NCBI GenBank assembly: GCA_050115495.1
Contig: JASFQK010000029.1
Span: 24,368 to 88,367, forward strand
Origin: Phycisphaerae bacterium
GTDB taxonomy: Bacteria; Planctomycetota; Phycisphaerae; UBA1845; Fen-1342
Reading direction: 5' to 3'
Length of the DNA: 64,000 nucleotides
In this document: piece by piece, positions 1-64,000 of the stretch
Layout of the letters: the number at the start of each line of letters is the position of its first letter
Numbering within the stretch: position 1 is the stretch's first letter
Translations under genes and position numbers: made by a program
The notes under the pieces: generated by a model
Databases searched by the model: none
What the model was told of the DNA's origin: nothing
The model's input: the letters and a program-made list of their open reading frames with translations, nothing else

Positions 1-134
1 CCCCGCACGTCGTCAAACTGCGTTTGGGCTGCCGCCAGAGACACGACCGTGGCCGCGAAACCGGCGAGCGTACAGAAACGCCAAGCGTATGAGAGAACAC
101 ACGGAGGGCAACGATTTAACGCCGACTTAGGCAT
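1..134 (-). CDS. 5' part of a putative exported protein running off the left edge
   Basis: ATG at 134 gives MPKSALNRCPPCVLSYAWRFCTLAGFAATVVSLAAAQTQF, signal-peptide-like; GGGAGG upstream. Confidence 0.35.
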   Translation of the reverse strand, partial: MPKSALNRCPPCVLSYAWRFCTLAGFAATVVSLAAAQTQFDDVR

Positions 135-444
135 AGTGCCAACTTCGCCTCCCAATGGGTCTCGCATTCCGTCAGCAAGCGATGAGTTGTGAAGAAGGCG
201 TTGAACGCTTGGCTCGACAGACCGGTCGTCCGGCATGCCAACACAAATTGCCTCCGCTGGCCCCGCTCAATGCGCTCATGCATCACAACCTGTAGCCACC
301 ACTCGCTCGCCCCGGCGTGACGCATGCGTCGAAGGAAGCCCGCCGCTGTCGCGCCGCGCCGCAGTGTCTCACACAAGACAACCGTTTGCTGGGCAGGCCT
401 TGCCTAGCTTGCGCCCAGAAACGGCACGCAAGTCAGACAGCCGT

Positions 445-852
445 CTAGCTCTGCTGAACGCAGGTCTGGGCCCTGCCGCATTCGCGGAGGCCGATGGGGT
501 CGTTCTCGTCGCAGTAACAGCGCGCTCCCTCGTCCCCTGGCACCGGACCCTTGCATTTCGGCACGGGTACTAGAGCGCACAGATTCCCGAATTCCTGGTG
601 ACACGTCTTGCCCGTGACGGCGACACACGTGAGTCTAACGATTCCGGGACATGCGCCGCAGCACGTGTGATTCGCGCAGTCGGATGTGGCGGGCGTACAG
701 TCCTCCGCGCTCGGCCTCTGACAGACCGTTCGCTGGAGGCAATCATAACCCGTCAAATCGTCTGCACGCGCCGGGCGGAGCATGCCGAAGAGAACGATCA
801 CGGCAACGCAACTGGTGGCGCACACGGCGACGACATACTGTATTCGTAACAT
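445..852 (-). CDS. Small secreted cysteine-rich protein
   Basis: Hydrophobic N-terminus ending ARA/DD; 15 Cys in the predicted mature part; AAGGAG upstream. Confidence 0.7.
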   Translation of the reverse strand: MLRIQYVVAVCATSCVAVIVLFGMLRPARADDLTGYDCLQRTVCQRPSAEDCTPATSDCANHTCCGACPGIVRLTCVAVTGKTCHQEFGNLCALVPVPKCKGPVPGDEGARCYCDENDPIGLRECGRAQTCVQQS

Positions 853-884
853 CGCTGACGCTCCTTCTCATTGACGCGGGGCCT

Positions 885-1472
885 TTACTGCGCGGCTTCC
901 ACGATCTCGACGCTCTCAATCACCACGACCAAGTGCGGCACGCCGTCCTCATCGCCGCTGGCATAAACCGCTTCAACAATATCCATCCCACCGATCACCT
1001 CGGCGAAGACCGTGTGCAAGCCGTCCCAGGCCGGATACGCCTCCACGCAGATATTGAACAGGTGCGTGTCCTCCGTTCCGGAGAAGTCGCGGATGCCGAC
1101 GTGGCCGGGCGTATGCGTGAGTGGACTGTCGATCTCGCGCTCCTCCCACTGGTACGCGTGCGGGCTGTACTTCAGTGAGCCGTCCGGCAGAATGTCCCCA
1201 CCGTAAATAAACGAAGGAGACACCTGGTCGAAAATCACGCCGTCGTAGACGTGGTTTCGGCAGAAGCCGATGAAGTGCTGCACCGTGAGCGGCGCAGCAT
1301 CGTTGCGCAACAGCAGCGTGATGTCCCCCGCCGATGTGTGCAGAATCGCCTGCGGATGTGAGCCCCAATCCACCAAGCCCGAGCGAGCCTCGCTCGGCTG
1401 CACAAGCAGCAACGCCAAGCCGGCCATGCAGAGGGCCGACGCAACCGCCAGAACCTTCGTTGACATGCACAA
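885..1472 (-). CDS. Exported cyclophilin-like protein (degenerate active site)
   Basis: TSAGDITLLL, APLTVQHF, YDGVIF, HTVFAEVIGGMDIVE cyclophilin motifs; signal peptide. Confidence 0.85.
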   Translation of the reverse strand: MCMSTKVLAVASALCMAGLALLLVQPSEARSGLVDWGSHPQAILHTSAGDITLLLRNDAAPLTVQHFIGFCRNHVYDGVIFDQVSPSFIYGGDILPDGSLKYSPHAYQWEEREIDSPLTHTPGHVGIRDFSGTEDTHLFNICVEAYPAWDGLHTVFAEVIGGMDIVEAVYASGDEDGVPHLVVVIESVEIVEAAQ

Positions 1473-1770
1473 TCTCCCCGGGGACCCCTCTGGAGGCAGC
1501 GCCGAGTCGTCCCCTGTTCCCCGGCGTGTCGGCGGGCAGTGCGTCGCCCGCCAAGTTGATAATTGCGCGCAGCCGCCCCGTAGTCAAACTGTCTCACGCT
1601 ATCCCGTCCCTCCTCGACACTATCCCCTGGATACCATAAACCAATTATTAACATAGCATTACGACGCCCCCACGATTTTGCGGACTTTGGCGAACTTCAT
1701 ACCTTACGAGATGTGCAACACCCTATTTATGACGTCACCCGCGCCGATGCAGCGCCGCCGCGTCGTCCGC

Positions 1771-4122
1771 TTAGAACGATGCGCCGAAGGAGAAGTTGAA
1801 GACTTGCGTATCGTCGTCGTCGCCCTTGGCGATCGGAAAGCCGAAGTCCAGCACGATCGGCACCGGGCCGAAGAAGTCGACGTTGATCCGCAGACCGAAG
1901 CCAACCGACGCCCGCCAATCCGTGATCGTGAGGCCTTCCTCGACCGTGCCCATGTCCAGGAACGTGACGCCGCGGAAGCTCTTGCCGTACAGCGGGAACG
2001 AGTACTCCGCCCCGGTCAGCAGAATGAGATCGCCGCCGACCCGCGTGTTCTTCACGCCCTTGCGCGGCGAGATCCCGCGGAAGTGGAAGCCGCGGATCGA
2101 GCCGAAACCGCCGCCGTAGAACCGCTCGAACACCGGGGCATCGCCCACGATGTACGAAGCGTCCGCCCGGACAGCAAAGACGCTCTTGCGGTCGAAGATG
2201 TCGGTGCGGAGGGTCTTATACCAGGCGAAGCCGGCCGACGGACGGCCGAACTGGAAGTCACCGCCGAGCGCCCCGACCTGCTCCCAGCTCAGATTGAACC
2301 GGTACCCGCGCGTGGGGACCATGCGGCTGTCGGTCGTGTCGCGGACGACGCTGACCTTGAACGCCGACAGGAAGTGGTCGCCGCGTACCTCGCGCACGTC
2401 GCTCGGCGCCAGCGGATCGACGTCGCTGACGCTGACCTGCTCGGCCCGTAGCGCCCCTTCCACCGCCCAGTCGGCGAAGAAGCCCCGCTCGAACCGCTTG
2501 CTCAGGGCGATCAGCACGCCGAGCCGCTGCTCGTCGTACGCGTCGCGGCCGCGCTGGAACAGGTACGCCGACGTGTCCAGCCGCAGCGGCCGGTCCAGCA
2601 GGTACGGCTCGGTGAAGTCGATGCGGAAGCGGGTCATCTCGGTGCCCGGCTCGGCGGAGAAGCGCAGCCGTTGCCCGTCGCCGCGAAACGCCTGCCCACG
2701 GAAGAACTGGCCCCACGTGCGCGGCCAGTCGAACAGGTCGAAGTTGCGGTTCTCGATCGACAATGAACCCAGCACGCCGCTATCCGTGCTGACGCCGACG
2801 CCGATCAGGAACGTCACCGTCTCGGTTTCCTCGACCTCGACCAGCGCCTCGCGCAGGTCACCCGCCGGCGGCAGCGGCGTGATCGTCGCCTCCGCGAACA
2901 GGCCGGTTTCCTTCAGCCGCTGCTCGGCCTCTTTGGCGGCAACCATGTTGAACAGATCGCCCGGCAACAGCTTCAGCTCCCGGCGGACCACCTCGTCCCT
3001 GGTCCGCTGATTGCCGCGGATGCTGATGCGGCCGATACGGTACTGCTTATTCTCGTCGATCTGGTAGTGCAGCCGCACGACGCCCGGCTGCTCGAGAAAC
3101 TCGTGCTGGGCGTCCACGTACGCGTCGACGTAGCCGATCTCGCCGTAGAGCTCCTGCACCCGCCGGACGTCCTCGCGCAGTGACTCGTTGCGCAGCGTGA
3201 ACCCCGGCTCGAGCTGCATCGCCGCCCGCAGCCGCCCGGTGTCGTAGGCCGTGTTGCCGTCGATGGCGATGTCCTGAATCGTGTAGCGCACGCCCTCTTC
3301 GATCACGAAGACCAGTCGCAGATCGCTGCGCGACACCTCGTCAAAATCCAGCCGGTAGCCGACGCGGGCGTCGAGATAGCCCTCGTCGTGATAGAAACGC
3401 TGGATCTCGACGGCGTCGCGGCCGGCGATCTCCTCATCGAACGCCCCGGTGCGGAACAGCCAGAAGTACGTCTTGCTGCGAATGCTCGGCCGCAGCCGCC
3501 AGTTCGGGAAGGACCGGTTCCCCTCCAGCAGGATCTTCCGCACCCGCACCCGCGGCCCCTCGACGATCTGGTAGACAACCCGCCCCTCGCTCAGCAGCGC
3601 CTGCTCGTTGACGGTCACTTCGACGTAGTAATACCCCGCCTCCTTGTAGCGCCGCTCGATCTCGTCCCGCCCCCGCCGAACGTCGTATACGTCCAGCGCG
3701 TCGCCGGCCGCCGGCGTCACTTCGTACAGCTTGTCGTCGGTGAAGACCTTGTTCCCTTCAATCTCCACCGTGGCGATAGTCGGCCGCTCCTGCACCGTGA
3801 AGGTCACGACGACCTGGTTCTCCTCGACCTTCGTGTCGGCGAAGGCGTTGAGGAACCGCCGCGAACGCAGCAGCGCCCGCACGTCCTCCTCCACCTGCCG
3901 GCGGGAGAACGGCTGCGACTCACGCGTCTTGATCGACCGCCGGAACCACCCCTCGCTGATCGTCTCCAGCCCGACGATCTCCACCCGGCGAACGATCATC
4001 CCGTCCGCGGCCTGGTTGTCCTGGGCACTGGCCGATCCGGCCACCAGGAGCCACGTCCCGGCCACCAGCGCCGCCAGCAGCGCCCGCCCTCGCCCGCCAA
4101 GTCTTGCCGATGCGATTTGCAC
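1771..4122 (-). CDS. bamA: Outer membrane protein assembly factor BamA
   Basis: Signal peptide, POTRA-like repeats, SIRGF loop motif, C-terminal FSFGASF. Confidence 0.95.
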   Translation of the reverse strand: MQIASARLGGRGRALLAALVAGTWLLVAGSASAQDNQAADGMIVRRVEIVGLETISEGWFRRSIKTRESQPFSRRQVEEDVRALLRSRRFLNAFADTKVEENQVVVTFTVQERPTIATVEIEGNKVFTDDKLYEVTPAAGDALDVYDVRRGRDEIERRYKEAGYYYVEVTVNEQALLSEGRVVYQIVEGPRVRVRKILLEGNRSFPNWRLRPSIRSKTYFWLFRTGAFDEEIAGRDAVEIQRFYHDEGYLDARVGYRLDFDEVSRSDLRLVFVIEEGVRYTIQDIAIDGNTAYDTGRLRAAMQLEPGFTLRNESLREDVRRVQELYGEIGYVDAYVDAQHEFLEQPGVVRLHYQIDENKQYRIGRISIRGNQRTRDEVVRRELKLLPGDLFNMVAAKEAEQRLKETGLFAEATITPLPPAGDLREALVEVEETETVTFLIGVGVSTDSGVLGSLSIENRNFDLFDWPRTWGQFFRGQAFRGDGQRLRFSAEPGTEMTRFRIDFTEPYLLDRPLRLDTSAYLFQRGRDAYDEQRLGVLIALSKRFERGFFADWAVEGALRAEQVSVSDVDPLAPSDVREVRGDHFLSAFKVSVVRDTTDSRMVPTRGYRFNLSWEQVGALGGDFQFGRPSAGFAWYKTLRTDIFDRKSVFAVRADASYIVGDAPVFERFYGGGFGSIRGFHFRGISPRKGVKNTRVGGDLILLTGAEYSFPLYGKSFRGVTFLDMGTVEEGLTITDWRASVGFGLRINVDFFGPVPIVLDFGFPIAKGDDDDTQVFNFSFGASF

Positions 4123-4258
4123 GATTCACCACGCCGATCGAGAGAATGCCCAGAATGGCCCCTCCGTCCTGCGGGGGGACCGCGCCGATGTTGCGCGGTA
4201 CTATACCGCCCACCCGCAGTCGGCGAAAGCACGCGGCCCCGCCGCACCTGGAGCACCC

Positions 4259-5011
4259 ATGAAACCCGTCATCGGTCTGAGCAGCAACTCCCGTCGTGAC
4301 TCCGTCGACCCGTGGCGATCGCAGATATACCTCGACGCCGTCTATCTCGACGCCGTCGAAGCCGCCGGCGGCCTGCCGGTCGCCCTGCCCGTGCCGCAAA
4401 CCCCCGACCCCGCCCTGCTCGACGAACTCATCGCCGCCTGCGACGGCTTGGTCTTCACCGGCGGCTTCGACCTGCACCCGCACCATTTCGGCGACGAGCC
4501 CGTGCATCCCAAGGCCATCGTGCTGGACGAACGCCGCGACCGCTTCGAGGTCGAACTCTTCCGCCGGGCCGACGCCGCCCGCCTGCCCATCCTCGCCATC
4601 TGCCTCGGCCACCAGATCGCTCACGTGGCCCGCGGCGGCGCGTTGATCCAGCACATCGACGATCTGGACCGCCCCACGCCCGTCACGCACTACCTGGCGA
4701 GCGGTCACCCCGCCTTGCACTCTGTACGCATCGAGCCCGGCTCACGCCTGGCCAGCGTCGTCGGCGGGACGGAAATCGAAGTGAACAGCCGCCATCACCA
4801 GGCGGTCGATCACCGCCGACCGGTCCACAATCTGCGACCCGTCGCCTGGTCCCCCGACGGCCTGCTCGAAGGCGCTGAAGATTGTGATGGACGGTTCCTG
4901 CTCTGCGTGCAGTGGCACCCCGAGGACCTCTTCGACCGCCCCGAACACCTGCGGCTCTTCGAGGCCGTTGTGCACGAGGCCCGGGCCTGGCGCACGCAGC
5001 GCCGCTCCTGA
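4259..5011 (+). CDS. Peptidase C26 / gamma-glutamyl-gamma-aminobutyrate hydrolase family
   Basis: MKPVIG start, GLVFTGGFD, AICLGHQ, VNSRHHQ, VQWHPE. Confidence 0.92.
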   Translation: MKPVIGLSSNSRRDSVDPWRSQIYLDAVYLDAVEAAGGLPVALPVPQTPDPALLDELIAACDGLVFTGGFDLHPHHFGDEPVHPKAIVLDERRDRFEVELFRRADAARLPILAICLGHQIAHVARGGALIQHIDDLDRPTPVTHYLASGHPALHSVRIEPGSRLASVVGGTEIEVNSRHHQAVDHRRPVHNLRPVAWSPDGLLEGAEDCDGRFLLCVQWHPEDLFDRPEHLRLFEAVVHEARAWRTQRRS

Positions 5012-5022
5012 CCGGTCGCCCG

Positions 5023-5238
5023 CTACTTCTCGGTCGCCAGCAGGACGTTCACTGCCTTGGCCAGCACCTGCACCTTCATCCCCGGCTTGAGCCCCAGGTC
5101 CTCCAGCGATTCGGTCGTCATCACCGAGCACATGATCGACTGCGCCGGAATCGTCACCTTGACCTGGCACATGACGTCCCCGCGGCGAATCTCGGCCACT
5201 TCACCCACAAGCTGATTGCGCGCTCCGTATTTCATCAC
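5023..5238 (-). CDS. Molybdate-binding TOBE/Mop protein
   Basis: GARNQLVG...SVMTTESLEDLGLKPG...AKAVNV Mop pattern. Confidence 0.9.
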   Translation of the reverse strand: MMKYGARNQLVGEVAEIRRGDVMCQVKVTIPAQSIMCSVMTTESLEDLGLKPGMKVQVLAKAVNVLLATEK

Positions 5239-5279
5239 GTTGCTCCCTCTGGCCTGACGGCGCCGGCCCGCCGCATGGG

Positions 5280-6824
5280 CTACGAGCCGCCCTTGGTCTT
5301 CACCCGGACGATGCGCCGGTCGCCCTGCGGGTCCAGCACCTGGAGCCGCACGTCCTCGCCCGGGCGAACCGAGTCTAACGCCTTGAGCAGTTCGCCGACA
5401 GTGGTCACCTCCTCACCGTCACAGGCGACGATGAGCTCGCCCGCACCGACCCGCGGCCGCCCCTCCACCACGCCCTCGATGCTCACGACGAAAACGCCGC
5501 GATCCGTCTCGTCGAAGGCCCGGGCCTGCATGAACATCGTGAGCAACCCCGGGTGGAACGTGCAGCCGCGCAGGCCCAGCCGCGGAATCCCGCGCGAGTC
5601 AATCGCCGGCGCTCTGCGGGCCGCCACCATGTCGTTCGGTTGCAGGCCGAGGCGAATGTCGAGCTCGCGCTCCTCACCGTCCCGGATGAAGCGTACGCGC
5701 ACGAGTTCGTCGGGCCCCAGGTCGGCGATGAGCGACTTGAAGTACTCCCCGTCGCGGATGACTTCGCCGTTGACGGCTACGATCACGTCCTCGACCTGCA
5801 GCCCGGCGTTGTCCGCCGGCGAATCCTCGTGCACGGTTGAGATCAGAATCCCCCTGGTGTCGGGCAGCTTGAAGATCTTCGCGTCGTCCTCGGTAAGCGC
5901 CGCGGTCGGATAGCTGATGCCCAGCCAGCCGCGAGAGACGATGCCGTGCTCGACGAGCTCTTCGGCCACCCGCCGGGCCATATTCGCTGGAATGCTGAAC
6001 GCCACGCCGGCGTTGACCGCCTCGCCGTTAGTGGCGATCGCCGTGTTCACGCCGACGACTTCGCCCCGCAGGTTTAGCAGCGGCCCGCCGGAGTTACCCG
6101 GGTTGATCGCCGTGTCCGTCTGGATGAAGTTCTGATACAGGACTTCGCGCTCTTCGACGCGTGTGCGGCCGGTAGCGCTGACGATGCCATGCGTGACCGT
6201 CTGGCTGAGGCCGAACGGGGCGCCGATGGCCACGACCCAGTCGCCGACCTCGGCCTTGTCCGAGTCGCCGAAGACGAGCGGATGCAGGTCGGTGGCGTCG
6301 ATCTTGACCACCGCCAGGTCGGTCTTCGGGTCGATACCAACCAGGCGAGCCTCGTACGTGCGTTCGTTGTTCAGCGTGACGGCGATTTCCGGCCGCCCTT
6401 GGACCACGTGGCAGTTCGTGACGATGTGGCCGTTGGTGTCGAAGAGAAAGCCGCTGCCCGCCGCCGGCGGCAGCCGTCGCAGCAGAAACTGCTCGATCTG
6501 CTCGTCGGTCAGCATGCCGCCGAGTTGCTCGCGCATCTGGTCGATGTCGTCCTGCGAGATGCGGTCGAGCCCGCCGCCGCTCACGTTGATGTGCACCACC
6601 CCCGGCCGGGCCACTTTCGCCACCAGCCGGAACGCCTTCGAGATCGTCTGGAGACCGCCGGCATCCTGGAGGTCGGCCAGTTCCTCGGTCGCGGCCTGCA
6701 ACCGACCACGCTCGAATGCGTAAGCCCAGTGCGACAGCAGGCGATCCCCGACGCCCACCCAGATCAGGGCCAGCAGGACGGCCGTCCACAGGAACAACCG
6801 GACGTGTAAACGTGTGCGGTTCAT
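5280..6824 (-). CDS. htrA: HtrA/DegP-family serine protease with PDZ domains
   Basis: TNCHVV, DLAVVK, INPGNSGGPL triad motifs; C-terminal PDZ regions; N-terminal TM. Confidence 0.93.
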   Translation of the reverse strand: MNRTRLHVRLFLWTAVLLALIWVGVGDRLLSHWAYAFERGRLQAATEELADLQDAGGLQTISKAFRLVAKVARPGVVHINVSGGGLDRISQDDIDQMREQLGGMLTDEQIEQFLLRRLPPAAGSGFLFDTNGHIVTNCHVVQGRPEIAVTLNNERTYEARLVGIDPKTDLAVVKIDATDLHPLVFGDSDKAEVGDWVVAIGAPFGLSQTVTHGIVSATGRTRVEEREVLYQNFIQTDTAINPGNSGGPLLNLRGEVVGVNTAIATNGEAVNAGVAFSIPANMARRVAEELVEHGIVSRGWLGISYPTAALTEDDAKIFKLPDTRGILISTVHEDSPADNAGLQVEDVIVAVNGEVIRDGEYFKSLIADLGPDELVRVRFIRDGEERELDIRLGLQPNDMVAARRAPAIDSRGIPRLGLRGCTFHPGLLTMFMQARAFDETDRGVFVVSIEGVVEGRPRVGAGELIVACDGEEVTTVGELLKALDSVRPGEDVRLQVLDPQGDRRIVRVKTKGGS

Positions 6825-6969
6825 GGCGCAACGCTCCTCCCGGTCCGCCGCCCGGCCGCCGCCGATGAAAGCGGCCCGCCGCGGTCCGGTCTATGCTGTG
6901 ATCTTACGCCCTTCTTTCGCCGGCCGCCCGGCTCGGTTGCAGACCCGCGCGACTTCTCCGCCCCGGTCG

Positions 6970-7048
6970 AAAAAGGGGACTGGCTCCGAGCCGACCACAA
7001 CCCCGGTGTTTTCGAGGCCGCCCAGGGCGAGGTGCCTGTCCCTTTTTT
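6970..7048. repeat. Short element with inverted ends (REP/MITE-like)
   Basis: AAAAAGGGGAC...GTCCCTTTTTT inverted termini in the intergenic gap. Confidence 0.5.
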
Positions 7049-7058
7049 AGACAGGTCG

Positions 7059-8120
7059 CTACCCCCCGCCAGGTTGCGAAGCCGCCGGCGTTACATCTTC
7101 AAACGGATCCAGCGCCCCCACACTCAGCCCGGCCGATTCCGCGTACCGTTGCGCGAAGTCATCCAGCGTCCCTGGCGTGACCAGTTCGCACGGAATCGCC
7201 GTCCGCCGCGTCGCCGACGGAATCTCCATCAGCCCTCGCACCGCCATATCCATCGCGGCGTAGCCGATGTCCCCGTGCAGCGGGCCCACCAGCGCCGCCG
7301 CCTGACCCCGCCGCAGCGCCGGCCAAAGCCGGGGAGCCGTGCTGAGCGTCCCAAACCGGCAATTCGACCCCAGCAGCGTCTCGGGCGACGCCGCCAGCCA
7401 CGGTTCCGGGTCCAGCGTCACCATCAGGCCCGTGTTCGGATACAGGGCCAGCAACTCGCGGATCAACTCGCTCTCGGAGACGCCTGCCGCTGACGCATCA
7501 CGCACCTCCAGCTCGTGCACGTCCGCCAGCCTGTGCGCGGCGACGGTGAACCGGTCGAAGCACTGCGACGCCACCGGGTCCCTGCCCCGGTTGTGCACCA
7601 GCGAGTAGCTGCGCCCGCCGGTCGTCACCTCCGCCAGCTTCTCGCCGAGCAATCCGGCCCCGGGCGCCCAGTCCACTTCGACGTTGCCGTACGCCCGCAC
7701 GCCGTCCAATTGTGGCCCGATAATTACCAGCAGAATCGGCGGGGTATGTTCCTGAATCTTCCTCGCGATCGGACGCGCCACGTCGGGATCGCTCACGACC
7801 AGACACACCGCCTGCGGATTGTTATCGCACACCGTCCCGACGAGCGCCGCGAGCAGTTCCGGATCGTCTCGCGTCGGGGCGACCGCGAGGCACTCGATAT
7901 GCGAGTAGCGGGCTCCGTATCGCCGGGCACCGCCCCGAATCCCCTGCCAGTCGGGGTGGGTCTCGTATGGACCGATAACGCAGATCCGCGTATTCTCCGA
8001 CAACCGCCGACCGACCCGCCCCTCCTCGCTGCGTTCACAGCCGGCCATCGTCAGAAACAGGGCGAGTGTGAGCCCGGAGGCCCCCAAGCCTCGCCACCGG
8101 CATTGTCCGATCATGCGCAT
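7059..8120 (-). CDS. Periplasmic sugar-binding-like lipoprotein
   Basis: Lipobox-like MAGC; HPDWQGIRGGA and DIGYAAMDMA resemble type I periplasmic binding proteins; 5' part of the 722-aa ORF is shadow. Confidence 0.7.
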   Translation of the reverse strand: MRMIGQCRWRGLGASGLTLALFLTMAGCERSEEGRVGRRLSENTRICVIGPYETHPDWQGIRGGARRYGARYSHIECLAVAPTRDDPELLAALVGTVCDNNPQAVCLVVSDPDVARPIARKIQEHTPPILLVIIGPQLDGVRAYGNVEVDWAPGAGLLGEKLAEVTTGGRSYSLVHNRGRDPVASQCFDRFTVAAHRLADVHELEVRDASAAGVSESELIRELLALYPNTGLMVTLDPEPWLAASPETLLGSNCRFGTLSTAPRLWPALRRGQAAALVGPLHGDIGYAAMDMAVRGLMEIPSATRRTAIPCELVTPGTLDDFAQRYAESAGLSVGALDPFEDVTPAASQPGGG

Positions 8121-8255
8121 CTGAGATTCACCGCTCGATCGGCTGGCACCGCAACCTTGCCTTGCCGATTCTTCTATAATAGGTGAGAATCCGGCTATAC
8201 TGTAGTGGTCGGGGTGTCCCTGCGCGTGCGGGTCCCCCAGGAAAGAGGTGTACGC

Positions 8256-9050
8256 ATGAACCGTATCCTGACCGTTGGGTTGATGGCGCTGTTCGTCCTG
8301 CCCTGCGCCGCCTGGGCGCAGACCGACACCTCGGAGCAGACACCCAGCACCTGGGTCGGAGCCGCGCGCTCCCGCCACCAGTTGCTCCAACAGGCCCGCG
8401 TCACCAACGCCCGCCAGGGCGAGTTCGCCGGCACGACCGAGGGCCTCACCGAGGAATCCACGTCCTCTTCCGGCAGCAGCCTGTCCAGCCTGCTCGACGT
8501 TGTCAGCGGTCTGTCCGGCTCGCTCGGCAGCACCAGCGACCTCGGCAGCCTCCTCGGCCTCCTCGGCTCGGACACGACCGACACGACGACCACCACCGGC
8601 GGCGACGAGGAATGGACCATCGAGGACCTCCTCGCCCTCGGCGAAGCCATGGGCGGCATCGGCAAGCCGATCAACAGCTCGACGGACGACACCGCCACCA
8701 CGGCCAAGAGCACCCTCGCGACCGCCAAGCTGGACACGGCCCAGGAATACGAAACGCGCGACGCCAGCGGCGCCATCGGCCGCCTCCCCAAGATCGACGC
8801 CACCTCGCAGTCGAGCGACACCGAACAAAGCTTCACCAGCCGGCTGACCGAGACGCTGGCCACGACGTTCTTCTCGTCCCTGGCGATCGGTTTCCAGTCC
8901 TCCACCTTCATCAACTTCCTGAAGGACCAGTTGCGGCCGGTCTTCTTCCCGACGGACGACGACAGCACCGACAACACGTCGGGCGACGGCAACAGCATCG
9001 AGGACCAGAACTCGTCGGGCAACGGCGGCAGCACAAACTCGATTGTCTGA
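8256..9050 (+). CDS. Secreted Ser/Thr/Asp-rich hypothetical protein
   Basis: GAGGTG RBS, signal peptide ending AWA/Q, low-complexity S/T tracts. Confidence 0.75.
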   Translation: MNRILTVGLMALFVLPCAAWAQTDTSEQTPSTWVGAARSRHQLLQQARVTNARQGEFAGTTEGLTEESTSSSGSSLSSLLDVVSGLSGSLGSTSDLGSLLGLLGSDTTDTTTTTGGDEEWTIEDLLALGEAMGGIGKPINSSTDDTATTAKSTLATAKLDTAQEYETRDASGAIGRLPKIDATSQSSDTEQSFTSRLTETLATTFFSSLAIGFQSSTFINFLKDQLRPVFFPTDDDSTDNTSGDGNSIEDQNSSGNGGSTNSIV

Positions 9051-9172
9051 CGCCGCGGGCCGCGCGCCTGCCGGCGCGACGGGCCCGCGACACTCTTGCC
9101 GGACTGGCGTGCCGCGGCGCGGCGGTGCACCGGTCCCCGATATCGCGTCGATCATCTTCAAGCGGGTGATGT

Positions 9173-10169
9173 ATGCCGACGATTCCCCCGCGATTCCGGG
9201 CCCTGCGGAACTTCGCCCGGGGCGCAACCGCTGTCATCGTGATCGGCTCCCTCGGCGCCATCGGCTACGGCATCTTCGCCTGGGCCGTGCTGAATGACCC
9301 GCGCGGCGTCGGTTGGCTGTCGGGCGGACTGGCCGTGCTGGCCCTGGGCCTGCTGCTCTTCACGCACTTCTCCCTCACGCACAAGGCGGCCAGCAACGCC
9401 TACCGCTCCTACGACGCCCTCCTGGACATCGTCGAGCAGATGCGCCGGCAGAGCGACATGCTGCGCACCATCGCCGACAACAGCTCCCTCTCCGAGTGGG
9501 CCAAGCGCATCGTCTACCGCGAGAAGGACTACGAGTACCTGCGCGACACGATCGAGGGCGCCTCGGCACGCCAGGACTGGGTCTCCGCCGAACGCCTCAT
9601 CCGCGAGCTCGACGAGGAGTTCGGCATGCGCGACGAAGCCGCCAAACTCCGCGCCGAGCTCGAACAGGCCCGCCGGGCGACCGCCGAAGAAAAGGTCGCC
9701 GCCGCCCTCGAGCGCGTCGATTCGCTATGCGAGTCCCACAAGTGGGAACAGGCCCTGCGCGAGTCCGAACGTCTGCTGTCCCTCTTCCCCGGCGAACCGC
9801 GCATCGCCGCCCTGACCCGCGAGGTGGATCTCCGCCGCCAGCAGTGCAAACGCACGCTCCTGAAGGACTACGACCAGGCCGTTCGCAACCACGATGTGAA
9901 CACCGCCCATCGCCTTCTCTTCGAGCTCGACCACTACCTCGCCCCCAACGAGGCCGCCGCCCTGAAAGAATCCGCCCGCGGCGTCTTCCGCGCCAAGCTC
10001 CAGCAGATGGGCGTCCAGTTCAGTCTCGCCGTCACCGACCACCAGTTTCGCAAGGCCGTCGCCATCGGCGAACGGCTCGGCCGCGAGTTCCCCAACAGCC
10101 GCTACGCCCAGGAAATCGCCACCATGATGCCCGCCCTCCGCCAGCGTGCCGAACAGGACACCCCTGCCC

Positions 10170-10180
<11 letters not shown>
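9173..10180 (+). CDS. Membrane-anchored helical hypothetical protein
   Basis: Two N-terminal TM segments then helical region; strong GC3 bias; overlaps galK start. Confidence 0.8.
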
Positions 10181-11324
<1,144 letters not shown>

Positions 11325-11325
11325 C

Positions 11326-12363
11326 GTGTCGACCGTGACCCCGCAGACCATCCTGGCCCGGCTGATCTCCCGCACCGACCTCACCGTCGACGAGGCCCGC
11401 GGCCTGTTCGACCAGATCATGGATGGCGCCGTCGGCCCCGAAGAGCTGGCCGCCATCCTCGCCGCCCTCGCCACCAAGGGCGAATCCGTGAGCGAACTCG
11501 TCGGCGGTGCCGAGGCCATGCGCAGCCGTGTCACGCCCATCCAATTACCACCAAGTGTGTCGGCAATAGATACGTGCAGCACGGGCGGCGACGGCCGGCC
11601 CACGTTCAATCTCTCGACGACCGTCGCGATCGTCGCTGCCGCCGCCGGCGCCACCGTCGCCAAGCACGGCAATCGCAGTAACACGCGCGCCAGCGGGTCG
11701 GCTGAAGGGCTGATGGCCCTCGGCGTCAACGTCGACGCCCCGCCGCCGATCGTCGAACGCTGCCTCGCCGAGGCTCGCATCGGCTTCCTCTTCGCGCCCA
11801 TGCTGCACCCGGCGATGCGCCACGCCGCCCCCGTCCGCCGAAAGCTCGGCACCCGAACCATTTTCAACCTGCTGGGACCGCTCACGAACCCGGCGGGCGT
11901 GCGCCGGCAACTGCTCGGCGTGAACCGTCCCGAGCTCGTCGAGACGATGATCGAGGTCCTTCGCCTGCTCGGGGCCGAGCGAGCCTGCGTCGTCCACGGC
12001 CTGGAGGGGCTCTGCGATCTGAGCATCTCCGGCCCGAGCCTGCTGGCCCGCTGGGACGGCCGCCGCGTGCGCGTGGAAGATGTCGATTGCCGCGCAACCG
12101 GGAGCGATCCCGCCCCGCCGGAAGCCCTCTACGTCCGCAGCCCCGCCGAAAGCGCGGCTGTCATCGGGCGGATTCTCGCCGGCGAGCCCGGCCCGCCACG
12201 TGAAGCCGTCGTGCTGAACGCCGCCGCGGCCCTCTGGGTGTCCGGTCTCGCCGACGACTGGACGTCGGGAGCGGTTCTGGCGAGGCAGGCCCTCGACAGC
12301 GGCGCCGCCCGCGACACGCTCTCCCGCTGGTGCGAACTAAGCCACGGCACCACTACGACATAG
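11326..12363 (+). CDS. trpD: Anthranilate phosphoribosyltransferase
   Basis: DTCSTGGDG, FNLST, KHGNRS, RTIFNLLGPLTNP. Confidence 0.95.
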   Translation: MSTVTPQTILARLISRTDLTVDEARGLFDQIMDGAVGPEELAAILAALATKGESVSELVGGAEAMRSRVTPIQLPPSVSAIDTCSTGGDGRPTFNLSTTVAIVAAAAGATVAKHGNRSNTRASGSAEGLMALGVNVDAPPPIVERCLAEARIGFLFAPMLHPAMRHAAPVRRKLGTRTIFNLLGPLTNPAGVRRQLLGVNRPELVETMIEVLRLLGAERACVVHGLEGLCDLSISGPSLLARWDGRRVRVEDVDCRATGSDPAPPEALYVRSPAESAAVIGRILAGEPGPPREAVVLNAAAALWVSGLADDWTSGAVLARQALDSGAARDTLSRWCELSHGTTTT

Positions 12364-12449
12364 CAGCCAGGACGCGACTTCCGCCAGATTCGGGGCCGCA
12401 ACCACCACTTCTTCAAAGCCCGGGGCACGAGCAGCCGAAACTACCCGGG

Positions 12450-12478
12450 TTGACAGTGCCTGAGGTCATTTCTATAGT
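12450..12478 (+). promoter_or_regulatory. Sigma70-type promoter of dksA-lspA
   Basis: TTGACA-17 bp-TATAGT. Confidence 0.8.
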
Positions 12479-12544
12479 AGTAGGGCTCGGGTGGATTGGG
12501 AGCGGTTTCGTTCCAAACATCTCAGATCCCGGCGGTGCAGGGCC

Positions 12545-13303
12545 ATGGCCAAGAAGCTCCCCAAGAAGGCAACCGGAAAGAAGGCAACCCCCCGTGCCAA
12601 GACCGCGCGCACCAAACGCGTGGCGAAGAAGAGCGCCTCGGCTAGCAAGGTGAGTAAGCCCGTGAAGAAGGCGACGAAAAAGGTGAAGGCCGTCAAGAAA
12701 GTGGTCCAGACCAGGGCGCCGGCCACGAAGAAGCCGGCCAAGGCCGCTGCCGCTAAAGCTGCCCCGCCGAAGAAGAAGCGAGCCCCCGCGGCCGCAAAGG
12801 CTGCCAAGCCCGCCGTCCGCGTCACGCCCGTTGCCCCGCGCAAGAAGGCCAGCCGTCCGCCCGCCGCCGGCCCCAAGCTCGTTCGCGAGCCTGAGGTCCC
12901 GGTTCCGGTCGAGCCCATGACGCCCGCGGAGACCGAGGAGTTCCGCCGAGCCCTGCTGGAAAAGCGGGCCGAGCTGGTCGGCGACGTCGGCACGCTCCAG
13001 GAGGAGGCCCTGCGCGGCAGTCGTCGCGAGGCCGCCGGTGATTTGTCGAGCATGCCGGTGCACATGGCCGACCTGGGCACCGACAACTACGAAATGGAAT
13101 TCAGCCTCGGCCTGCTTCAGGGCCGGCGCGAGATGCTGCAGGAGATCGAGGACGCCCTCGAGCGTATCCGCCAGGGCACGTACGGCGTCTGCCTGGCCAC
13201 CGGCAAACCGATCGGCAAGGCACGCCTGCGGGCCACCCCCTGGGCCAGGTTCTGCTACGAGCACACGCTGGCTCTCGAGCGCGGCGAGCGACACGGAACG
13301 TAG
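12545..13303 (+). CDS. dksA: DksA/TraR-family protein with Lys/Ala/Pro-rich N-terminus
   Basis: HMADLGTD, IEDALERIRQGTYGVC, RLRATPWARFC. Confidence 0.88.
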   Translation: MAKKLPKKATGKKATPRAKTARTKRVAKKSASASKVSKPVKKATKKVKAVKKVVQTRAPATKKPAKAAAAKAAPPKKKRAPAAAKAAKPAVRVTPVAPRKKASRPPAAGPKLVREPEVPVPVEPMTPAETEEFRRALLEKRAELVGDVGTLQEEALRGSRREAAGDLSSMPVHMADLGTDNYEMEFSLGLLQGRREMLQEIEDALERIRQGTYGVCLATGKPIGKARLRATPWARFCYEHTLALERGERHGT

Positions 13304-13306
13304 GCG

Positions 13307-14116
13307 TTGTCCTCCCCCACCATGCCTTCCTCAATGTCTGACACACCGGCCACCCGGGAAACGAGCACCGCTGCGCCGCCGGCGACCACGCCGCGCGCCG
13401 CCGGCGATCACACAACGGCCTTCTTCCACGTGCCGTCGCAAGTGCGCTTCTGGCTCGTTGCCGCACTGGGGCTGACCGCGGATTTGTGGTCGAAGGCATG
13501 GGCGTTCGGCACGCTGGGACAACGGGCCCGCCGGGTCCTGATTCCCCACGTGCTCGAGTTGCAGACGATGATGAACGACGGGGCGCTGTTCGGAATCGGC
13601 AGCGGCCGCACGATGCTCTTCCTCGTCGCCTCGGTTCTGGCCCTTGGGCTGGTGCTGTGGATGTTCGCCGGCAGCTCGCCACGGAGCTGGCTGCTGCACG
13701 TGGCGTTCGGGGCGATCCTGGCCGGGGCGGCCGGAAACATGTACGACCGCGTCTTCGTGCAACTCGTGGGCATCGCCGGTACGGGCGGCTTTCCGATCTT
13801 CTACGAGGTGTCCGAGAACGACAACGGCACGCTCGTGTTCCGGGAATATCCGGCCCGAGAGGACCGTCCGACGCTGATCCGCCCGAAGCAGGCCCTCGAC
13901 AAACTGCCGCAACCCGTCGGCCACGTGCGGGATTTCATCAAGATCCCGACGCGGTTCTTCGGCGGGCGGGAGCTGTGGCCTTGGGTCTTCAACGTAGCGG
14001 ACATGCTGCTCGTCGGCGGCGTGGCGATCCTGGGCTACCGCCTGTGGCGAGATCGCGGCAGCGGCCGGCGGCCACCTGAACCGCGAGACGCGCCGGCGGC
14101 CGGAACAGGCGCTTGA
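13307..14116 (+). CDS. lspA: Lipoprotein signal peptidase II
   Basis: DLWSK, NDGALFG, GAAGNMYDR, VRDFI, VFNVAD. Confidence 0.93.
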   Translation: MSSPTMPSSMSDTPATRETSTAAPPATTPRAAGDHTTAFFHVPSQVRFWLVAALGLTADLWSKAWAFGTLGQRARRVLIPHVLELQTMMNDGALFGIGSGRTMLFLVASVLALGLVLWMFAGSSPRSWLLHVAFGAILAGAAGNMYDRVFVQLVGIAGTGGFPIFYEVSENDNGTLVFREYPAREDRPTLIRPKQALDKLPQPVGHVRDFIKIPTRFFGGRELWPWVFNVADMLLVGGVAILGYRLWRDRGSGRRPPEPRDAPAAGTGA

Positions 14117-14140
14117 TCCAACCGCGGCCGGCAGAGACGC

Positions 14141-14169
14141 TTGACTCGCCGACGGCGAAGGCCTAACGT
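14141..14169 (+). promoter_or_regulatory. Promoter of tRNA-Pro
   Basis: TTGACT-17 bp-TAACGT, 12 bp before the tRNA. Confidence 0.6.
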
Positions 14170-14181
14170 GGAGATGAACGC

Positions 14182-14256
14182 CGGGGCGTGGCGCAGCTTG
14201 GCTAGCGCGTCTGCATGGGGTGCAGAAGGTCGCAGGTTCGAATCCTGTCGCCCCGA
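14182..14256 (+). tRNA. tRNA-Pro(GGG), CCA not encoded
   Basis: Acceptor CGGGGCG/CGCCCCG, anticodon arm TCTGC-ATGGGGT-GCAGA, T arm GGTTCGAATCC. Confidence 0.96.
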
Positions 14257-14407
14257 TTAGCGGCTCAGGCCGCGAGTAGAGCAGGTGGGGGTAGTGGGAA
14301 GAGAGTAGAGCCGCGACGAGAGCGTCTCGGCCGCCGAGAACCGCTCGCCGCGAATCGACCTCTCCTGCGGTTTTCTCTCTGCTCTCCACTTTCCTGTCGC
14401 CGGGGGA

Positions 14408-14531
14408 TCAGTCATGCCCTTCGCGTTTGAGAAGCCACGTGTCCACCGGGCGGCCAGTTGCGTCCCAGCACAGCACGACGACAGTTCGGACACCGAGCGA
14501 TGACGCCCACGCAGGCGCGCGATCACGTGTG
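14408..14531 (+). repeat. Diverged direct repeat, copy 1 (copy 2 at 32436-32559)
   Basis: Ungapped alignment at offset 18028; 27-bp identical core at 14495-14521. Confidence 0.85.
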
Positions 14532-15135
14532 TTCCCTGGCCACGGCAGACACCGAGGCCGCGCTTCAGGTGGCGCGCGGCATCGACGATCCGTGGTTCGC
14601 CTGCCAAGCTCTGGCCTGGGCGGCGCGATTCGCACCGGACGAGCGCGTCGAAGCAATCGTCGCCGAGGCGCTGACCGTCGGCCATCGGCACGCCGATCCG
14701 TACAAGGTCGTTGGCTCCACGGCTTGGCCGATTCGGGCGCTGGTGGAAAGAGGCCGGACCAACCGGATAGCCCCGATTCTGGAGGAGATGTTGGATCGCG
14801 TGCCGCGAATTGAGCCTCCTGCCGGGCGTTCGGAAGCGGTCTTCCTCCTGTTTCAGGCGGTGTTCCCGGCGGGCCGGAACTGGTGGGCGCGAGTCCTCGA
14901 CGTGCTGATCGCGGTCTCCGATCCCGGCACGCACTGGCGTCAGGCACGCAACACGAGAGACGCCCTGCTCATGGTGGCCGAGGAGGATCCCGGCTTCGCC
15001 GCCGACTGCGCCAACCGCCTCAGCAACAAACGGAACCGACGTCGCATCGAACAATGCCTGTCCCGCCACGACACCCAGACGCGCCGCCCCTTCTTCTGGA
15101 AACCGGACTCTCCCTACGCAGGCGAGCCCGGATGA
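14500..15135 (+). CDS. Helical hypothetical protein
   Basis: 211-aa ORF, AxxIDDPWFACQALAWAA helical-repeat-like segments. Confidence 0.7.
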   Translation: MTPTQARDHVCSLATADTEAALQVARGIDDPWFACQALAWAARFAPDERVEAIVAEALTVGHRHADPYKVVGSTAWPIRALVERGRTNRIAPILEEMLDRVPRIEPPAGRSEAVFLLFQAVFPAGRNWWARVLDVLIAVSDPGTHWRQARNTRDALLMVAEEDPGFAADCANRLSNKRNRRRIEQCLSRHDTQTRRPFFWKPDSPYAGEPG

Positions 15136-15601
15136 CAAGCAGCCGAAGCCGTGAGGCCCGTGTAACCGGCCCGGCCCGGGGCCGTGACAAGCGGCGGCGA
15201 CACGCCCGCCGCGTGGTAGGATGCGCGCATGATGATGCTGTTGACCGAGATCGGCGACAAGATGCTCACCGTGGACGAGTGGACCACGGCCGCCAGGAAA
15301 CGGTCCACGATCGTTTCAATACCAGGCGAATCGCCCCGAGTTGTAAGCGACGAAGAGGTCCGAACTCGCAGATGATGCGGGCCGGGCCTGTTCGCTTACT
15401 GCCGCTTTTTCGAAGGTGAATCGTATGTTAGGCCGGATTGATGGTTAGCTCCAGAACGTACATGGCTGACAAGGTGAATTGGCGGAAGAACTGAATGAGG
15501 GCACCGGTTCGCACACTGGATGAGGCGACGGTGAGCTACCGGATAACCTCTGGTCTTTGGTACAGCGTATACGTCGGCTTCGGATCGCCCAGGGGACACA
15601 G

Positions 15602-16666
15602 ATGAAGACATTGCAGCGTTTCTTGATAGTGCTTGGGGTATTCGTCTTCGCCTACAACGCCAGAATCATCGCGCATGAGCTGGGTCACGCCCTGACTCTT
15701 GTTGCCACGGAAGGTGAGGTCGACTTCATTGAAGTCTCTCCGCTTTCTTCGTCATGCGTACACTACAGGTCAGCCCCGGAGCTGATGGCAACAAGCTGGG
15801 GCGGCTTCCTGTGGGAGAGCATCAGCGGGCTTCTCGTCTTCTTCGTCCTATGGGTCGCCAAGAGCCGCCTGAGCTTCTTCGGCGTTGTCCTCGCGATTAC
15901 GAGCTTGGCCGGAACAGGAATATACATGCTGGTGGGAGCCGTACTGCGCATCGGTGACTCGGCTGATCTCATAAGCATGGGGGTGCCCCCGGCAGTTCTC
16001 GTCATACTGGGCACCGCTCTATTACTGTTGGCTCTTCCCTTGAGCTTGCCCTTGGGCGGCTTGCTGGGAGTCGGTAAGGGTAAGAACCGGCTGAGCGTCA
16101 CGATACTCGTCTTCTCTCCGGCCGTCGTCTATCTCCTCGCGATAATCGCCTTCAATCTGTGGCACAACTCCGATAAATGGCTGATGTGGACTGCGTCTAT
16201 CGGCGGAGGGCTTCTTCTCGTCGTCTTGATCTCAGTCACAGTCCACTTCACGTGGGCATGGTGTGCCGGAACAGAAACGCTGCGACGGGCAATCCCGATC
16301 AACTGGCACATGTGCCTTCTGAGCCTTGCGTTGGGTGGAGGCGTTGTCGCAACAGAATACCTGGCTTTTCCCAAACCAGAGCCAGCTCACGCACGGGCGG
16401 AGCCCCTCCTGGAGTGGTTCCAGGACGAGCAGAACCATGCTGGAGGGTCGTTTGATCCGCGAGATGTTGATGGTGGCAGCGTTGTCTTCAGGAATATAGA
16501 TGGGCAGCACGGACAGCGAGCCTTACCTGACGTTACCTGGGGTGGCCGTTGGTCTTCCTCGCTCAAGAAGCTGGTCGTTCTGACCAGAACGGAGTTGCCA
16601 GAACCTCTCCCAAGCCCCGACACCTGTGTATTCCGTACACTTGAGCATGCTCAAGCCGACGGATGA
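15602..16666 (+). CDS. M50-like membrane metallopeptidase, 3' end probably cut by an IS
   Basis: AHELGH after first TM, many TM segments, visibly lower GC; C-terminus runs into the IS5 remnant. Confidence 0.65.
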   Translation: MKTLQRFLIVLGVFVFAYNARIIAHELGHALTLVATEGEVDFIEVSPLSSSCVHYRSAPELMATSWGGFLWESISGLLVFFVLWVAKSRLSFFGVVLAITSLAGTGIYMLVGAVLRIGDSADLISMGVPPAVLVILGTALLLLALPLSLPLGGLLGVGKGKNRLSVTILVFSPAVVYLLAIIAFNLWHNSDKWLMWTASIGGGLLLVVLISVTVHFTWAWCAGTETLRRAIPINWHMCLLSLALGGGVVATEYLAFPKPEPAHARAEPLLEWFQDEQNHAGGSFDPRDVDGGSVVFRNIDGQHGQRALPDVTWGGRWSSSLKKLVVLTRTELPEPLPSPDTCVFRTLEHAQADG

Positions 16667-17000
16667 GCAGCTCGATTGGCTGGCGGAGCGGATTCCTGAT
16701 CACGAGCTCTCGCCCAAGGGTGGTCGCCCGCCGGTAGACACACATGAGGTGATGCAGGGCATCTTCTGGATCCTCGACAACGGCGCGAAATGGAAGGATC
16801 TACCGCGGAAGTTCGGCTCGAAGAACACCGTGCATCGCTGGTTCCAGATCTGGACGGACGCCGGCGTGTTCAAGCAGATCATGTGCGACGCCGGGTGACT
16901 GGTTGAGGAACGTGATGGCTTCAAGTTGTACGAATGTCTCATCGACAAGACATTCGCCAAGGCCCGCGGCGGCGGTGACGGCATCGGCCAGACCAAGTGC
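16600..17000 (+). mobile_element. IS5-family transposase remnant
   Basis: ATG 16647; TDEQ..GGRPP..GIFWILDNGAKWKDLP..VHRWFQIW; in-frame TGA 16896-16898 then ECLIDKTFAKARGGG; truncated; ends approximate. Confidence 0.85.
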
Positions 17001-17439
17001 TGGGTGCGGGGTATCGTCGGCTGGAACACGAGGTGGATTAGTGCCGAACGCCCATCGTTGAAGACGGATAACGGCTCGGCGCCCACGGTACGCCGGAGAA
17101 GTTGGCCGTTCTGGTCGTGGCCCTACGCATATACATGTGGCGAGCGCGGTTGGGCCGGAAGCGGTACGTGTCCGGCGGTCCTGCGCCCGGCCCGCAGGGG
17201 CGGTGTGCGCCGGCTGGCTGGGGGAACCGGCTGTCGTCCGCAGCGGGCCCGGCGCAGGGCAGCCGGACCCCGACGCGGCTTGGACCGGCTTCCGCCCGCG
17301 GCGGCGTAACCGGTTTCGCGGAGGTTTGTGCGTTACGTCAACGAACTTCGGGCGACTAGGGAAGTAGTGGAATAGGGATGAGAATGCGGTGAGTGCGGTT
17401 GCGTCCTTGGGGCCGGGCGGGGCTTGGCCAAACGAGGCG

Positions 17440-17655
17440 ATGATGATGGTGAGACGAATCAGGAAGCTGGGCTTGCGGCGGGACGTCCTGCGCAACGTGT
17501 CAACTGCAGACATGTGACGCATCGTGGCGGTCGGCGGACCACGATCGGGTACTCCGGGTCACCATACGGACAACTGCCCGCCGCCTCCGCCGCCGGGTCC
17601 ATCGCAGAATGACAGCGCATGCTACTGCATCACGACGGCCAGCCAGCTCTGCTGA
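17440..17655 (+). pseudogene. lanA: Lanthipeptide precursor A1 with in-frame TGA
   Basis: MMMVRRIRKLGLRRDVLRNVSTADM*RIVAVGG/PRSGTPGHHTDNCPPPPPPGPSQNDSACYCITTASQLC; TGA at 17515-17517. Confidence 0.8.
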
Positions 17656-17733
17656 AGCGAACGCGAACACCGTGGCTAGACCTCGCATGCCGGTCAAACA
17701 GACAACGAAGTACGGCCAGAGAAGGAGCAAGCA

Positions 17734-17979
17734 ATGGGAAGACGGATCAAGAGACTGATGCTGCGGAAAGAGGTTCTGCGCGACTTGGCACCCGGGGACA
17801 TGCGACAGGTCGTCGCGGTCGGCGGACGCGGGTCAGAGGTCGCGTGTAACGATACGACGCAGTGCTTGCCAGAACATACCATATCGTGCACGCTGTGCAC
17901 ATTCCCGTGTCCCGACGCGTCCCGCGACAGCGCCTGCTACCTGTGTAAAGGGGACGGGCAGATGTGGTGGCTCTCCTGA
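17734..17979 (+). CDS. lanA: Lanthipeptide precursor A2
   Basis: AAGGAG RBS; leader with LMLRKEVLRDL and VAVGG; 50-aa core with 7 Cys and 10 Ser/Thr. Confidence 0.85.
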   Translation: MGRRIKRLMLRKEVLRDLAPGDMRQVVAVGGRGSEVACNDTTQCLPEHTISCTLCTFPCPDASRDSACYLCKGDGQMWWLS

Positions 17980-18077
17980 GCTAGACCAGAGAGCCGGCAG
18001 CACGCACCGCAGGTGGCTCAGATAGGCGATGGGCAACATCCTGCCCGTGGCGTGCATCCGGAATTCAGGCTCATGCG

Positions 18078-20732
18078 CTAGGGAGAAGGTGCTCCCGCAG
18101 GCGAGGGAGACAGAGGCACGCTCCACTCGGCTGCCTGTGCCGGATTCCCGCATGTCTCGCAGAACTCGGCGATCCGGCGCCGGAACGCCATCCGCCGCCG
18201 ATTCGTCGGCGGGTAGACCAAGCGGAGTCTCACCCGGTCGAACAGATCGGCAGCAATCACCTTCGCTTGGTCGCACTCTCCGCGGGAGACGAGGCAGTCC
18301 AGGAGCATGGCCTCGGTCTCGGGGACGTGAAACGGCTCTTGCGGGGCTGATTCGTTCCAGATGTCCAGCGCATCGCGGAAGCACTGCTCAGCTTCCTCCC
18401 GTCTGCCCAGCGCAAGCAGCGATGCGCCATATCTGGCCGTGGCGACCGCGTACATCCTGTGCCGCGGCCCCAACAAGCGGAGGTAGACCGTAGTAACTTC
18501 TTCGTGAAGCTCCACCAATCTCGCTCGGTCGGCCGACTCGCCGCGTTCCATCTGCTCTTCGAGGAGGCCCGAGAGATTCAACAGGCTGATGGCGACGACC
18601 GGATGCACGTCTCCAAGCTGGGCGCGTCGGATGTGAAGCGCCTCGCCGTGCATCCGCTCTGCTGTGGCAAGATCGCCGAGCGCGCGATGGGCGTTCGCCA
18701 GGTAGGTGAGAATGTCCGCCCGGTCCAGCGGCCCGCCCTTTGCGCGGACATGTGTGTCCAGTGCCTGGGTGCAGTAGGACACAGCATCCGCGTACCGCTC
18801 GGCGTAGAGACTGACGTCGGCGAGATCGACCAGGCTCTGCATGATCTCCCGTCCGTGTTGGCCGGGCAAAGCGCGGCGGATCTCCAGTGCCTGGAGATGG
18901 CAGCGCTCGGCCTGCTCGCTGTCGCCGCCGCGCAACCAGGCGCTACCCAAAGCGGCCAGGCTGTCCGCCGCTTCCGCGGACTCGTCTCCCCACAGCTCAC
19001 GGCTCAAGGTGAGGGCTCGTTCGCATAGGGGGCGGGCTTCCTCCCACTGACCTGTCTCCCGCAGTACCTCGGCCAAGCCGCGGAGAGAGGCGACGTACTT
19101 CGCGGGTCCGGTTCCGAGTTCCGATTTTCGCAGGCCCACGGCTTGGCGCAGGTGCTTCTCCGACTCCGGGTACAAGCCCAGGCCGTAGTACATACGGCCG
19201 ATCGTCTCGTGGAGTGTGGCGGCGAACCGCGGCCGGTCGCGACAATCCGTCTCGACCCGCCGCGCGGCCTCGTCGAGCACTTCCCGTACGGTCAGATCGG
19301 CTCCCCGGGCGTGTTGGGGATCGATCGAGGCCAGTATGTCGTCGAGCAGGAACGACTGAACCCACTCGGTCTCTTCGAGGGCGCGGCGAGCGCGGACGGC
19401 CTCCCGCGTGGCGCGGACGGCTTGCCACGCCGCCACGGCCGAGCCCAAAGCGACAACCAGGGCTATGACGGCAGCGCTCACGGTCAGCGCCCGGTGGCGG
19501 CGAACGAACTTGCCCGCCCGCTCCCACGTCGGGCTGGGCCGATCGGGGATCGGTTGGTGGTCGAGGTGCCGGCGGATGGCGTCCGCCAGCTTGTCCACGC
19601 TCTCGAACCGTCGCGCCCGGTCAGGTTCCAGGCACTTGCACACGATCCAATCGAGGTCGCCGCGCAGAGCACGCCCCAGGCTCTCCGGCTGGAGGCTGCG
19701 CCTTCCAGCTGCCGCCGCGGCGTCGTACGGCGTGCGTTGCTCACCGGGTCGCGATGTGTCCACTCCGTTCACGGCGACAGGGCCGGCGGCTGGGCGACGC
19801 AGCCATGAAGACGAGACGGCCTTGAGGCCGCATCGCGTGCTTGGCCACGGGGGGTCTTCGAGCTTCTCACGTACGAGGTCCGCCAGCGTAGTGGCGGCGA
19901 ACGGCAGGTGACCGGTGAGGAGTTCGTAGAGAACGACGCCGAGAGAATACACATCCGTGCGAACGTCGATGGTGTCGATGTTGCCCTCGAACTGCTCCGG
20001 GGAGGCCCAGAGATACGTGCCGGCGAACTCGCCCGGGCGCGTCCGGTGACAACTGCTCAGGGCCAGTTCGCGGTTGGTGACGCGGGCGACGCCGAAGTCG
20101 ATGATCTTGGGCTCGCCGGCGTCGCCGATGAGGATGTTCGTGGGTTTCAAATCGCGGTGAATCACGCCCTTCTGATGGGCGTAGCGGATCCCGTCGCAGA
20201 CTTTGAGGAACAGCCGCAAACGCCCGGGCAGGTCCAGCGTGATGGCGTCGGCGTGGTCCACGATGGTCGTGGCGTGCTCGATGTACTCCATCGCGTAGTA
20301 GGGCAGGGCATCCGTGGGTTTACGGCTGCTCGGTCCGACGTAGTACTGCGCGATGTTCGGGTGCTTCAGCGCCGCGATGACGCGTCGCTCGCGCCAGAAC
20401 TGGTCCAGCGACTCCGGCGACACGGCTTCGCCCTTGATGATCTTCAGGGCAACGATGTGGCGCGACTCCTGCTCCATCGCGCGGTAGACGGTGCCCATAC
20501 CGCCGGTGCCGAGCTCTTCGAACAACCGGAAGCCGGCGATCGTCTCCGGCGGGCCGGGATGCAGGCGGAACCAGCGCTCAACCGCGTGCAGGATGGGCGA
20601 TGAAGCGGCGCCCTCGTCCCGAAGGTACTGCAACCTGTCCGCACGGTCGCTCCGCGGGAGCGTCTCCAACTGCGCGATCAGCTCGTGGACGCCATTCCAC
20701 TGCTCATCGGTAAGCTCTTCCACCGAGGCCAT
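18078..20732 (-). CDS. Membrane Ser/Thr protein kinase with C-terminal TPRs
   Basis: GTGGMGTVY, VALK, HRDLKPTN, DFG, SPEQ; TM segment; TPR-like repeats. Confidence 0.95.
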   Translation of the reverse strand: MASVEELTDEQWNGVHELIAQLETLPRSDRADRLQYLRDEGAASSPILHAVERWFRLHPGPPETIAGFRLFEELGTGGMGTVYRAMEQESRHIVALKIIKGEAVSPESLDQFWRERRVIAALKHPNIAQYYVGPSSRKPTDALPYYAMEYIEHATTIVDHADAITLDLPGRLRLFLKVCDGIRYAHQKGVIHRDLKPTNILIGDAGEPKIIDFGVARVTNRELALSSCHRTRPGEFAGTYLWASPEQFEGNIDTIDVRTDVYSLGVVLYELLTGHLPFAATTLADLVREKLEDPPWPSTRCGLKAVSSSWLRRPAAGPVAVNGVDTSRPGEQRTPYDAAAAAGRRSLQPESLGRALRGDLDWIVCKCLEPDRARRFESVDKLADAIRRHLDHQPIPDRPSPTWERAGKFVRRHRALTVSAAVIALVVALGSAVAAWQAVRATREAVRARRALEETEWVQSFLLDDILASIDPQHARGADLTVREVLDEAARRVETDCRDRPRFAATLHETIGRMYYGLGLYPESEKHLRQAVGLRKSELGTGPAKYVASLRGLAEVLRETGQWEEARPLCERALTLSRELWGDESAEAADSLAALGSAWLRGGDSEQAERCHLQALEIRRALPGQHGREIMQSLVDLADVSLYAERYADAVSYCTQALDTHVRAKGGPLDRADILTYLANAHRALGDLATAERMHGEALHIRRAQLGDVHPVVAISLLNLSGLLEEQMERGESADRARLVELHEEVTTVYLRLLGPRHRMYAVATARYGASLLALGRREEAEQCFRDALDIWNESAPQEPFHVPETEAMLLDCLVSRGECDQAKVIAADLFDRVRLRLVYPPTNRRRMAFRRRIAEFCETCGNPAQAAEWSVPLSPSPAGAPSP

Positions 20733-20742
20733 GGCCCTTACC

Positions 20743-21363
20743 TCACGCTCCTCGCGCCAGCGGCGGCCTACCGAGCTTTTCGTTAAACAGCAGCTTGGCT
20801 CTTTCCTGAAGGCGACGGACGCTTGTTCGCGGCTCTCCCAGGAAGCGGGCGATCTCCGTGCAATTGAGTCCGGCGTAGAGCCAGTACCTGCTAAACTCTG
20901 CCAATTCGGGGCCGTCGCCCTGTCGCTTCTCCAGCTCGTCTATCACAAGCTGCACGTCGACCGCCAGGTCCGGGTCCTGCCGGACAAGCCTGGGGAGTTC
21001 GGCGAATCGCGACTCATCAAGTGGGACAGTCGCGATGCGGCGACGGCGTTTCCGCGCGTGGTCGATCAGAACGTGGCGCATCACACTGTACATCGAGGCG
21101 CAGAAGTGCTTGCGGTTCTCCCAGGTCATTTCCTTCCAGGTCGCCTTCCCGCCGCCGGCCCGCCGCAGGGCGCTGTCGACGAGATCGGTCGTTTGTATCG
21201 ACTGAGCGTTGTCCTCGCCAGCCAGTAGTCCGTGGGCCATGCGGTTGAGTTCATCCATCAGCTCCGATAGGTCGCTCCAGGACACGGGCCCATCTTCGTC
21301 CCGGGGGCTGTTGTCGTTCACAGGGGGCTTCTCGTTGTGTTCGGCTTCGGCATCCTGATTCAT
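20743..21363 (-). CDS. ECF sigma factor, TIGR02999-like
   Basis: DELNRMAHGLL, SIQTTDLV, MRHVLIDHARKR; GGAGGAGG RBS; directly upstream of the kinase. Confidence 0.88.
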   Translation of the reverse strand: MNQDAEAEHNEKPPVNDNSPRDEDGPVSWSDLSELMDELNRMAHGLLAGEDNAQSIQTTDLVDSALRRAGGGKATWKEMTWENRKHFCASMYSVMRHVLIDHARKRRRRIATVPLDESRFAELPRLVRQDPDLAVDVQLVIDELEKRQGDGPELAEFSRYWLYAGLNCTEIARFLGEPRTSVRRLQERAKLLFNEKLGRPPLARGA

Positions 21364-21763
21364 AGTCTCCTCCTCCATGACTGCGTGCGCGTCCCCCGCA
21401 CAGGGGATGTCGCGACACTGAAACCATCTCCAACGCCAGAAGCAACGGCGTGATCGCTCACGCAACAGACAGCCACGCTTGGGCAGTAGGGTGATGCGTA
21501 AGCCTCACTTCCGGACTTTGGCGCGACTTGGCCGTTTCCGTCGCCATTGTACGCATATTGGTATGGGGTGCGGAAGCGCATCACGTGGATTGGGCACCGG
21601 AGAAAGGCGGACGCGGACCGTGCGTACGCCAGCCCGTAGCGACCAAGGCACGTCCGTGACACGGCTGGCGTCGCGATCGCGGGTCTTGCCTTCTGGGTGT
21701 CGGCTGTCGCGGGCCACTCAGCGGTGCCCGCACCAAGGTGTTGAACAGAACAAGGAGAGACAC

Positions 21764-22006
21764 ATGAAGGGACTGAGGAAGCTGGCGTTGCCGCCGAGGG
21801 AACGGCTCAGGAACCTCCAGAGCGCGGAGACGCGCTGGGTGCGTGGCGGCGCGCCGCCGGACCTCGCGCACCAAGTCGCAGGAGGGCCTCAGCCAAACGA
21901 CCAGATTATCCACACCGGTGGCTGCGTGGTGAGCACTAACCCCCAGATGTGCTCATATCATTACGAATACGGCCCGCCGCAATGCGTGACCGGAGCGAGC
22001 TGCTAG
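21764..22006 (+). CDS. lanA: Lanthipeptide precursor A3
   Basis: AAGGAG RBS; leader MKGLRKLALPPRERLRNLQSAETRWVRGG; core with 4 Cys. Confidence 0.85.
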   Translation: MKGLRKLALPPRERLRNLQSAETRWVRGGAPPDLAHQVAGGPQPNDQIIHTGGCVVSTNPQMCSYHYEYGPPQCVTGASC

Positions 22007-22197
22007 AGCGGGAACGCACAAGCGCTGTTGTCGGTGATGGCCCGCACGGTGCTTCGCGAGCAGATGCAGGCAAGAGAGACGTGTAGCTTGCATGATGTGC
22101 TGGAGTCCTCGGTAGTCGCCGTGCGCGCCGCGTGCAGTGTCGGCTGCGTAGCGGACAAACACAGCACGCACACGTATTGCTGAGAAAGGAGATGGTC

Positions 22198-22425
22198 ATG
22201 AAAGGGCTGAGAAGGCTGACGTTGCCGCCAAGAGAGCGGCTCAGGAACCTGCGAAGCGAGGACACGCGCTGGGTACGTGGTGGTGTGCAGCATGGCGTCG
22301 GAAGGGACCCACACCCCGTCGATGAGTGGGGCGGTGTTATCAACACGAGACTGACCTGTTGGTGCCCAGACACGCAGAGCTGCTGTTCGTCGGGTGGCTA
22401 CGAGCACTACGGGCCAACTGGCTAG
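22198..22425 (+). CDS. lanA: Lanthipeptide precursor A4
   Basis: AAGGAG RBS; leader nearly identical to A3; core with TCWCPDTQSCCSS. Confidence 0.85.
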   Translation: MKGLRRLTLPPRERLRNLRSEDTRWVRGGVQHGVGRDPHPVDEWGGVINTRLTCWCPDTQSCCSSGGYEHYGPTG

Positions 22426-22574
22426 AGTCCACTGTTGCTCGCACTGCACGGCAGCCGGCTTCGTTGTTGACGGGGCTGCAACGTCGCTGAGCACGCGAGC
22501 GTCGCACGAGGATGAACGGTCCGGCGGCGGGCTGTCCGCCGCCGGGTTGGGACTCGGGGGTGAATTCCTGTATA

Positions 22575-23939
22575 ATGGCAATGTCAACGGTGGGCTCAAT
22601 TGTGCACTTGGGGCGAGAGCAGGCTATTTGGCGCGCGATCCTGACGGGGCCGACAGCAGAGCGGGCCCAGGTGGTGGTCGAACTCATCGCGGACCGACTG
22701 CGGGGCGTGGCCGCAGATTGGATCCCGGACGGCCTCCCCGACGAATACCGTGGCTCCATAGTCAACAGCCCCGGCCTGGCGAGTGGACGGGCCGGGCTGG
22801 CCGTCTTCTATGGCTATCTGGCCCGTACCTGGTCGCGGAAGCGGGACCGGGAACGGTCGCTACAACTCCTGGAGGAGGCCATCGATCTGCTGGCCGTCAC
22901 GCACACACGCGCGTCCCTGTACGCCGGCTATGCGGGCACGGCGTGGGTCGCCGAGCACCTGCGTCGATTGCTGCTCGGAGCCGAAGGGGAGGATCCGAAC
23001 GGGGCCATCGACGAGGCGCTGCTGAAGCATCTCGACCGTTCGCCCTGGCCGGATGACTACGACTTGGTGAACGGACTCGTGGGATTCGGCGTGTATGCGC
23101 TGGAACGCCTGCCGCTGCCCGCCGCCGTGGAGTGTCTGACCCGCATCGTGGAGCGGCTGCACGAGATGGCCGAGCACACGCCGCCCGGTGTCACGTGGCT
23201 GTCTTCTCCCACACTACTGCCGGCACCGCAGCGTGCCCTTGCCCCCGGTGGATACTACAACCTCGGTGTAGCACACGGCATACCAGGCGTGATCGCTCTG
23301 CTGGCGTGGGCGTGCGCGGCCGACGTGTCTGCAGAGAAGGCGAGACCGCTGTTGGAGGGCGCGGTCGAGTGGCTTCTGGCGCAGAGGTTGCCAGAAATTG
23401 CCGGCTCCACGTTCCCGCTCTGGGCAGCGCCTGGGATCGACGTCCGGCCGGCGAGGCTGGCGTGGTGCTACGGCGATGCAGGCATCGCCGCTGCGCTGCT
23501 GTCGGCGGCAAGGTGCGTTGGCAATAGCACCTGGGAGGCCGAGGCGGTGGCCATCGCCCGCCGGGCAGCGCGACGCCGATTCGAGGATTCCGGCGTGGTG
23601 GACGTCGGCCTCTGCCACGGCGCCGCCGGTCTGGGACATATCTTCAACCGTCTCTACCAGGCCACCGGCGACGGCGAACTGGGCGGCGCGGCACGTCAAT
23701 GGTTCACGCATAGCCTGACGATGCGACGGCCGAACGAGGGAATAGCGGGCTACCTGGCGTCGATGCGTCCGCCCGATGGCGAGGAGAGATGGGTGGCCGA
23801 TCCGTGCTTTCTCACGGGTGCGGCGGGGATTGGGCTGGCACTGCTGGCGGCGATCACGCCGGTTGAACCCGCCTGGGACAGGGTGCTACTCGTGTCGGTG
23901 CCGCCGACGCGGTCACAGAGAGGCGCGGACCGTGGATGA
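22575..23939 (+). CDS. lanC: Lanthionine cyclase LanC
   Basis: YDLVNG, LGVAHGIPG, WCYGDAG, LCHGAAG motifs; start uncertain. Confidence 0.95.
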   Translation: MAMSTVGSIVHLGREQAIWRAILTGPTAERAQVVVELIADRLRGVAADWIPDGLPDEYRGSIVNSPGLASGRAGLAVFYGYLARTWSRKRDRERSLQLLEEAIDLLAVTHTRASLYAGYAGTAWVAEHLRRLLLGAEGEDPNGAIDEALLKHLDRSPWPDDYDLVNGLVGFGVYALERLPLPAAVECLTRIVERLHEMAEHTPPGVTWLSSPTLLPAPQRALAPGGYYNLGVAHGIPGVIALLAWACAADVSAEKARPLLEGAVEWLLAQRLPEIAGSTFPLWAAPGIDVRPARLAWCYGDAGIAAALLSAARCVGNSTWEAEAVAIARRAARRRFEDSGVVDVGLCHGAAGLGHIFNRLYQATGDGELGGAARQWFTHSLTMRRPNEGIAGYLASMRPPDGEERWVADPCFLTGAAGIGLALLAAITPVEPAWDRVLLVSVPPTRSQRGADRG

Positions 23940-26900
23940 GGCTGGTGACAACCGAGCCGACGGCGAGGAGTTGGTTCCGTCGGGCTTCTTCGTGCTGCGG
24001 ACGCCGCTCTTGCCGTTCGACACGCTGCGGGTTTGGAGTGCAGACCTGGAGGCGCCGCGCGCGTTGGGAGACGCCGCCCGTCTAGAGGCGGCGTTGGCGA
24101 CCGACCGGGCGCGACTGCGGGAGCGGTTACGAGATATCCTGGGACTGCCGGAGTTCAACGAGGCGCTCTTCGTCGCCGCCCCCAGTCTCTGGAAGCAACT
24201 GTCGGACTGGCGGGACGATCCGGACAGCAAGCGGGGCCGGAAGGTCGAGCACCCACTCGTGGGGTACGTGGTGCGGGCGGCGGCGCGGCCGACACCGTTC
24301 GGCTTGTTCGCCGGCTGCGCTGTGGGTGTGCTGGGGTCGAAAACCGTCTTGGACGTGCCACCGCGTGACCGCTACAGGCGGCACACGCGCCTGGACATGG
24401 GCTACCTGCTCAAACTGACGAACCGGCTGGAGAGCGATCCGGAGATCCGCCGGGGTCTGCCGTACAACCCCAATTCGAGCCTGTACCGCGCCGCGGGGCG
24501 GTTGCGCTACGCCGAAGCCGAGCTCAAGGACGGCACGCGCTCGTACCAGTTGGTGGCACTCGACGAAGACGACTATCTGCGAGCGACGCTGGCGGCAGCG
24601 CGAAGCGGGGCGCAACCTGGCACGCTGGCCGAGGGTCTGGTGTCGGCGGACGGGGAGGTCACGCTCGCCGAGGCTGAGGCGTACATCGGGAATGACGTGA
24701 TCGGCAGCCAGATCCTGGTTTCCGAGCTGGCGCCGGCGGTCACCGGGCCCGAGCCGATGCATGCCCTGCTGAGCACGTTGCGCGAGTTACCCGTGGCGGC
24801 GGACGTGGTGGACGCCCTGGAGCGTGTGCACGCTGCCGTCGAGTCGCTCGACGACGGCGGGCTGGGCGCCGACCCGGAACGCTATCGCGCCGTCGTCCGA
24901 GCCGTGGAGAAGTTGCCGGCCGATGTGGAACCGAACCGGCTGTTCCAGGTGGACATGACGAAGCCGACAGCGGATGCCGCCCTGTCAGACGCTGTGGTGC
25001 GCGAACTGGTCCGTGGTGTCCATACGTTGCACAGGCTCAGTCCCTCGCGAAAACGGCTGGACAAGATGGCCGATTTTCGCAGCGCGTTCACCGATCGCTA
25101 CGGCGACCGCGAGGTCCCGCTGGTCGAGGCACTGGACGAGGAGATCGGTATCGGTTTCGAGCGCTCGACGGCGCCAACGGCCGAGGCTTCACCGCTGCTG
25201 GCGGGGCTGTCGCTGCCGGACACCAGCGACGACGCGATGCGCTGGACCGCACGCGACATCCTTCTGCTCCACAAACTGGAGGAGGTTCTCGCGACAGGGG
25301 CGACCGAGATCGAGCTGACCCCCAGTGACCTCGATCGCCTCGGGCAAACGGACCGGTTGCCGTTGCCGGATGCCTTCGCCGTGACGGCCATGCTGGCCTC
25401 GCCGTCGCCGGCAGCGCTGGCCGAGGGAGACTTCCGGCTGCTGTTGCGCAATGTGTCCGGCCCATCGGGCGGCGTCTTGCTGGGAAGATTCTGTCATTGC
25501 GACGAGACGCTCCGCCGCCTCGTCGAGCAGCACGTACGGGCGGAGGAAGTGCTGCAACCGGACGCGGTTTTCGCGGAGATCGTGCACTTGCCGGAGGGTC
25601 GCCTGGGGAACATCCTCTGTCGGCCGGTGCTCCGCGACTACGAGATTCCCTTTCTGGGGCGCTCGGGGGCGTCGCGGGAGAGGCAACTGCCCGTGACCGA
25701 TCTGCTGGTCACGGTGATCGGGGACCGGGTTGTGCTGCGTTCGGCCCGTCTGGACCGCGAGGTCGTGCCCCGACTGACGACCGCCCACAACTTCACGGCG
25801 CGCAGCATGGGCACGTACCGCTTCCTGTGCACGCTGCAGTTGCAGGGCGTCGCGACGGGCTTGTCGTGGGCCTGGGGGCCCTTGGAGAGCGCCCGGTATC
25901 TGCCGCGCGTATCCTGTGGTCGGCTGGTCCTGGCCCGCGCCCGCTGGCTGGCGGACTACAAGGAGATTGAGGCCCTCCAGCAGGCGGCCCGCGGAGCGGC
26001 CCAGTTTCAGGCCGTTCAAAAATGGCGCACGCGTCGCAAGCTGCCACGGCTCGTCGCGCTGGCGGAGGCGGACAACGAGCTCGAGGTCGACTTCGACAAT
26101 GTCCTGAGCATCGAGGCGTTCCTGCACTCGGCGAGCACGTCGATACGGCGGTGGCGGACGGCGGCCCGCCTGGTAGAGATATTCCCTGCTCCGGACGAGC
26201 TATGCGCCGCCGGGCCGGAGGGACGTTTCACGCACGAGCTCATCGTGCCCTTCACGCGGGCGCGACAGCCGGTCTCGCGACGGCTGCCGCCGCGAGTCCA
26301 GGTTTCCTCGTGGCAGCAGCGAACGTTGGTGCCGGGGTCGGAGTGGCTGGACCTGCGGATCTACACCGGGAGCTCGACGGCGGACCGCGTGCTCCGCGAT
26401 GTCGTTGGTCCGTTCGTGCGTAACCACATGCAGGCGGGTCTCATCGATCGCTGGTTCTTCATCCGCTACAGCGATCCGGAGTGGCACCTGCGCCTGCGCC
26501 TGCACGGCGAGCCGGCGACGCTCCAGGCCAGTGTGCTCCCGGCGCTCAACGAGGCCATCGGAGCACTGATCGGCGCGGGATGTGCCTGGCGCATGCGTGT
26601 TGACACGTATGAGCGTGAGGTCGAGCGTTACGGTGGACTCGACGGTGTTGTTCTCGCCGAACGACTTTTCCACGCCGACAGCGAGGCCGTGCAGGCCATC
26701 GTCGAGCTCCTGGACGGTGAGGAGGGTGCCGACGCCCGGTGGCGTCTGGCGGTGCGCGGCATGGACATGCTGCTCACCGACGTCGGCCTCGATCTGCCCC
26801 GGAAGCTCGACCTGGCCAAGCGCGCCTACCGGGCGCTGTCGCGCGAGTTCGGCGTGGATACACCTCGCTTCCGGACGGAACTCAGGAAACGGTTCGACCC

Positions 26901-27234
26901 ACTGCGTCCCGAACTCACCGGCCTGCTGGATCCGGCCGGCGATGAGAGCAGCCCGCTCGCTCCGGCCTTGCGGGTGCTCCGGCGGCGCTCGGTGGCATTG
27001 GAGCCAGTCGCGGCGGCACTGCAAGCGCTGGCTGAAGACCGGCGCCTGACACGGTCGCTGGAGGACATGGCCTCGAGCTACGTGCACATGCACGTCAACC
27101 GCATGCTGCGCTCGGCGCAGCGGGCCCAGGAGATGGTGCTCTACGACTACCTCGTGCGGCTGTACGAGATCTTCGGCCACACACGGCAGCCGGGTCCTCG
27201 ACCTGGCCGTCGCGTTGACCTGCCGATCGGCTAG
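23932..27234 (+). CDS. lanB: Full-length lanthipeptide dehydratase LanB
   Basis: [26 protein letters not shown]; elimination domain [25 protein letters not shown]; overlaps lanC stop. Confidence 0.96.
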
Positions 27235-27312
27235 GATACTCACCAGGGCTGGAGCCCCAATGGTGATCCACTGCCCGCTGCACGTTTGATTGCTACGGGA
27301 GGCAAGTCTGGC

Positions 27313-28863
27313 GTGGCCAAGCGGCGCGACAGCCTGGTTCGCCCGGCGGTGCGCGAACGAATCGCCACCGCGGATCATCGCGGGGGTGACGTCCTGCGTC
27401 TCGATCCCGCATCCACGATGCGGCGGGCGCGGTGGCTGATCCTGCTGCTGCTCGCCGTGTCCATGGCCGGCCTCGTGACCGTGCGTATTCCCGAGTATGC
27501 GTGGGGGCCGGCGGTGGTCTGGCTCGAGCATCATGACGTGCTGGCCGCGGAAGCGGGAATGGTGTCCCGCGTGGACGTGTGCCCCGGCCAGCAGGTCCGC
27601 CGGGGTGATGTCCTCGTCCGTTTCTGCGACGAGCGGGAGGTGGCTGAGCTCAGGCGGATCGAGCAGGCGTACGAGCTGCAACTGGTCAACACCCTGCGTG
27701 ATCCCCTGGACCAGGCGGCGTGCCGGGAGCTGACCGCCCTGCGCGCCCAGCGAACACTGGCCGAAGAGCTCGTGCGGGAGAAGCGCGTCATCGCCCGCTA
27801 CGAGGGCACCGTAGGCGACGTGCGCGTTCAGCCGGGCCAATGCGTGGCGATGGGCGACATCCTCGTCACGCTGCTCCCGCCGGACGCCCCCACGGCCGAG
27901 GCGGACGATCCGCGCGTCATCGCCCTGCTGCCCGCCCACCATGCTCCGATGCTGAAGACGGGGCTGGAGCTGCGACTTGAGCCGTCCGGGCACCGGTACA
28001 CGTATGCCCAGGCCCGGGTGTGTGACGTGGGAAGCGAGGCGCTCGGACCGACGGCAATCCAGCGCTACCTGGGCCAGACCCTCGCCGACTCACTCGCACT
28101 CCAGGGCCCGTACGTAAAGGTCGAAGCGCACCTGGACCGCCGCACTGCGCTGGAAAAGGACGGAGAGACCTATAGCTTCGTGCACGGCATGCAGGGTACG
28201 GCTCGCGTGAAGATGCACTCCGCGCCCGCGGTGTGCGCGCTGGTTCCGCCGCTACGGCAAGTGATCGATGGGGGTGAAACGCCGATCGGCACGGCCCTGT
28301 TCGCAGGAGCAGCCGCAGCCGCGCTTTTCTTGGCCGTCTGGGTGATCCGCCGTCACGTGGTGAGGCTGATCGACCGCGTACGTCGCCCGTCCGTTCCCTT
28401 CATCGCCCAGGAAGGTCCCGACGACGGCGCGGCGGCCTGTCTGGCGATGGTGCTCGCGTTGCGCGGACAGCAGGTGACGCCAGCGGCGGTTGCAGCCCGC
28501 GTCGGTGCCCGGCGTGGTGCGGTCGTCGATTGGTATGAGGCGGCGTATCGTTACGGGCTCGCCTGCCGGGAATCGCGCATCGGCGTCGGCAGCACGCCTC
28601 TCGGACGCGGCCAGCCCGACGTCGGCCTGCTGCGGCAGTTGCCACCGGGGGCGCTGGTCGAGTTGCAGGGCGAGCTTGCGGTTCTCGAACGCGTCACCGC
28701 CACCGGCGTGAGTGTGCTGGACCCGCGCCGCGGGCGCCTGCACCTACCGCTGGGGCTGTTCGCCGGGATGTTCCGGCGGCGGGTGTGGACGTTTGAACCC
28801 CTCACGATAGACGCAGAGGAGCTGCTCGAGGTGACAGAAGACCAAACGACGGAGGAGGCCTAG
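27313..28863 (+). CDS. HlyD-like membrane fusion protein fused to a degenerate C39-like domain
   Basis: TM, GQQVRRGDVLV and GQCVAMGDILV lipoyl half-motifs; second TM; C-terminal VPFIAQEGPDDGAAACLAMVL. Confidence 0.85.
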   Translation: MAKRRDSLVRPAVRERIATADHRGGDVLRLDPASTMRRARWLILLLLAVSMAGLVTVRIPEYAWGPAVVWLEHHDVLAAEAGMVSRVDVCPGQQVRRGDVLVRFCDEREVAELRRIEQAYELQLVNTLRDPLDQAACRELTALRAQRTLAEELVREKRVIARYEGTVGDVRVQPGQCVAMGDILVTLLPPDAPTAEADDPRVIALLPAHHAPMLKTGLELRLEPSGHRYTYAQARVCDVGSEALGPTAIQRYLGQTLADSLALQGPYVKVEAHLDRRTALEKDGETYSFVHGMQGTARVKMHSAPAVCALVPPLRQVIDGGETPIGTALFAGAAAAALFLAVWVIRRHVVRLIDRVRRPSVPFIAQEGPDDGAAACLAMVLALRGQQVTPAAVAARVGARRGAVVDWYEAAYRYGLACRESRIGVGSTPLGRGQPDVGLLRQLPPGALVELQGELAVLERVTATGVSVLDPRRGRLHLPLGLFAGMFRRRVWTFEPLTIDAEELLEVTEDQTTEEA

Positions 28864-28891
28864 CGCCTCAGGCGCCGACCGGAGAACCAAC

Positions 28892-31300
28892 GTGCCGCTC
28901 CGCAAGAAGGGCATACCGTTCGTCCCGCAAATGACCGAGACCGACTGCGGCCCGGCCTGCTTGGCCATGGTGCTCGGCTACCACGGCCGCCAGGTAAGTC
29001 TGGCCGAGGTCCGCGAGGCGGTTGGCAGCGGCCCGGCCTCCGTGTACGAGCTGAAGGAGGCAGCCCGCGCGTACGGTCTGCGCGGTCGCGCCGTTTCGTT
29101 CGAGCAGATCGAGACGTTCCGGTTCGTGAAGCCCGGCTCCATCGTCCACATCTACATCTATTCCCCGCTCGGCTCGCGGCCGCACTTCGTGGTGTTCGAG
29201 GGCCTGGTGGACAACACGGTGCGCATCGTCGACCCGGCGGAAGGTCCGCTCAGTCGACCGATCGAGGGATTCGATCGCGAGTTCGCCGGCACCGTACTGA
29301 TGCTCGAGCCCACCGCAGGCTTCCAGCCGGGGCGGCGGCCACCCGCCCGGGCATGGCCTGCCCTGAAGCGAGCCATCGGCGATGCCCGTGTCTTGTCGCC
29401 GATCATCTTCGCATCATTGCTGGTTCAGGTCTTCGCCCTCGGCCTGCCGCTGCTGACGGGCCTGCTCGTCGAACGCGTCATCCCACGTGGCGACAGGTTC
29501 ATGCTGGCCTGCCTGGCGGCGGGCCTGTCCATTGTCGTGGTCTTCAACCTGGTCACCTCCCTGGTCCGGGCGCAACTGCTCGTGTATCTGCGTACACACG
29601 TCGACACACGGCTTATGCACCGCTTCGTCGAGCATCTGCTGAGCCTGCCGTACGCCTTCTTCCAGGAACGGCCGACCGGCGATCTCGTCATGCGGCTCAA
29701 CAGCCACACCAACATCCGCGAGGTGGTGACTTCGGGCGTTCTCTCCGGCGTGCTCGACGGCACGATGGTGATCGGCTACTTTATCCTGCTGTTCATCATT
29801 AGTTGGCCCATGGCCGTAACGGTCACGATTCTGGCCGTGCTGCACGTGACCCTCTTCGTCCTGGCCGGCCGCAAGTACGAGCTGCTGGCCAAGCAGGAAC
29901 TGGGTGCCCAGGCGGAATCCCAAGGCTACGGCGTGCAAATGGTCGCGGGTATCGAGACGCTCAAGGCCGCGGGCGCCGAGCCCGACGCCTGTGAACGTTG
30001 GTCCAACCTATTCGTCGACGTGCTGAACATCTCGGTGCGGCGCGGCCGATTGAGCGCCGTCGTGGAGTCGTTGCTGGGCGGGCTGCGCATGGCGTCGCCG
30101 CTCCTGGTGCTGTGCGTCGGCGGCTGGCTGGTGATCAACGGCCAGTTGAACCTGGGCGTGATGCTCGCCATCAGCGCCCTGGCCGGCAGGTTGCTCGTCC
30201 CACTCACCGGCCTGGTCAGCATCGCTCTGCAATTCCGGACGGTTCGGGGCTACCTCGATCGCCTCGACGACGTTCTGGAGACGGAGCCGGAGCAGGTGAT
30301 GCACTCGGTGCCGGCGCAGCACACGCTGGAGGGCCGGGTGGCGCTGGAGCACGTGTCGTTCCGTTACCGCACGCACGGTCCGCTGGTGGTCGACGACGTC
30401 TCGCTCGAACTGCACCCCGGTCAGCACGTCGCGATCGTTGGCCGGTCGGGATCGGGCAAGTCGACCGTGGCCCGCCTGCTGGTCGGCCTCTACACGCCGG
30501 CGGAGGGCCGCATTCTCTACGACGGCGTGGACCTGGAGGAGCTGCACTATCGGGCGGTGCGCCGGCAGTTGGGGCTGGTGCCACAGGATCCGTACCTCTT
30601 CGGCACGACCATCCGCAACAACATCGCCCTGGTCGATCCGACTATCGCGCTGGCCGACGTGCAGGAAGCGGCACGGCTGGCCCACATCCACGAAGACATC
30701 GAGACACTACCGCTCCAGTACGACACACCGTTGCCGGATCGCGGTGCTGCGCTGTCGGGCGGCCAGCGGCAGCGGCTCGCCCTGGCCCGCGCCCTGGTGC
30801 ACAAGCCGAGGATTCTCGTGCTGGACGAGGCCACCAGCGACCTGGACACCATCACGGAGCGGGCCATTCAACAAAACCTGCGCAACCTGGGCTGTACGGT
30901 GATCATCATCGCCCATCGGCTGAGCACGATTGTCGACGCGGACGTCATCTACGTCATGAAGAACGGACGCATCGACGAGTCCGGCACGCATGAGCAGCTC
31001 GTCGCCCGCGGCGGTGAGTACGCCGCGCTGGTGTTCGCCCAGCAGGACGCCGGCGACGGCTCGCGGGCGGTCCGGCCACGACCGCACCGGCTGACCACGC
31101 GTGTACGCGGCCGGGGCAGCGTCACCGTGCATGGGGATGGCGAGTCTCCTGCGGGAATGCGGGTGTACGTGCTGGCCAACCCCGATTCAGGCTGGCGCTT
31201 CGACCACTGGGAAGGGGATCTGGCTGACCGATTGAATCCGGCCGGCGTGGACATGGACAAAGACCGAACGGTGACCGCCGTCTTCACGCAGCCGGGCTAG
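28892..31300 (+). CDS. lanT: Peptidase-containing ABC exporter (C39-TMD-NBD) with extra C-terminal domain
   Basis: QMTETDCGPACLAM, HFVV, GRSGSGKS, LSGGQRQR, LDEATS, IAHRL. Confidence 0.95.
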   Translation: MPLRKKGIPFVPQMTETDCGPACLAMVLGYHGRQVSLAEVREAVGSGPASVYELKEAARAYGLRGRAVSFEQIETFRFVKPGSIVHIYIYSPLGSRPHFVVFEGLVDNTVRIVDPAEGPLSRPIEGFDREFAGTVLMLEPTAGFQPGRRPPARAWPALKRAIGDARVLSPIIFASLLVQVFALGLPLLTGLLVERVIPRGDRFMLACLAAGLSIVVVFNLVTSLVRAQLLVYLRTHVDTRLMHRFVEHLLSLPYAFFQERPTGDLVMRLNSHTNIREVVTSGVLSGVLDGTMVIGYFILLFIISWPMAVTVTILAVLHVTLFVLAGRKYELLAKQELGAQAESQGYGVQMVAGIETLKAAGAEPDACERWSNLFVDVLNISVRRGRLSAVVESLLGGLRMASPLLVLCVGGWLVINGQLNLGVMLAISALAGRLLVPLTGLVSIALQFRTVRGYLDRLDDVLETEPEQVMHSVPAQHTLEGRVALEHVSFRYRTHGPLVVDDVSLELHPGQHVAIVGRSGSGKSTVARLLVGLYTPAEGRILYDGVDLEELHYRAVRRQLGLVPQDPYLFGTTIRNNIALVDPTIALADVQEAARLAHIHEDIETLPLQYDTPLPDRGAALSGGQRQRLALARALVHKPRILVLDEATSDLDTITERAIQQNLRNLGCTVIIIAHRLSTIVDADVIYVMKNGRIDESGTHEQLVARGGEYAALVFAQQDAGDGSRAVRPRPHRLTTRVRGRGSVTVHGDGESPAGMRVYVLANPDSGWRFDHWEGDLADRLNPAGVDMDKDRTVTAVFTQPG

Positions 31301-31340
31301 GCCGATTGTGGGCGACCGTCGGCGAAGAACGGGACGCGTC

Positions 31341-32333
31341 ATGTTGAGCATGCATACATCATGGACTCGGCCGCTGCTCGTTGCGGTTCTGGCCATCTGG
31401 CCGCAGAGCGTTCTCGAAGCCACTCCGCGTGATCCACATTCGTGCACGCCGGCGCGGCTCGGCGATGTTTCCGCGGCCCCTGGCGAAGTCGCCCTGCCCG
31501 GCGTCTCGGCGCCGGACGAGCAAAACGTACAGCGTGGTTACATCGGTATTGTGTTGCCCCGCCGGGCGCTCGAGGTTACCGCCGAACTTCAACTGCGTCT
31601 CAAAGCTGTCCACGTCGATCTCGGCGACCAGCTTGACCCGAAAGACCCGCACACGCTGATCGCCGAGCTGGACACGGTCATGATCGAGCACGAGCGGAAG
31701 ATCGCCGAAGAATCAGTGAACTTGGCGAGGCTGCAGGCCGGCATTGCGGAGGCAAAGGCGAACGCGGCGCGGGAGTTGCGTAAGATCATTCGAGAGCTCC
31801 GCGATCGCCTCGAAGCCTCCAAATGGGAGGTCTACGAATCCGATCTCCAAGTGGCCATCGCTGAGGCGGAGGTCAGGAGGGCAGAAACCGCGGTTGAACA
31901 ACAGGTGGCCCGCATCCAACAGCTCAACCACGAATTGGCCTGCGGCGCCATACGAGCACCCTCCGAGGAAGACGCCCCACGGTTCTACATCGTGGCCGCG
32001 CGCTACCGGAACCCGGGCGACCTGGTCGGTCCCGGCATCCCCATCGTCCGCCTGATCAGCGAGGAGTCGTTCATCCGTTTCGCCGTCGAACCACCGGATG
32101 CGGCGCAGCTGAAAGAGGGTGACACCGTCCAGGTGGACGTCCCGGACCTGTCCCGGACATTCTCCGCCCGGGTCGAGCGCATCGCCCCAGAGGTGCACGC
32201 CGCCTCCGGCCGGGTTGCCATCGAAGCGGGCTTCGTCGCCCCGGCGTTGCCGGGGGCATCGAAGGCACGTGCCCCGACCACCGTCAAGGCAGGCATGGTC
32301 GTGCGGGTCCACGTGCACTGCGCCCGCCCCTGA
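31341..32333 (+). CDS. Efflux periplasmic adaptor subunit
   Basis: Coiled hairpin between lipoyl half-motifs, ARVERIAPEV, KAGMVVRV. Confidence 0.85.
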   Translation: MLSMHTSWTRPLLVAVLAIWPQSVLEATPRDPHSCTPARLGDVSAAPGEVALPGVSAPDEQNVQRGYIGIVLPRRALEVTAELQLRLKAVHVDLGDQLDPKDPHTLIAELDTVMIEHERKIAEESVNLARLQAGIAEAKANAARELRKIIRELRDRLEASKWEVYESDLQVAIAEAEVRRAETAVEQQVARIQQLNHELACGAIRAPSEEDAPRFYIVAARYRNPGDLVGPGIPIVRLISEESFIRFAVEPPDAAQLKEGDTVQVDVPDLSRTFSARVERIAPEVHAASGRVAIEAGFVAPALPGASKARAPTTVKAGMVVRVHVHCARP

Positions 32334-32435
32334 AGGGCCGCATGCGGACCCGCGAGCGCAAGTCTCCGGCGGCAGATCTCACGCAAGGCAATAGCTCCCG
32401 GCAATCCGCCGCGCCGTCCCGAAAAATGGTCCCGC

Positions 32436-32559
32436 TCAGCCATGTCCTTGATGCTCGAGAGACCGGGTATTCAGCGAATCGCTGCCCCCGTCCCCGCACC
32501 GCACAACGACAGATCGGAGGCTGAGCGATGACGCCCACGCAGGCGCGCGGCCGCGCGTG
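32436..32559 (+). repeat. Diverged direct repeat, copy 2 (5' stub of the 14500 gene)
   Basis: Encodes MTPTQARGRAC then soon stops; identical core at 32523-32549. Confidence 0.85.
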
Positions 32560-32615
32560 TGGGCCGGCCTGAACGGCACTCTCGGTGACATGCTGACCAT
32601 TCGGCGAGGATGTCG

Positions 32616-33863
32616 CTATGAAGCCCCGGGCGGGTCGAACGACACGATTACGGAGGAAGGAAGCACGGGGTACTCCACGCGGCAACGAAAGACGTCGAAC
32701 CGCTCTCCATCCCAGCCGAGCCGCTCGAAGACGTACCGCCCTAGCTCCTCGTATCGCGTGTAATCGGGCGTAGACAGGGCGGACGGCCCCTTGCCCACGT
32801 AGTCGATCGACTCGCGCGGCTCCAGATGCAGGCTCTTATCGCTCAAGTGTGGAGCGGTCACTCCACCCATGTAGTCGGCACAGGTGAATACGCGCGGCGT
32901 GAACTGCCCGCGCATCTCCTCGTGTACGAGCACGTCGAGAAGCAGCGTCTCGCAGGGCACGCGAATCGTGGTGCCCCCCCCGAAGGGCCGCGCCGCGCCA
33001 TCTTCGCCACGACGTATAGCCCCACCAGGAGCCAGATGCCCCTCGAAGCAGGTGATCGCAGCCTTCTTCCCAAGCCCGTCACTCACGAATTCAGCGCAGA
33101 GCACGCCGGGACATGCCTGGACAATCCGATGCTCCGGCAACGGCTGGCTGCAGAACTCTCGCAGCATGGCGATTCCAGTGCCACCGTCCGGCACCGGGTC
33201 GATGGGCTCTCGTCGGATGTCTTTGATCTCGCCATCTGCACCGAATGTGCAGTACTGGGCGAAGAGCAGGGGGCTATCCGGCCGCAGGCGGCGCAGAGAG
33301 ATGAACCCCTTCACGTGCACGTAGTCCATCAGCCGCGTGTCACTCGCCGGACGAAAGATCACGGTACTGATCAGAGCTTTCGCATGCACCCCGAAGATCA
33401 GTCTCTGGCCGCGGAACACCGTCCGCCGTTGCTGCTGGATGATCTGGTCGGCGTCCGCCGTACCCGCCAGCGAACTGATCATGGAGTCGAACGCCGTGCG
33501 GTCGCCCGCGTGGGACTCAACGACCTTCTGGAATTCCTCGCCCGCTTTGGCCGCCGCCTCGATGACCTCGCGCGGGACCCCACACCGGGCGGCGGCCTGG
33601 AGGAAGTGCGTCATGTTGGCCGGCCCCGGGACGTACGGCGCAACGGAAAAAGGGCTGTTCGCAACGATGATCTTGGCCAGCTTCCAGCTCAGCTTCTTGT
33701 CGAGCTTCAATGCCCGCTGAAGCTGGGCCGCCTTGACCAGCGTGCCTCGCGGCGGGACCGCCGCGACGACCGCCGCCAGCGTGCTCCGGATGCGTTGGAG
33801 GACGGTCTCTACGTCCTGGAGAAACGGGCCACCTGCCTCCATGGATGAGCTTTGCCGGGTCAT
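32616..33863 (-). CDS. ~420-aa hypothetical protein, paralog 1, putative regulator
   Basis: HTH-like AAQLQRALKLDKKLSWKL; shared HAGDRTAFDSM and RFDVFRCRVEYP motifs. Confidence 0.85.
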   Translation of the reverse strand: MTRQSSSMEAGGPFLQDVETVLQRIRSTLAAVVAAVPPRGTLVKAAQLQRALKLDKKLSWKLAKIIVANSPFSVAPYVPGPANMTHFLQAAARCGVPREVIEAAAKAGEEFQKVVESHAGDRTAFDSMISSLAGTADADQIIQQQRRTVFRGQRLIFGVHAKALISTVIFRPASDTRLMDYVHVKGFISLRRLRPDSPLLFAQYCTFGADGEIKDIRREPIDPVPDGGTGIAMLREFCSQPLPEHRIVQACPGVLCAEFVSDGLGKKAAITCFEGHLAPGGAIRRGEDGAARPFGGGTTIRVPCETLLLDVLVHEEMRGQFTPRVFTCADYMGGVTAPHLSDKSLHLEPRESIDYVGKGPSALSTPDYTRYEELGRYVFERLGWDGERFDVFRCRVEYPVLPSSVIVSFDPPGAS

Positions 33864-33869
33864 GAGCGC

Positions 33870-33971
33870 AGTCTAGCCCGGCGTCACGGCCCATTGCAAG
33901 GGAGATACGAGAAGTTTCATGAAACTACTCGCGAGGAATCTCTTGACCCTCGGAGCGTCTTTCGGTATGGT
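33870..33971. promoter_or_regulatory. Divergent promoter pair with palindrome, module 1
   Basis: Minus TTGCAA-18-TAGACT; palindrome AGTTTCATGAAACT 33913-33926; plus TTGACC-17-TATGGT. Confidence 0.65.
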
Positions 33972-34114
33972 GACCTCAGTGGCAGCGAGTCCGGTCTCGA
34001 AAGCTGGCTGCCTGAGGAGTGAAGGGGAGAGAAAACGCGGCCAATCGATGTTTCTTCGGCAGCAGTGTTGCTGCCGAAGTCCAGGTGTGGGTTTTGTGAA
34101 TGGAGAGGAGTGCT

Positions 34115-34889
34115 ATGTTCCGTTTTAGTGGGAAGAAGTTCGTGGTCGCGAGCGTGGCCTGTCTGCTGCTTGTTGCCTGCCTGGGAACTCAGGTCGCGAC
34201 TGCTGATTTCGACGTGCAGCTCGCCCCCCGGTACGTCGACTGGGAATGGGCCTCGGACTACCTCGATTGCAGCATGGGATACGGCGAAGACGGCTCACCT
34301 GACGGCCTGTGGGTCGGGGACTTGTCGGAATCGGCGCAGTCGCCCGACGGCTACCTGCAGATGAGTATGTCCGCCTACCAGAGCTCGATGGTCGGGCCGA
34401 CGGCGCTCAGCGTCACCGACGCGACCGCTGCCATCGTGCAAGGCCTGGATCCGTTGATCGGCACGCAGGTCGGCACGACTGCCCACGGTCGGTCGGGCTA
34501 CTACATCAAGTTCACGGTGACGGAAGAGACCCCCCGTTCAGTTCGTGAGCGACTACTACAGCCTGAGTGCAACCGCGTGCGGCACGGCGAGCCTGGCCGT
34601 CGAGCTGAAAGACTTGGCGGCGAGCACGATGCTGTACAGCTACTACGAGTCCGTCACGGACGGTTGCTCGAGCGGAAGCTTCATGAGTGACTTGATCACG
34701 CTCCACACGGGCACGCTGTACTCCATCAGGGTCACGTCCAACGCCGCGTCCACGATCGACATCGTTACCGACAACAAGCCCGTGGAAGCGTACGCCGCTG
34801 GCGCCTACAGCCTGGCCATCGTGCCCGAGCCGACATCGCTGCTGATGCTGGCGCTGGGCGGCCTGCTGGCGGCCGGCAGACGCCGGTAA
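34115..34889 (+). pseudogene. PEP-CTERM protein split by a frameshift in a C6 run
   Basis: Signal peptide in first frame, VPEPTSLLMLALGGLLAAGRRR in second; deleting one C of 34530-34535 joins them. Confidence 0.8.
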
Positions 34890-35162
34890 CACAACGACTC
34901 AGGGATTCCCCCCAAGAGCCGCGCGAATCTCAGGGCGGCGTGTTGAGGCTGAGAGGGAGACCAGCGTCACGAACCCATCGGCGGAACGTGAGCACGTACC
35001 GTTCCCGCCGCGTTCGTGAACACGTTTCTCTCTCAGCCTCCGCGCCTGCCTCAGCCCGTCGAACGCTGTCTCCCCCACATCTGCTCTGAGCCAACCCAAC
35101 AGCAGCAACCCACAGTCTCGCGATCGGCGGCGACGCTCCGCCAGGCGCGGTAGCATGCTCCC

Positions 35163-35441
35163 GTGACGATGTTGTTGGCCGAGATTAGCGACAAGACGCC
35201 CACGATCATTGGTGTGACCGTGGTCGCTTGCCTGATGGCGGCGGCATCCGTCGGTCTCGGCCTGATCCGGCGGTGGTTGATCCTCCTGCCACTCCCGGCC
35301 ATCGCCTTCTACGACTGGGCGGCATGCGACGAGCTCTTCGAGTGCGGCTACAACCTCACCGGCAACGTCACCGGCCGTTGTCCGGAGTGCGGAACGACGG
35401 TGTCGATGAGCAACGAGAGAACAGGCGCGGACTGGGCGTAA
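35163..35441 (+). CDS. Small membrane protein with partial C-terminal zinc ribbon
   Basis: TM segments then ECGYNLTGNVTGRCPECG; lacks canonical first CxxC. Confidence 0.55.
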   Translation: MTMLLAEISDKTPTIIGVTVVACLMAAASVGLGLIRRWLILLPLPAIAFYDWAACDELFECGYNLTGNVTGRCPECGTTVSMSNERTGADWA

Positions 35442-35445
35442 CGGT

Positions 35446-35994
35446 ATGACGAGGTTGCTGCGAATACGGCGTGCGGCGAAGCGGGGCGCTACGGTTGGAC
35501 TGGCCCTGAGCGTCTCCCTGACTGTGCTCAACGCACTGATGCCGGTGAGTTGGGGCAGCCCGTCCGGTCACGTCTGGTGCTGCGCCCAAAACGGGAACGT
35601 GCAGTGTTGGTGGACATGGCCCCAGTACGTCCCGGCGGGCGAGCCTGGATGGTCCTGGGGCGATCAAGAGCGTTACTTCCCACCACCCGGCTTGGCGTCG
35701 AGGTTGCTCGGGACGGCCCCCAGCTTCGGAGGGCTGACCGGTCGCGATTGTTCCGCGCCGCAGTACCGCGTGGGCCGCGCGGGGTATGTATTATCTCTGC
35801 CTCTCTGGTTGCTCCTGGGCGTGACGTTCGCTGCTTCCTTCGCTCTCTGGCGGCTTGACGCTCCTCGGCGCATCCTGCCAGGCCGCTGCCCGAACTGCGG
35901 CTACGACCTCACCGGCAACGTCACCGGCCGCTGTCCGGAGTGCGGCGCCGAGGTACGCGAGGGGACTATCGCCGCTTCAACGCGAAGGGTGTAA
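35446..35994 (+). CDS. Membrane protein with C-terminal zinc ribbon
   Basis: Two TMs, LPLWLL, CPNCGYDLTGNVTGRCPECG. Confidence 0.75.
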   Translation: MTRLLRIRRAAKRGATVGLALSVSLTVLNALMPVSWGSPSGHVWCCAQNGNVQCWWTWPQYVPAGEPGWSWGDQERYFPPPGLASRLLGTAPSFGGLTGRDCSAPQYRVGRAGYVLSLPLWLLLGVTFAASFALWRLDAPRRILPGRCPNCGYDLTGNVTGRCPECGAEVREGTIAASTRRV

Positions 35995-36003
35995 GCTGCG
36001 CCC

Positions 36004-36549
36004 ATGACTCGGCAGCGGAGAGTCTGGCAAGCAGTGTTCGGGAGCAGTGTGCTCCTGGGCCTGCTCCTCGCAGTCGCTGGGTTTGTGGCGATGACCTGGC
36101 GCTGGCCCCTGCTGGGTCCGGTCACGCTCGCTTCGCTCTTGCTCGTCCACTACGTCAGGCTGGCGAGAGTACGGTCCCACATCCGGCGACAACTCCGGAA
36201 CCGGGCCACGATCAGCGAATCTGAGTTCGGGACGGCGTACTTCGCGGGTCAACAGGCCATGATCGCCTCGAAGGTCCGCCGCTGCTTCGAAGAGCAATAC
36301 GTCGGCGATATTGGCCGGGTGCGGCCCGATGACAATCTCTATGCAGACCTGGCTCTCGCGTCCCTGGACGGACTGGACCTGGAAGTGTTCGTCGCCGACC
36401 TGGAGGAGCTGTTCAAGATCAGGATTGCGGACAGGGACGCGGTCAGGTTCCGCACGCTCCGCGACGTGGTCACGTGCGTGTCTGCCAACCTCCAATCGGT
36501 TGCTGCGAGTCGGCCCGGTACACTGAATGGCGCAACCGGCAGCTCGTAG
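36004..36549 (+). CDS. Membrane-anchored acyl-carrier-protein-like protein
   Basis: Two TMs then PDDNLYADLALASLD..DLEELFKIRI..FRTLRDVV. Confidence 0.65.
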   Translation: MTRQRRVWQAVFGSSVLLGLLLAVAGFVAMTWRWPLLGPVTLASLLLVHYVRLARVRSHIRRQLRNRATISESEFGTAYFAGQQAMIASKVRRCFEEQYVGDIGRVRPDDNLYADLALASLDGLDLEVFVADLEELFKIRIADRDAVRFRTLRDVVTCVSANLQSVAASRPGTLNGATGSS

Positions 36550-36572
36550 ACTACCGATTCGGGTGAGCCAGC

Positions 36573-37028
36573 ATGGGTCTCCGCCGACACATCCAGCGCA
36601 TGCCGCCCTTTCAGCGCGTGTGCTTCCTGGCCAGCGCTGTCGCTCTCGCGCTGACCATCGCGCTGCTCGTGTACACTTCCGTCGGCGGCACGCTCAGTTT
36701 CGGGCATGACCCCGCGGTCGGTTGCCCGCGGTTCGGTGTGGGGAACGGCTGCATCGGCATCAGTCTGGGCCTGGCCTGGACCGCCAGCACGCCCCCGCAG
36801 CAGGTCCCCGCCGCACTCGTCATTCCCTTGTCGTGGGTCGTGTTCGCGCTGTCGTTGTCCACGTTCCTGCTCATGATCCCCTTCAGGTTCAGGGGCATCA
36901 CGCCACGAGGGTACTGCCAACACTGCGGCTACAACCTCACCGGCAACGTCACCGGCCGCTGCCCGGAGTGCGGAGCGCCGTTCCCTCACGACGAGCAGAC
37001 CGCCTCCCGGGTCAATACACCGCCGTGA
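36573..37028 (+). CDS. Membrane protein with C-terminal zinc ribbon
   Basis: TMs, IPLSW, CQHCGYNLTGNVTGRCPECG. Confidence 0.75.
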   Translation: MGLRRHIQRMPPFQRVCFLASAVALALTIALLVYTSVGGTLSFGHDPAVGCPRFGVGNGCIGISLGLAWTASTPPQQVPAALVIPLSWVVFALSLSTFLLMIPFRFRGITPRGYCQHCGYNLTGNVTGRCPECGAPFPHDEQTASRVNTPP

Positions 37029-37039
37029 GCGCCCGCTGC

Positions 37040-38305
37040 TCAGCCAGCAGCCTCATCCCCCAACCCACCCGGCGGTTCGGGCAGTTCAAAACGAATCTCG
37101 ACGACGGACGGAATGATCGGGTACTCGATACGGCAGCGGTACGCGTCGAACTGAGTGCGGTCCCAACCCAGGCGATCGAAGATGTACTCCCCCAACTCGA
37201 CGTATTGCGGAAACTCCGCAGCGCGCAGGACCGCCGGCCCCTGCCCGAGACACGTGATGCTCTCATCTAGTGAGAGGCGATCACGTTCGTCGCCGTCAGC
37301 CACGCCGATCAAGTCGGTCAGGTGCTCGCTGAACACGCGTGAGATCGGCTGGAAGTTGTCGTACGTCGCTCTGTGCATCAGCATATCGAAGATGAGCACT
37401 TCGCACGGCAATCGCACGCGAATCCTGTGATCCGCGTGCACGTTGCCGGGTTCGCGGTATCGCGGAATCGCACCGCGGAAGACATGCCCCTCGATGCACG
37501 TCATGGCGGCCTGGTCGCCGATGCCGTCGCAGACAAGCTCGCACTGCATGCGGCCAGGCGCGAACTCAACCGCCGCGATCTCCGGCGTGGGTGAGCTGCA
37601 GAATCGCCGAATCAAGGCCATTCCCTGGTCCGTTTGCCCTTCCGCATCCAGGGGGTGCCTCGTGATGACCGGCCGAACCGAGCCGTCGTCATTCTGAACA
37701 TGCGACTGCGAGACCACCATGCGCGCGTTCCTGCGCAGCGGGCGCAAGTCGATGAAGCCCCCGACACTCGCCACGTCGAAGTACGCGGGATTCTCGGACG
37801 GTTGGATCACCATGCACTTGAGCTGCGTCTTGGCCTGCACGCCGAAGATGTGCCGGTTGGCCCGAAACGCCGCCCGCTTCTGCTGCGCGTGCAGCTTCGC
37901 GGCGTCCTCCCCTGCCGACAGCATGCTGACCATCGAATCGAACGTGGCACGATTGCCGGCGTGCGCCTGCACGAGTTGCTCGAACTCGCTCCCCGCGTCG
38001 GCGAGCGCCTGGACGAGCGGCACCGCCACGCCCTGCCTCTCGACCGTCTTGAGGAACGTCCGCATATTCGCCGGCGTCGGCACGTACGGCCCCGCTTCCA
38101 GCGGCGTCGGCGCCGCAACAACCCGAAGCAGCCGCCAACTTAACATCTTGTCCAGATTCAAGTTACGATGCAGATCGGTTGACCGGGCCGGACGATCGGG
38201 AAGCGCGTCGATCACCGCCGCTATGGCGCTGCGGAGGTGCTGAAGCACACGCGAGCTCTCGCGTTCAAAAGCTCCTCCCTTTGGGGTCTGTGCGACGAGT
38301 GCCAT
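37040..38305 (-). CDS. ~420-aa hypothetical protein, paralog 2, putative regulator
   Basis: STDLHRNLNLDKMLSWRL; HAGNRATFDSM; QFDAYRCRIEYP. Confidence 0.85.
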   Translation of the reverse strand: MALVAQTPKGGAFERESSRVLQHLRSAIAAVIDALPDRPARSTDLHRNLNLDKMLSWRLLRVVAAPTPLEAGPYVPTPANMRTFLKTVERQGVAVPLVQALADAGSEFEQLVQAHAGNRATFDSMVSMLSAGEDAAKLHAQQKRAAFRANRHIFGVQAKTQLKCMVIQPSENPAYFDVASVGGFIDLRPLRRNARMVVSQSHVQNDDGSVRPVITRHPLDAEGQTDQGMALIRRFCSSPTPEIAAVEFAPGRMQCELVCDGIGDQAAMTCIEGHVFRGAIPRYREPGNVHADHRIRVRLPCEVLIFDMLMHRATYDNFQPISRVFSEHLTDLIGVADGDERDRLSLDESITCLGQGPAVLRAAEFPQYVELGEYIFDRLGWDRTQFDAYRCRIEYPIIPSVVEIRFELPEPPGGLGDEAAG

Positions 38306-38314
38306 AGCGTCTCT

Positions 38315-38426
38315 TTTCTACTACACGAGGTCTCAAACTGCAATACCAACTGCATATCCATCTGTAGAGTTCTACCAATATTTCTCCAGATATTCATTGA
38401 CGGAGCCCTCCAGATTCCGCTATGCT
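38315..38426. promoter_or_regulatory. Divergent promoter pair, module 2
   Basis: Minus TTGCAG-17-TAGAAA; AT-rich core with GTAGA-N2-TCTAC and AATATTTCT; plus TTGACG-18-TATGCT. Confidence 0.55.
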
Positions 38427-38707
38427 GGCGTTCGGCAATTGCGGCCGCACACCGGCAGCAAACACCGCCGCCGCTTCGAACGGCGCACGCCACCGGCCGC
38501 AATGGCAGAGAGGTCCGCGTCTCGAACGCACCGGCGACGAGACGGGCGTTAGGTGACTGCCGTACACCACCTTCCGCCGGGGCCATGGAGAAGGAGGCCC
38601 AACACAGGAACGTAGTCAGCACTGAGTTCTCTCGGGACGGTCCCTCGTGGGATTGTCCGTTCAACGCCCTGGAAGCTGTATCTGAGGATGTGTAGGAGGA
38701 TTGGAGA

Positions 38708-39721
38708 ATGCGTCGACATACGATGATCGCGACGATGGCGGCCCTGGTCCTGACAATCGCCTGGCCTGCGCAAGCGAACGTAGTGATCGAAACCGTGCAG
38801 GTGGGCAATGTGGGCAACGTCGGGGAGTTGTCCGGCACGAACGCGGGCGGTGCAGGTCTGGACCGCATCTGCGGCGCCGTGGACTACGTGTACGACATCG
38901 GCAAGTACGAGATCACGACCGGGCAATACACCGAGTTTCTCAACGCAGTGGCGGCCACGGACACGTACGGGTTGTACAACCTGGACATGTGGGGCTACGA
39001 CTCCGGCTGCAAGATCCAGCGCACCGGCCCGTCCGGCAGCTACGCGTACAGCGTTGAGCCCGAGTTCGCCAACCGCCCGGTTAACCTGGTCTCGTGGGGA
39101 GACGCGGCGCGTTTCGCCAACTGGATGCACAACGGCCAGCCGACCGGGGCCCAGGGCCTCAGCACTACCGAAAACGGCTCCTACTTCCTCAACGGCGCGA
39201 CGACACAGGAACAACTGATCGCAGTCGAACGCACGCCGGACGCCACCTGGGTGATCCCCAGCGAAGATGAGTGGTACAAGGCCGCCTATCACAAGAATGA
39301 TGGCGTGACGGGAAACTACTACGATTTCTCCACCGGCAGCAACGACATCCCCAGCAATCTGCTGGCCGACCCCGACCCCGGCAACAACGGCAACTTCTTC
39401 CAGGGTGACCTGACGATCGGATACCCCTACTACCGCACCGAGGTGGGCGAATTCGAGAACAGCGCCAGCCCTTATGGCACGTTCGACATGAGTGGGAACG
39501 TCTGGGAATGGAACGAGGCAATCACGTACAACGCGTACCGCTGCTACCGCGGCGGCTGCTACTGGGACGATCACTTCCTGCTGCAAGCGTCGTATCGAGC
39601 CGACGGAGACCGCCCGGTGCTGGAGTACGACATCATCGGATTCCGTCTCTCCCGTGTCCCTGAGCCCGCTTCATTCGTGATGTTGTGCCTCGCCGGCCTC
39701 GTCGCCACTCGCAGACGATAG
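38708..39721 (+). CDS. FGE-sulfatase/SUMF1-fold PEP-CTERM protein
   Basis: KYEITTGQY, PVNLVSW, PSEDEWYKAA, DMSGNVWEW, GFRL; VPEP-TM-RRR. Confidence 0.92.
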   Translation: MRRHTMIATMAALVLTIAWPAQANVVIETVQVGNVGNVGELSGTNAGGAGLDRICGAVDYVYDIGKYEITTGQYTEFLNAVAATDTYGLYNLDMWGYDSGCKIQRTGPSGSYAYSVEPEFANRPVNLVSWGDAARFANWMHNGQPTGAQGLSTTENGSYFLNGATTQEQLIAVERTPDATWVIPSEDEWYKAAYHKNDGVTGNYYDFSTGSNDIPSNLLADPDPGNNGNFFQGDLTIGYPYYRTEVGEFENSASPYGTFDMSGNVWEWNEAITYNAYRCYRGGCYWDDHFLLQASYRADGDRPVLEYDIIGFRLSRVPEPASFVMLCLAGLVATRRR

Positions 39722-39855
39722 CACCGGACTCCTTCTCTTGCAGGCATCCCAGCGCCGGTCCCGTGCGGGGCGGACGCACCACTTGCGCCGCCCCTCGGGA
39801 CCGTCATCTGCGCAGCGACACCGCCTCCCACCTCTGCTCGGACACGTGGCAGACA
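39717..39855 (+). repeat. Conserved 3' non-coding repeat with stem-loop, copy 1
   Basis: Closely matches 42782-42918; nested CGGTCCC..GGGGCGG/CCGCCCC..GGGACCG stem. Confidence 0.85.
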
Positions 39856-40142
39856 GACCGGACTCGCGTCAACCCGCCGAGACACTACGACGTAACCGTG
39901 ACGAACCGTCGCCGGCAAATGGACGAGGCCGGCGGCGGCGTTCCCGTGCGTGCCAGGGGCCGCGAGCGGCGGATGATCGCTACGGCGCAGATTCAGGGCT
40001 GGCAACGGGGTCCTCACCCGCTGGTTCGTGTGGAGCGGCTGGCTGATGGTGCTGGAACTGGACGGGTTGGATAGCCGGGACACTGAACACCCGATCATCG
40101 TGGCCGGCATTCAATCGGTCTACAAGCGGGCGGCCGTGCCAC

Positions 40143-41408
40143 TCACTCTCGATCTCCTGTTCCGCATTCCGTTGGTGCGTCGGGAAGATCGAAAGCGACC
40201 CCGATCGATGAAGGCATGACCGGGTACTCGATCCGGCAGCGATACACGTCGAATCGTTCAGCCTCCCAACCGGCACGTCCGAAGACGTGGCGGGCCATCT
40301 CGGCATAGCGGGGGACGTCCGGCGTGTGTAGCGCGGTGGGCCCTTTCCCTAAGTAGACAACAGAGTGATGGATCGGAAGGCGATGGCGCTTGTGAATCAG
40401 ACCGTCCCAGAGCATTTCACCGGCATGCTCCGCATGCACGAACATCGAAGGCTCAATCCGTCCATAGGTGTCCTCGTGCAGCAGCAGGTCGAGAATCGCG
40501 ACTTCGACAGGTGTGCGTACCGTAACCACGGTTGCGCCTATGCGATCGCACTCAGTGCGGTAGCGTTGCACGGCTCGCCGTGTGAGATGTCCCTCCATGC
40601 AGGTGACGGCCGCGCACTTGCCGACGTCACGGCTCCGAATCTCGCCGTTCACGAAACCGGCTTGAACCTGGACGCCACGCAGCTCCGGCAACGGCTTACT
40701 GCAGAAGTCCCGCAGCAACGCCACTCCGTGAGGTTCGCTCACGGGCTCCAACGGCTCGCGCTTGATCTCCACTACTGAGCCATCATCGCTCCGTACCCCC
40801 GAGTAAGAGATGATCAGCGGAGCGTTGCCGCGCAACTGGCGAAGTCCCACGAAACCCTCAACCCGAATGCCGTCCAGCATCATGGGGGCGTCGCTGGGCT
40901 GCATCGCTGCGAATTTCAGTTGCGTCTCGGCCTGGACGCCCAGGATGTGGCGCTGGGCGCGGAATGCCTGGCGCCGGTGGACCAGGTTGAGCTGCTCTGC
41001 AGTCTCGTCGGATCCGAGGGCACTGACCATTGAGTCGAACGTGGACCGATCGCCGGCGTGCCTAGCCACCATCTTCTCAAACTCGTCAGCCGCGTTGGAT
41101 GCGGCTTCGATAAGCCTCTCCGGCACCCCCTGTTTCGTCGCCGCCCGAAGGAACGAACGCAGATTCCCTCGACTGGGCACATGCGGGCCGACCGCCACAG
41201 GATCAGTAGCCCTGGCTACCTTGAAGACTTTCCAACTGAGCTTGCGGTCTATTCGCAGGGCTCGATGCAGATCGGCCCCCTTCCTGACGTCATCGGGAAG
41301 TGCTGCGATAACCTCGGACAGCTCGCTTCGCAGCCGGGTCAGCGTCCTGGCTGCATCTTCGTGGAAGGATCGGCCCGTCCGCTTCTCTGTTTCTTTCACT
41401 GAACCCAC
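40143..41408 (-). CDS. ~420-aa hypothetical protein, paralog 3, putative regulator
   Basis: GADLHRALRIDRKLSWKV; HAGDRSTFDSM; RFDVYRCRIEYP. Confidence 0.85.
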   Translation of the reverse strand: MGSVKETEKRTGRSFHEDAARTLTRLRSELSEVIAALPDDVRKGADLHRALRIDRKLSWKVFKVARATDPVAVGPHVPSRGNLRSFLRAATKQGVPERLIEAASNAADEFEKMVARHAGDRSTFDSMVSALGSDETAEQLNLVHRRQAFRAQRHILGVQAETQLKFAAMQPSDAPMMLDGIRVEGFVGLRQLRGNAPLIISYSGVRSDDGSVVEIKREPLEPVSEPHGVALLRDFCSKPLPELRGVQVQAGFVNGEIRSRDVGKCAAVTCMEGHLTRRAVQRYRTECDRIGATVVTVRTPVEVAILDLLLHEDTYGRIEPSMFVHAEHAGEMLWDGLIHKRHRLPIHHSVVYLGKGPTALHTPDVPRYAEMARHVFGRAGWEAERFDVYRCRIEYPVMPSSIGVAFDLPDAPTECGTGDRE

Positions 41409-41414
41409 GGCCCA

Positions 41415-41532
41415 AGCATAGCACCGAATGCGCCCCGCTTCAAGGGCCGGACGATGGCCTGGCTACAGAACCTGTAATGTTTCTAGAAACAATGCAAGAA
41501 GCATTGACTTGCACGTTTCAATCCACTATTCT
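41415..41532. promoter_or_regulatory. Divergent promoter pair with palindrome, module 3
   Basis: Minus TTGAAG-17-TATGCT; palindrome TGTTTCTAGAAACA 41478-41491; plus TTGACT-17-TATTCT. Confidence 0.65.
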
Positions 41533-41754
41533 GACCTTGTCGTCGGTCAAGAAGCCGACGCAGCAGGTCTGTTTACCGTGAGGGCCCCGCGCGGGCGAAC
41601 GGCAGCCGATTATTGGGAGACCGAGACGGCGATGCGGGGGGGGTGTAATGGTTTGGTTCCTGAATCGGAGGGGCCCCAGCGGTGGGGCTCTGTGGAGACG
41701 ATGGTCGGTGCGCAGCGGGTGCACTGCCTGAAGCCAAGGGACAGGAAAGAGGAG

Positions 41755-42786
41755 ATGAGCATGTTGAAGAGGATTGGCAGTCTAATGGCGGTGGTCGCGG
41801 TCTTCGCCTGCGCGGTCACCGCGTCGGCGGAGGTGGTGATTGACACCGTCACCATTGGAAACCCAGGCAACGCGGGTGAACTGTCCGGCGGCCCGGCTGG
41901 CGACCCCTTCGCGCGTATCACCGGCGCGGTTGATTACGTGTACGACGTCAGCAAATACGAGGTGACGGCCGGGCAGTACACAGAATTCCTCAATGCCGTG
42001 GCCGCTACGGACACGTATGCGCTCTACGACACGAAAATGATTGAGTGGGATGAGGGCTGCAAGATCCAGCGCAGCGGCACGTCGGGGAGCTATGCGTACA
42101 GCGTGGCCGGTGAGTGGGCCAACTACCCGGTGAACTTCGTGTCGTATGGCGATTCGGCGCGTTTCGCGAACTGGCTGCACAACGGCCAGCCGACGGGCGC
42201 GCAGGACCTGAGCACGACGGAGGATGGGGCCTACTACCTGAACGGGGCGATGTCCGATGCGGAGCTTGTGGTCGTCAACCGCGAGTCGGACTGGAGGTGG
42301 GCGATCACCACCGAGGACGAGTGGTACAAGGCGGCGTACCACAAGAACGACGGCGTAACCGGCAACTATTTCGACTATCCCACGAGCAGCGACGACGTTC
42401 CGAGTAACGATCTTGTAGACCCGGACCCGGGCAACAACGCCAACTTCCGCGCCTCGGGCTTCGATTTCACCGTCGGTCCCCCGAACTATCGCACGGAGGT
42501 CGGCGAGTTCGAAAACTCGTCTAGCCCCTATGGGACGTTCGACCAGGGCGGCAACATGTTTGAGTGGACTGAGTCTCTCTGGAGCGACGGGGTTGACGAC
42601 TATCGCGGCATACGGGGCGGCTCATGGTTCTGGGGAGAATTTGAAATGCGAGCGATGAACAGCCGTTTCCTCGCCCAGCAGAGCGGCGGGAGCTACATGA
42701 TCGGGATCCGTCTCTCCACGATTCCTGAGCCCGCCTCATTCTTGATGCTGTGCGTTGCCGGCCTCATCGCCTCGCGCAGGCGATAG
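41755..42786 (+). CDS. FGE-sulfatase/SUMF1-fold PEP-CTERM protein, paralog of 38708
   Basis: Shared EDEWYKAAYHKNDGVTGNY; RGGSW; IPEP-TM-RRR; GAGGAG RBS. Confidence 0.92.
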   Translation: MSMLKRIGSLMAVVAVFACAVTASAEVVIDTVTIGNPGNAGELSGGPAGDPFARITGAVDYVYDVSKYEVTAGQYTEFLNAVAATDTYALYDTKMIEWDEGCKIQRSGTSGSYAYSVAGEWANYPVNFVSYGDSARFANWLHNGQPTGAQDLSTTEDGAYYLNGAMSDAELVVVNRESDWRWAITTEDEWYKAAYHKNDGVTGNYFDYPTSSDDVPSNDLVDPDPGNNANFRASGFDFTVGPPNYRTEVGEFENSSSPYGTFDQGGNMFEWTESLWSDGVDDYRGIRGGSWFWGEFEMRAMNSRFLAQQSGGSYMIGIRLSTIPEPASFLMLCVAGLIASRRR

Positions 42787-42918
42787 CACCGGACTCCTTC
42801 TCTTGCAGGCATCTCAGCACCGGTCCCGCACGGGGCGGACGCACCACTTGCACCGCCCCTCGGGACCGTGGTTTGCGCGGCGACACAGCCCCCATCTCTG
42901 CTCAGACACGTTGCAGAC
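42782..42918 (+). repeat. Conserved 3' non-coding repeat with stem-loop, copy 2
   Basis: Matches 39717-39855. Confidence 0.85.
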
Positions 42919-43136
42919 GAACCCGACGTGCGCCAGCGCGTTGGCATGCTCGGCCCCAGACGTGATTCCGAGTCTCGCAGGACGAACCTCTGCCCGGGGT
43001 ACGGCGAAGCCACCCAGCAAGCAAACCAACCGGCACAGTGGGCCGACCCGGGTACAGCCACGCCCAGACCCCGCCAGCCCGACATCGCCCGCCCCCAGCA
43101 CCGACCTGGGTTTTATCAACCAATTCGCGCCACCCC

Positions 43137-43182
43137 TTGACATATGCTTGTATTATCGAGTATATGATTGATATATAAAACA
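43137..43182 (+). promoter_or_regulatory. AT-rich hemP promoter region with imperfect palindrome
   Basis: TTGACA at 43137; CATATGCTTG-N6-CGAGTATATG at 43141-43166. Confidence 0.55.
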
Positions 43183-43247
43183 TCCGCCGGAGTCAGCCCG
43201 CTGATCAGTGTGTCGGGCGGCGGCGGACGTGATTCGTGGGGTAACCG

Positions 43248-43445
43248 ATGACTCGGGACAACGAGCGTGAGGAGAGCGACCGCCGGGCCGAGCCCGCGAC
43301 GGCCGCAGATGCCGAGCCCGTCGAGCCGGCCGTCCTCGATTCCCGCCTGCTCATGCGCGGCCGCACCGAAGTGCAGATCCGCCATGGCAGCAAGCTGTAC
43401 CGACTGCGGGTCACGAGCAATGGGAAGCTGATCTTGAACCGCTGA
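43248..43445 (+). CDS. hemP: Hemin uptake protein HemP/HmuP
   Basis: LDSRLLMRGRTEVQIRHGSKLYRLRVTSNGKLILNR. Confidence 0.92.
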   Translation: MTRDNEREESDRRAEPATAADAEPVEPAVLDSRLLMRGRTEVQIRHGSKLYRLRVTSNGKLILNR

Positions 43446-43566
43446 CGAACGCACATACCGCCCGCGCGCCCATAGCCAGCCGAAAGCCAGCCAGGGAGCC
43501 GCCGAGAACGAGATCCGCTCGGCGCTCCCTCTCTTTCTGGGCCGACGGCGTGGTTGGAACAGGGCT

Positions 43567-43588
43567 GTAGGGCGGGCTCGGCCCGCCG
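43567..43588 (+). repeat. GTAG-type REP element
   Basis: GTAG + GGCGGGC-TCG-GCCCGCC; identical copy at 63798-63819. Confidence 0.8.
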
Positions 43589-43626
43589 TTGTAACGCATG
43601 GGTCCTTTCAGAAAGGTGCATACAGA

Positions 43627-44247
43627 ATGAGAAAGATGGCGAGCACACTGGCACTAGCGGCGACGCTGCTGGCCGCCGCAACAACGACCGCCGAGATCAT
43701 CGACGGCGTCAACTGGGCCGACGAGGCCGTCGCGTACAGCGCGAACATCCAGAACTACAGCGGCGTCCTGATGGACGAAACGACCGAGTGGTGGCCGACC
43801 GGCCCGGCCGACGCCGACGTGGACGGCAACGGCTACGCCTGGGACGCTGTCGATCAGGACACCGTCGCCGGCTGGCGAAGTGTTGCCCCTGGCGAGTACA
43901 TCACGCTGTATTGGGAGACCGGCATCCCCGACCTGCCCGGCGACGACCTGGCCATCACCCTCTACGGCGGCCCGTCAGCGGAGGCTGATGTCCTAGTCAG
44001 CGTCGACGGCGACGTTTTCACATCCATCGGCACAATCGGCACCGGCACACCCGGCTACTTCCGCGATGAGGGCTTCGACTTCGGCGGCTTGCTCACCGGC
44101 GACGTGCATTACGCCAAGGTCCTGCGCACCGCCAGCGGCCCGCAAACCGGCATGTTCTTCGACGCCTTCGCCGGCGTCGTGCCCGAACCCGGCAGCCTGA
44201 CCCTGCTGATCCTCGCGACGTTCGCCCTCGCTCGGCGGCGTTGCTAA
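43627..44247 (+). CDS. PEP-CTERM protein
   Basis: Signal peptide; [22 protein letters not shown]. Confidence 0.9.
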
Positions 44248-44275
44248 ACGACTCTCAACTCCACTTTGCGGCAGC

Positions 44276-44307
44276 GGTCGGGGGGCGTGCATAGCGCCCC
44301 CCGGCCG
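44276..44307 (+). terminator. GC stem-loop after PEP-CTERM gene (no U tract)
   Basis: CGGTCGGGGGGCG-loop-CGCCCCCGGCCG. Confidence 0.45.
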
Positions 44308-44338
44308 TCCCGATCTTCGCCTTCACGGAGGATCCCGC

Positions 44339-45163
44339 GTGCCCCGGCGCGCCTTCACACTCATTGAGCTGCTCGTCGTCATCGCCATTCTCGCGATGTT
44401 GCTGACGATCCTGCTGCCGTCGCTTCAGCAGGCTCGGGAAACCGCCAAGGACACGCTGTGCCTTACCCACATGAAGGAGCTCGGCGTGGCCATGCACCTG
44501 TACGCGGGCGATGCGCGGGACACGCTGCCGTCCTCCGAAACGTGGGTGGACCACGCCACGGCCATCCTCCACTACGACCAGCCCGCTGACGCGATGACGC
44601 GTACCCGCTCGACGATGCCCAAGATTCTGTTCTGCCCGCTCGACCCGGACCCGTACCCCAAGCCCTACATGACCGGCCGAATGGAAGTAACCTCGTATCT
44701 GGTGAACGGGGCCGAGACCGACTTCGCCATGGGTACCGGCCGCCGCATCGCCGTCGGGCTTTTCGGGGGTGCCTGCCGCATGGACACGGTGTTCTCGACG
44801 TCAGGCTGCCTGATGCTGGGCGAGACGACCAACTACGGGAAGGTCGTGGACGTCGATCACCCGGCGGCCGTGGCCGCGTTTGAGGCGGTCGGCGCCAGCA
44901 CGGCAGACGCCCGCACGCGATTCCACCACCGGGCAACGAGCAGTTTCGGCCACCGGGGCAAGATGATGGTCTGCTTCGTCGACGGCCATGCCGGCGGCGT
45001 GCGCGGCCAACCTGTCCCGTCGCTGCCTCCCGCGCTCTGGCCCGGCGGCGCACTGATGACCGACGCGTTCACGTTCTTCCCAAACCTGTCCTTGCCTACG
45101 GCGATCGAATCACCGCTTCTCTGGGGCCCGCCCTACAGCGACGGAGAGTGGGTCCATGAATAG
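44339..45163 (+). CDS. Prepilin-type N-methylation protein, DUF1559-like
   Basis: [19 protein letters not shown]9-DG ([13 protein letters not shown]). Confidence 0.9.
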
Positions 45164-45776
45164 CTGCGAGACGAGGCGATGCTGGCTCTTGCTGGCCGCG
45201 CCCGGCAGTGTGGCCGCCGTGACCGCCCTCCTCTGCGCAGCCCTGGCGAACTGCGTCGGCTGGAGACCCGACTGGCTGCTTGCCGTCGTGGGACTGTGCG
45301 CCGGCCTCTGCGCGGCGGCGCTGCCCCTAGCTACCACGCGGTCGCGAATCGGCTCCGGATGGGTCGGCGCAGGCATCGGTCTCGCGCTACTCAACGCTCT
45401 CACCGGACAAGGCACGTGGCAGGCGCAAACGCAAGTCCCCGACGGAGAGTTGGATGAGCTCTGCGTGCGAATCGTGGCACTGCGCACGTGTCACACGCAG
45501 GAGATCATGGGCGTCTTCGACTTCGCCGACGTACCGCCAGCCATCTGTGAGCAAGCCCGGCGAGAGGTCGCGCAGATGCTCCACCCGCAGAAGCTCGCGC
45601 TCGTCGATCAGACCTTCGCCAGCCGCATCAATGAGGCGTCTGCGGCACAGTCCGCGGGCCTCGTGACCGTCTGTCAGAGCGGCCTGCACTATCTGTTGGC
45701 GTTCGTCGCGGCCGCCATCCCGGCGGCGCTGCGACAACGTGGTCTCAACCCGTCAGAGGGCCATCGAAGGAGGTGA
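45156..45776 (+). CDS. Membrane hypothetical protein
   Basis: Several hydrophobic segments; overlaps upstream stop. Confidence 0.65.
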
Positions 45777-45911
45777 GAACGAAATAACGTCGACTGTCTG
45801 AATCGGTTCGTAGTGTTCTCGCGCCAGCCATCCTGCCGGCAGCCGGCGGACAGCCAGCTTCAACATAACCGGCCCGCCCCCACTGGGCCGAAACACAGTA
45901 AGGAGTAGTGA

Positions 45912-46637
45912 ATGCACAGTCTGCACGTCCTGTACCGCAGGACCCTCGCTATGGTTGTCGCCGTCGGTGTCTGCCTCGCATTCGCCGGTACCGCCACCGC
46001 CGACACCACCGTGAACTGCACGTATGACGGTTACGTCGCCATGGGCGGCATGGTCTTCAACACGACGAACAGCTACCTGCTGCCCGGCTCTCCGGACTGG
46101 GAACCTCAGGGGAGCATGGAGACATTCTGCTATGCCTTCATGAGCTTCGACGAAGCCGCCCTGCCGGAGACAACCGTGCAGTCGGCGACGCTCGCGCTGA
46201 ACGTCATCTGTCTCCAGGACGGCATGACCTACCCCGTCACGGACCCGGCGGCTGTCGGCGACGTGGGCGCCTTCGCTGTCACCGCAGACGTCATGGGCAT
46301 CACTGGCTCGACGGCCGGAGCGTTCCGCGAGCACATCGCCGACGTCCCCGCCTCGCTCGCCGAACTGACCAGCCCGGGCGGCGACGGCTTCTTCGCCGAC
46401 GGCACACTCGTCGAGCTGGACGTCACCAGCCTCGTCAATGAGTGGATCACGTCGGGCGACAACTATGGCTTGGTCCTGGCGTGTGACGACGGATACATGC
46501 TGCGGCTGCACTCGAACGACACGACCACCGGCGCCGCGCCGGTGATCTCCCTCGTCGTTCCCGAACCCGGTTCCCTGAGCATGCTGGCTTGGGCGGCGTT
46601 CGGGCTGCTGTGGCACCGAGGCCGACGGGCGGTCTAG
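45912..46637 (+). CDS. PEP-CTERM protein, DNRLRE-like domain
   Basis: SATLALN, LDVTSLVNEW, NYGLVL; VPEP-TM-basic tail; AAGGAG RBS. Confidence 0.85.
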   Translation: MHSLHVLYRRTLAMVVAVGVCLAFAGTATADTTVNCTYDGYVAMGGMVFNTTNSYLLPGSPDWEPQGSMETFCYAFMSFDEAALPETTVQSATLALNVICLQDGMTYPVTDPAAVGDVGAFAVTADVMGITGSTAGAFREHIADVPASLAELTSPGGDGFFADGTLVELDVTSLVNEWITSGDNYGLVLACDDGYMLRLHSNDTTTGAAPVISLVVPEPGSLSMLAWAAFGLLWHRGRRAV

Positions 46638-46655
46638 CGGCGCCGCCGCGTGATT

Positions 46656-46696
46656 CGAGCCGCGCCCGCCCGGCCCGCGCCGGGCGGGCGTGCTCG
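46656..46696 (+). terminator. Strong GC stem-loop after PEP-CTERM gene (no U tract)
   Basis: CGCCCGCCCGGC-CCGC-GCCGGGCGGGCG. Confidence 0.5.
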
Positions 46697-46749
46697 GGCC
46701 CGTCTTGTGCGAACGAAAGGTCTGAAACTCCCAACAAGGTCAACGCGAC

Positions 46750-47712
46750 ATGAAACGTCTGGACTCTGCCTTTCTTGCTCTCATTCTCGTCGCCGTCTCG
46801 CTAAGTCTCGGCGGCTGTAGCCGGACCGCACCGTTTCGTCCGGCGGATAACGTGCGTCTCGCTTCCGAGACCCAGCCCGCGGCCGACGCCCGGCCCGGAC
46901 TGCTACTGGTTGCCCACGGTGCACCCTGGGCCGAATGGAACAAGCCTCTGCTGGACCTGGAACAGCAGGTCCGGCAGGAGTTGGGAACCGACGGCCCCTT
47001 CCAGGCCATGAAGCTCGTCTTCATGGAATTCACCGAGCCAACCGTGCTCGACGGCGTGCAGGCATTGGAGGCGGCCGGCTGCGATCGCATCGTGGCCGTG
47101 CCGCTGCTCATCGCCCCGTCCACGCACTCTCACCAGGACGTCCCTTCGCTGCTGGGCCTGTACACCGACGCACGCGTACGGGCGGCGCTGCACGCCGAAG
47201 GTGCCACCCCCGCCAGCAGCAAGCTGCCCATCACGGTTACGCCGACCATGGACTACGGCGAGTTGCTCGAAAGCGTGCTCCTGCGGCGTGTTCAGGAGCT
47301 TTCCCAAGATCCGGCGAATGAAGCCGTCGTGGTCCTGGCCCACGGCGACGAGCAGTTCGAGCCCATCTGGGGCAATCGTATGCGCAAGCTCGTCACCTAC
47401 CTCTGCGGCAAGACGGGTATCTCCTACGGCGATTACGCCTTCGTGCACGTCGGACAGGGCTATGGCCTGAACGGCGTGCCCGTGATCGCCGCCGCCGCGG
47501 GCAATCGGCCGCGTGTGCTCGTCGTCGGCTGCTACCTCGCCATGGGCACCATCGGCATGCACCACCGGTACATGCATACCGCCGCCGCCGGCAACATCCC
47601 CATGCCGAACCCCCTCGTGGGCAAGGACATTGCCGTCGCCCGGCACGGTCTGCTGCCCGATCCCGAGGTGGCCAGGTGGGTCATCGCCACCGCGAAGCAG
47701 GCGCTGCCATGA
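46750..47712 (+). CDS. CbiX/SirB-like class II chelatase, predicted lipoprotein
   Basis: Lipobox LGGC; LLVAHG, FMEFTEP, VPLLIAPSTH, second VLAHG. Confidence 0.85.
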   Translation: MKRLDSAFLALILVAVSLSLGGCSRTAPFRPADNVRLASETQPAADARPGLLLVAHGAPWAEWNKPLLDLEQQVRQELGTDGPFQAMKLVFMEFTEPTVLDGVQALEAAGCDRIVAVPLLIAPSTHSHQDVPSLLGLYTDARVRAALHAEGATPASSKLPITVTPTMDYGELLESVLLRRVQELSQDPANEAVVVLAHGDEQFEPIWGNRMRKLVTYLCGKTGISYGDYAFVHVGQGYGLNGVPVIAAAAGNRPRVLVVGCYLAMGTIGMHHRYMHTAAAGNIPMPNPLVGKDIAVARHGLLPDPEVARWVIATAKQALP

Positions 47713-47770
47713 CCATCGACGGCAGCCTGAGTCCTTCACCGCTGCAACCCGTCAGAACGGGAGGACCCGC

Positions 47771-48478
47771 TTGAGAAGACACGCCTTCACACTCATCGAA
47801 CTGCTCGTCGTCGTCGCCATTCTGGCCATGCTCGTCAGCATCCTTTTGCCGACGATGTCGGCGGCGCGCGAGACCGGCCGCCAGTCCGCCTGCCTGGCGA
47901 ACCTGCGCAGCATCGCCCTCGGCGTGCAGCTCTACACGCAGCAGAGCAACGACTGGCTGCCCGCCGCCGAGCCGCCGCTGCGCGAATTCCCGGACGAACG
48001 ACATTGGTTCATGAACGCAGATTTGATGCGGCAATTGGTCGTCGACGTCCGCATAAACGAGGATGGCGAACCAATCGGACCACCGAAGGCGCGTTCGATT
48101 CTGACCTGTCCCAGCCACGTCGCGCCGGATCGCTGGCGTGATGAGACGCCGCTGGCCTATAGCCTCAGCTTCGCGGCAAACGGAACGTGGGGCATGGGCG
48201 GCCGGCCGGACCACCTCGAGCAGCGTCGCCTGATCGAGTTCGACCGCACCGCCGAAGTGTTGGCGTTTTCCGACGCCTGCGGCACAGCCCTCGCCCCGGG
48301 GATCGTCCTCTACCAGGGCTGCCCCCGGGACAACTTCGCCTTTCGCCACGCCGACCGAACGGATGCGGCGTTTCTCGACGGCCACGCCGCGCCGGTGAGA
48401 CAGGGAGACATCCCCTTTGGCATGAACCGTCGCTATGAAAGCTTCTGGAGTGCCCGTCCCCCACCGTCGGCTGAGTGA
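47771..48478 (+). CDS. Prepilin-type N-methylation protein, DUF1559-like
   Basis: GGAGG RBS, TTG start, [30 protein letters not shown]. Confidence 0.9.
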   Translation: MRRHAFTLIELLVVVAILAMLVSILLPTMSAARETGRQSACLANLRSIALGVQLYTQQSNDWLPAAEPPLREFPDERHWFMNADLMRQLVVDVRINEDGEPIGPPKARSILTCPSHVAPDRWRDETPLAYSLSFAANGTWGMGGRPDHLEQRRLIEFDRTAEVLAFSDACGTALAPGIVLYQGCPRDNFAFRHADRTDAAFLDGHAAPVRQGDIPFGMNRRYESFWSARPPPSAE

Positions 48479-48618
48479 GCCGGCCCGCCCGAAGAGGGCG
48501 TTACGGTCGCGCCCGCCCCCGGGAGCGAATCATTCGGTATCCCGGGGGCAGGCCAACGACCGGGGGGCGATCACGCATTGCACGTGTCTACCCCTGCCCG
48601 TTGCGTCGCGAAGAAATG

Positions 48619-50658
48619 TCAGAACCCGTCCAGGGAGTCGTCATGGTGGGAGTCGGGCGTATGCCCCTCGCCGCCTGAGAAGTCATCCTTGTGCTGGGCC
48701 GCCGGCGTGCCGGGGGACTGCTGATGGCCGAGCTTGCCGAGATGCAGGTGCTGGCCGCCGGTGCTCGGGTGCCCGGACTGCCCCACCTTGGTTCCGCCAG
48801 CCGGCCACGCTGCTCCGGTGTGGCCCGCCGCAGCGGACTGCCGTTGGGCCGGTCTGCTGGCGTGGTGCCCGCCGCCGCCCTGCTCTCCGCCCTTGACCAG
48901 GACGGCGAGTTCGCGGACCAGGCCGTGCGTGGTGGTCGCCTGGGCGCTGAGTTCCTCGGCCGCCGAAGCGGATTCCTCGGCACCCGCCGCATTCTGCTGC
49001 GTGACCTTGTCCATCTGCGAGACGGCGACGTTCACCTGCTCGACGCCCTGGGCCTGCTCCTGGCTGGCCCTGGCGATGTCGCGAACCAAGCCGGCCACGT
49101 TGTTCACGCCCTCGACGATCGTATGAATCGCCTGCGTGCCCTCGCGCGACTTGCCCACCGAGTCGCCGATCAGGTCGTTCGTCTCCTTCGCCGCCTGCGC
49201 CGAGCGCTGGGCCAGATTGCGGACCTCTTCGGCGACGACCGCGAAGCCCTTGCCGTGCTCGCCGGCGCGGGCCGCCTCGACCGCCGCGTTCAGTGCCAGC
49301 AGGTTCGTCTGGAAAGCGATCTCCTCGATCACCTTGATGATCTTGCTGATCTGGTTCGAGGCCTCGTTGATGGCGTTCATCGTCTCTTCGCCGGAGCCGG
49401 CCGCCGTGCTCGCCTGCTCGGCGAGGTGGCTGGCCTGGCTGGCGTTCTCGGCGTTGGAGCGCGTCATGGCGGCCATCTCCTCCAGGGCGCTCGACGTCTC
49501 TTCGAGCGAGGAGGCCTGCTCGCTGGCTCCTTCGGCGAGCTGCTGCGAGGCGGAGGAAACCTGCGCGGCGGCGTCGTTGACCTGCTCCACGCCGTCGGTC
49601 ATGCCGTCGATGATGCGCCGGAACATGTCCGCCGTCTCCCGCAACTCCCGGCTACTGAACGACGTGAGCCCCTGGAACATCATCTTCATCGGCCGCGTGA
49701 TGCCGCGCGTGATCACCCAGGCCAGTACGCAACCCACCAGCACGCTGACGATGGCCAGTGTCGTCATCAGGCTGACCGCTGATTCCCGGCCCGACTCCAT
49801 CCGGTCCTTCTGCGTCTGCCGCAGCTCACTCGCCTGCGTTTGCACGTCGCGGGCGGCGGCCACCATGGTCTCCTCGTTCTGCTTCTGCTTGTCCACCAGA
49901 GCCACGTAGGTCTCGAACGCCTTGCGGTAGTCCTGCACGGCGGCGATGACCTTGTCGGCCTGCGTGTGGTTCGCCGGGTCCTGGAAGCGGGCTTTCATGT
50001 CCTGTGCCAGCTTCACCATCTGGTCGGCCAGGGTGTAGGCGCCGTCGCGGTACTCCGCGCTGCCGCGCAGCATGTAGTTCTTCTCCTGCCGCCGCGTGTC
50101 CAGCATGAGCTTGTTCAGCCGGTTGGCGTCGTCCGCCTTCGTCAGGCGGTCGCGGATGGCCTCCGAGGCCTGCTCCTCGTCCAGTTGCTTGAGCAGCTTG
50201 GCCTTCTGGTCGGAGCGCATCGCCTCCACCTGCTCGAGGGCCGTCCGCGCCGCGACGACCATCGTCTCGTCCGCCACGCCCTTCTGCCGCTCGAGGTCCG
50301 TGTACTCATTGAACGCAACCAGGTACTGCTGCGCATCCTTGCCGAGATCGCCGATCATCTGCCGGTCGGCCGGCACGTGTAGCTTGGCCAGCGCCTCGTC
50401 CGCATGCTCGTCGAACTCCCGCTGCTTGTCGCGCAGCTCCTGGGCGTACTGCGTCTCCTTACGCAACATGAAGTTCTTCTCTGACTGCCGCGCGTCGCTC
50501 ATGTCCTTGATCAGCCGGTTGGCGTCGTCCGCTTTCTCGACGCGGCTGGCCACTTCCGTCAAGCTGGACCACCCCATGTACCCCAGAGCGGCGGCGATCA
50601 CGATCATCACGCCAAAACCGCCTGCCAGTTTCGTTGCCAGTCCCATGTTGCGAAACAT
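48619..50658 (-). CDS. Methyl-accepting chemotaxis protein
   Basis: Two TMs; [34 protein letters not shown]. Confidence 0.95.
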
Positions 50659-51366
50659 CCGGTCATCTCCTTCGTTGGCGAAGTCTGCACGCCCAGCCGG
50701 ACCCGCTCCGCGCGCGGGCCCTCCTCTGTCACGCCCGATCGGCCGTGGCAACGCCACGACCGCCCTGTCTCCCCGGAAACCCCTCGAGCTACTGGCGTAG
50801 TCCAGCCTTGGCTGGCGCAACTGCGCCAGACCAGCGGACTCGTCATGGCAGCGCTCGAATCAGGCCAAGCCTGAATCGCACGCCGGCAGCGCATCAGACT
50901 CTCTCGCCGTTTGCTCGCTGGGCACGCTCGTCCACCGGCCGTACGAACTGGCCGAGGTGGTTCCGCACTGGCCACGGCCTGGCCGTGGCAGCGCCGGTAT
51001 CATCCAGAGGTGGACGAGGCTCACTCTGTTGTGCCCGTGCCGACGGGCATACTCCCGCAAAGTCTTTGGCTCGGTGTATCCATCGAACATCCACCAGCAG
51101 ACTTGAGATAAATTCGATGCGCAAACTCGAAAGTTCCGACATAAAGCGTGCTGAATCTCGTTATCCCCCAACCTCTCGCCCTGTCCCTTGATCGCCCGCC
51201 GGCACTTGCCCATACGCCCCCGGCGCGGCACACTGCGCCCCTGGCCCCCGCGGCCCGGGAGGACAGTTCATGGAATCGACGAGCGGTCGGCGTTGCACCG
51301 CCACCCCTCTCGAAGCGGACATCGCCGATCCATAGCGTCGCTGCGGCGACCGCTCGGGGAGGTACC

Positions 51367-52674
51367 ATGTCAGGGAAGACGATACGTCGCTGGCTCTTCG
51401 TCTCGCTTGGCCTCGCCGGCGCTACCGCGACCCTGCTCATCGCCACCTATATCCAGCGCTTGCCAGCGGGACCGCGCGCCTCCGGCACGCTCGCCCACGA
51501 AGCGTACGTGTGGCAACGCGCCTGGGACGCCGGCGTGCACCGGGCCGTCGACTGCGCCTCCAGCGGTGTGCGCGCCCTGCACGTCCTCGGCGCCGAAGTG
51601 GCGTGGACGGACGGCCAGGCGCACGTCGTGCGCGTTCCGATCGACTACGAAACCCTGCGTAACTGCGACGCCCACATCGGCCTCGTGCTGCGCATCGGTC
51701 CCTATAACGGCCCGTTCGCTGAATCCGACAAGACGGCTCATCTTCTCGCCGATCTGGTGGCCGACCTGCGCGGACGAGCCGCCGACGCCGGCGTCTGTGT
51801 CGAAGAGCTGCAGATCGACTTCGACTGCGCCACGTCCAAGCTCGACGGCTACCGCACCTGGCTCAGCGCCCTCCGCCCCGCCGCCGCCTCGCTCAAGCTG
51901 GTCATCACGGCCCTACCAACGTGGCTCACCGCCGACGCGTTCCGCCCACTCGCCGAAACCACCGACGGCTTCGTCCTCCAGGTTCACTCGCTCAACCGCC
52001 CCGAGCACGTCAACGATCCGCTGACCCTGTGCGACCCGCAGGAAGCCGCCGCCGCCGTCGAACGCGCCGGCCGCATCGGCGTCCCCTTCCGCGTCGCCCT
52101 GCCCACGTACGGCTACTACGTCGCCTTCGACGCCAACGGCCGCTTCGTCGGCTTACGGGCCGAGGGACCGGCGATCACCTGGCCCGCCGGCACGGACGTG
52201 CGCACTCTCCGCGCCGAGCCGGCGAGCCTGGCCACGCTCGTCGCCGCCTGGAACACCGACCGGCCGGCAACCATGAACGGCATCATCTGGTACCGCCTGC
52301 CCACCAACGACGACGAGCTCAACTGGCACTGGCGAACGCTGCAGACGGTCATGACCGGCCGCATCCCGCAGCCCCTCCTGCATCCCCGCTCCGCCAGCTC
52401 CGCACCCGGCCTCGCCGAACTGTCCCTCACTAACGACGGCGACGCCGACGCCCCGCCCCCCACCACCATCACCGCCCGCTGGACCGGCACCCGTCTCATC
52501 GCCGGCGACGGCCTCGGCGGCTACGAGCTCGCCAGCACAACCGCGGACACCGCGGTGTTTCGCCGGAAATCGGAAACTGCGGGGCGATGGATCGCCCCCG
52601 AGGAAGGCCGCCCGATCGGCTGGTTACGCTTCGAAGCAGACACGGAGGTCCGGATCGATGTCGAGACGAAGTAG
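51367..52674 (+). CDS. DUF3142-like protein
   Basis: YVWQRAW, LQIDFDCATSKL, ITALPTWL, VLQVH, FRVALPTYG. Confidence 0.8.
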   Translation: MSGKTIRRWLFVSLGLAGATATLLIATYIQRLPAGPRASGTLAHEAYVWQRAWDAGVHRAVDCASSGVRALHVLGAEVAWTDGQAHVVRVPIDYETLRNCDAHIGLVLRIGPYNGPFAESDKTAHLLADLVADLRGRAADAGVCVEELQIDFDCATSKLDGYRTWLSALRPAAASLKLVITALPTWLTADAFRPLAETTDGFVLQVHSLNRPEHVNDPLTLCDPQEAAAAVERAGRIGVPFRVALPTYGYYVAFDANGRFVGLRAEGPAITWPAGTDVRTLRAEPASLATLVAAWNTDRPATMNGIIWYRLPTNDDELNWHWRTLQTVMTGRIPQPLLHPRSASSAPGLAELSLTNDGDADAPPPTTITARWTGTRLIAGDGLGGYELASTTADTAVFRRKSETAGRWIAPEEGRPIGWLRFEADTEVRIDVETK

Positions 52675-54820
52675 TCCTGTAGCCGCGTGCGCCGCCGCGC
52701 TCGCCGCCGTCGCCACCTGGGCGACGCTGACGTGGGCGTGCGGCCCCTTCTTCCCCAACCGTTTACTCGTGCAAGGCGACAAAGCGCTGCTCTGGGCCCC
52801 CGTGGCCGATTTCTGCGCCGAAGTAGAACGGCTATGTCCCGCCGGCCCCGCGCCCTTTCAGGCCCAATGCCGCGACGACCACGACGGTGCGGCAGAGACA
52901 GCGGAGAGCGCTCAAGCGGATCTGCAATCCGCCCTGACCGACCTCGGCCGCCCGCCCAAAGCCAGCACCGCTCTCCTCACCCAGTACGCCGAGATGCGCG
53001 ACGTCCTTCGCCGCCGCGCCTCGGCCGTTCAGGCCTGGGAGTCCCCGATGCCGTGGTGGCGGAACCAATCAAAGAAAGAGCGGCCGACGCTGCCACCGCT
53101 CACCATCCCGGCGGATCTCCCACCCGAGTTCGCTCACTATGACGCCGGCGCGGTCGCTTTCTACCGCGGCGACACCACCCTCGCCCGCGACGAGTGGCAG
53201 GCCGTCCTGAACCTCGCCGCGGAGCAGCGCCGCTACCGCTCCACCTGGGCCGCCTTCATGCTCGGCAAGTGCACGCTCGATAGCGACCCCGCTGAGGCCG
53301 TGCGCCGCTTCGAGCAGGTGCGTGAGCTCGCCACGGCCGGCTTCCGCGACAGCCTCGGCCTCGCCGCTTCGAGCCTCGGCTGGCAGGCCCGCGCCGAACT
53401 GCAACGCGGCCAGTTCGAGCAAACCGTCGACCTGTACATGCAGCAACAGGCCACGGGCGATCCCACGGCCATGTCCTCGCTGCGTATGGTCGCCGGCCGG
53501 CTGTCGCAGCTCCCGCCCGCCGACCTGCGTCGCGCGGCCGCTCACGTGGCCACGCAACGCCTGCTCACTGCGTATTTCATCGCCCGCGGCGGCCCCCGAA
53601 CCTCACGCCGGCCCGAGGACGACTTGCTCGACCGCCGGCGCAACAACTGGCTCGAAGCCGTCGAAGCGGCGGCGACCGACAACGTCGCCGGCGCCGAGCG
53701 GCTTGCCTGGGCCGCCTATCAAGCCGGACGTATGGACACCGCCGAACGCTGGCTCGCCCGGGCCAACCCCGACGAACCGATCGTGCACTGGCTCCGGGCC
53801 AAGCTGCTCCTCCGCGCCGGCCGGATCGATGAGGCGGCCACCCACCTGGCCGCCGCCGCCCACAGTTTCCCCGCAGATGAAGCCTGGACCGAACTCGCCG
53901 ACGACCAGGCGGAAAGCGAGTACCTCGACACCCTGCCGGCGGAGCGCACACTCGGCGAACTCGGCGTTCTCCATCTCGCCCGCCGCCAATACGCTGAGGC
54001 CCTCGACGCGCTGCTACGAGCCCGGTTCTGGATGGACGCCGCCTACGTCGCAGAGAGCGTGCTGACCATCGACGAACTGGCCGCGTACGTCGACCAGCAC
54101 TGGCCGGCCGTCAGCGCGGACCGTGAGCGCCCCGTGATCCGCCCCAGGTGGCAGCGTAGCCCCGAGCTGGACGATGAACTCGCCGTGCGCATTCGCCACC
54201 TGCTCGCCCGCCGACTGATTCGCGCCGGCCAGTACACGCGGGCCGAGCCATACTGCCCGCGGGAATGGCAACCGGAGCTGCGCGAACTGGCCGCCGGACT
54301 GGCGACGGGGCGCGACACAGCGCAACCTGCCGCCGAACGCGCCGCCGCTCTCTGGCAAGCGGCCCGCCTCACGCGCTACGACGGTCTGGAGTTGCTCGGC
54401 ACCGAGCTCGACCCCGACTGGTACAGCCTCGCCGGCAACAACGAGCTGTCCCTGACGCGCCTGTGCCGCGTCGAACCCACGGGCAACCGCTTGAATCGCG
54501 CCAGCCCCGACGAACAGACCCGCGCCCGCCGGCACGCCCTCAAATCACCACATCGCTGGCACTACCGCTACCTTGCCGCCGACCTGGGTTGGCAGGCCGC
54601 GAGCCTCATGCCGAACGAATCCGACGAGACCGCCCGCGTCCTGTGCGAGGCCGGCTCGTGGCTGAAGGCGCTGGATCCCCCCGCCGCCGATCGCTTCTAC
54701 AAGGCGCTCGTTCGGCGTTGCCGCACCACGACGCTCGGCCGCGACGCCGACCGCCTGCGCTGGTTCCCGGATCTCAGTGAATACCCCGCGACGCAACCCG
54801 CGCCCAATGCAGAACCATAA
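52658..54820 (+). CDS. Secreted TPR-like partner of the DUF3142 gene
   Basis: Signal ending WA/CGPFFP; helical repeats; overlaps upstream gene. Confidence 0.75.
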   Translation: MSRRSSPVAACAAALAAVATWATLTWACGPFFPNRLLVQGDKALLWAPVADFCAEVERLCPAGPAPFQAQCRDDHDGAAETAESAQADLQSALTDLGRPPKASTALLTQYAEMRDVLRRRASAVQAWESPMPWWRNQSKKERPTLPPLTIPADLPPEFAHYDAGAVAFYRGDTTLARDEWQAVLNLAAEQRRYRSTWAAFMLGKCTLDSDPAEAVRRFEQVRELATAGFRDSLGLAASSLGWQARAELQRGQFEQTVDLYMQQQATGDPTAMSSLRMVAGRLSQLPPADLRRAAAHVATQRLLTAYFIARGGPRTSRRPEDDLLDRRRNNWLEAVEAAATDNVAGAERLAWAAYQAGRMDTAERWLARANPDEPIVHWLRAKLLLRAGRIDEAATHLAAAAHSFPADEAWTELADDQAESEYLDTLPAERTLGELGVLHLARRQYAEALDALLRARFWMDAAYVAESVLTIDELAAYVDQHWPAVSADRERPVIRPRWQRSPELDDELAVRIRHLLARRLIRAGQYTRAEPYCPREWQPELRELAAGLATGRDTAQPAAERAAALWQAARLTRYDGLELLGTELDPDWYSLAGNNELSLTRLCRVEPTGNRLNRASPDEQTRARRHALKSPHRWHYRYLAADLGWQAASLMPNESDETARVLCEAGSWLKALDPPAADRFYKALVRRCRTTTLGRDADRLRWFPDLSEYPATQPAPNAEP

Positions 54821-55026
54821 CGCCCCCGCCGTTCGCCCCACCTTTCGCACGGACGGGTGCGGAGAACGCCGGCTCGCCCGGCGTTCCCCGCATTACTTCG
54901 TCATCCGCCCAAGCAGCCGCCCACCTCCCGGACCCGGTTCATGCGGGGTCACGTCCGTGTGGTAAGCGCCGCCGCCGGCTGCCGAAAGCACCCGTTGCCG
55001 CTCCGGCCGCCGAAGCCTCGGGACCG

Positions 55027-55701
55027 TCAGCGCCGCCGCAGCCAGAGCAGACCCACGCCCAGCAGCAGCGCCGTCGCCGGCTCAGGCACCAGCACAAGCT
55101 GATCCTGAGCCAGCTCTTCGCCCTCGGCGTCCCAGTAGAGGTGCATCACCAAAACGTCGCCGATATCCGCACCGGCGTTATCGACCGCGTCCTGGTAATA
55201 CTGATCGGCCAGCGAACCATCGCCGGTCGTCCAGGTCTGCGCCTCCTCCTCCTCAATGAACCAGAAGACATGCTGCAGCGCGTCGGCACAGGCGGCGCGC
55301 GCCGTGCCGCCGTCGCTGGTGTCGTAGACGTAGCCGTCGAGTTCTCCGTTGATGAATTTCGTGTAGAGGTACGCGCTGCGCGGATCCAGCGGATCGGGAT
55401 TGCCACCGCCGGCGCCGCCACTGACGGCCGCCGTGTCGAAGTCGACCCAGAACATCCGGTCGTAGTCGACGTGCTCGGTGATCTCGATGCAGAACGTCTC
55501 GAAGATATCGTCCGTGGCCGCGCCGAGCGACACCGGCTCGAACGGGAACTCCTGGAAGTACATGGCGAACTCGCCGCCGTCGGTGGTGCCGTAGCTGTCG
55601 CACAGCGTGACGGTCGAGACAAACTCGGCCGCCGCCGGACTCGCCAGCCACAACGCGACGCCGGCCAACGAAGCAAGAACACGCAAACGAGTGCAGGACA
55701 T
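55027..55701 (-). CDS. PEP-CTERM protein with thioester-domain-like motifs
   Basis: Signal peptide; ETFCIE, LQHVFW; VPEPATALLLGVGLLWLRRR. Confidence 0.88.
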   Translation of the reverse strand: MSCTRLRVLASLAGVALWLASPAAAEFVSTVTLCDSYGTTDGGEFAMYFQEFPFEPVSLGAATDDIFETFCIEITEHVDYDRMFWVDFDTAAVSGGAGGGNPDPLDPRSAYLYTKFINGELDGYVYDTSDGGTARAACADALQHVFWFIEEEEAQTWTTGDGSLADQYYQDAVDNAGADIGDVLVMHLYWDAEGEELAQDQLVLVPEPATALLLGVGLLWLRRR

Positions 55702-56113
55702 CTTCTATCTCCTCTAGGATAGCGCGGCGCATGCGCACCACGACAACACACTCCGCCGCGCTGCACGTCTGCAGCGCGGGTGTCGTGTCCCCGCCCCCGC
55801 GGATGGAAGCATTGTCCCTGCGTATGTAGGGTAGTCCCTTCGACCTCATGCATTGTAAGCAGACGCGCGACACGGAGACAAGGTTTAATGTCGTGCATTG
55901 CTCACAATGTGCACGACGCGTTATAGGCGCTGCCCGCGGTGTCCGAGAAAAGCTCCACGCCGCGCACTGCCGCTCGCTTCCCAGTGTTACCGCACCTCGA
56001 CGCGCCGCCGGCCGGTTGCTAGAATCGGACCTGCACGGTCGCGTACCAGACGCCGCCGAACGTCGACCGCGTCGGCGCCGTGGCAGTTCGAGGGATGCTT
56101 GGGAGGATCCATC

Positions 56114-56548
56114 ATGGTCAAGGCGATGGTTGTCATCCTGCTCGTTGCCGGCCTGATCGTCGCCGGTATCTACCTCTTCGGCGGCACACGTTCGTTCGAC
56201 CCGGACAAGCAGGGCCGCCAGGCCCGCGCCGCCATCCAGCCGGGTATGTCCTGGGAGCAGGTCGTCAAGATCTGCGAACCCAAGAACTTCCGCATCGTGC
56301 AAGCCACGAAGCAGAAAACGTTCAACGGCGAGACCGTCATCAAGAAACCCGGCGTACCCCAGAGGTACGACCACGCCCTGCTCGCCGGCGAAGTCGACGC
56401 ACGCCGCATGGAGCACGGCTTCGTCTTCGACTACAACTTCAGCCACCAGGTGGCCTTCGAGGTGTGGTTCGACGCCGCCGGCGAGGTCACCGAAGTCAAC
56501 GATCTCGCCACGATGGCCGACCTGCTGGACACGCGCGGCGGGGGTTGA
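56114..56548 (+). CDS. Membrane-anchored hypothetical protein
   Basis: GGAGG RBS, N-terminal TM, IQPGMSWEQV. Confidence 0.75.
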   Translation: MVKAMVVILLVAGLIVAGIYLFGGTRSFDPDKQGRQARAAIQPGMSWEQVVKICEPKNFRIVQATKQKTFNGETVIKKPGVPQRYDHALLAGEVDARRMEHGFVFDYNFSHQVAFEVWFDAAGEVTEVNDLATMADLLDTRGGG

Positions 56549-56550
56549 TC

Positions 56551-57093
56551 GTGTCCCGCACGGAGCGTCAGACACCGCTCCCGAACACGCCGCCGCCCGA
56601 GCGCAGCCACGCCCCACCCGACGAGTGGACGCCGCTGCGGGGCTTGTGCCGGGCGGCGTTGCGCGGCCTCGTGCTGGCCGGGCTCCTGGCGTTGCCACTG
56701 GCCTTCCTGGCCCGCACCCTGCCCCACCTCCTCATCCTGCTGGCGCCGCGGACGATGCTGGCCTTCGGCATTCTCTGGCTGCTGCGCCGCCGCGTGCACC
56801 GCGACGCCGGCATGGAAGAGTGGCGCTGCTCGCTTCTGGCCGCCTGCCTGGCCGGACTCGTCCTCGTCTCCAACCACGTCGTCTTCGCCCTCCACGGCGT
56901 AGCACCGTCGCCGCCTGGCAACTACGCGTTCGCCTTTCCCATGGGTCCCCTCGGGGACGTCGTGCCCTGCACCAACGGCCTGCTCATCGGCGCGATGTGG
57001 CTGCACCCCTACGCCCTGCTGATTGCGAACACCGTCCCCCTCTTCGCCGCCATCATCATCACCTCGGCCTTGGCTCGCTGCGGTGATGCCTGA
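56551..57093 (+). CDS. Membrane hypothetical protein
   Basis: GTG 2 bp after previous stop; about four hydrophobic segments. Confidence 0.65.
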   Translation: MSRTERQTPLPNTPPPERSHAPPDEWTPLRGLCRAALRGLVLAGLLALPLAFLARTLPHLLILLAPRTMLAFGILWLLRRRVHRDAGMEEWRCSLLAACLAGLVLVSNHVVFALHGVAPSPPGNYAFAFPMGPLGDVVPCTNGLLIGAMWLHPYALLIANTVPLFAAIIITSALARCGDA

Positions 57094-57114
57094 GCGCCGC
57101 GGCCCGTGTCCGTG

Positions 57115-58425
57115 TTACGCCGCCGGCCCCTGCGGTAGCGGCTGCGGAATCGTTAAGCGAAACTCCGCCCACTGCCCTTCCGCGCTGTCCGCCTCGATGT
57201 GCCCACCGTGCATTTGGATGATCCGCCAGCACGTGTACAGCCCCACACCCGTTCCCTTCCGCCGCAACAGCGCCTCCGTCTGCAACCGCGAAAACTTGCG
57301 GAACAGCCGCCCACGTTCCCCCGGCGGAAAACCCGGCCCCTCGTTCCACACGCGCACCTCAAGCGCCCCCGCCGGCTGCGCCACGGTCAGCCGGATCGAG
57401 CCCCCCTCATTGCCGTACTTGGCCGCGTTACCCAACAGGTTCACCATCATGATCCGCATCAGGTCCGGATCGACCTGCACCGGCGCCGGCGTCTCCGGCA
57501 GATGCCGTTCGAGCTGCATACGTTGCGCTTCGATCTGCGGCGCGATGATGTCGATCGCCGGCTCGACGACGCCGCTCACGAAATCCACATCGTCGCGTGC
57601 CTTCAACTCGAGCTGCCCACTCTCCAGCCGGCCCAGATCCAGGTAGTCGCCCACCAGTCGCAGCAGATACTCACCCTTGGCGACCATCCGGCTGAGGCGT
57701 TCGCGCTGCTCCGCGGTCAGCGGTCCCACGTAGCCGTCCGCCATCAACTGTGCGCTTTGCAGCATCGACGCCACCGGCGACTTCAGCTCGTGCGCGACGA
57801 AGCCCAGCATCTCGAAGTACGCCTCGTTCGCCGCCCGCAACTGCTCGATCCGCCACGTCTTCTCCACCGCTTGGCTGAGCCGCTCGGCGACCGCTAGGTG
57901 CAACCGCACGTGTCCCGCGTCGTAGACCCGCGCCCGCCGGCTGCTGCGAAACAGCACGCCGACGCGCCGCCCCTCCACCGCCAGCGGACACGTCATGCTC
58001 GAACGCACGCCTTCGCGCACCAGCAGCTTCGTCGCCGCGCTGTCGGGGTGCTCGGCCAGGTATGCTTCCAGATCGTGGATCAGGCGCGGCGTGCCGCGGT
58101 TCAGCACCGCATCCAGCGAACTCCCCCGCAGATCGGCGGCGTACCCTTTCTTCAACAGCACGGGCTCGTACGTCGCTCGCGTGTAGTGCGAGACGAGGCG
58201 AGCCCCGTCCTCCTCCACCAGGGCGATGCTCACCCGATCGCACGGACTGATCGCCCGCGTCGCGTCGAACAGGAAATCGACCAGCTCTTCGACGGACTGG
58301 CGGGCGGCGACCTTCTGGTTGATCGTGTCGAGGACGGACCGCTGCTCCTCCGAGAGCTCATCCGCCCGCCACGCCGCGGCGTCATCTGCCAGGTACTCGA
58401 CGACCGTCGGCGTGGGTCCGCTCAT
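57115..58425 (-). CDS. GAF-domain sensor histidine kinase
   Basis: AHELKSP, NLLGNAAKY, EGPG, GTGVGL; N-terminal GAF. Confidence 0.93.
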   Translation of the reverse strand: MSGPTPTVVEYLADDAAAWRADELSEEQRSVLDTINQKVAARQSVEELVDFLFDATRAISPCDRVSIALVEEDGARLVSHYTRATYEPVLLKKGYAADLRGSSLDAVLNRGTPRLIHDLEAYLAEHPDSAATKLLVREGVRSSMTCPLAVEGRRVGVLFRSSRRARVYDAGHVRLHLAVAERLSQAVEKTWRIEQLRAANEAYFEMLGFVAHELKSPVASMLQSAQLMADGYVGPLTAEQRERLSRMVAKGEYLLRLVGDYLDLGRLESGQLELKARDDVDFVSGVVEPAIDIIAPQIEAQRMQLERHLPETPAPVQVDPDLMRIMMVNLLGNAAKYGNEGGSIRLTVAQPAGALEVRVWNEGPGFPPGERGRLFRKFSRLQTEALLRRKGTGVGLYTCWRIIQMHGGHIEADSAEGQWAEFRLTIPQPLPQGPAA

Positions 58426-59128
58426 CGATCTGCTCCTTCTCACCGCGCGACGGCGAATTCGCCGCCAGACCGAACCGAGCGCTCAGGAGCGCAAACATGC
58501 CGCGCCCGACGAGAACACCGGCCATCGCTCCCGCGACGACGTCGCTGAGAAAATGCGCGCCGTTGACCAGCCGCGCCGATGCCGTGCACACGGCGAGAAC
58601 GTAGAACGCGGCACGCCCGCCAGGGTACAGGCGAGACAGCACGCAGGCCAGCGCGAACGCCATCGCCGCCTCACCCGAAGGGAAACACACGCCCTGCCGC
58701 TCGAACAGCGACACCATCGGCGTTGTGAAGGCCAGTTGTCCACCGGCCTGGTTAGGTCGCTGCCGGCCGATGGCTGCCTGGGCAACGTTGGCCACCACCA
58801 CCGCACATAGCACGCTGACCAGCGCCACGTTCGCCGTCCGCCAACTCCGCGCGTGCGTCGCCATGACCACGAAGTACATGATCAGCGTCCCGACCAGGCT
58901 GCCCCCGATCAGACGCAACGCGAGCCACACCGGCTTCGTCACGTGGTAGAAGTCCCGGTCCAGCGGATTGGCCGTCTGCAACCGCAACGAGACTTCGCGA
59001 TAGAACACCTGGTCCAGGCCGAGCAATCCCCACACCACCAGCGCGACCCCCAGCCCCCAGCACAACCACGATGCCACCTGCCCGGCCAGCCTGTTCATTC
59101 TCGCCGGCGTCATCGTGCAGACCTCCAT
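58382..59128 (-). CDS. PAP2-family membrane phosphatase
   Basis: GRQRP, FPSGEA, ARLVNGAHFLSDV. Confidence 0.85.
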   Translation of the reverse strand: MEVCTMTPARMNRLAGQVASWLCWGLGVALVVWGLLGLDQVFYREVSLRLQTANPLDRDFYHVTKPVWLALRLIGGSLVGTLIMYFVVMATHARSWRTANVALVSVLCAVVVANVAQAAIGRQRPNQAGGQLAFTTPMVSLFERQGVCFPSGEAAMAFALACVLSRLYPGGRAAFYVLAVCTASARLVNGAHFLSDVVAGAMAGVLVGRGMFALLSARFGLAANSPSRGEKEQIDERTHADGRRVPGR

Positions 59129-59131
59129 CGC

Positions 59132-60808
59132 TCAGTATTTCAGCTGCGTCGCCGCAAACCCCGCCGCGAAGCCCGCGAAGCGATCCGCCACGTAGATCGG
59201 CCACGCTCGAACAACGTACCGCCCCGACACCCGATGTTCCACGACGCGCACCGGCGTGCCCAGCCCCGGCAGCGCCGCCTCGACCCCCTCCGCCCCGGTG
59301 AGCACCGGCGCCAGCTTGCCCACGTAGATGCACGGCCGGCCCACGAATCGCTCGGGGTTTGCGATCGGGTTTGTCCACAAATCGTACTGGCTCAACCGCG
59401 ACCCCAGCACCGGCTGAATGCAGTACACGTCCGGCTCGCCTGGGCAGTAGAACGCAATCTCGCTCGCCAACTGGTAATGGTCGGCCATGATGAACGGATC
59501 GCGTCCCTGCGCCCGCTCCGCCGCCAGCACCTCACCGACCTCGCGCCCAAGCTGAGACCAACCCCGGAGCCGCGCCGTCGGGTCATACTTTGCGTACGGC
59601 GCCTGTTCCCACGCCGGCGACGGGCGCATCCGCTCGATCCGTTCGCCCAGCGGCAGCAGCCACTCGGCGTGATGCGCAAGCGTCACGACGCCGGCCCCAC
59701 ACACCACACTGGCGACAACATAGATCCGAGTATTCCGTCGCACCGGCGCACTCGCCGCCCGCCACCGCCGGGCCAGCCACATCGCCAACAGGATCGTAGC
59801 GGGCATCAGGCTGAGCATCGGCCAGTTCGGCTGAACTTTGGTTATCGGGCTAAACGCCAGAAACAGCGCCCACGGCACCACCGCGGCCAGCAACAATAGC
59901 CGCAGGCCGGTCGCCTCGTGTGGCTCTCCCTCCGCTGCCGGCCGCCGATAGAACGCCACGATCGCCGCGATCATTCCCGGGAACCAGAGCCCGATTACCC
60001 CTAATTGCCCGCCAACGTAGCTGAGCGGCCCGAGCAGGTCGATCGACGGTCCGCCCGCCAGCCCCGCTTGTCCCGCCACGTGCCGAAAGCTCACCCAGTT
60101 GTGAGCCGCATTCCACGCCAGAATCGGCACAAACCCGAGCACTCCGATGACGGTCGCGAGGTACGGCCCCAGTCGCCGCAATTGCGCCCGCCCCCGTCCG
60201 TCCACCAGCAGCAGCAACCCCACCGCCGGGAAGATCAGCACCATCGTGTACTTCGCGAGGATCCCGCCGGCGATGAGCACGCCGACCGCGAGCCACGCCA
60301 GCAGCGACCCCTGGCGCATGGCCCGCTCGACGCCGACCAGCGCCCACGTCCACGCGCACGCCAGTGGCGCGTCGATGGTCATGAGCATCGACCCCGCCGC
60401 CAGGATGGGCATGGTGAACGTCAGGGCGGCGGCGAGGAGGGCGACGCGTGGTCGCCGGCTGACCGCCGACGCCAGCACGTAGATCCCCAGTCCGGTAAAG
60501 AATGCGAGCACAACCGCCGGCAGCCGCACCGCCAGCGCCTCGCTCCCAACCAGCCGCTCCGACCAGTCTGCCAGCAGAGCCCGCGAGCCGGCGATGATCC
60601 ACGCCACCAGCGGACCTTTGCTGTAATAGCTGAAGTCCAGCCGCCGCGCCCACTCCCAGTAGTGGGCCTCGTCGCCCACCAGGTCCAACGGACACGCGTC
60701 GACGAGAAACCAGACATGCAGCAGCGCCCCGGCCAGCAGCAGAGCGCAAGCGGCCGGCAGAGCCCATCTCGCCGAACCAGGTGATGAAACTGGGGCGGCG
60801 TCGGTCAT
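59132..60808 (-). CDS. ArnT/PMT-like GT-C glycosyltransferase
   Basis: DEAHYWEW, YYSKGPL, LAVRLP, TIDAP, LAKYT; many TMs. Confidence 0.9.
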   Translation of the reverse strand: MTDAAPVSSPGSARWALPAACALLLAGALLHVWFLVDACPLDLVGDEAHYWEWARRLDFSYYSKGPLVAWIIAGSRALLADWSERLVGSEALAVRLPAVVLAFFTGLGIYVLASAVSRRPRVALLAAALTFTMPILAAGSMLMTIDAPLACAWTWALVGVERAMRQGSLLAWLAVGVLIAGGILAKYTMVLIFPAVGLLLLVDGRGRAQLRRLGPYLATVIGVLGFVPILAWNAAHNWVSFRHVAGQAGLAGGPSIDLLGPLSYVGGQLGVIGLWFPGMIAAIVAFYRRPAAEGEPHEATGLRLLLLAAVVPWALFLAFSPITKVQPNWPMLSLMPATILLAMWLARRWRAASAPVRRNTRIYVVASVVCGAGVVTLAHHAEWLLPLGERIERMRPSPAWEQAPYAKYDPTARLRGWSQLGREVGEVLAAERAQGRDPFIMADHYQLASEIAFYCPGEPDVYCIQPVLGSRLSQYDLWTNPIANPERFVGRPCIYVGKLAPVLTGAEGVEAALPGLGTPVRVVEHRVSGRYVVRAWPIYVADRFAGFAAGFAATQLKY

Positions 60809-60812
60809 CGTG

Positions 60813-61232
60813 CTACGGGTTCTCCGGGGCCGCGTTCGTCGTCGGGGCGCTGGTCGCGGGCGCGGTTGCTGGCGTTTCCGCAGCGCGCGTGGCCCGGACC
60901 CAGTTCGCCGACATCGTGCGGTCCCAACTCATCACCCCTTCCACCTGAACCGTCTCGCCGACGCGCAGATCTTCCAGATCCGCCGGCTCTTCGTCGATCC
61001 AGATGGGGCATTCAGGTGGAACACGACCCTCAATCTCCAGCGTCTGCCCGGTTTTGGGGTGTACCACCGCCATCGCCGCCGTCCGCGTGGTCAGGTCCAC
61101 GCGGACGATCGTCCCCGTGACCGTGTACTTCTTCGACCGCAGCATCCGCCGGGCGACCATCGCTGTCACGGCCACGATCACGACGATCCCGATGACAGCG
61201 ATGATGACCCGCGTCTTCCGTTTGCTATCCAT
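60813..61232 (-). CDS. Membrane-anchored OB-fold-like hypothetical protein
   Basis: TM then TVTGTIVRVD..LEDLRVGETVQVEG; P/A/T tail. Confidence 0.65.
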   Translation of the reverse strand: MDSKRKTRVIIAVIGIVVIVAVTAMVARRMLRSKKYTVTGTIVRVDLTTRTAAMAVVHPKTGQTLEIEGRVPPECPIWIDEEPADLEDLRVGETVQVEGVMSWDRTMSANWVRATRAAETPATAPATSAPTTNAAPENP

Positions 61233-61605
61233 AGTCAGCCATTCCACTCGCCGGAAGGAACACCGTCCCGACCGCCCACAACAGCCGCACGGACCGGTCG
61301 GGCCCACGCCACGGCGTGCAGCGTACCGCAACGCGGAACGGTAGCACAAGCCTGTCAAGATCGCGTGAAACCGCTGCCCGTCGGGCAGGCCGCACATTCT
61401 CGGACGTCTGCCGACCCGATCGCTCGCGAAGCTCCCCCGTTATCCGGGCCGCCGCGAACGCTTCGTCCCAACATATATGCATTTACTCAGCACCCTCCCG
61501 GTGCAGGCCGATAAGCCGTATGTGGCTCGTGCCGCGAACTGGGCGCGCGCCCGTTGGACAATTGAGGTCCCCGACGACCCGACCATACGGAACAGGGTTT
61601 GTGCC

Positions 61606-63801
61606 ATGCAGCAAGCAGCGACCCAGCGCCCGCCCGAAACCAACACTCGCCCCGCCGCCCCGCCGGCGACCGGCCGCAGCCCTCTCGCCGACCGCGCCCA
61701 GAAGTGGGCCCAGCTCGTGCAGAGCATCACGGCTCGTGCGAACGAGCTGCGCAAACTCCGCGACGAGGTGGTGCCGCGCACGGCCGAGCTCGACGCCCGC
61801 GAGCGTGATATCGAGGCCCGCGAGCTCCAGTTGAATCAGCAGTTCCAGCGCATCGAGCAGATCACCGTCGAGCTCGAAAAGGGTGGCGAGGATTTCCAGG
61901 CGCAGGCCGCCGAGCTCGATCGCCGCTCTGCCGAAGTCGACAGGCGTCAGGCCGCGCTCGAAGCCGCCACGCAGGAATGGAACACGCGCCGCGCTGAGCT
62001 CGATGCCCGCGCCGCCGACGTCCAGGCCCGCTGCGACGGACTGGTCGGCCGGACCGGCGAGCTCGACGCCCGCCGCACGATGCTCGAAGAGAAGGCGACC
62101 CAGCTCGCCGGCGACCGCGCCGCGCTGGACGCCCGCGAGGCCGCCGTCCGCCAGCGCGAGGATGACCTGCACGCCCAGCGCGCCGAACTGGAGCAGCGCC
62201 GGCACGCGCTCGACGGACAGGCCGAGACGGTCCGCAACACCGACGAGCGGCTCAAGACCCGCGCGGCCGCCCTGGACCGGCGGCAGGCCGACATCACGCA
62301 GCAGCAACAGGACTTGCAGGGCCGCAACCGCAAGCTCGACACCCGCGAGACGGCCCTGGCCGCCGAGCGCAAGGCGCTCGAGAAGCGTGCCCAGAACCTG
62401 CGCAGTGCGGAGGAGCAGTTCGCCGCCCGCACCGCCGACTTGGACCGCCGCCAGCAGGTGATCGAGCGGCAGGCCGAGGACGTGCAGAAGGCCCGCCACG
62501 ACTTGCAGGCGCAGCACGAGGCCCGCCAGGCCGAGCTGGAGGCCCAGTTCGCGGCACGCCAGACCGAACTGGACGCCCGGTACGAGGCCCGTGACGCGCA
62601 GCTCAGTGCCCAGATCGAGGCACGCCAGACCGAGCTCACAGCCCAGATCGAATCGCGGAAGGCCGAGGTCGGCGCCCAACTCGAGGCGCAGCGGACCGAG
62701 CTCAACAGCCAGGCCGAAGCGCGACAGGCCGCACTCGACGCACGGCAGGCCGAGCTCGACGCGCAGTTCGAGGCCCGACAGGCCGAGCTCAATACCCAAT
62801 TCGAAGCACGTCAGGCCGAGCTCAACACCCAGACCGAAGCACGCCAGACCGAGCTCGATGCCCAGCGTCGCGTCCTCGAGGAGCAGCGCCGCGCCCTCGG
62901 CGATCAGCACCGCGCCGTCGAGGATGAACGCCGCGCCATCGAGGCCCAGGCCCAGGCGCTCCAGGCCGCCAACGAAGATCTCAAGCGCCGCATCGCCGAG
63001 CTCGACGAGCGCCGGCGCACGCTCGACGAGCAGGGCACCGTGCTCCAGGTGGCGAACCAGCAGCTCGACATGCGGTCAGCGGAGCTCGACCGCCGTCGCC
63101 AGACGCTCGAAGAGCAGGAGCAGACGCTCCAGAACGCCAGCCAGGCCCTCGAAGCCCGCTGTGCCGAGGTGGACCGCCGCGAGCGGCGTATGGGCGCCCG
63201 GGCCGCCGAGGTCGAGCAGCGGAACGAAGGGCTGCGCTTGCAGGCTGAGGACTTGCAGAAGCGCGAAGAGGCCATCGCCCCCGGCGAGGCCGAGCTCGCC
63301 CGCAACCGCGCCGAGGTCGAGCAGCAACTGTCCGACCTCGAGCAGGCCAAGCGGCTGCTCAACACCCGCCGGCGTGAGACCGAGGAGCGACAGCAGGCGC
63401 TCGACGCCCGCAGTGCGGAAGTCAACGCCTACGCCCGGGCCCTCGAAGAGCGGGCCCACCAGCTCGAGGAGCGCGAGCGCGTCGTCAGCGATGAGACCGC
63501 GGAGCTCGAGGAGCTCGGACACCAGTTGCAGACGCGCAGCGCCGAGCTCGAGCGACAGTGGCGCCTCTTCGATGCCCACGTCGACACCATGCACTCCTGG
63601 ACGACGGCCTACCAGCGCAACGCCACGCTGGAGATCGGCCGCGCCCGCTGCAAGGACCCCGAGGCGGAAGCCGAAGAGGCGATCGAGGAATTGGAGCCGA
63701 CCGACGAAACCACGCCGGTCGACGAGATCCAGCCCACCGAGCCGGAGTCCACCGACGAGGCCGACGCCACCGTCGTCGAAGAGTCCCAGGACAACACGTA
63801 G
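61606..63801 (+). CDS. Long coiled-coil protein with 11-residue repeats and acidic tail
   Basis: A/E/Q/R/L-rich; EARQAELxAQ[FI] repeats. Confidence 0.85.
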   Translation: MQQAATQRPPETNTRPAAPPATGRSPLADRAQKWAQLVQSITARANELRKLRDEVVPRTAELDARERDIEARELQLNQQFQRIEQITVELEKGGEDFQAQAAELDRRSAEVDRRQAALEAATQEWNTRRAELDARAADVQARCDGLVGRTGELDARRTMLEEKATQLAGDRAALDAREAAVRQREDDLHAQRAELEQRRHALDGQAETVRNTDERLKTRAAALDRRQADITQQQQDLQGRNRKLDTRETALAAERKALEKRAQNLRSAEEQFAARTADLDRRQQVIERQAEDVQKARHDLQAQHEARQAELEAQFAARQTELDARYEARDAQLSAQIEARQTELTAQIESRKAEVGAQLEAQRTELNSQAEARQAALDARQAELDAQFEARQAELNTQFEARQAELNTQTEARQTELDAQRRVLEEQRRALGDQHRAVEDERRAIEAQAQALQAANEDLKRRIAELDERRRTLDEQGTVLQVANQQLDMRSAELDRRRQTLEEQEQTLQNASQALEARCAEVDRRERRMGARAAEVEQRNEGLRLQAEDLQKREEAIAPGEAELARNRAEVEQQLSDLEQAKRLLNTRRRETEERQQALDARSAEVNAYARALEERAHQLEERERVVSDETAELEELGHQLQTRSAELERQWRLFDAHVDTMHSWTTAYQRNATLEIGRARCKDPEAEAEEAIEELEPTDETTPVDEIQPTEPESTDEADATVVEESQDNT

Positions 63802-63819
63802 GGCGGGCTCGGCCCGCCG
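63798..63819 (+). repeat. GTAG-type REP element
   Basis: Identical to 43567-43588; its TAG is the stop of the coiled-coil gene. Confidence 0.8.
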
Positions 63820-64000
63820 CACGCTCTTGCGCCAAAACAGCGCCGCTTCGTCAGCCAACGAACGGCGGGTGAAACCCAATGGTACTAACCTTGTCACGCG
63901 GCTCGTTTCTTGGTGTTTGCTCGTGGTGGTGGAGCGGTGGGCAGCTTGCTGGGGCGTTTCAGCTTGCCGTGGCCTTTGTTTTTGGTTTTCGTGTCATGCG

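Follow-up and report, generated by a model that had tools for sequence, protein, structure and literature searches.

We find, in the genome of what appears to be an uncultured wetland planctomycete of the Phycisphaerae (Planctomycetota), what is very probably a gene cluster for class I lanthipeptide biosynthesis, belonging to the Gly-Gly-leader (LxLxKx5L-type) subfamily. Within the 64,000-nt window (the whole stretch of DNA that we analyzed), five genes follow one another in the same direction on the + strand between 22512 and 32333: lanC, lanB, the gene of one HlyD adaptor, that of an ABC exporter with a C39 peptidase, and that of another HlyD adaptor. Neighboring genes overlap or are separated by gaps of 7-52 nt. 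Four precursor genes lie within 5 kb upstream, and their cores contain 4-7 Cys and 6-10 Ser plus Thr. Pfam matches, strands, and spacing bear out the operon, and a leader profile the four small genes, named in the original prediction, which had left unlisted the kinase-TPR and ECF sigma factor genes of the region. The gene content and order, the catalytic residues, the leader family, and the number of such genes in the genome are direct observations. All five large genes have open, full-length frames, and catalytic residues are in place where checked (LanB, LanC, and the C39 domain). The gene set looks intact, and lanthionine peptide chemistry is predicted. LanB is present in a single copy (whole-genome search; 5.97 Mb, 92% complete), as expected if, as previously proposed, one LanB/LanC pair serves several precursors. 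We found neither an immunity gene nor LanP nor an outer-membrane factor in the cluster. The proposed planctomycete host is supported by the TrpD encoded in the window, which is 64-66% identical to its counterparts in three Phycisphaerales/Phycisphaerae MAG loci, whereas its identity to those in the other 26 of 29 loci does not exceed 48%.

The precursors share a basic leader of 29-33 residues (8-9 Lys/Arg against 2-3 Asp/Glu) that ends in GG at a common aligned column in all four, as had been claimed. Precursor A1 (17440-17655, + strand) has a 33-aa leader and a 38-aa core with 4 Cys, and contains an in-frame TGA (17515-17517); A2 (17734-17979, + strand) has a 31-aa leader and a 50-aa core with 7 Cys. 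Precursor A3 (21764-22006, + strand) has a 29-aa leader ending in RWVRGG and a 51-aa core with 4 Cys in its last 27 residues, and A4 (22192-22425, + strand; candidate starts ATG 22192 and ATG 22198) has the same leader ending and a 46-aa core, also with 4 Cys. The A2 leader, already thought to fit the LxLxKx5L class I motif, matches it exactly (L8, L10, K12, and L18, read from the sequence). Departures from the motif are an R instead of K and a V instead of the last L in A1, and a one-residue insertion (PP) together with Arg for Lys in A3 and A4, whose aligned leaders also have Thr at position -7 before GG, where Leu or Met is usual. An AAGGAG ribosome-binding site precedes A2 (6-8 nt ahead of its ATG), A3, and A4, and the weakest site of the four is that of A1. 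None of the NCBIfam models matches any of the four precursor peptides at E values up to 0.1.

Applied to the entire genome in 108,996 six-frame segments, a profile built from the four leaders retrieved these four genes (E 4e-11 to 1e-16, with A1 at 4e-11 for the part before its stop), the next match having an E value of 0.12. Prochlorosins similarly combine one modifying system, a conserved GG-ending leader, diverse cores, and a C39 exporter, but they are made by a class II LanM enzyme (ProcM) from tens of ProcA precursors scattered over the genome, whereas this cluster has LanB and LanC and only four precursors, all within it. Since the profile is limited to four genes in a 5.97-Mb genome, all of them in the cluster and one interrupted, the earlier description of a prochlorosin-like library was too strong.

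LanC (22512-23939, + strand; Pfam LANC_like, E 9.9e-41) has the motifs AHG (His255), WCYG (Cys319), and CHG (Cys368-His369), which align with their counterparts in NisC and MadC. The LanB frame is open from 23776, its relatives align from residue 52-68 of the ORF onward, and its start is likely GTG 23932, which overlaps the LanC stop, or TTG 23971. The gene (23932-27234, + strand) matches Lant_dehydr_N (1.5e-166; positions 3-647 of 649) and Lant_dehydr_C (3.4e-67; positions 1-255 of 255). LanB is identical to NisB (phmmer, 4wd9) at eight of nine positions checked (R87, T89, D121, D299, R786, E823, R826, and H961); NisB R464 falls outside the alignment, and LanB has a GRF motif there in common with 9g04 and MibB. 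These nine residues are counted among the catalytic residues of NisB. Compared with NisB and NisC (4wd9 and 2g02), the glutamylation/elimination residues of LanB and the zinc and acid-base motifs of LanC are thus retained, although the sequences are distant (NisB E 1.2e-32, NisC 4.3e-8). Unlike nisin, the cluster is without an FxLD-type leader, a NisP-type protease, or NisT, and leader removal here would fall to the C39 exporter.

The exporter (28892-31300, + strand) is of the PCAT/AMS type and contains Peptidase_C39 (E 1.5e-24), ABC_membrane, and ABC_tran domains; its closest NCBIfam model is TIGR03796 (E 4.5e-177). Like PCAT1, LahT, and ComA, it is a peptidase-containing ABC transporter, with a full-length match to PCAT1 (4ry2, E 6.6e-108 over residues 5-711) and the C39 Cys, His, and Asp retained: Cys19, His98, and Asp114 align with the catalytic residues of LahT150 (E 3e-16) and PCAT1, and the Walker A (GSGKST), signature (LSGGQ), and Walker B (LVLDEAT) motifs are all found. 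It differs from those transporters in an 80-residue C-terminal PF18998 domain (InlB B-repeat-like; residues 734-800), found in no other ABC transporter in the one search made. Domain and motif matches agree with the earlier assignment of a class I LanB/LanC system with GG leaders and a C39 exporter, the latter being catalytically complete by its residues. The exporter gene is flanked by those of HlyD-family membrane-fusion adaptor 1 (27286-28863, + strand; 525 aa; HlyD_3, 26.2 bits, over the cut-off; TIGR03794 NHLP-type HlyD, 7e-12, below it), whose homologues stand next to the ABC gene at 6 of the 54 related loci, and adaptor 2 (31308-32333, + strand; 341 aa; HlyD_3, 29.5 bits; RND_mfp, 1e-11, below cut-off).

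These genes suggest a pathway in which each chemical step, cleavage site, and regulatory link is predicted from sequence. A2, A3, and A4 would be translated, and A1 would be cut short by the nonsense TGA in its leader. The common basic leader would dock on LanB, which would glutamylate core Ser and Thr in a Glu-tRNA(Glu)-dependent reaction and then eliminate glutamate to give dehydro-amino acids. LanC, a putative zinc enzyme, would add Cys thiols to these, forming up to 4 thioether rings in A3 and A4 and up to 7 in A2. The exporter would cut after the conserved Gly-Gly with its C39 domain and export the peptide, with help from the two HlyD adaptors; a divergent pair of an ECF sigma factor and a membrane Ser/Thr kinase may turn the cluster on.

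The cores had been described as unrelated to one another, rich in Cys, Ser, and Thr, and 38-51 aa long. The lengths stand, but Ser, Thr, and Cys together make up just 0.20-0.24 of the cores of A3 and A4, and some of the four cores resemble one another: the local similarity of A1 and A2 is reached by 9 of 1,000 shuffles and that of A3 and A4 by 61 of 1,000, against 196-475 of 1,000 for the remaining four pairs. We therefore read A1/A2 and A3/A4 as diverged tandem paralogue pairs. As anticipated, no core matches a named product, and the cores appear to be new and almost without relatives. A word-index search of 5.8 billion proteins returned no protein for A2 but itself; A3 has one relative, P0004 (E 1e-12), and A4 has P0005 (E 3.9e-8), with GVGRDP and TRLxC of the core in common. 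Relatives of the A3/A4 pair exist elsewhere in that P0004 and P0005 each lie on a single Logan contig (3167 nt). The cores of A3 and A4 contain further GG pairs (positions 11-12 and 23-24 in A3, 16-17 in A4), so that there is more than one possible cleavage point. It is conceivable, if doubtful, that these two cores are bipartite, with the Cys-free 17-24 residues after the first GG serving as a second leader or spacer and the last 27-29 residues as the mature peptide; a cut at the internal GG, whether by the C39 domain or another protease, is a similarly tentative proposal. The confinement of all four Cys to the C-terminal half of each core and the internal GG pairs would fit, but the family-wide leader end aligns with the first GG and P0005 is without an internal GG. 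The Cys-free segment is kept in the sole relatives (GVGRDP in A4 and P0005, GGP..PND in A3 and P0004), a conservation that could point to the bipartite reading but is just as compatible with a function in the mature peptide.

The TGA of A1 occupies leader position 26, where the aligned codon of A2 is CGA (Arg), a one-base C-to-T change. On this comparison A1 is most likely a nonsense pseudogene, and the intact precursors number three (A2, A3, and A4), so that of the four predicted precursors all are found as leader-bearing genes and one is broken. A 20x contig of the probable source run has the TGA with zero differing letters, which would be in keeping with selenocysteine insertion or readthrough, by which all four precursors would be made. 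The genome does contain selenocysteine machinery (SelA, E 2.6e-132; a SelB wing domain; a SelD with one in-frame TGA at an ...AAG[TGA]AAK site; and one good tRNA-Sec on contig C24), and a 7-bp hairpin with a GGUC-containing loop starts 6 nt 3' of the A1 TGA. That fold, however, is not better than shuffled sequence (z = +0.96; 171 of 200 shuffles fold at least as well), the Rfam SECIS families have no match in 17000-22600 at E values up to 5, and the GGUC falls within the codons that specify AVGG at the conserved end of the leader, also present in A2. The TGA moreover takes the place of an Arg in a discarded leader behind the weakest of the ribosome-binding sites, and no A1 orthologue was found for a conservation test; we regard recoding as highly improbable. 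The same C-to-T change could instead be the first visible step in the decay of a silent accessory island. Within its order, LanB was found in only 3 of 60 relatives, and within its genus in 0 of 6 genomes; an RNA-library contig search found no RNA contigs on the lanCB-exporter operon. RNA traces elsewhere amount to three 151-nt contigs from one metatranscriptome (17553-17703 and two within the kinase gene), which could be DNA carry-over. Missing RNA contigs prove nothing, though, and the five large genes remain open with their catalytic residues kept, beside three intact precursors with good ribosome-binding sites, which makes general decay quite unlikely and leaves a working cluster with one broken precursor as the preferred reading.

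Between A1/A2 and A3/A4 lies a divergently transcribed pair on the - strand: an ECF-type sigma factor gene (20743-21465; Pfam Sigma70_ECF PF07638, 1.5e-10, over the cut-off; TIGR02999, 2.2e-16, below it) and, directly downstream, the gene of a Ser/Thr protein kinase with C-terminal TPR repeats (18078-20732; Pkinase 5.6e-43, TPR_12 1.7e-35) and one membrane-spanning stretch (a hydrophobic stretch read from the translation). ECF sigma factors encoded beside a Ser/Thr kinase and without an anti-sigma factor form groups (ECF43 and related) described in excerpts of PMC7826278; the present factor lies beside such a kinase and may be of this kind. The pair is a candidate regulator of the cluster, and the kinase, by its position, a candidate sensor. 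There is an even chance that the two genes are instead an unrelated passenger and that the cluster is regulated otherwise. Such pairs are many in planctomycete genomes (general knowledge; excerpts of PMC7826278), and among 54 related LanB loci the sigma factor was found near none and a kinase, weakly, near 5, at the 29-34% identity typical of any kinase domain, so that the regulatory link has position as its sole basis. Upstream of A1, A2, A3, A4, lanC, and the sigma gene we found no common promoter motif, barring a 10-mer common to the regions ahead of A3 and A4. Against a passenger, genes of the cluster flank the pair, and a divergent intergenic region of 298 nt lies between it and A3; a class I lantibiotic cluster under an ECF sigma factor also has a precedent in microbisporicin, with MibX (excerpts of PMC4973701). 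The fullest version of the regulatory reading, in which the pair is the dedicated switch of the cluster, the TPR repeats sense an outside signal, the sigma factor is phosphorylated, and transcription of the precursor and enzyme genes surges, yielding three new scaffolds with a functional Cys-free N-terminal segment, seems to us unlikely. If true, lanthipeptide production would be under a kinase-activated ECF sigma factor, unlike the known LanRK or anti-sigma schemes; no published example of such control turned up in literature searches directed at MibX and ECF43.

The cluster type is already described, so that novelty is limited to the peptide sequences. The novelty implied by the original prediction for class I enzymes with GG leaders and several precursors does not hold: class I clusters with LxLxKx5L/Gly-Gly leaders, a C39 protease, and several precursors are described for Bacteroidetes in the main text of Walker et al. 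2020 (BMC Genomics, PMC7268733), VdsCB (VdsC/VdsB) of Thalassomonas viridans was shown experimentally to modify the Gly-Gly-leader precursors VdsA1-A3 of viridisin (excerpts of PMC9680876), and the arrangement recurs beside LanB relatives of other phyla. With the clusters in that main text ours shares separate LanB and LanC, the GG leader end, and a C39-family protease; A2 matches the leader motif exactly and the other three approximately. It differs in its Phycisphaerae host ("Planctomycet" occurs 0 times in the main text), in the Pro-Pro insertion and Arg of A3 and A4, in having no NCBIfam leader model match, and in its new cores. With viridisin, by its description in the excerpts, it shares a Gram-negative host, lanC before lanB, and several double-glycine-leader precursors for one LanC/LanB pair. 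Thalassomonasins, Ped15.1/15.2 (Pedobacter lusitanus), and pinensins are related to viridisin, again compared by description. Relative to this group, the present cluster adds the two HlyD adaptors, the extra C-terminal domain of the exporter, and the embedded sigma/kinase pair, and it has longer cores (38-51 aa), those of A3 and A4 being Cys-free in their N-terminal part. Leaders of the same type adjoin LanB relatives in Acidobacteriota, Myxococcota, Actinomycetota, and Paenibacillus: a strict pattern finds 15 peptides at 10 of 49 loci (four at L029, three at L041), and a weaker profile search adds L001, L003, L005, L025, and L028. Across the 54 related loci, LanC is present in 25 and a C39-ABC exporter in 17, with 26-59% identity to the proteins of this cluster.

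The window carries a real class I lanthipeptide cluster with Gly-Gly leaders that looks complete; of its four precursors, three are intact and one is broken. The genome has 5.97 Mb in 85 contigs, of which the window is C29, with a completeness estimate of 92%. The original prediction of a lanC-lanB-MFP-C39/ABC-MFP operon is borne out by Pfam, which identifies five + strand genes in tandem with intergenic gaps of 7-52 nt: a LanC cyclase (22512-23939; E 9.9e-41), a full-length LanB dehydratase (open frame 23776-27234; N-domain 1.5e-166, C-domain 3.4e-67), a HlyD-type adaptor (27286-28863), a C39-peptidase ABC exporter (28892-31300), and a second HlyD-type adaptor (31308-32333). Relatives of LanB align only from residues 52-68 of its open frame, so the protein likely starts at GTG 23932, in overlap with the LanC stop, or at TTG 23971.

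The AHG, WCYG, and CHG motifs of LanC match those of NisC and MadC in alignment. A phmmer alignment of LanB with NisB (4wd9) gives identity at R87, T89, D121, D299, R786, E823, R826, and H961, which we take to be catalytic residues; NisB R464 falls outside this alignment. The exporter aligns with PCAT1 across residues 5-711 (E 6.6e-108); its C39 domain has the same Cys, His, and Asp as LahT150 and PCAT1, and it contains the ATPase motifs. The chemistry of the pathway is predicted from sequence. Beyond its ATPase domain, the exporter has an additional C-terminal domain, a divergent InlB B-repeat (PF18998; residues 734-800, window 31091-31300) that is found in none of 54 related loci; a search with this region gave 4 matches among 270 candidates, comprising unrelated large repeat proteins and the window's own exporter.

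Upstream of lanC, and as predicted, lie four small + strand genes with leaders ending in GG, arranged as two tandem pairs: A1 (17440-17655; core of 38 aa, 4 Cys) with A2 (17734-17979; 50 aa, 7 Cys), and A3 (21764-22006; 51 aa, 4 Cys) with A4 (22192-22425; 46 aa, 4 Cys). AAGGAG stands 6-8 nt 5' of the ATG in A2, A3, and A4, and the A1 site is weaker. Each leader has 29-33 aa, among them 8-9 Lys/Arg vs. 2-3 Asp/Glu, and the GG, the putative cleavage site, occupies the same alignment column in all four. When the genome was searched as 108,996 six-frame segments, a profile of these leaders retrieved exactly A1-A4, with E from 4e-11 to 1e-16; the following match has an E of 0.12. The A2 leader fits the class I motif LxLxKx5L exactly, as had been proposed; read from the alignment, K is replaced by R in the other three leaders, with V in place of L in A1 and an inserted Pro-Pro in A3 and A4. 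The cores had also been described as unrelated to one another, which does not hold: the local similarity of the A1 and A2 cores, with the pattern HT..C....P.P...DSACY, is equalled in 9/1000 shuffles; for A3 and A4 the count is 61/1000, vs. 196-475/1000 for the remaining four pairs.

The broken precursor is A1, whose TGA at 17515-17517 is exactly opposite a CGA (Arg) codon of A2. One contig of the probable source run, at ~20x, spans the whole TGA stretch with zero differing letters, so the TGA is not an isolated assembly slip, insofar as a source run that is not independent of the assembly can tell. It is almost certainly a plain nonsense mutation. Recoding of the TGA as selenocysteine (Sec) gains some plausibility from a genome that decodes Sec, having SelA, SelB, SelD, and tRNA-Sec (contig positions C6:152414-153544, C13:90699-90830, C36:5956-6891, and C24:83297-83392, respectively), but is very improbable, given that the RNA 3' of the TGA folds no better than shuffles (z +0.96), that Rfam returns no match at the site to a family of SECIS, the recoding signal, and that a small hairpin 3' of the TGA is made of conserved AVGG codons. 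The SelD gene has one in-frame TGA, at the active-site position, and there is one well-formed tRNA-Sec; no formate dehydrogenase alpha scored above the cut-off in this genome. A second “tRNA-SeC” and two long “tRNA-Glu(ctc)” reported by ARAGORN appear to be poor folds in G+C-rich DNA and were taken as false positives.

NCBIfam gave zero families for the four precursor peptides at E up to 0.1, and a word-index homologue search with A2 and A3 matched only the window's own A2 and A3. With an E limit of 1e-3, a full HMMER search with an A3+A4+A2 profile gave 15 proteins, 3 of them the window's own. Two more, P0010 (366 aa) and P0013 (411 aa), have five stretches each. The other ten, whose sequences were examined, are Gly-Gly-leader peptides, and similarity extends into the core in two only: P0004 (E 1e-12), which is like A3 in leader and core alike, and P0005 (E 3.9e-8), which is like A4 in the same way. 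Each is on one Logan contig of 3167 nt, which we infer to be the same contig, and the A3/A4 pair therefore probably occurs in one other organism. Between A3 and P0004, and between A4 and P0005, conservation takes in the Cys-free residues that follow the first GG, which raises the alternative that the A3 and A4 cores are bipartite, the Cys-free N-terminal part acting as a second leader or spacer that would be removed at an internal GG.

The claim that the cores are unrecognized stands, as 9/9 clusters looked up named nothing beyond “hypothetical protein.” Because the three intact cores are essentially without relatives, they are fair targets for heterologous expression. P0009 (168 aa), from another source, contains two successive leader and core units (KRLRLNKETIRELKES..GG plus core, twice) in one open frame, and could be either two precursors fused in tandem or a gene-calling error. 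At ~8215 of L045, a locus from an uncultured proteobacterium, a Gly-Gly-leader peptide beside a distant LanB has a repetitive core, with SAWPTGFNCPDSPA twice and then GGYGGGW repeats.

Between the two precursor pairs, Pfam identifies two - strand genes absent from the original prediction, both candidate regulators: one encodes a TPR-repeat Ser/Thr kinase (18078-20732), the other an ECF sigma factor (PF07638; 20743-21465). ECF sigma factors adjoining Ser/Thr kinases are an established class (PMC7826278), and microbisporicin is a class I lantibiotic under ECF control (PMC4973701). Among the 54 related loci, a kinase is present in five and the sigma factor in none. A promoter and terminator scan of 17000-33000 gave one promoter-like and three terminator-like sites, not above shuffles, and a search for motifs shared 5' of the precursors, lanC, and the sigma gene gave nothing convincing. 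The 10-base GTGTCGGCTG occurs at ~21691-21700 and ~22132-22141, about 65-55 nt 5' of the A3 and A4 start codons (74 nt and 62 nt, respectively, from where the compared upstream regions end), and may be a tandem-duplication remnant or a common promoter element. In one wetland metatranscriptome run, 3/30 bins are covered, by single 151-nt contigs each, the uncovered parts being uninformative. These contigs are identical to 17553-17703 (A1 3' end and intergenic) and to 19748-19898 and 20271-20421 (kinase gene), and are a weak hint of expression, as they may reflect transcription or DNA carry-over. A third run, of DNA, gave scattered identical pieces, its uncovered parts likewise uninformative.

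The host class is Phycisphaerae, in agreement with the earlier “probable planctomycete”: of 29 loci returned for the window's TrpD, three Phycisphaerales/Phycisphaerae MAG loci show 64-66% identity and the remaining 26 no more than 48%, and the sigma factor belongs to PF07638. No island boundary could be set with same-genus genomes, which are too divergent; the upstream neighbor gene is found in 1/5 of them, at 27% identity, and the downstream neighbor belongs to a multi-copy family with a best identity of 43%. The G+C of the cluster (0.64-0.69) shows no contrast with the window. A 415-aa protein without a Pfam family, itself from a multi-copy family, is encoded at 32616-33863 (- strand), with 2-6 matches per genome at 24-44% identity in five same-genus genomes.

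Leaders of the LxLxKx5L type end in Gly-Gly in many cases, often with a C39 protease within the cluster (Walker 2020, PMC7268733), the only paper in the literature searched to contain the LxLxKx5L string; its main text makes no mention of planctomycetes. In the viridisin operon, which has three genes for precursors, one VdsC/VdsB pair modifies precursors with double-glycine leaders; viridisin is grouped with thalassomonasin, Ped15.1/15.2, and pinensin (PMC9680876). PedA15.2 is cut by LahT150, as cited in a review (PMC12328550). The cluster leaves the understanding of class I systems unchanged: its leader type, its C39 exporter, and its layout of several precursors per enzyme pair are already known. 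What it contributes is a well-preserved pathway for class I lanthipeptides from the little-cultured class Phycisphaerae; planctomycete genome papers mention lanthipeptide clusters, and a limited literature look-up found no characterized Phycisphaerae lanthipeptide. The A1 TGA in a Sec-decoding organism, the added exporter domain, the sigma/kinase pair, and an apparent LanC-LanB fusion in a related genome are small leads, not findings.

LanB has 48 related loci in species-representative genomes, 32-56% identical over long matches, mainly from Acidobacteriota (Thermoanaerobaculia), with others from Myxococcota, Actinomycetota, Paenibacillus, Gemmatimonadota, Verrucomicrobiota, and one Rubripirellula. 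With the window's own genome excluded, LanB occurs in 3/60 relatives from its order (same genus 0/6, same family 1/36). In a FastTree analysis of 43 LanB sequences, from which loci with fewer than ~850 aligned residues were excluded, the four from this order cluster together (support 89, not starred) and adjoin Archangium and Thermoanaerobaculia clades, the Rubripirellula sequence lying elsewhere. LanC is present in 25/54 loci and C39-ABC in 17/54. A strict pattern (KKLxLxKETLxxL...GG) finds 15 same-type leader peptides in 10/49 loci, including four at L029 and three at L041, and a weaker profile search adds leader peptides at L001, L003, L005, L025, and L028 (three at L028). The LanB loci of the related Phycisphaerae genomes G011, G040, and G057 gave zero precursors by leader profile, loose pattern, or ORF reading; these genomes may encode precursors at another site or with leaders of another kind. 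In G057, of the same order, locus L084 (4195-8817, - strand) has one continuous 1540-aa open frame with a LanC-like N terminus followed by LanB, an apparent LanC-LanB fusion, whereas the window has two overlapping genes in different frames.
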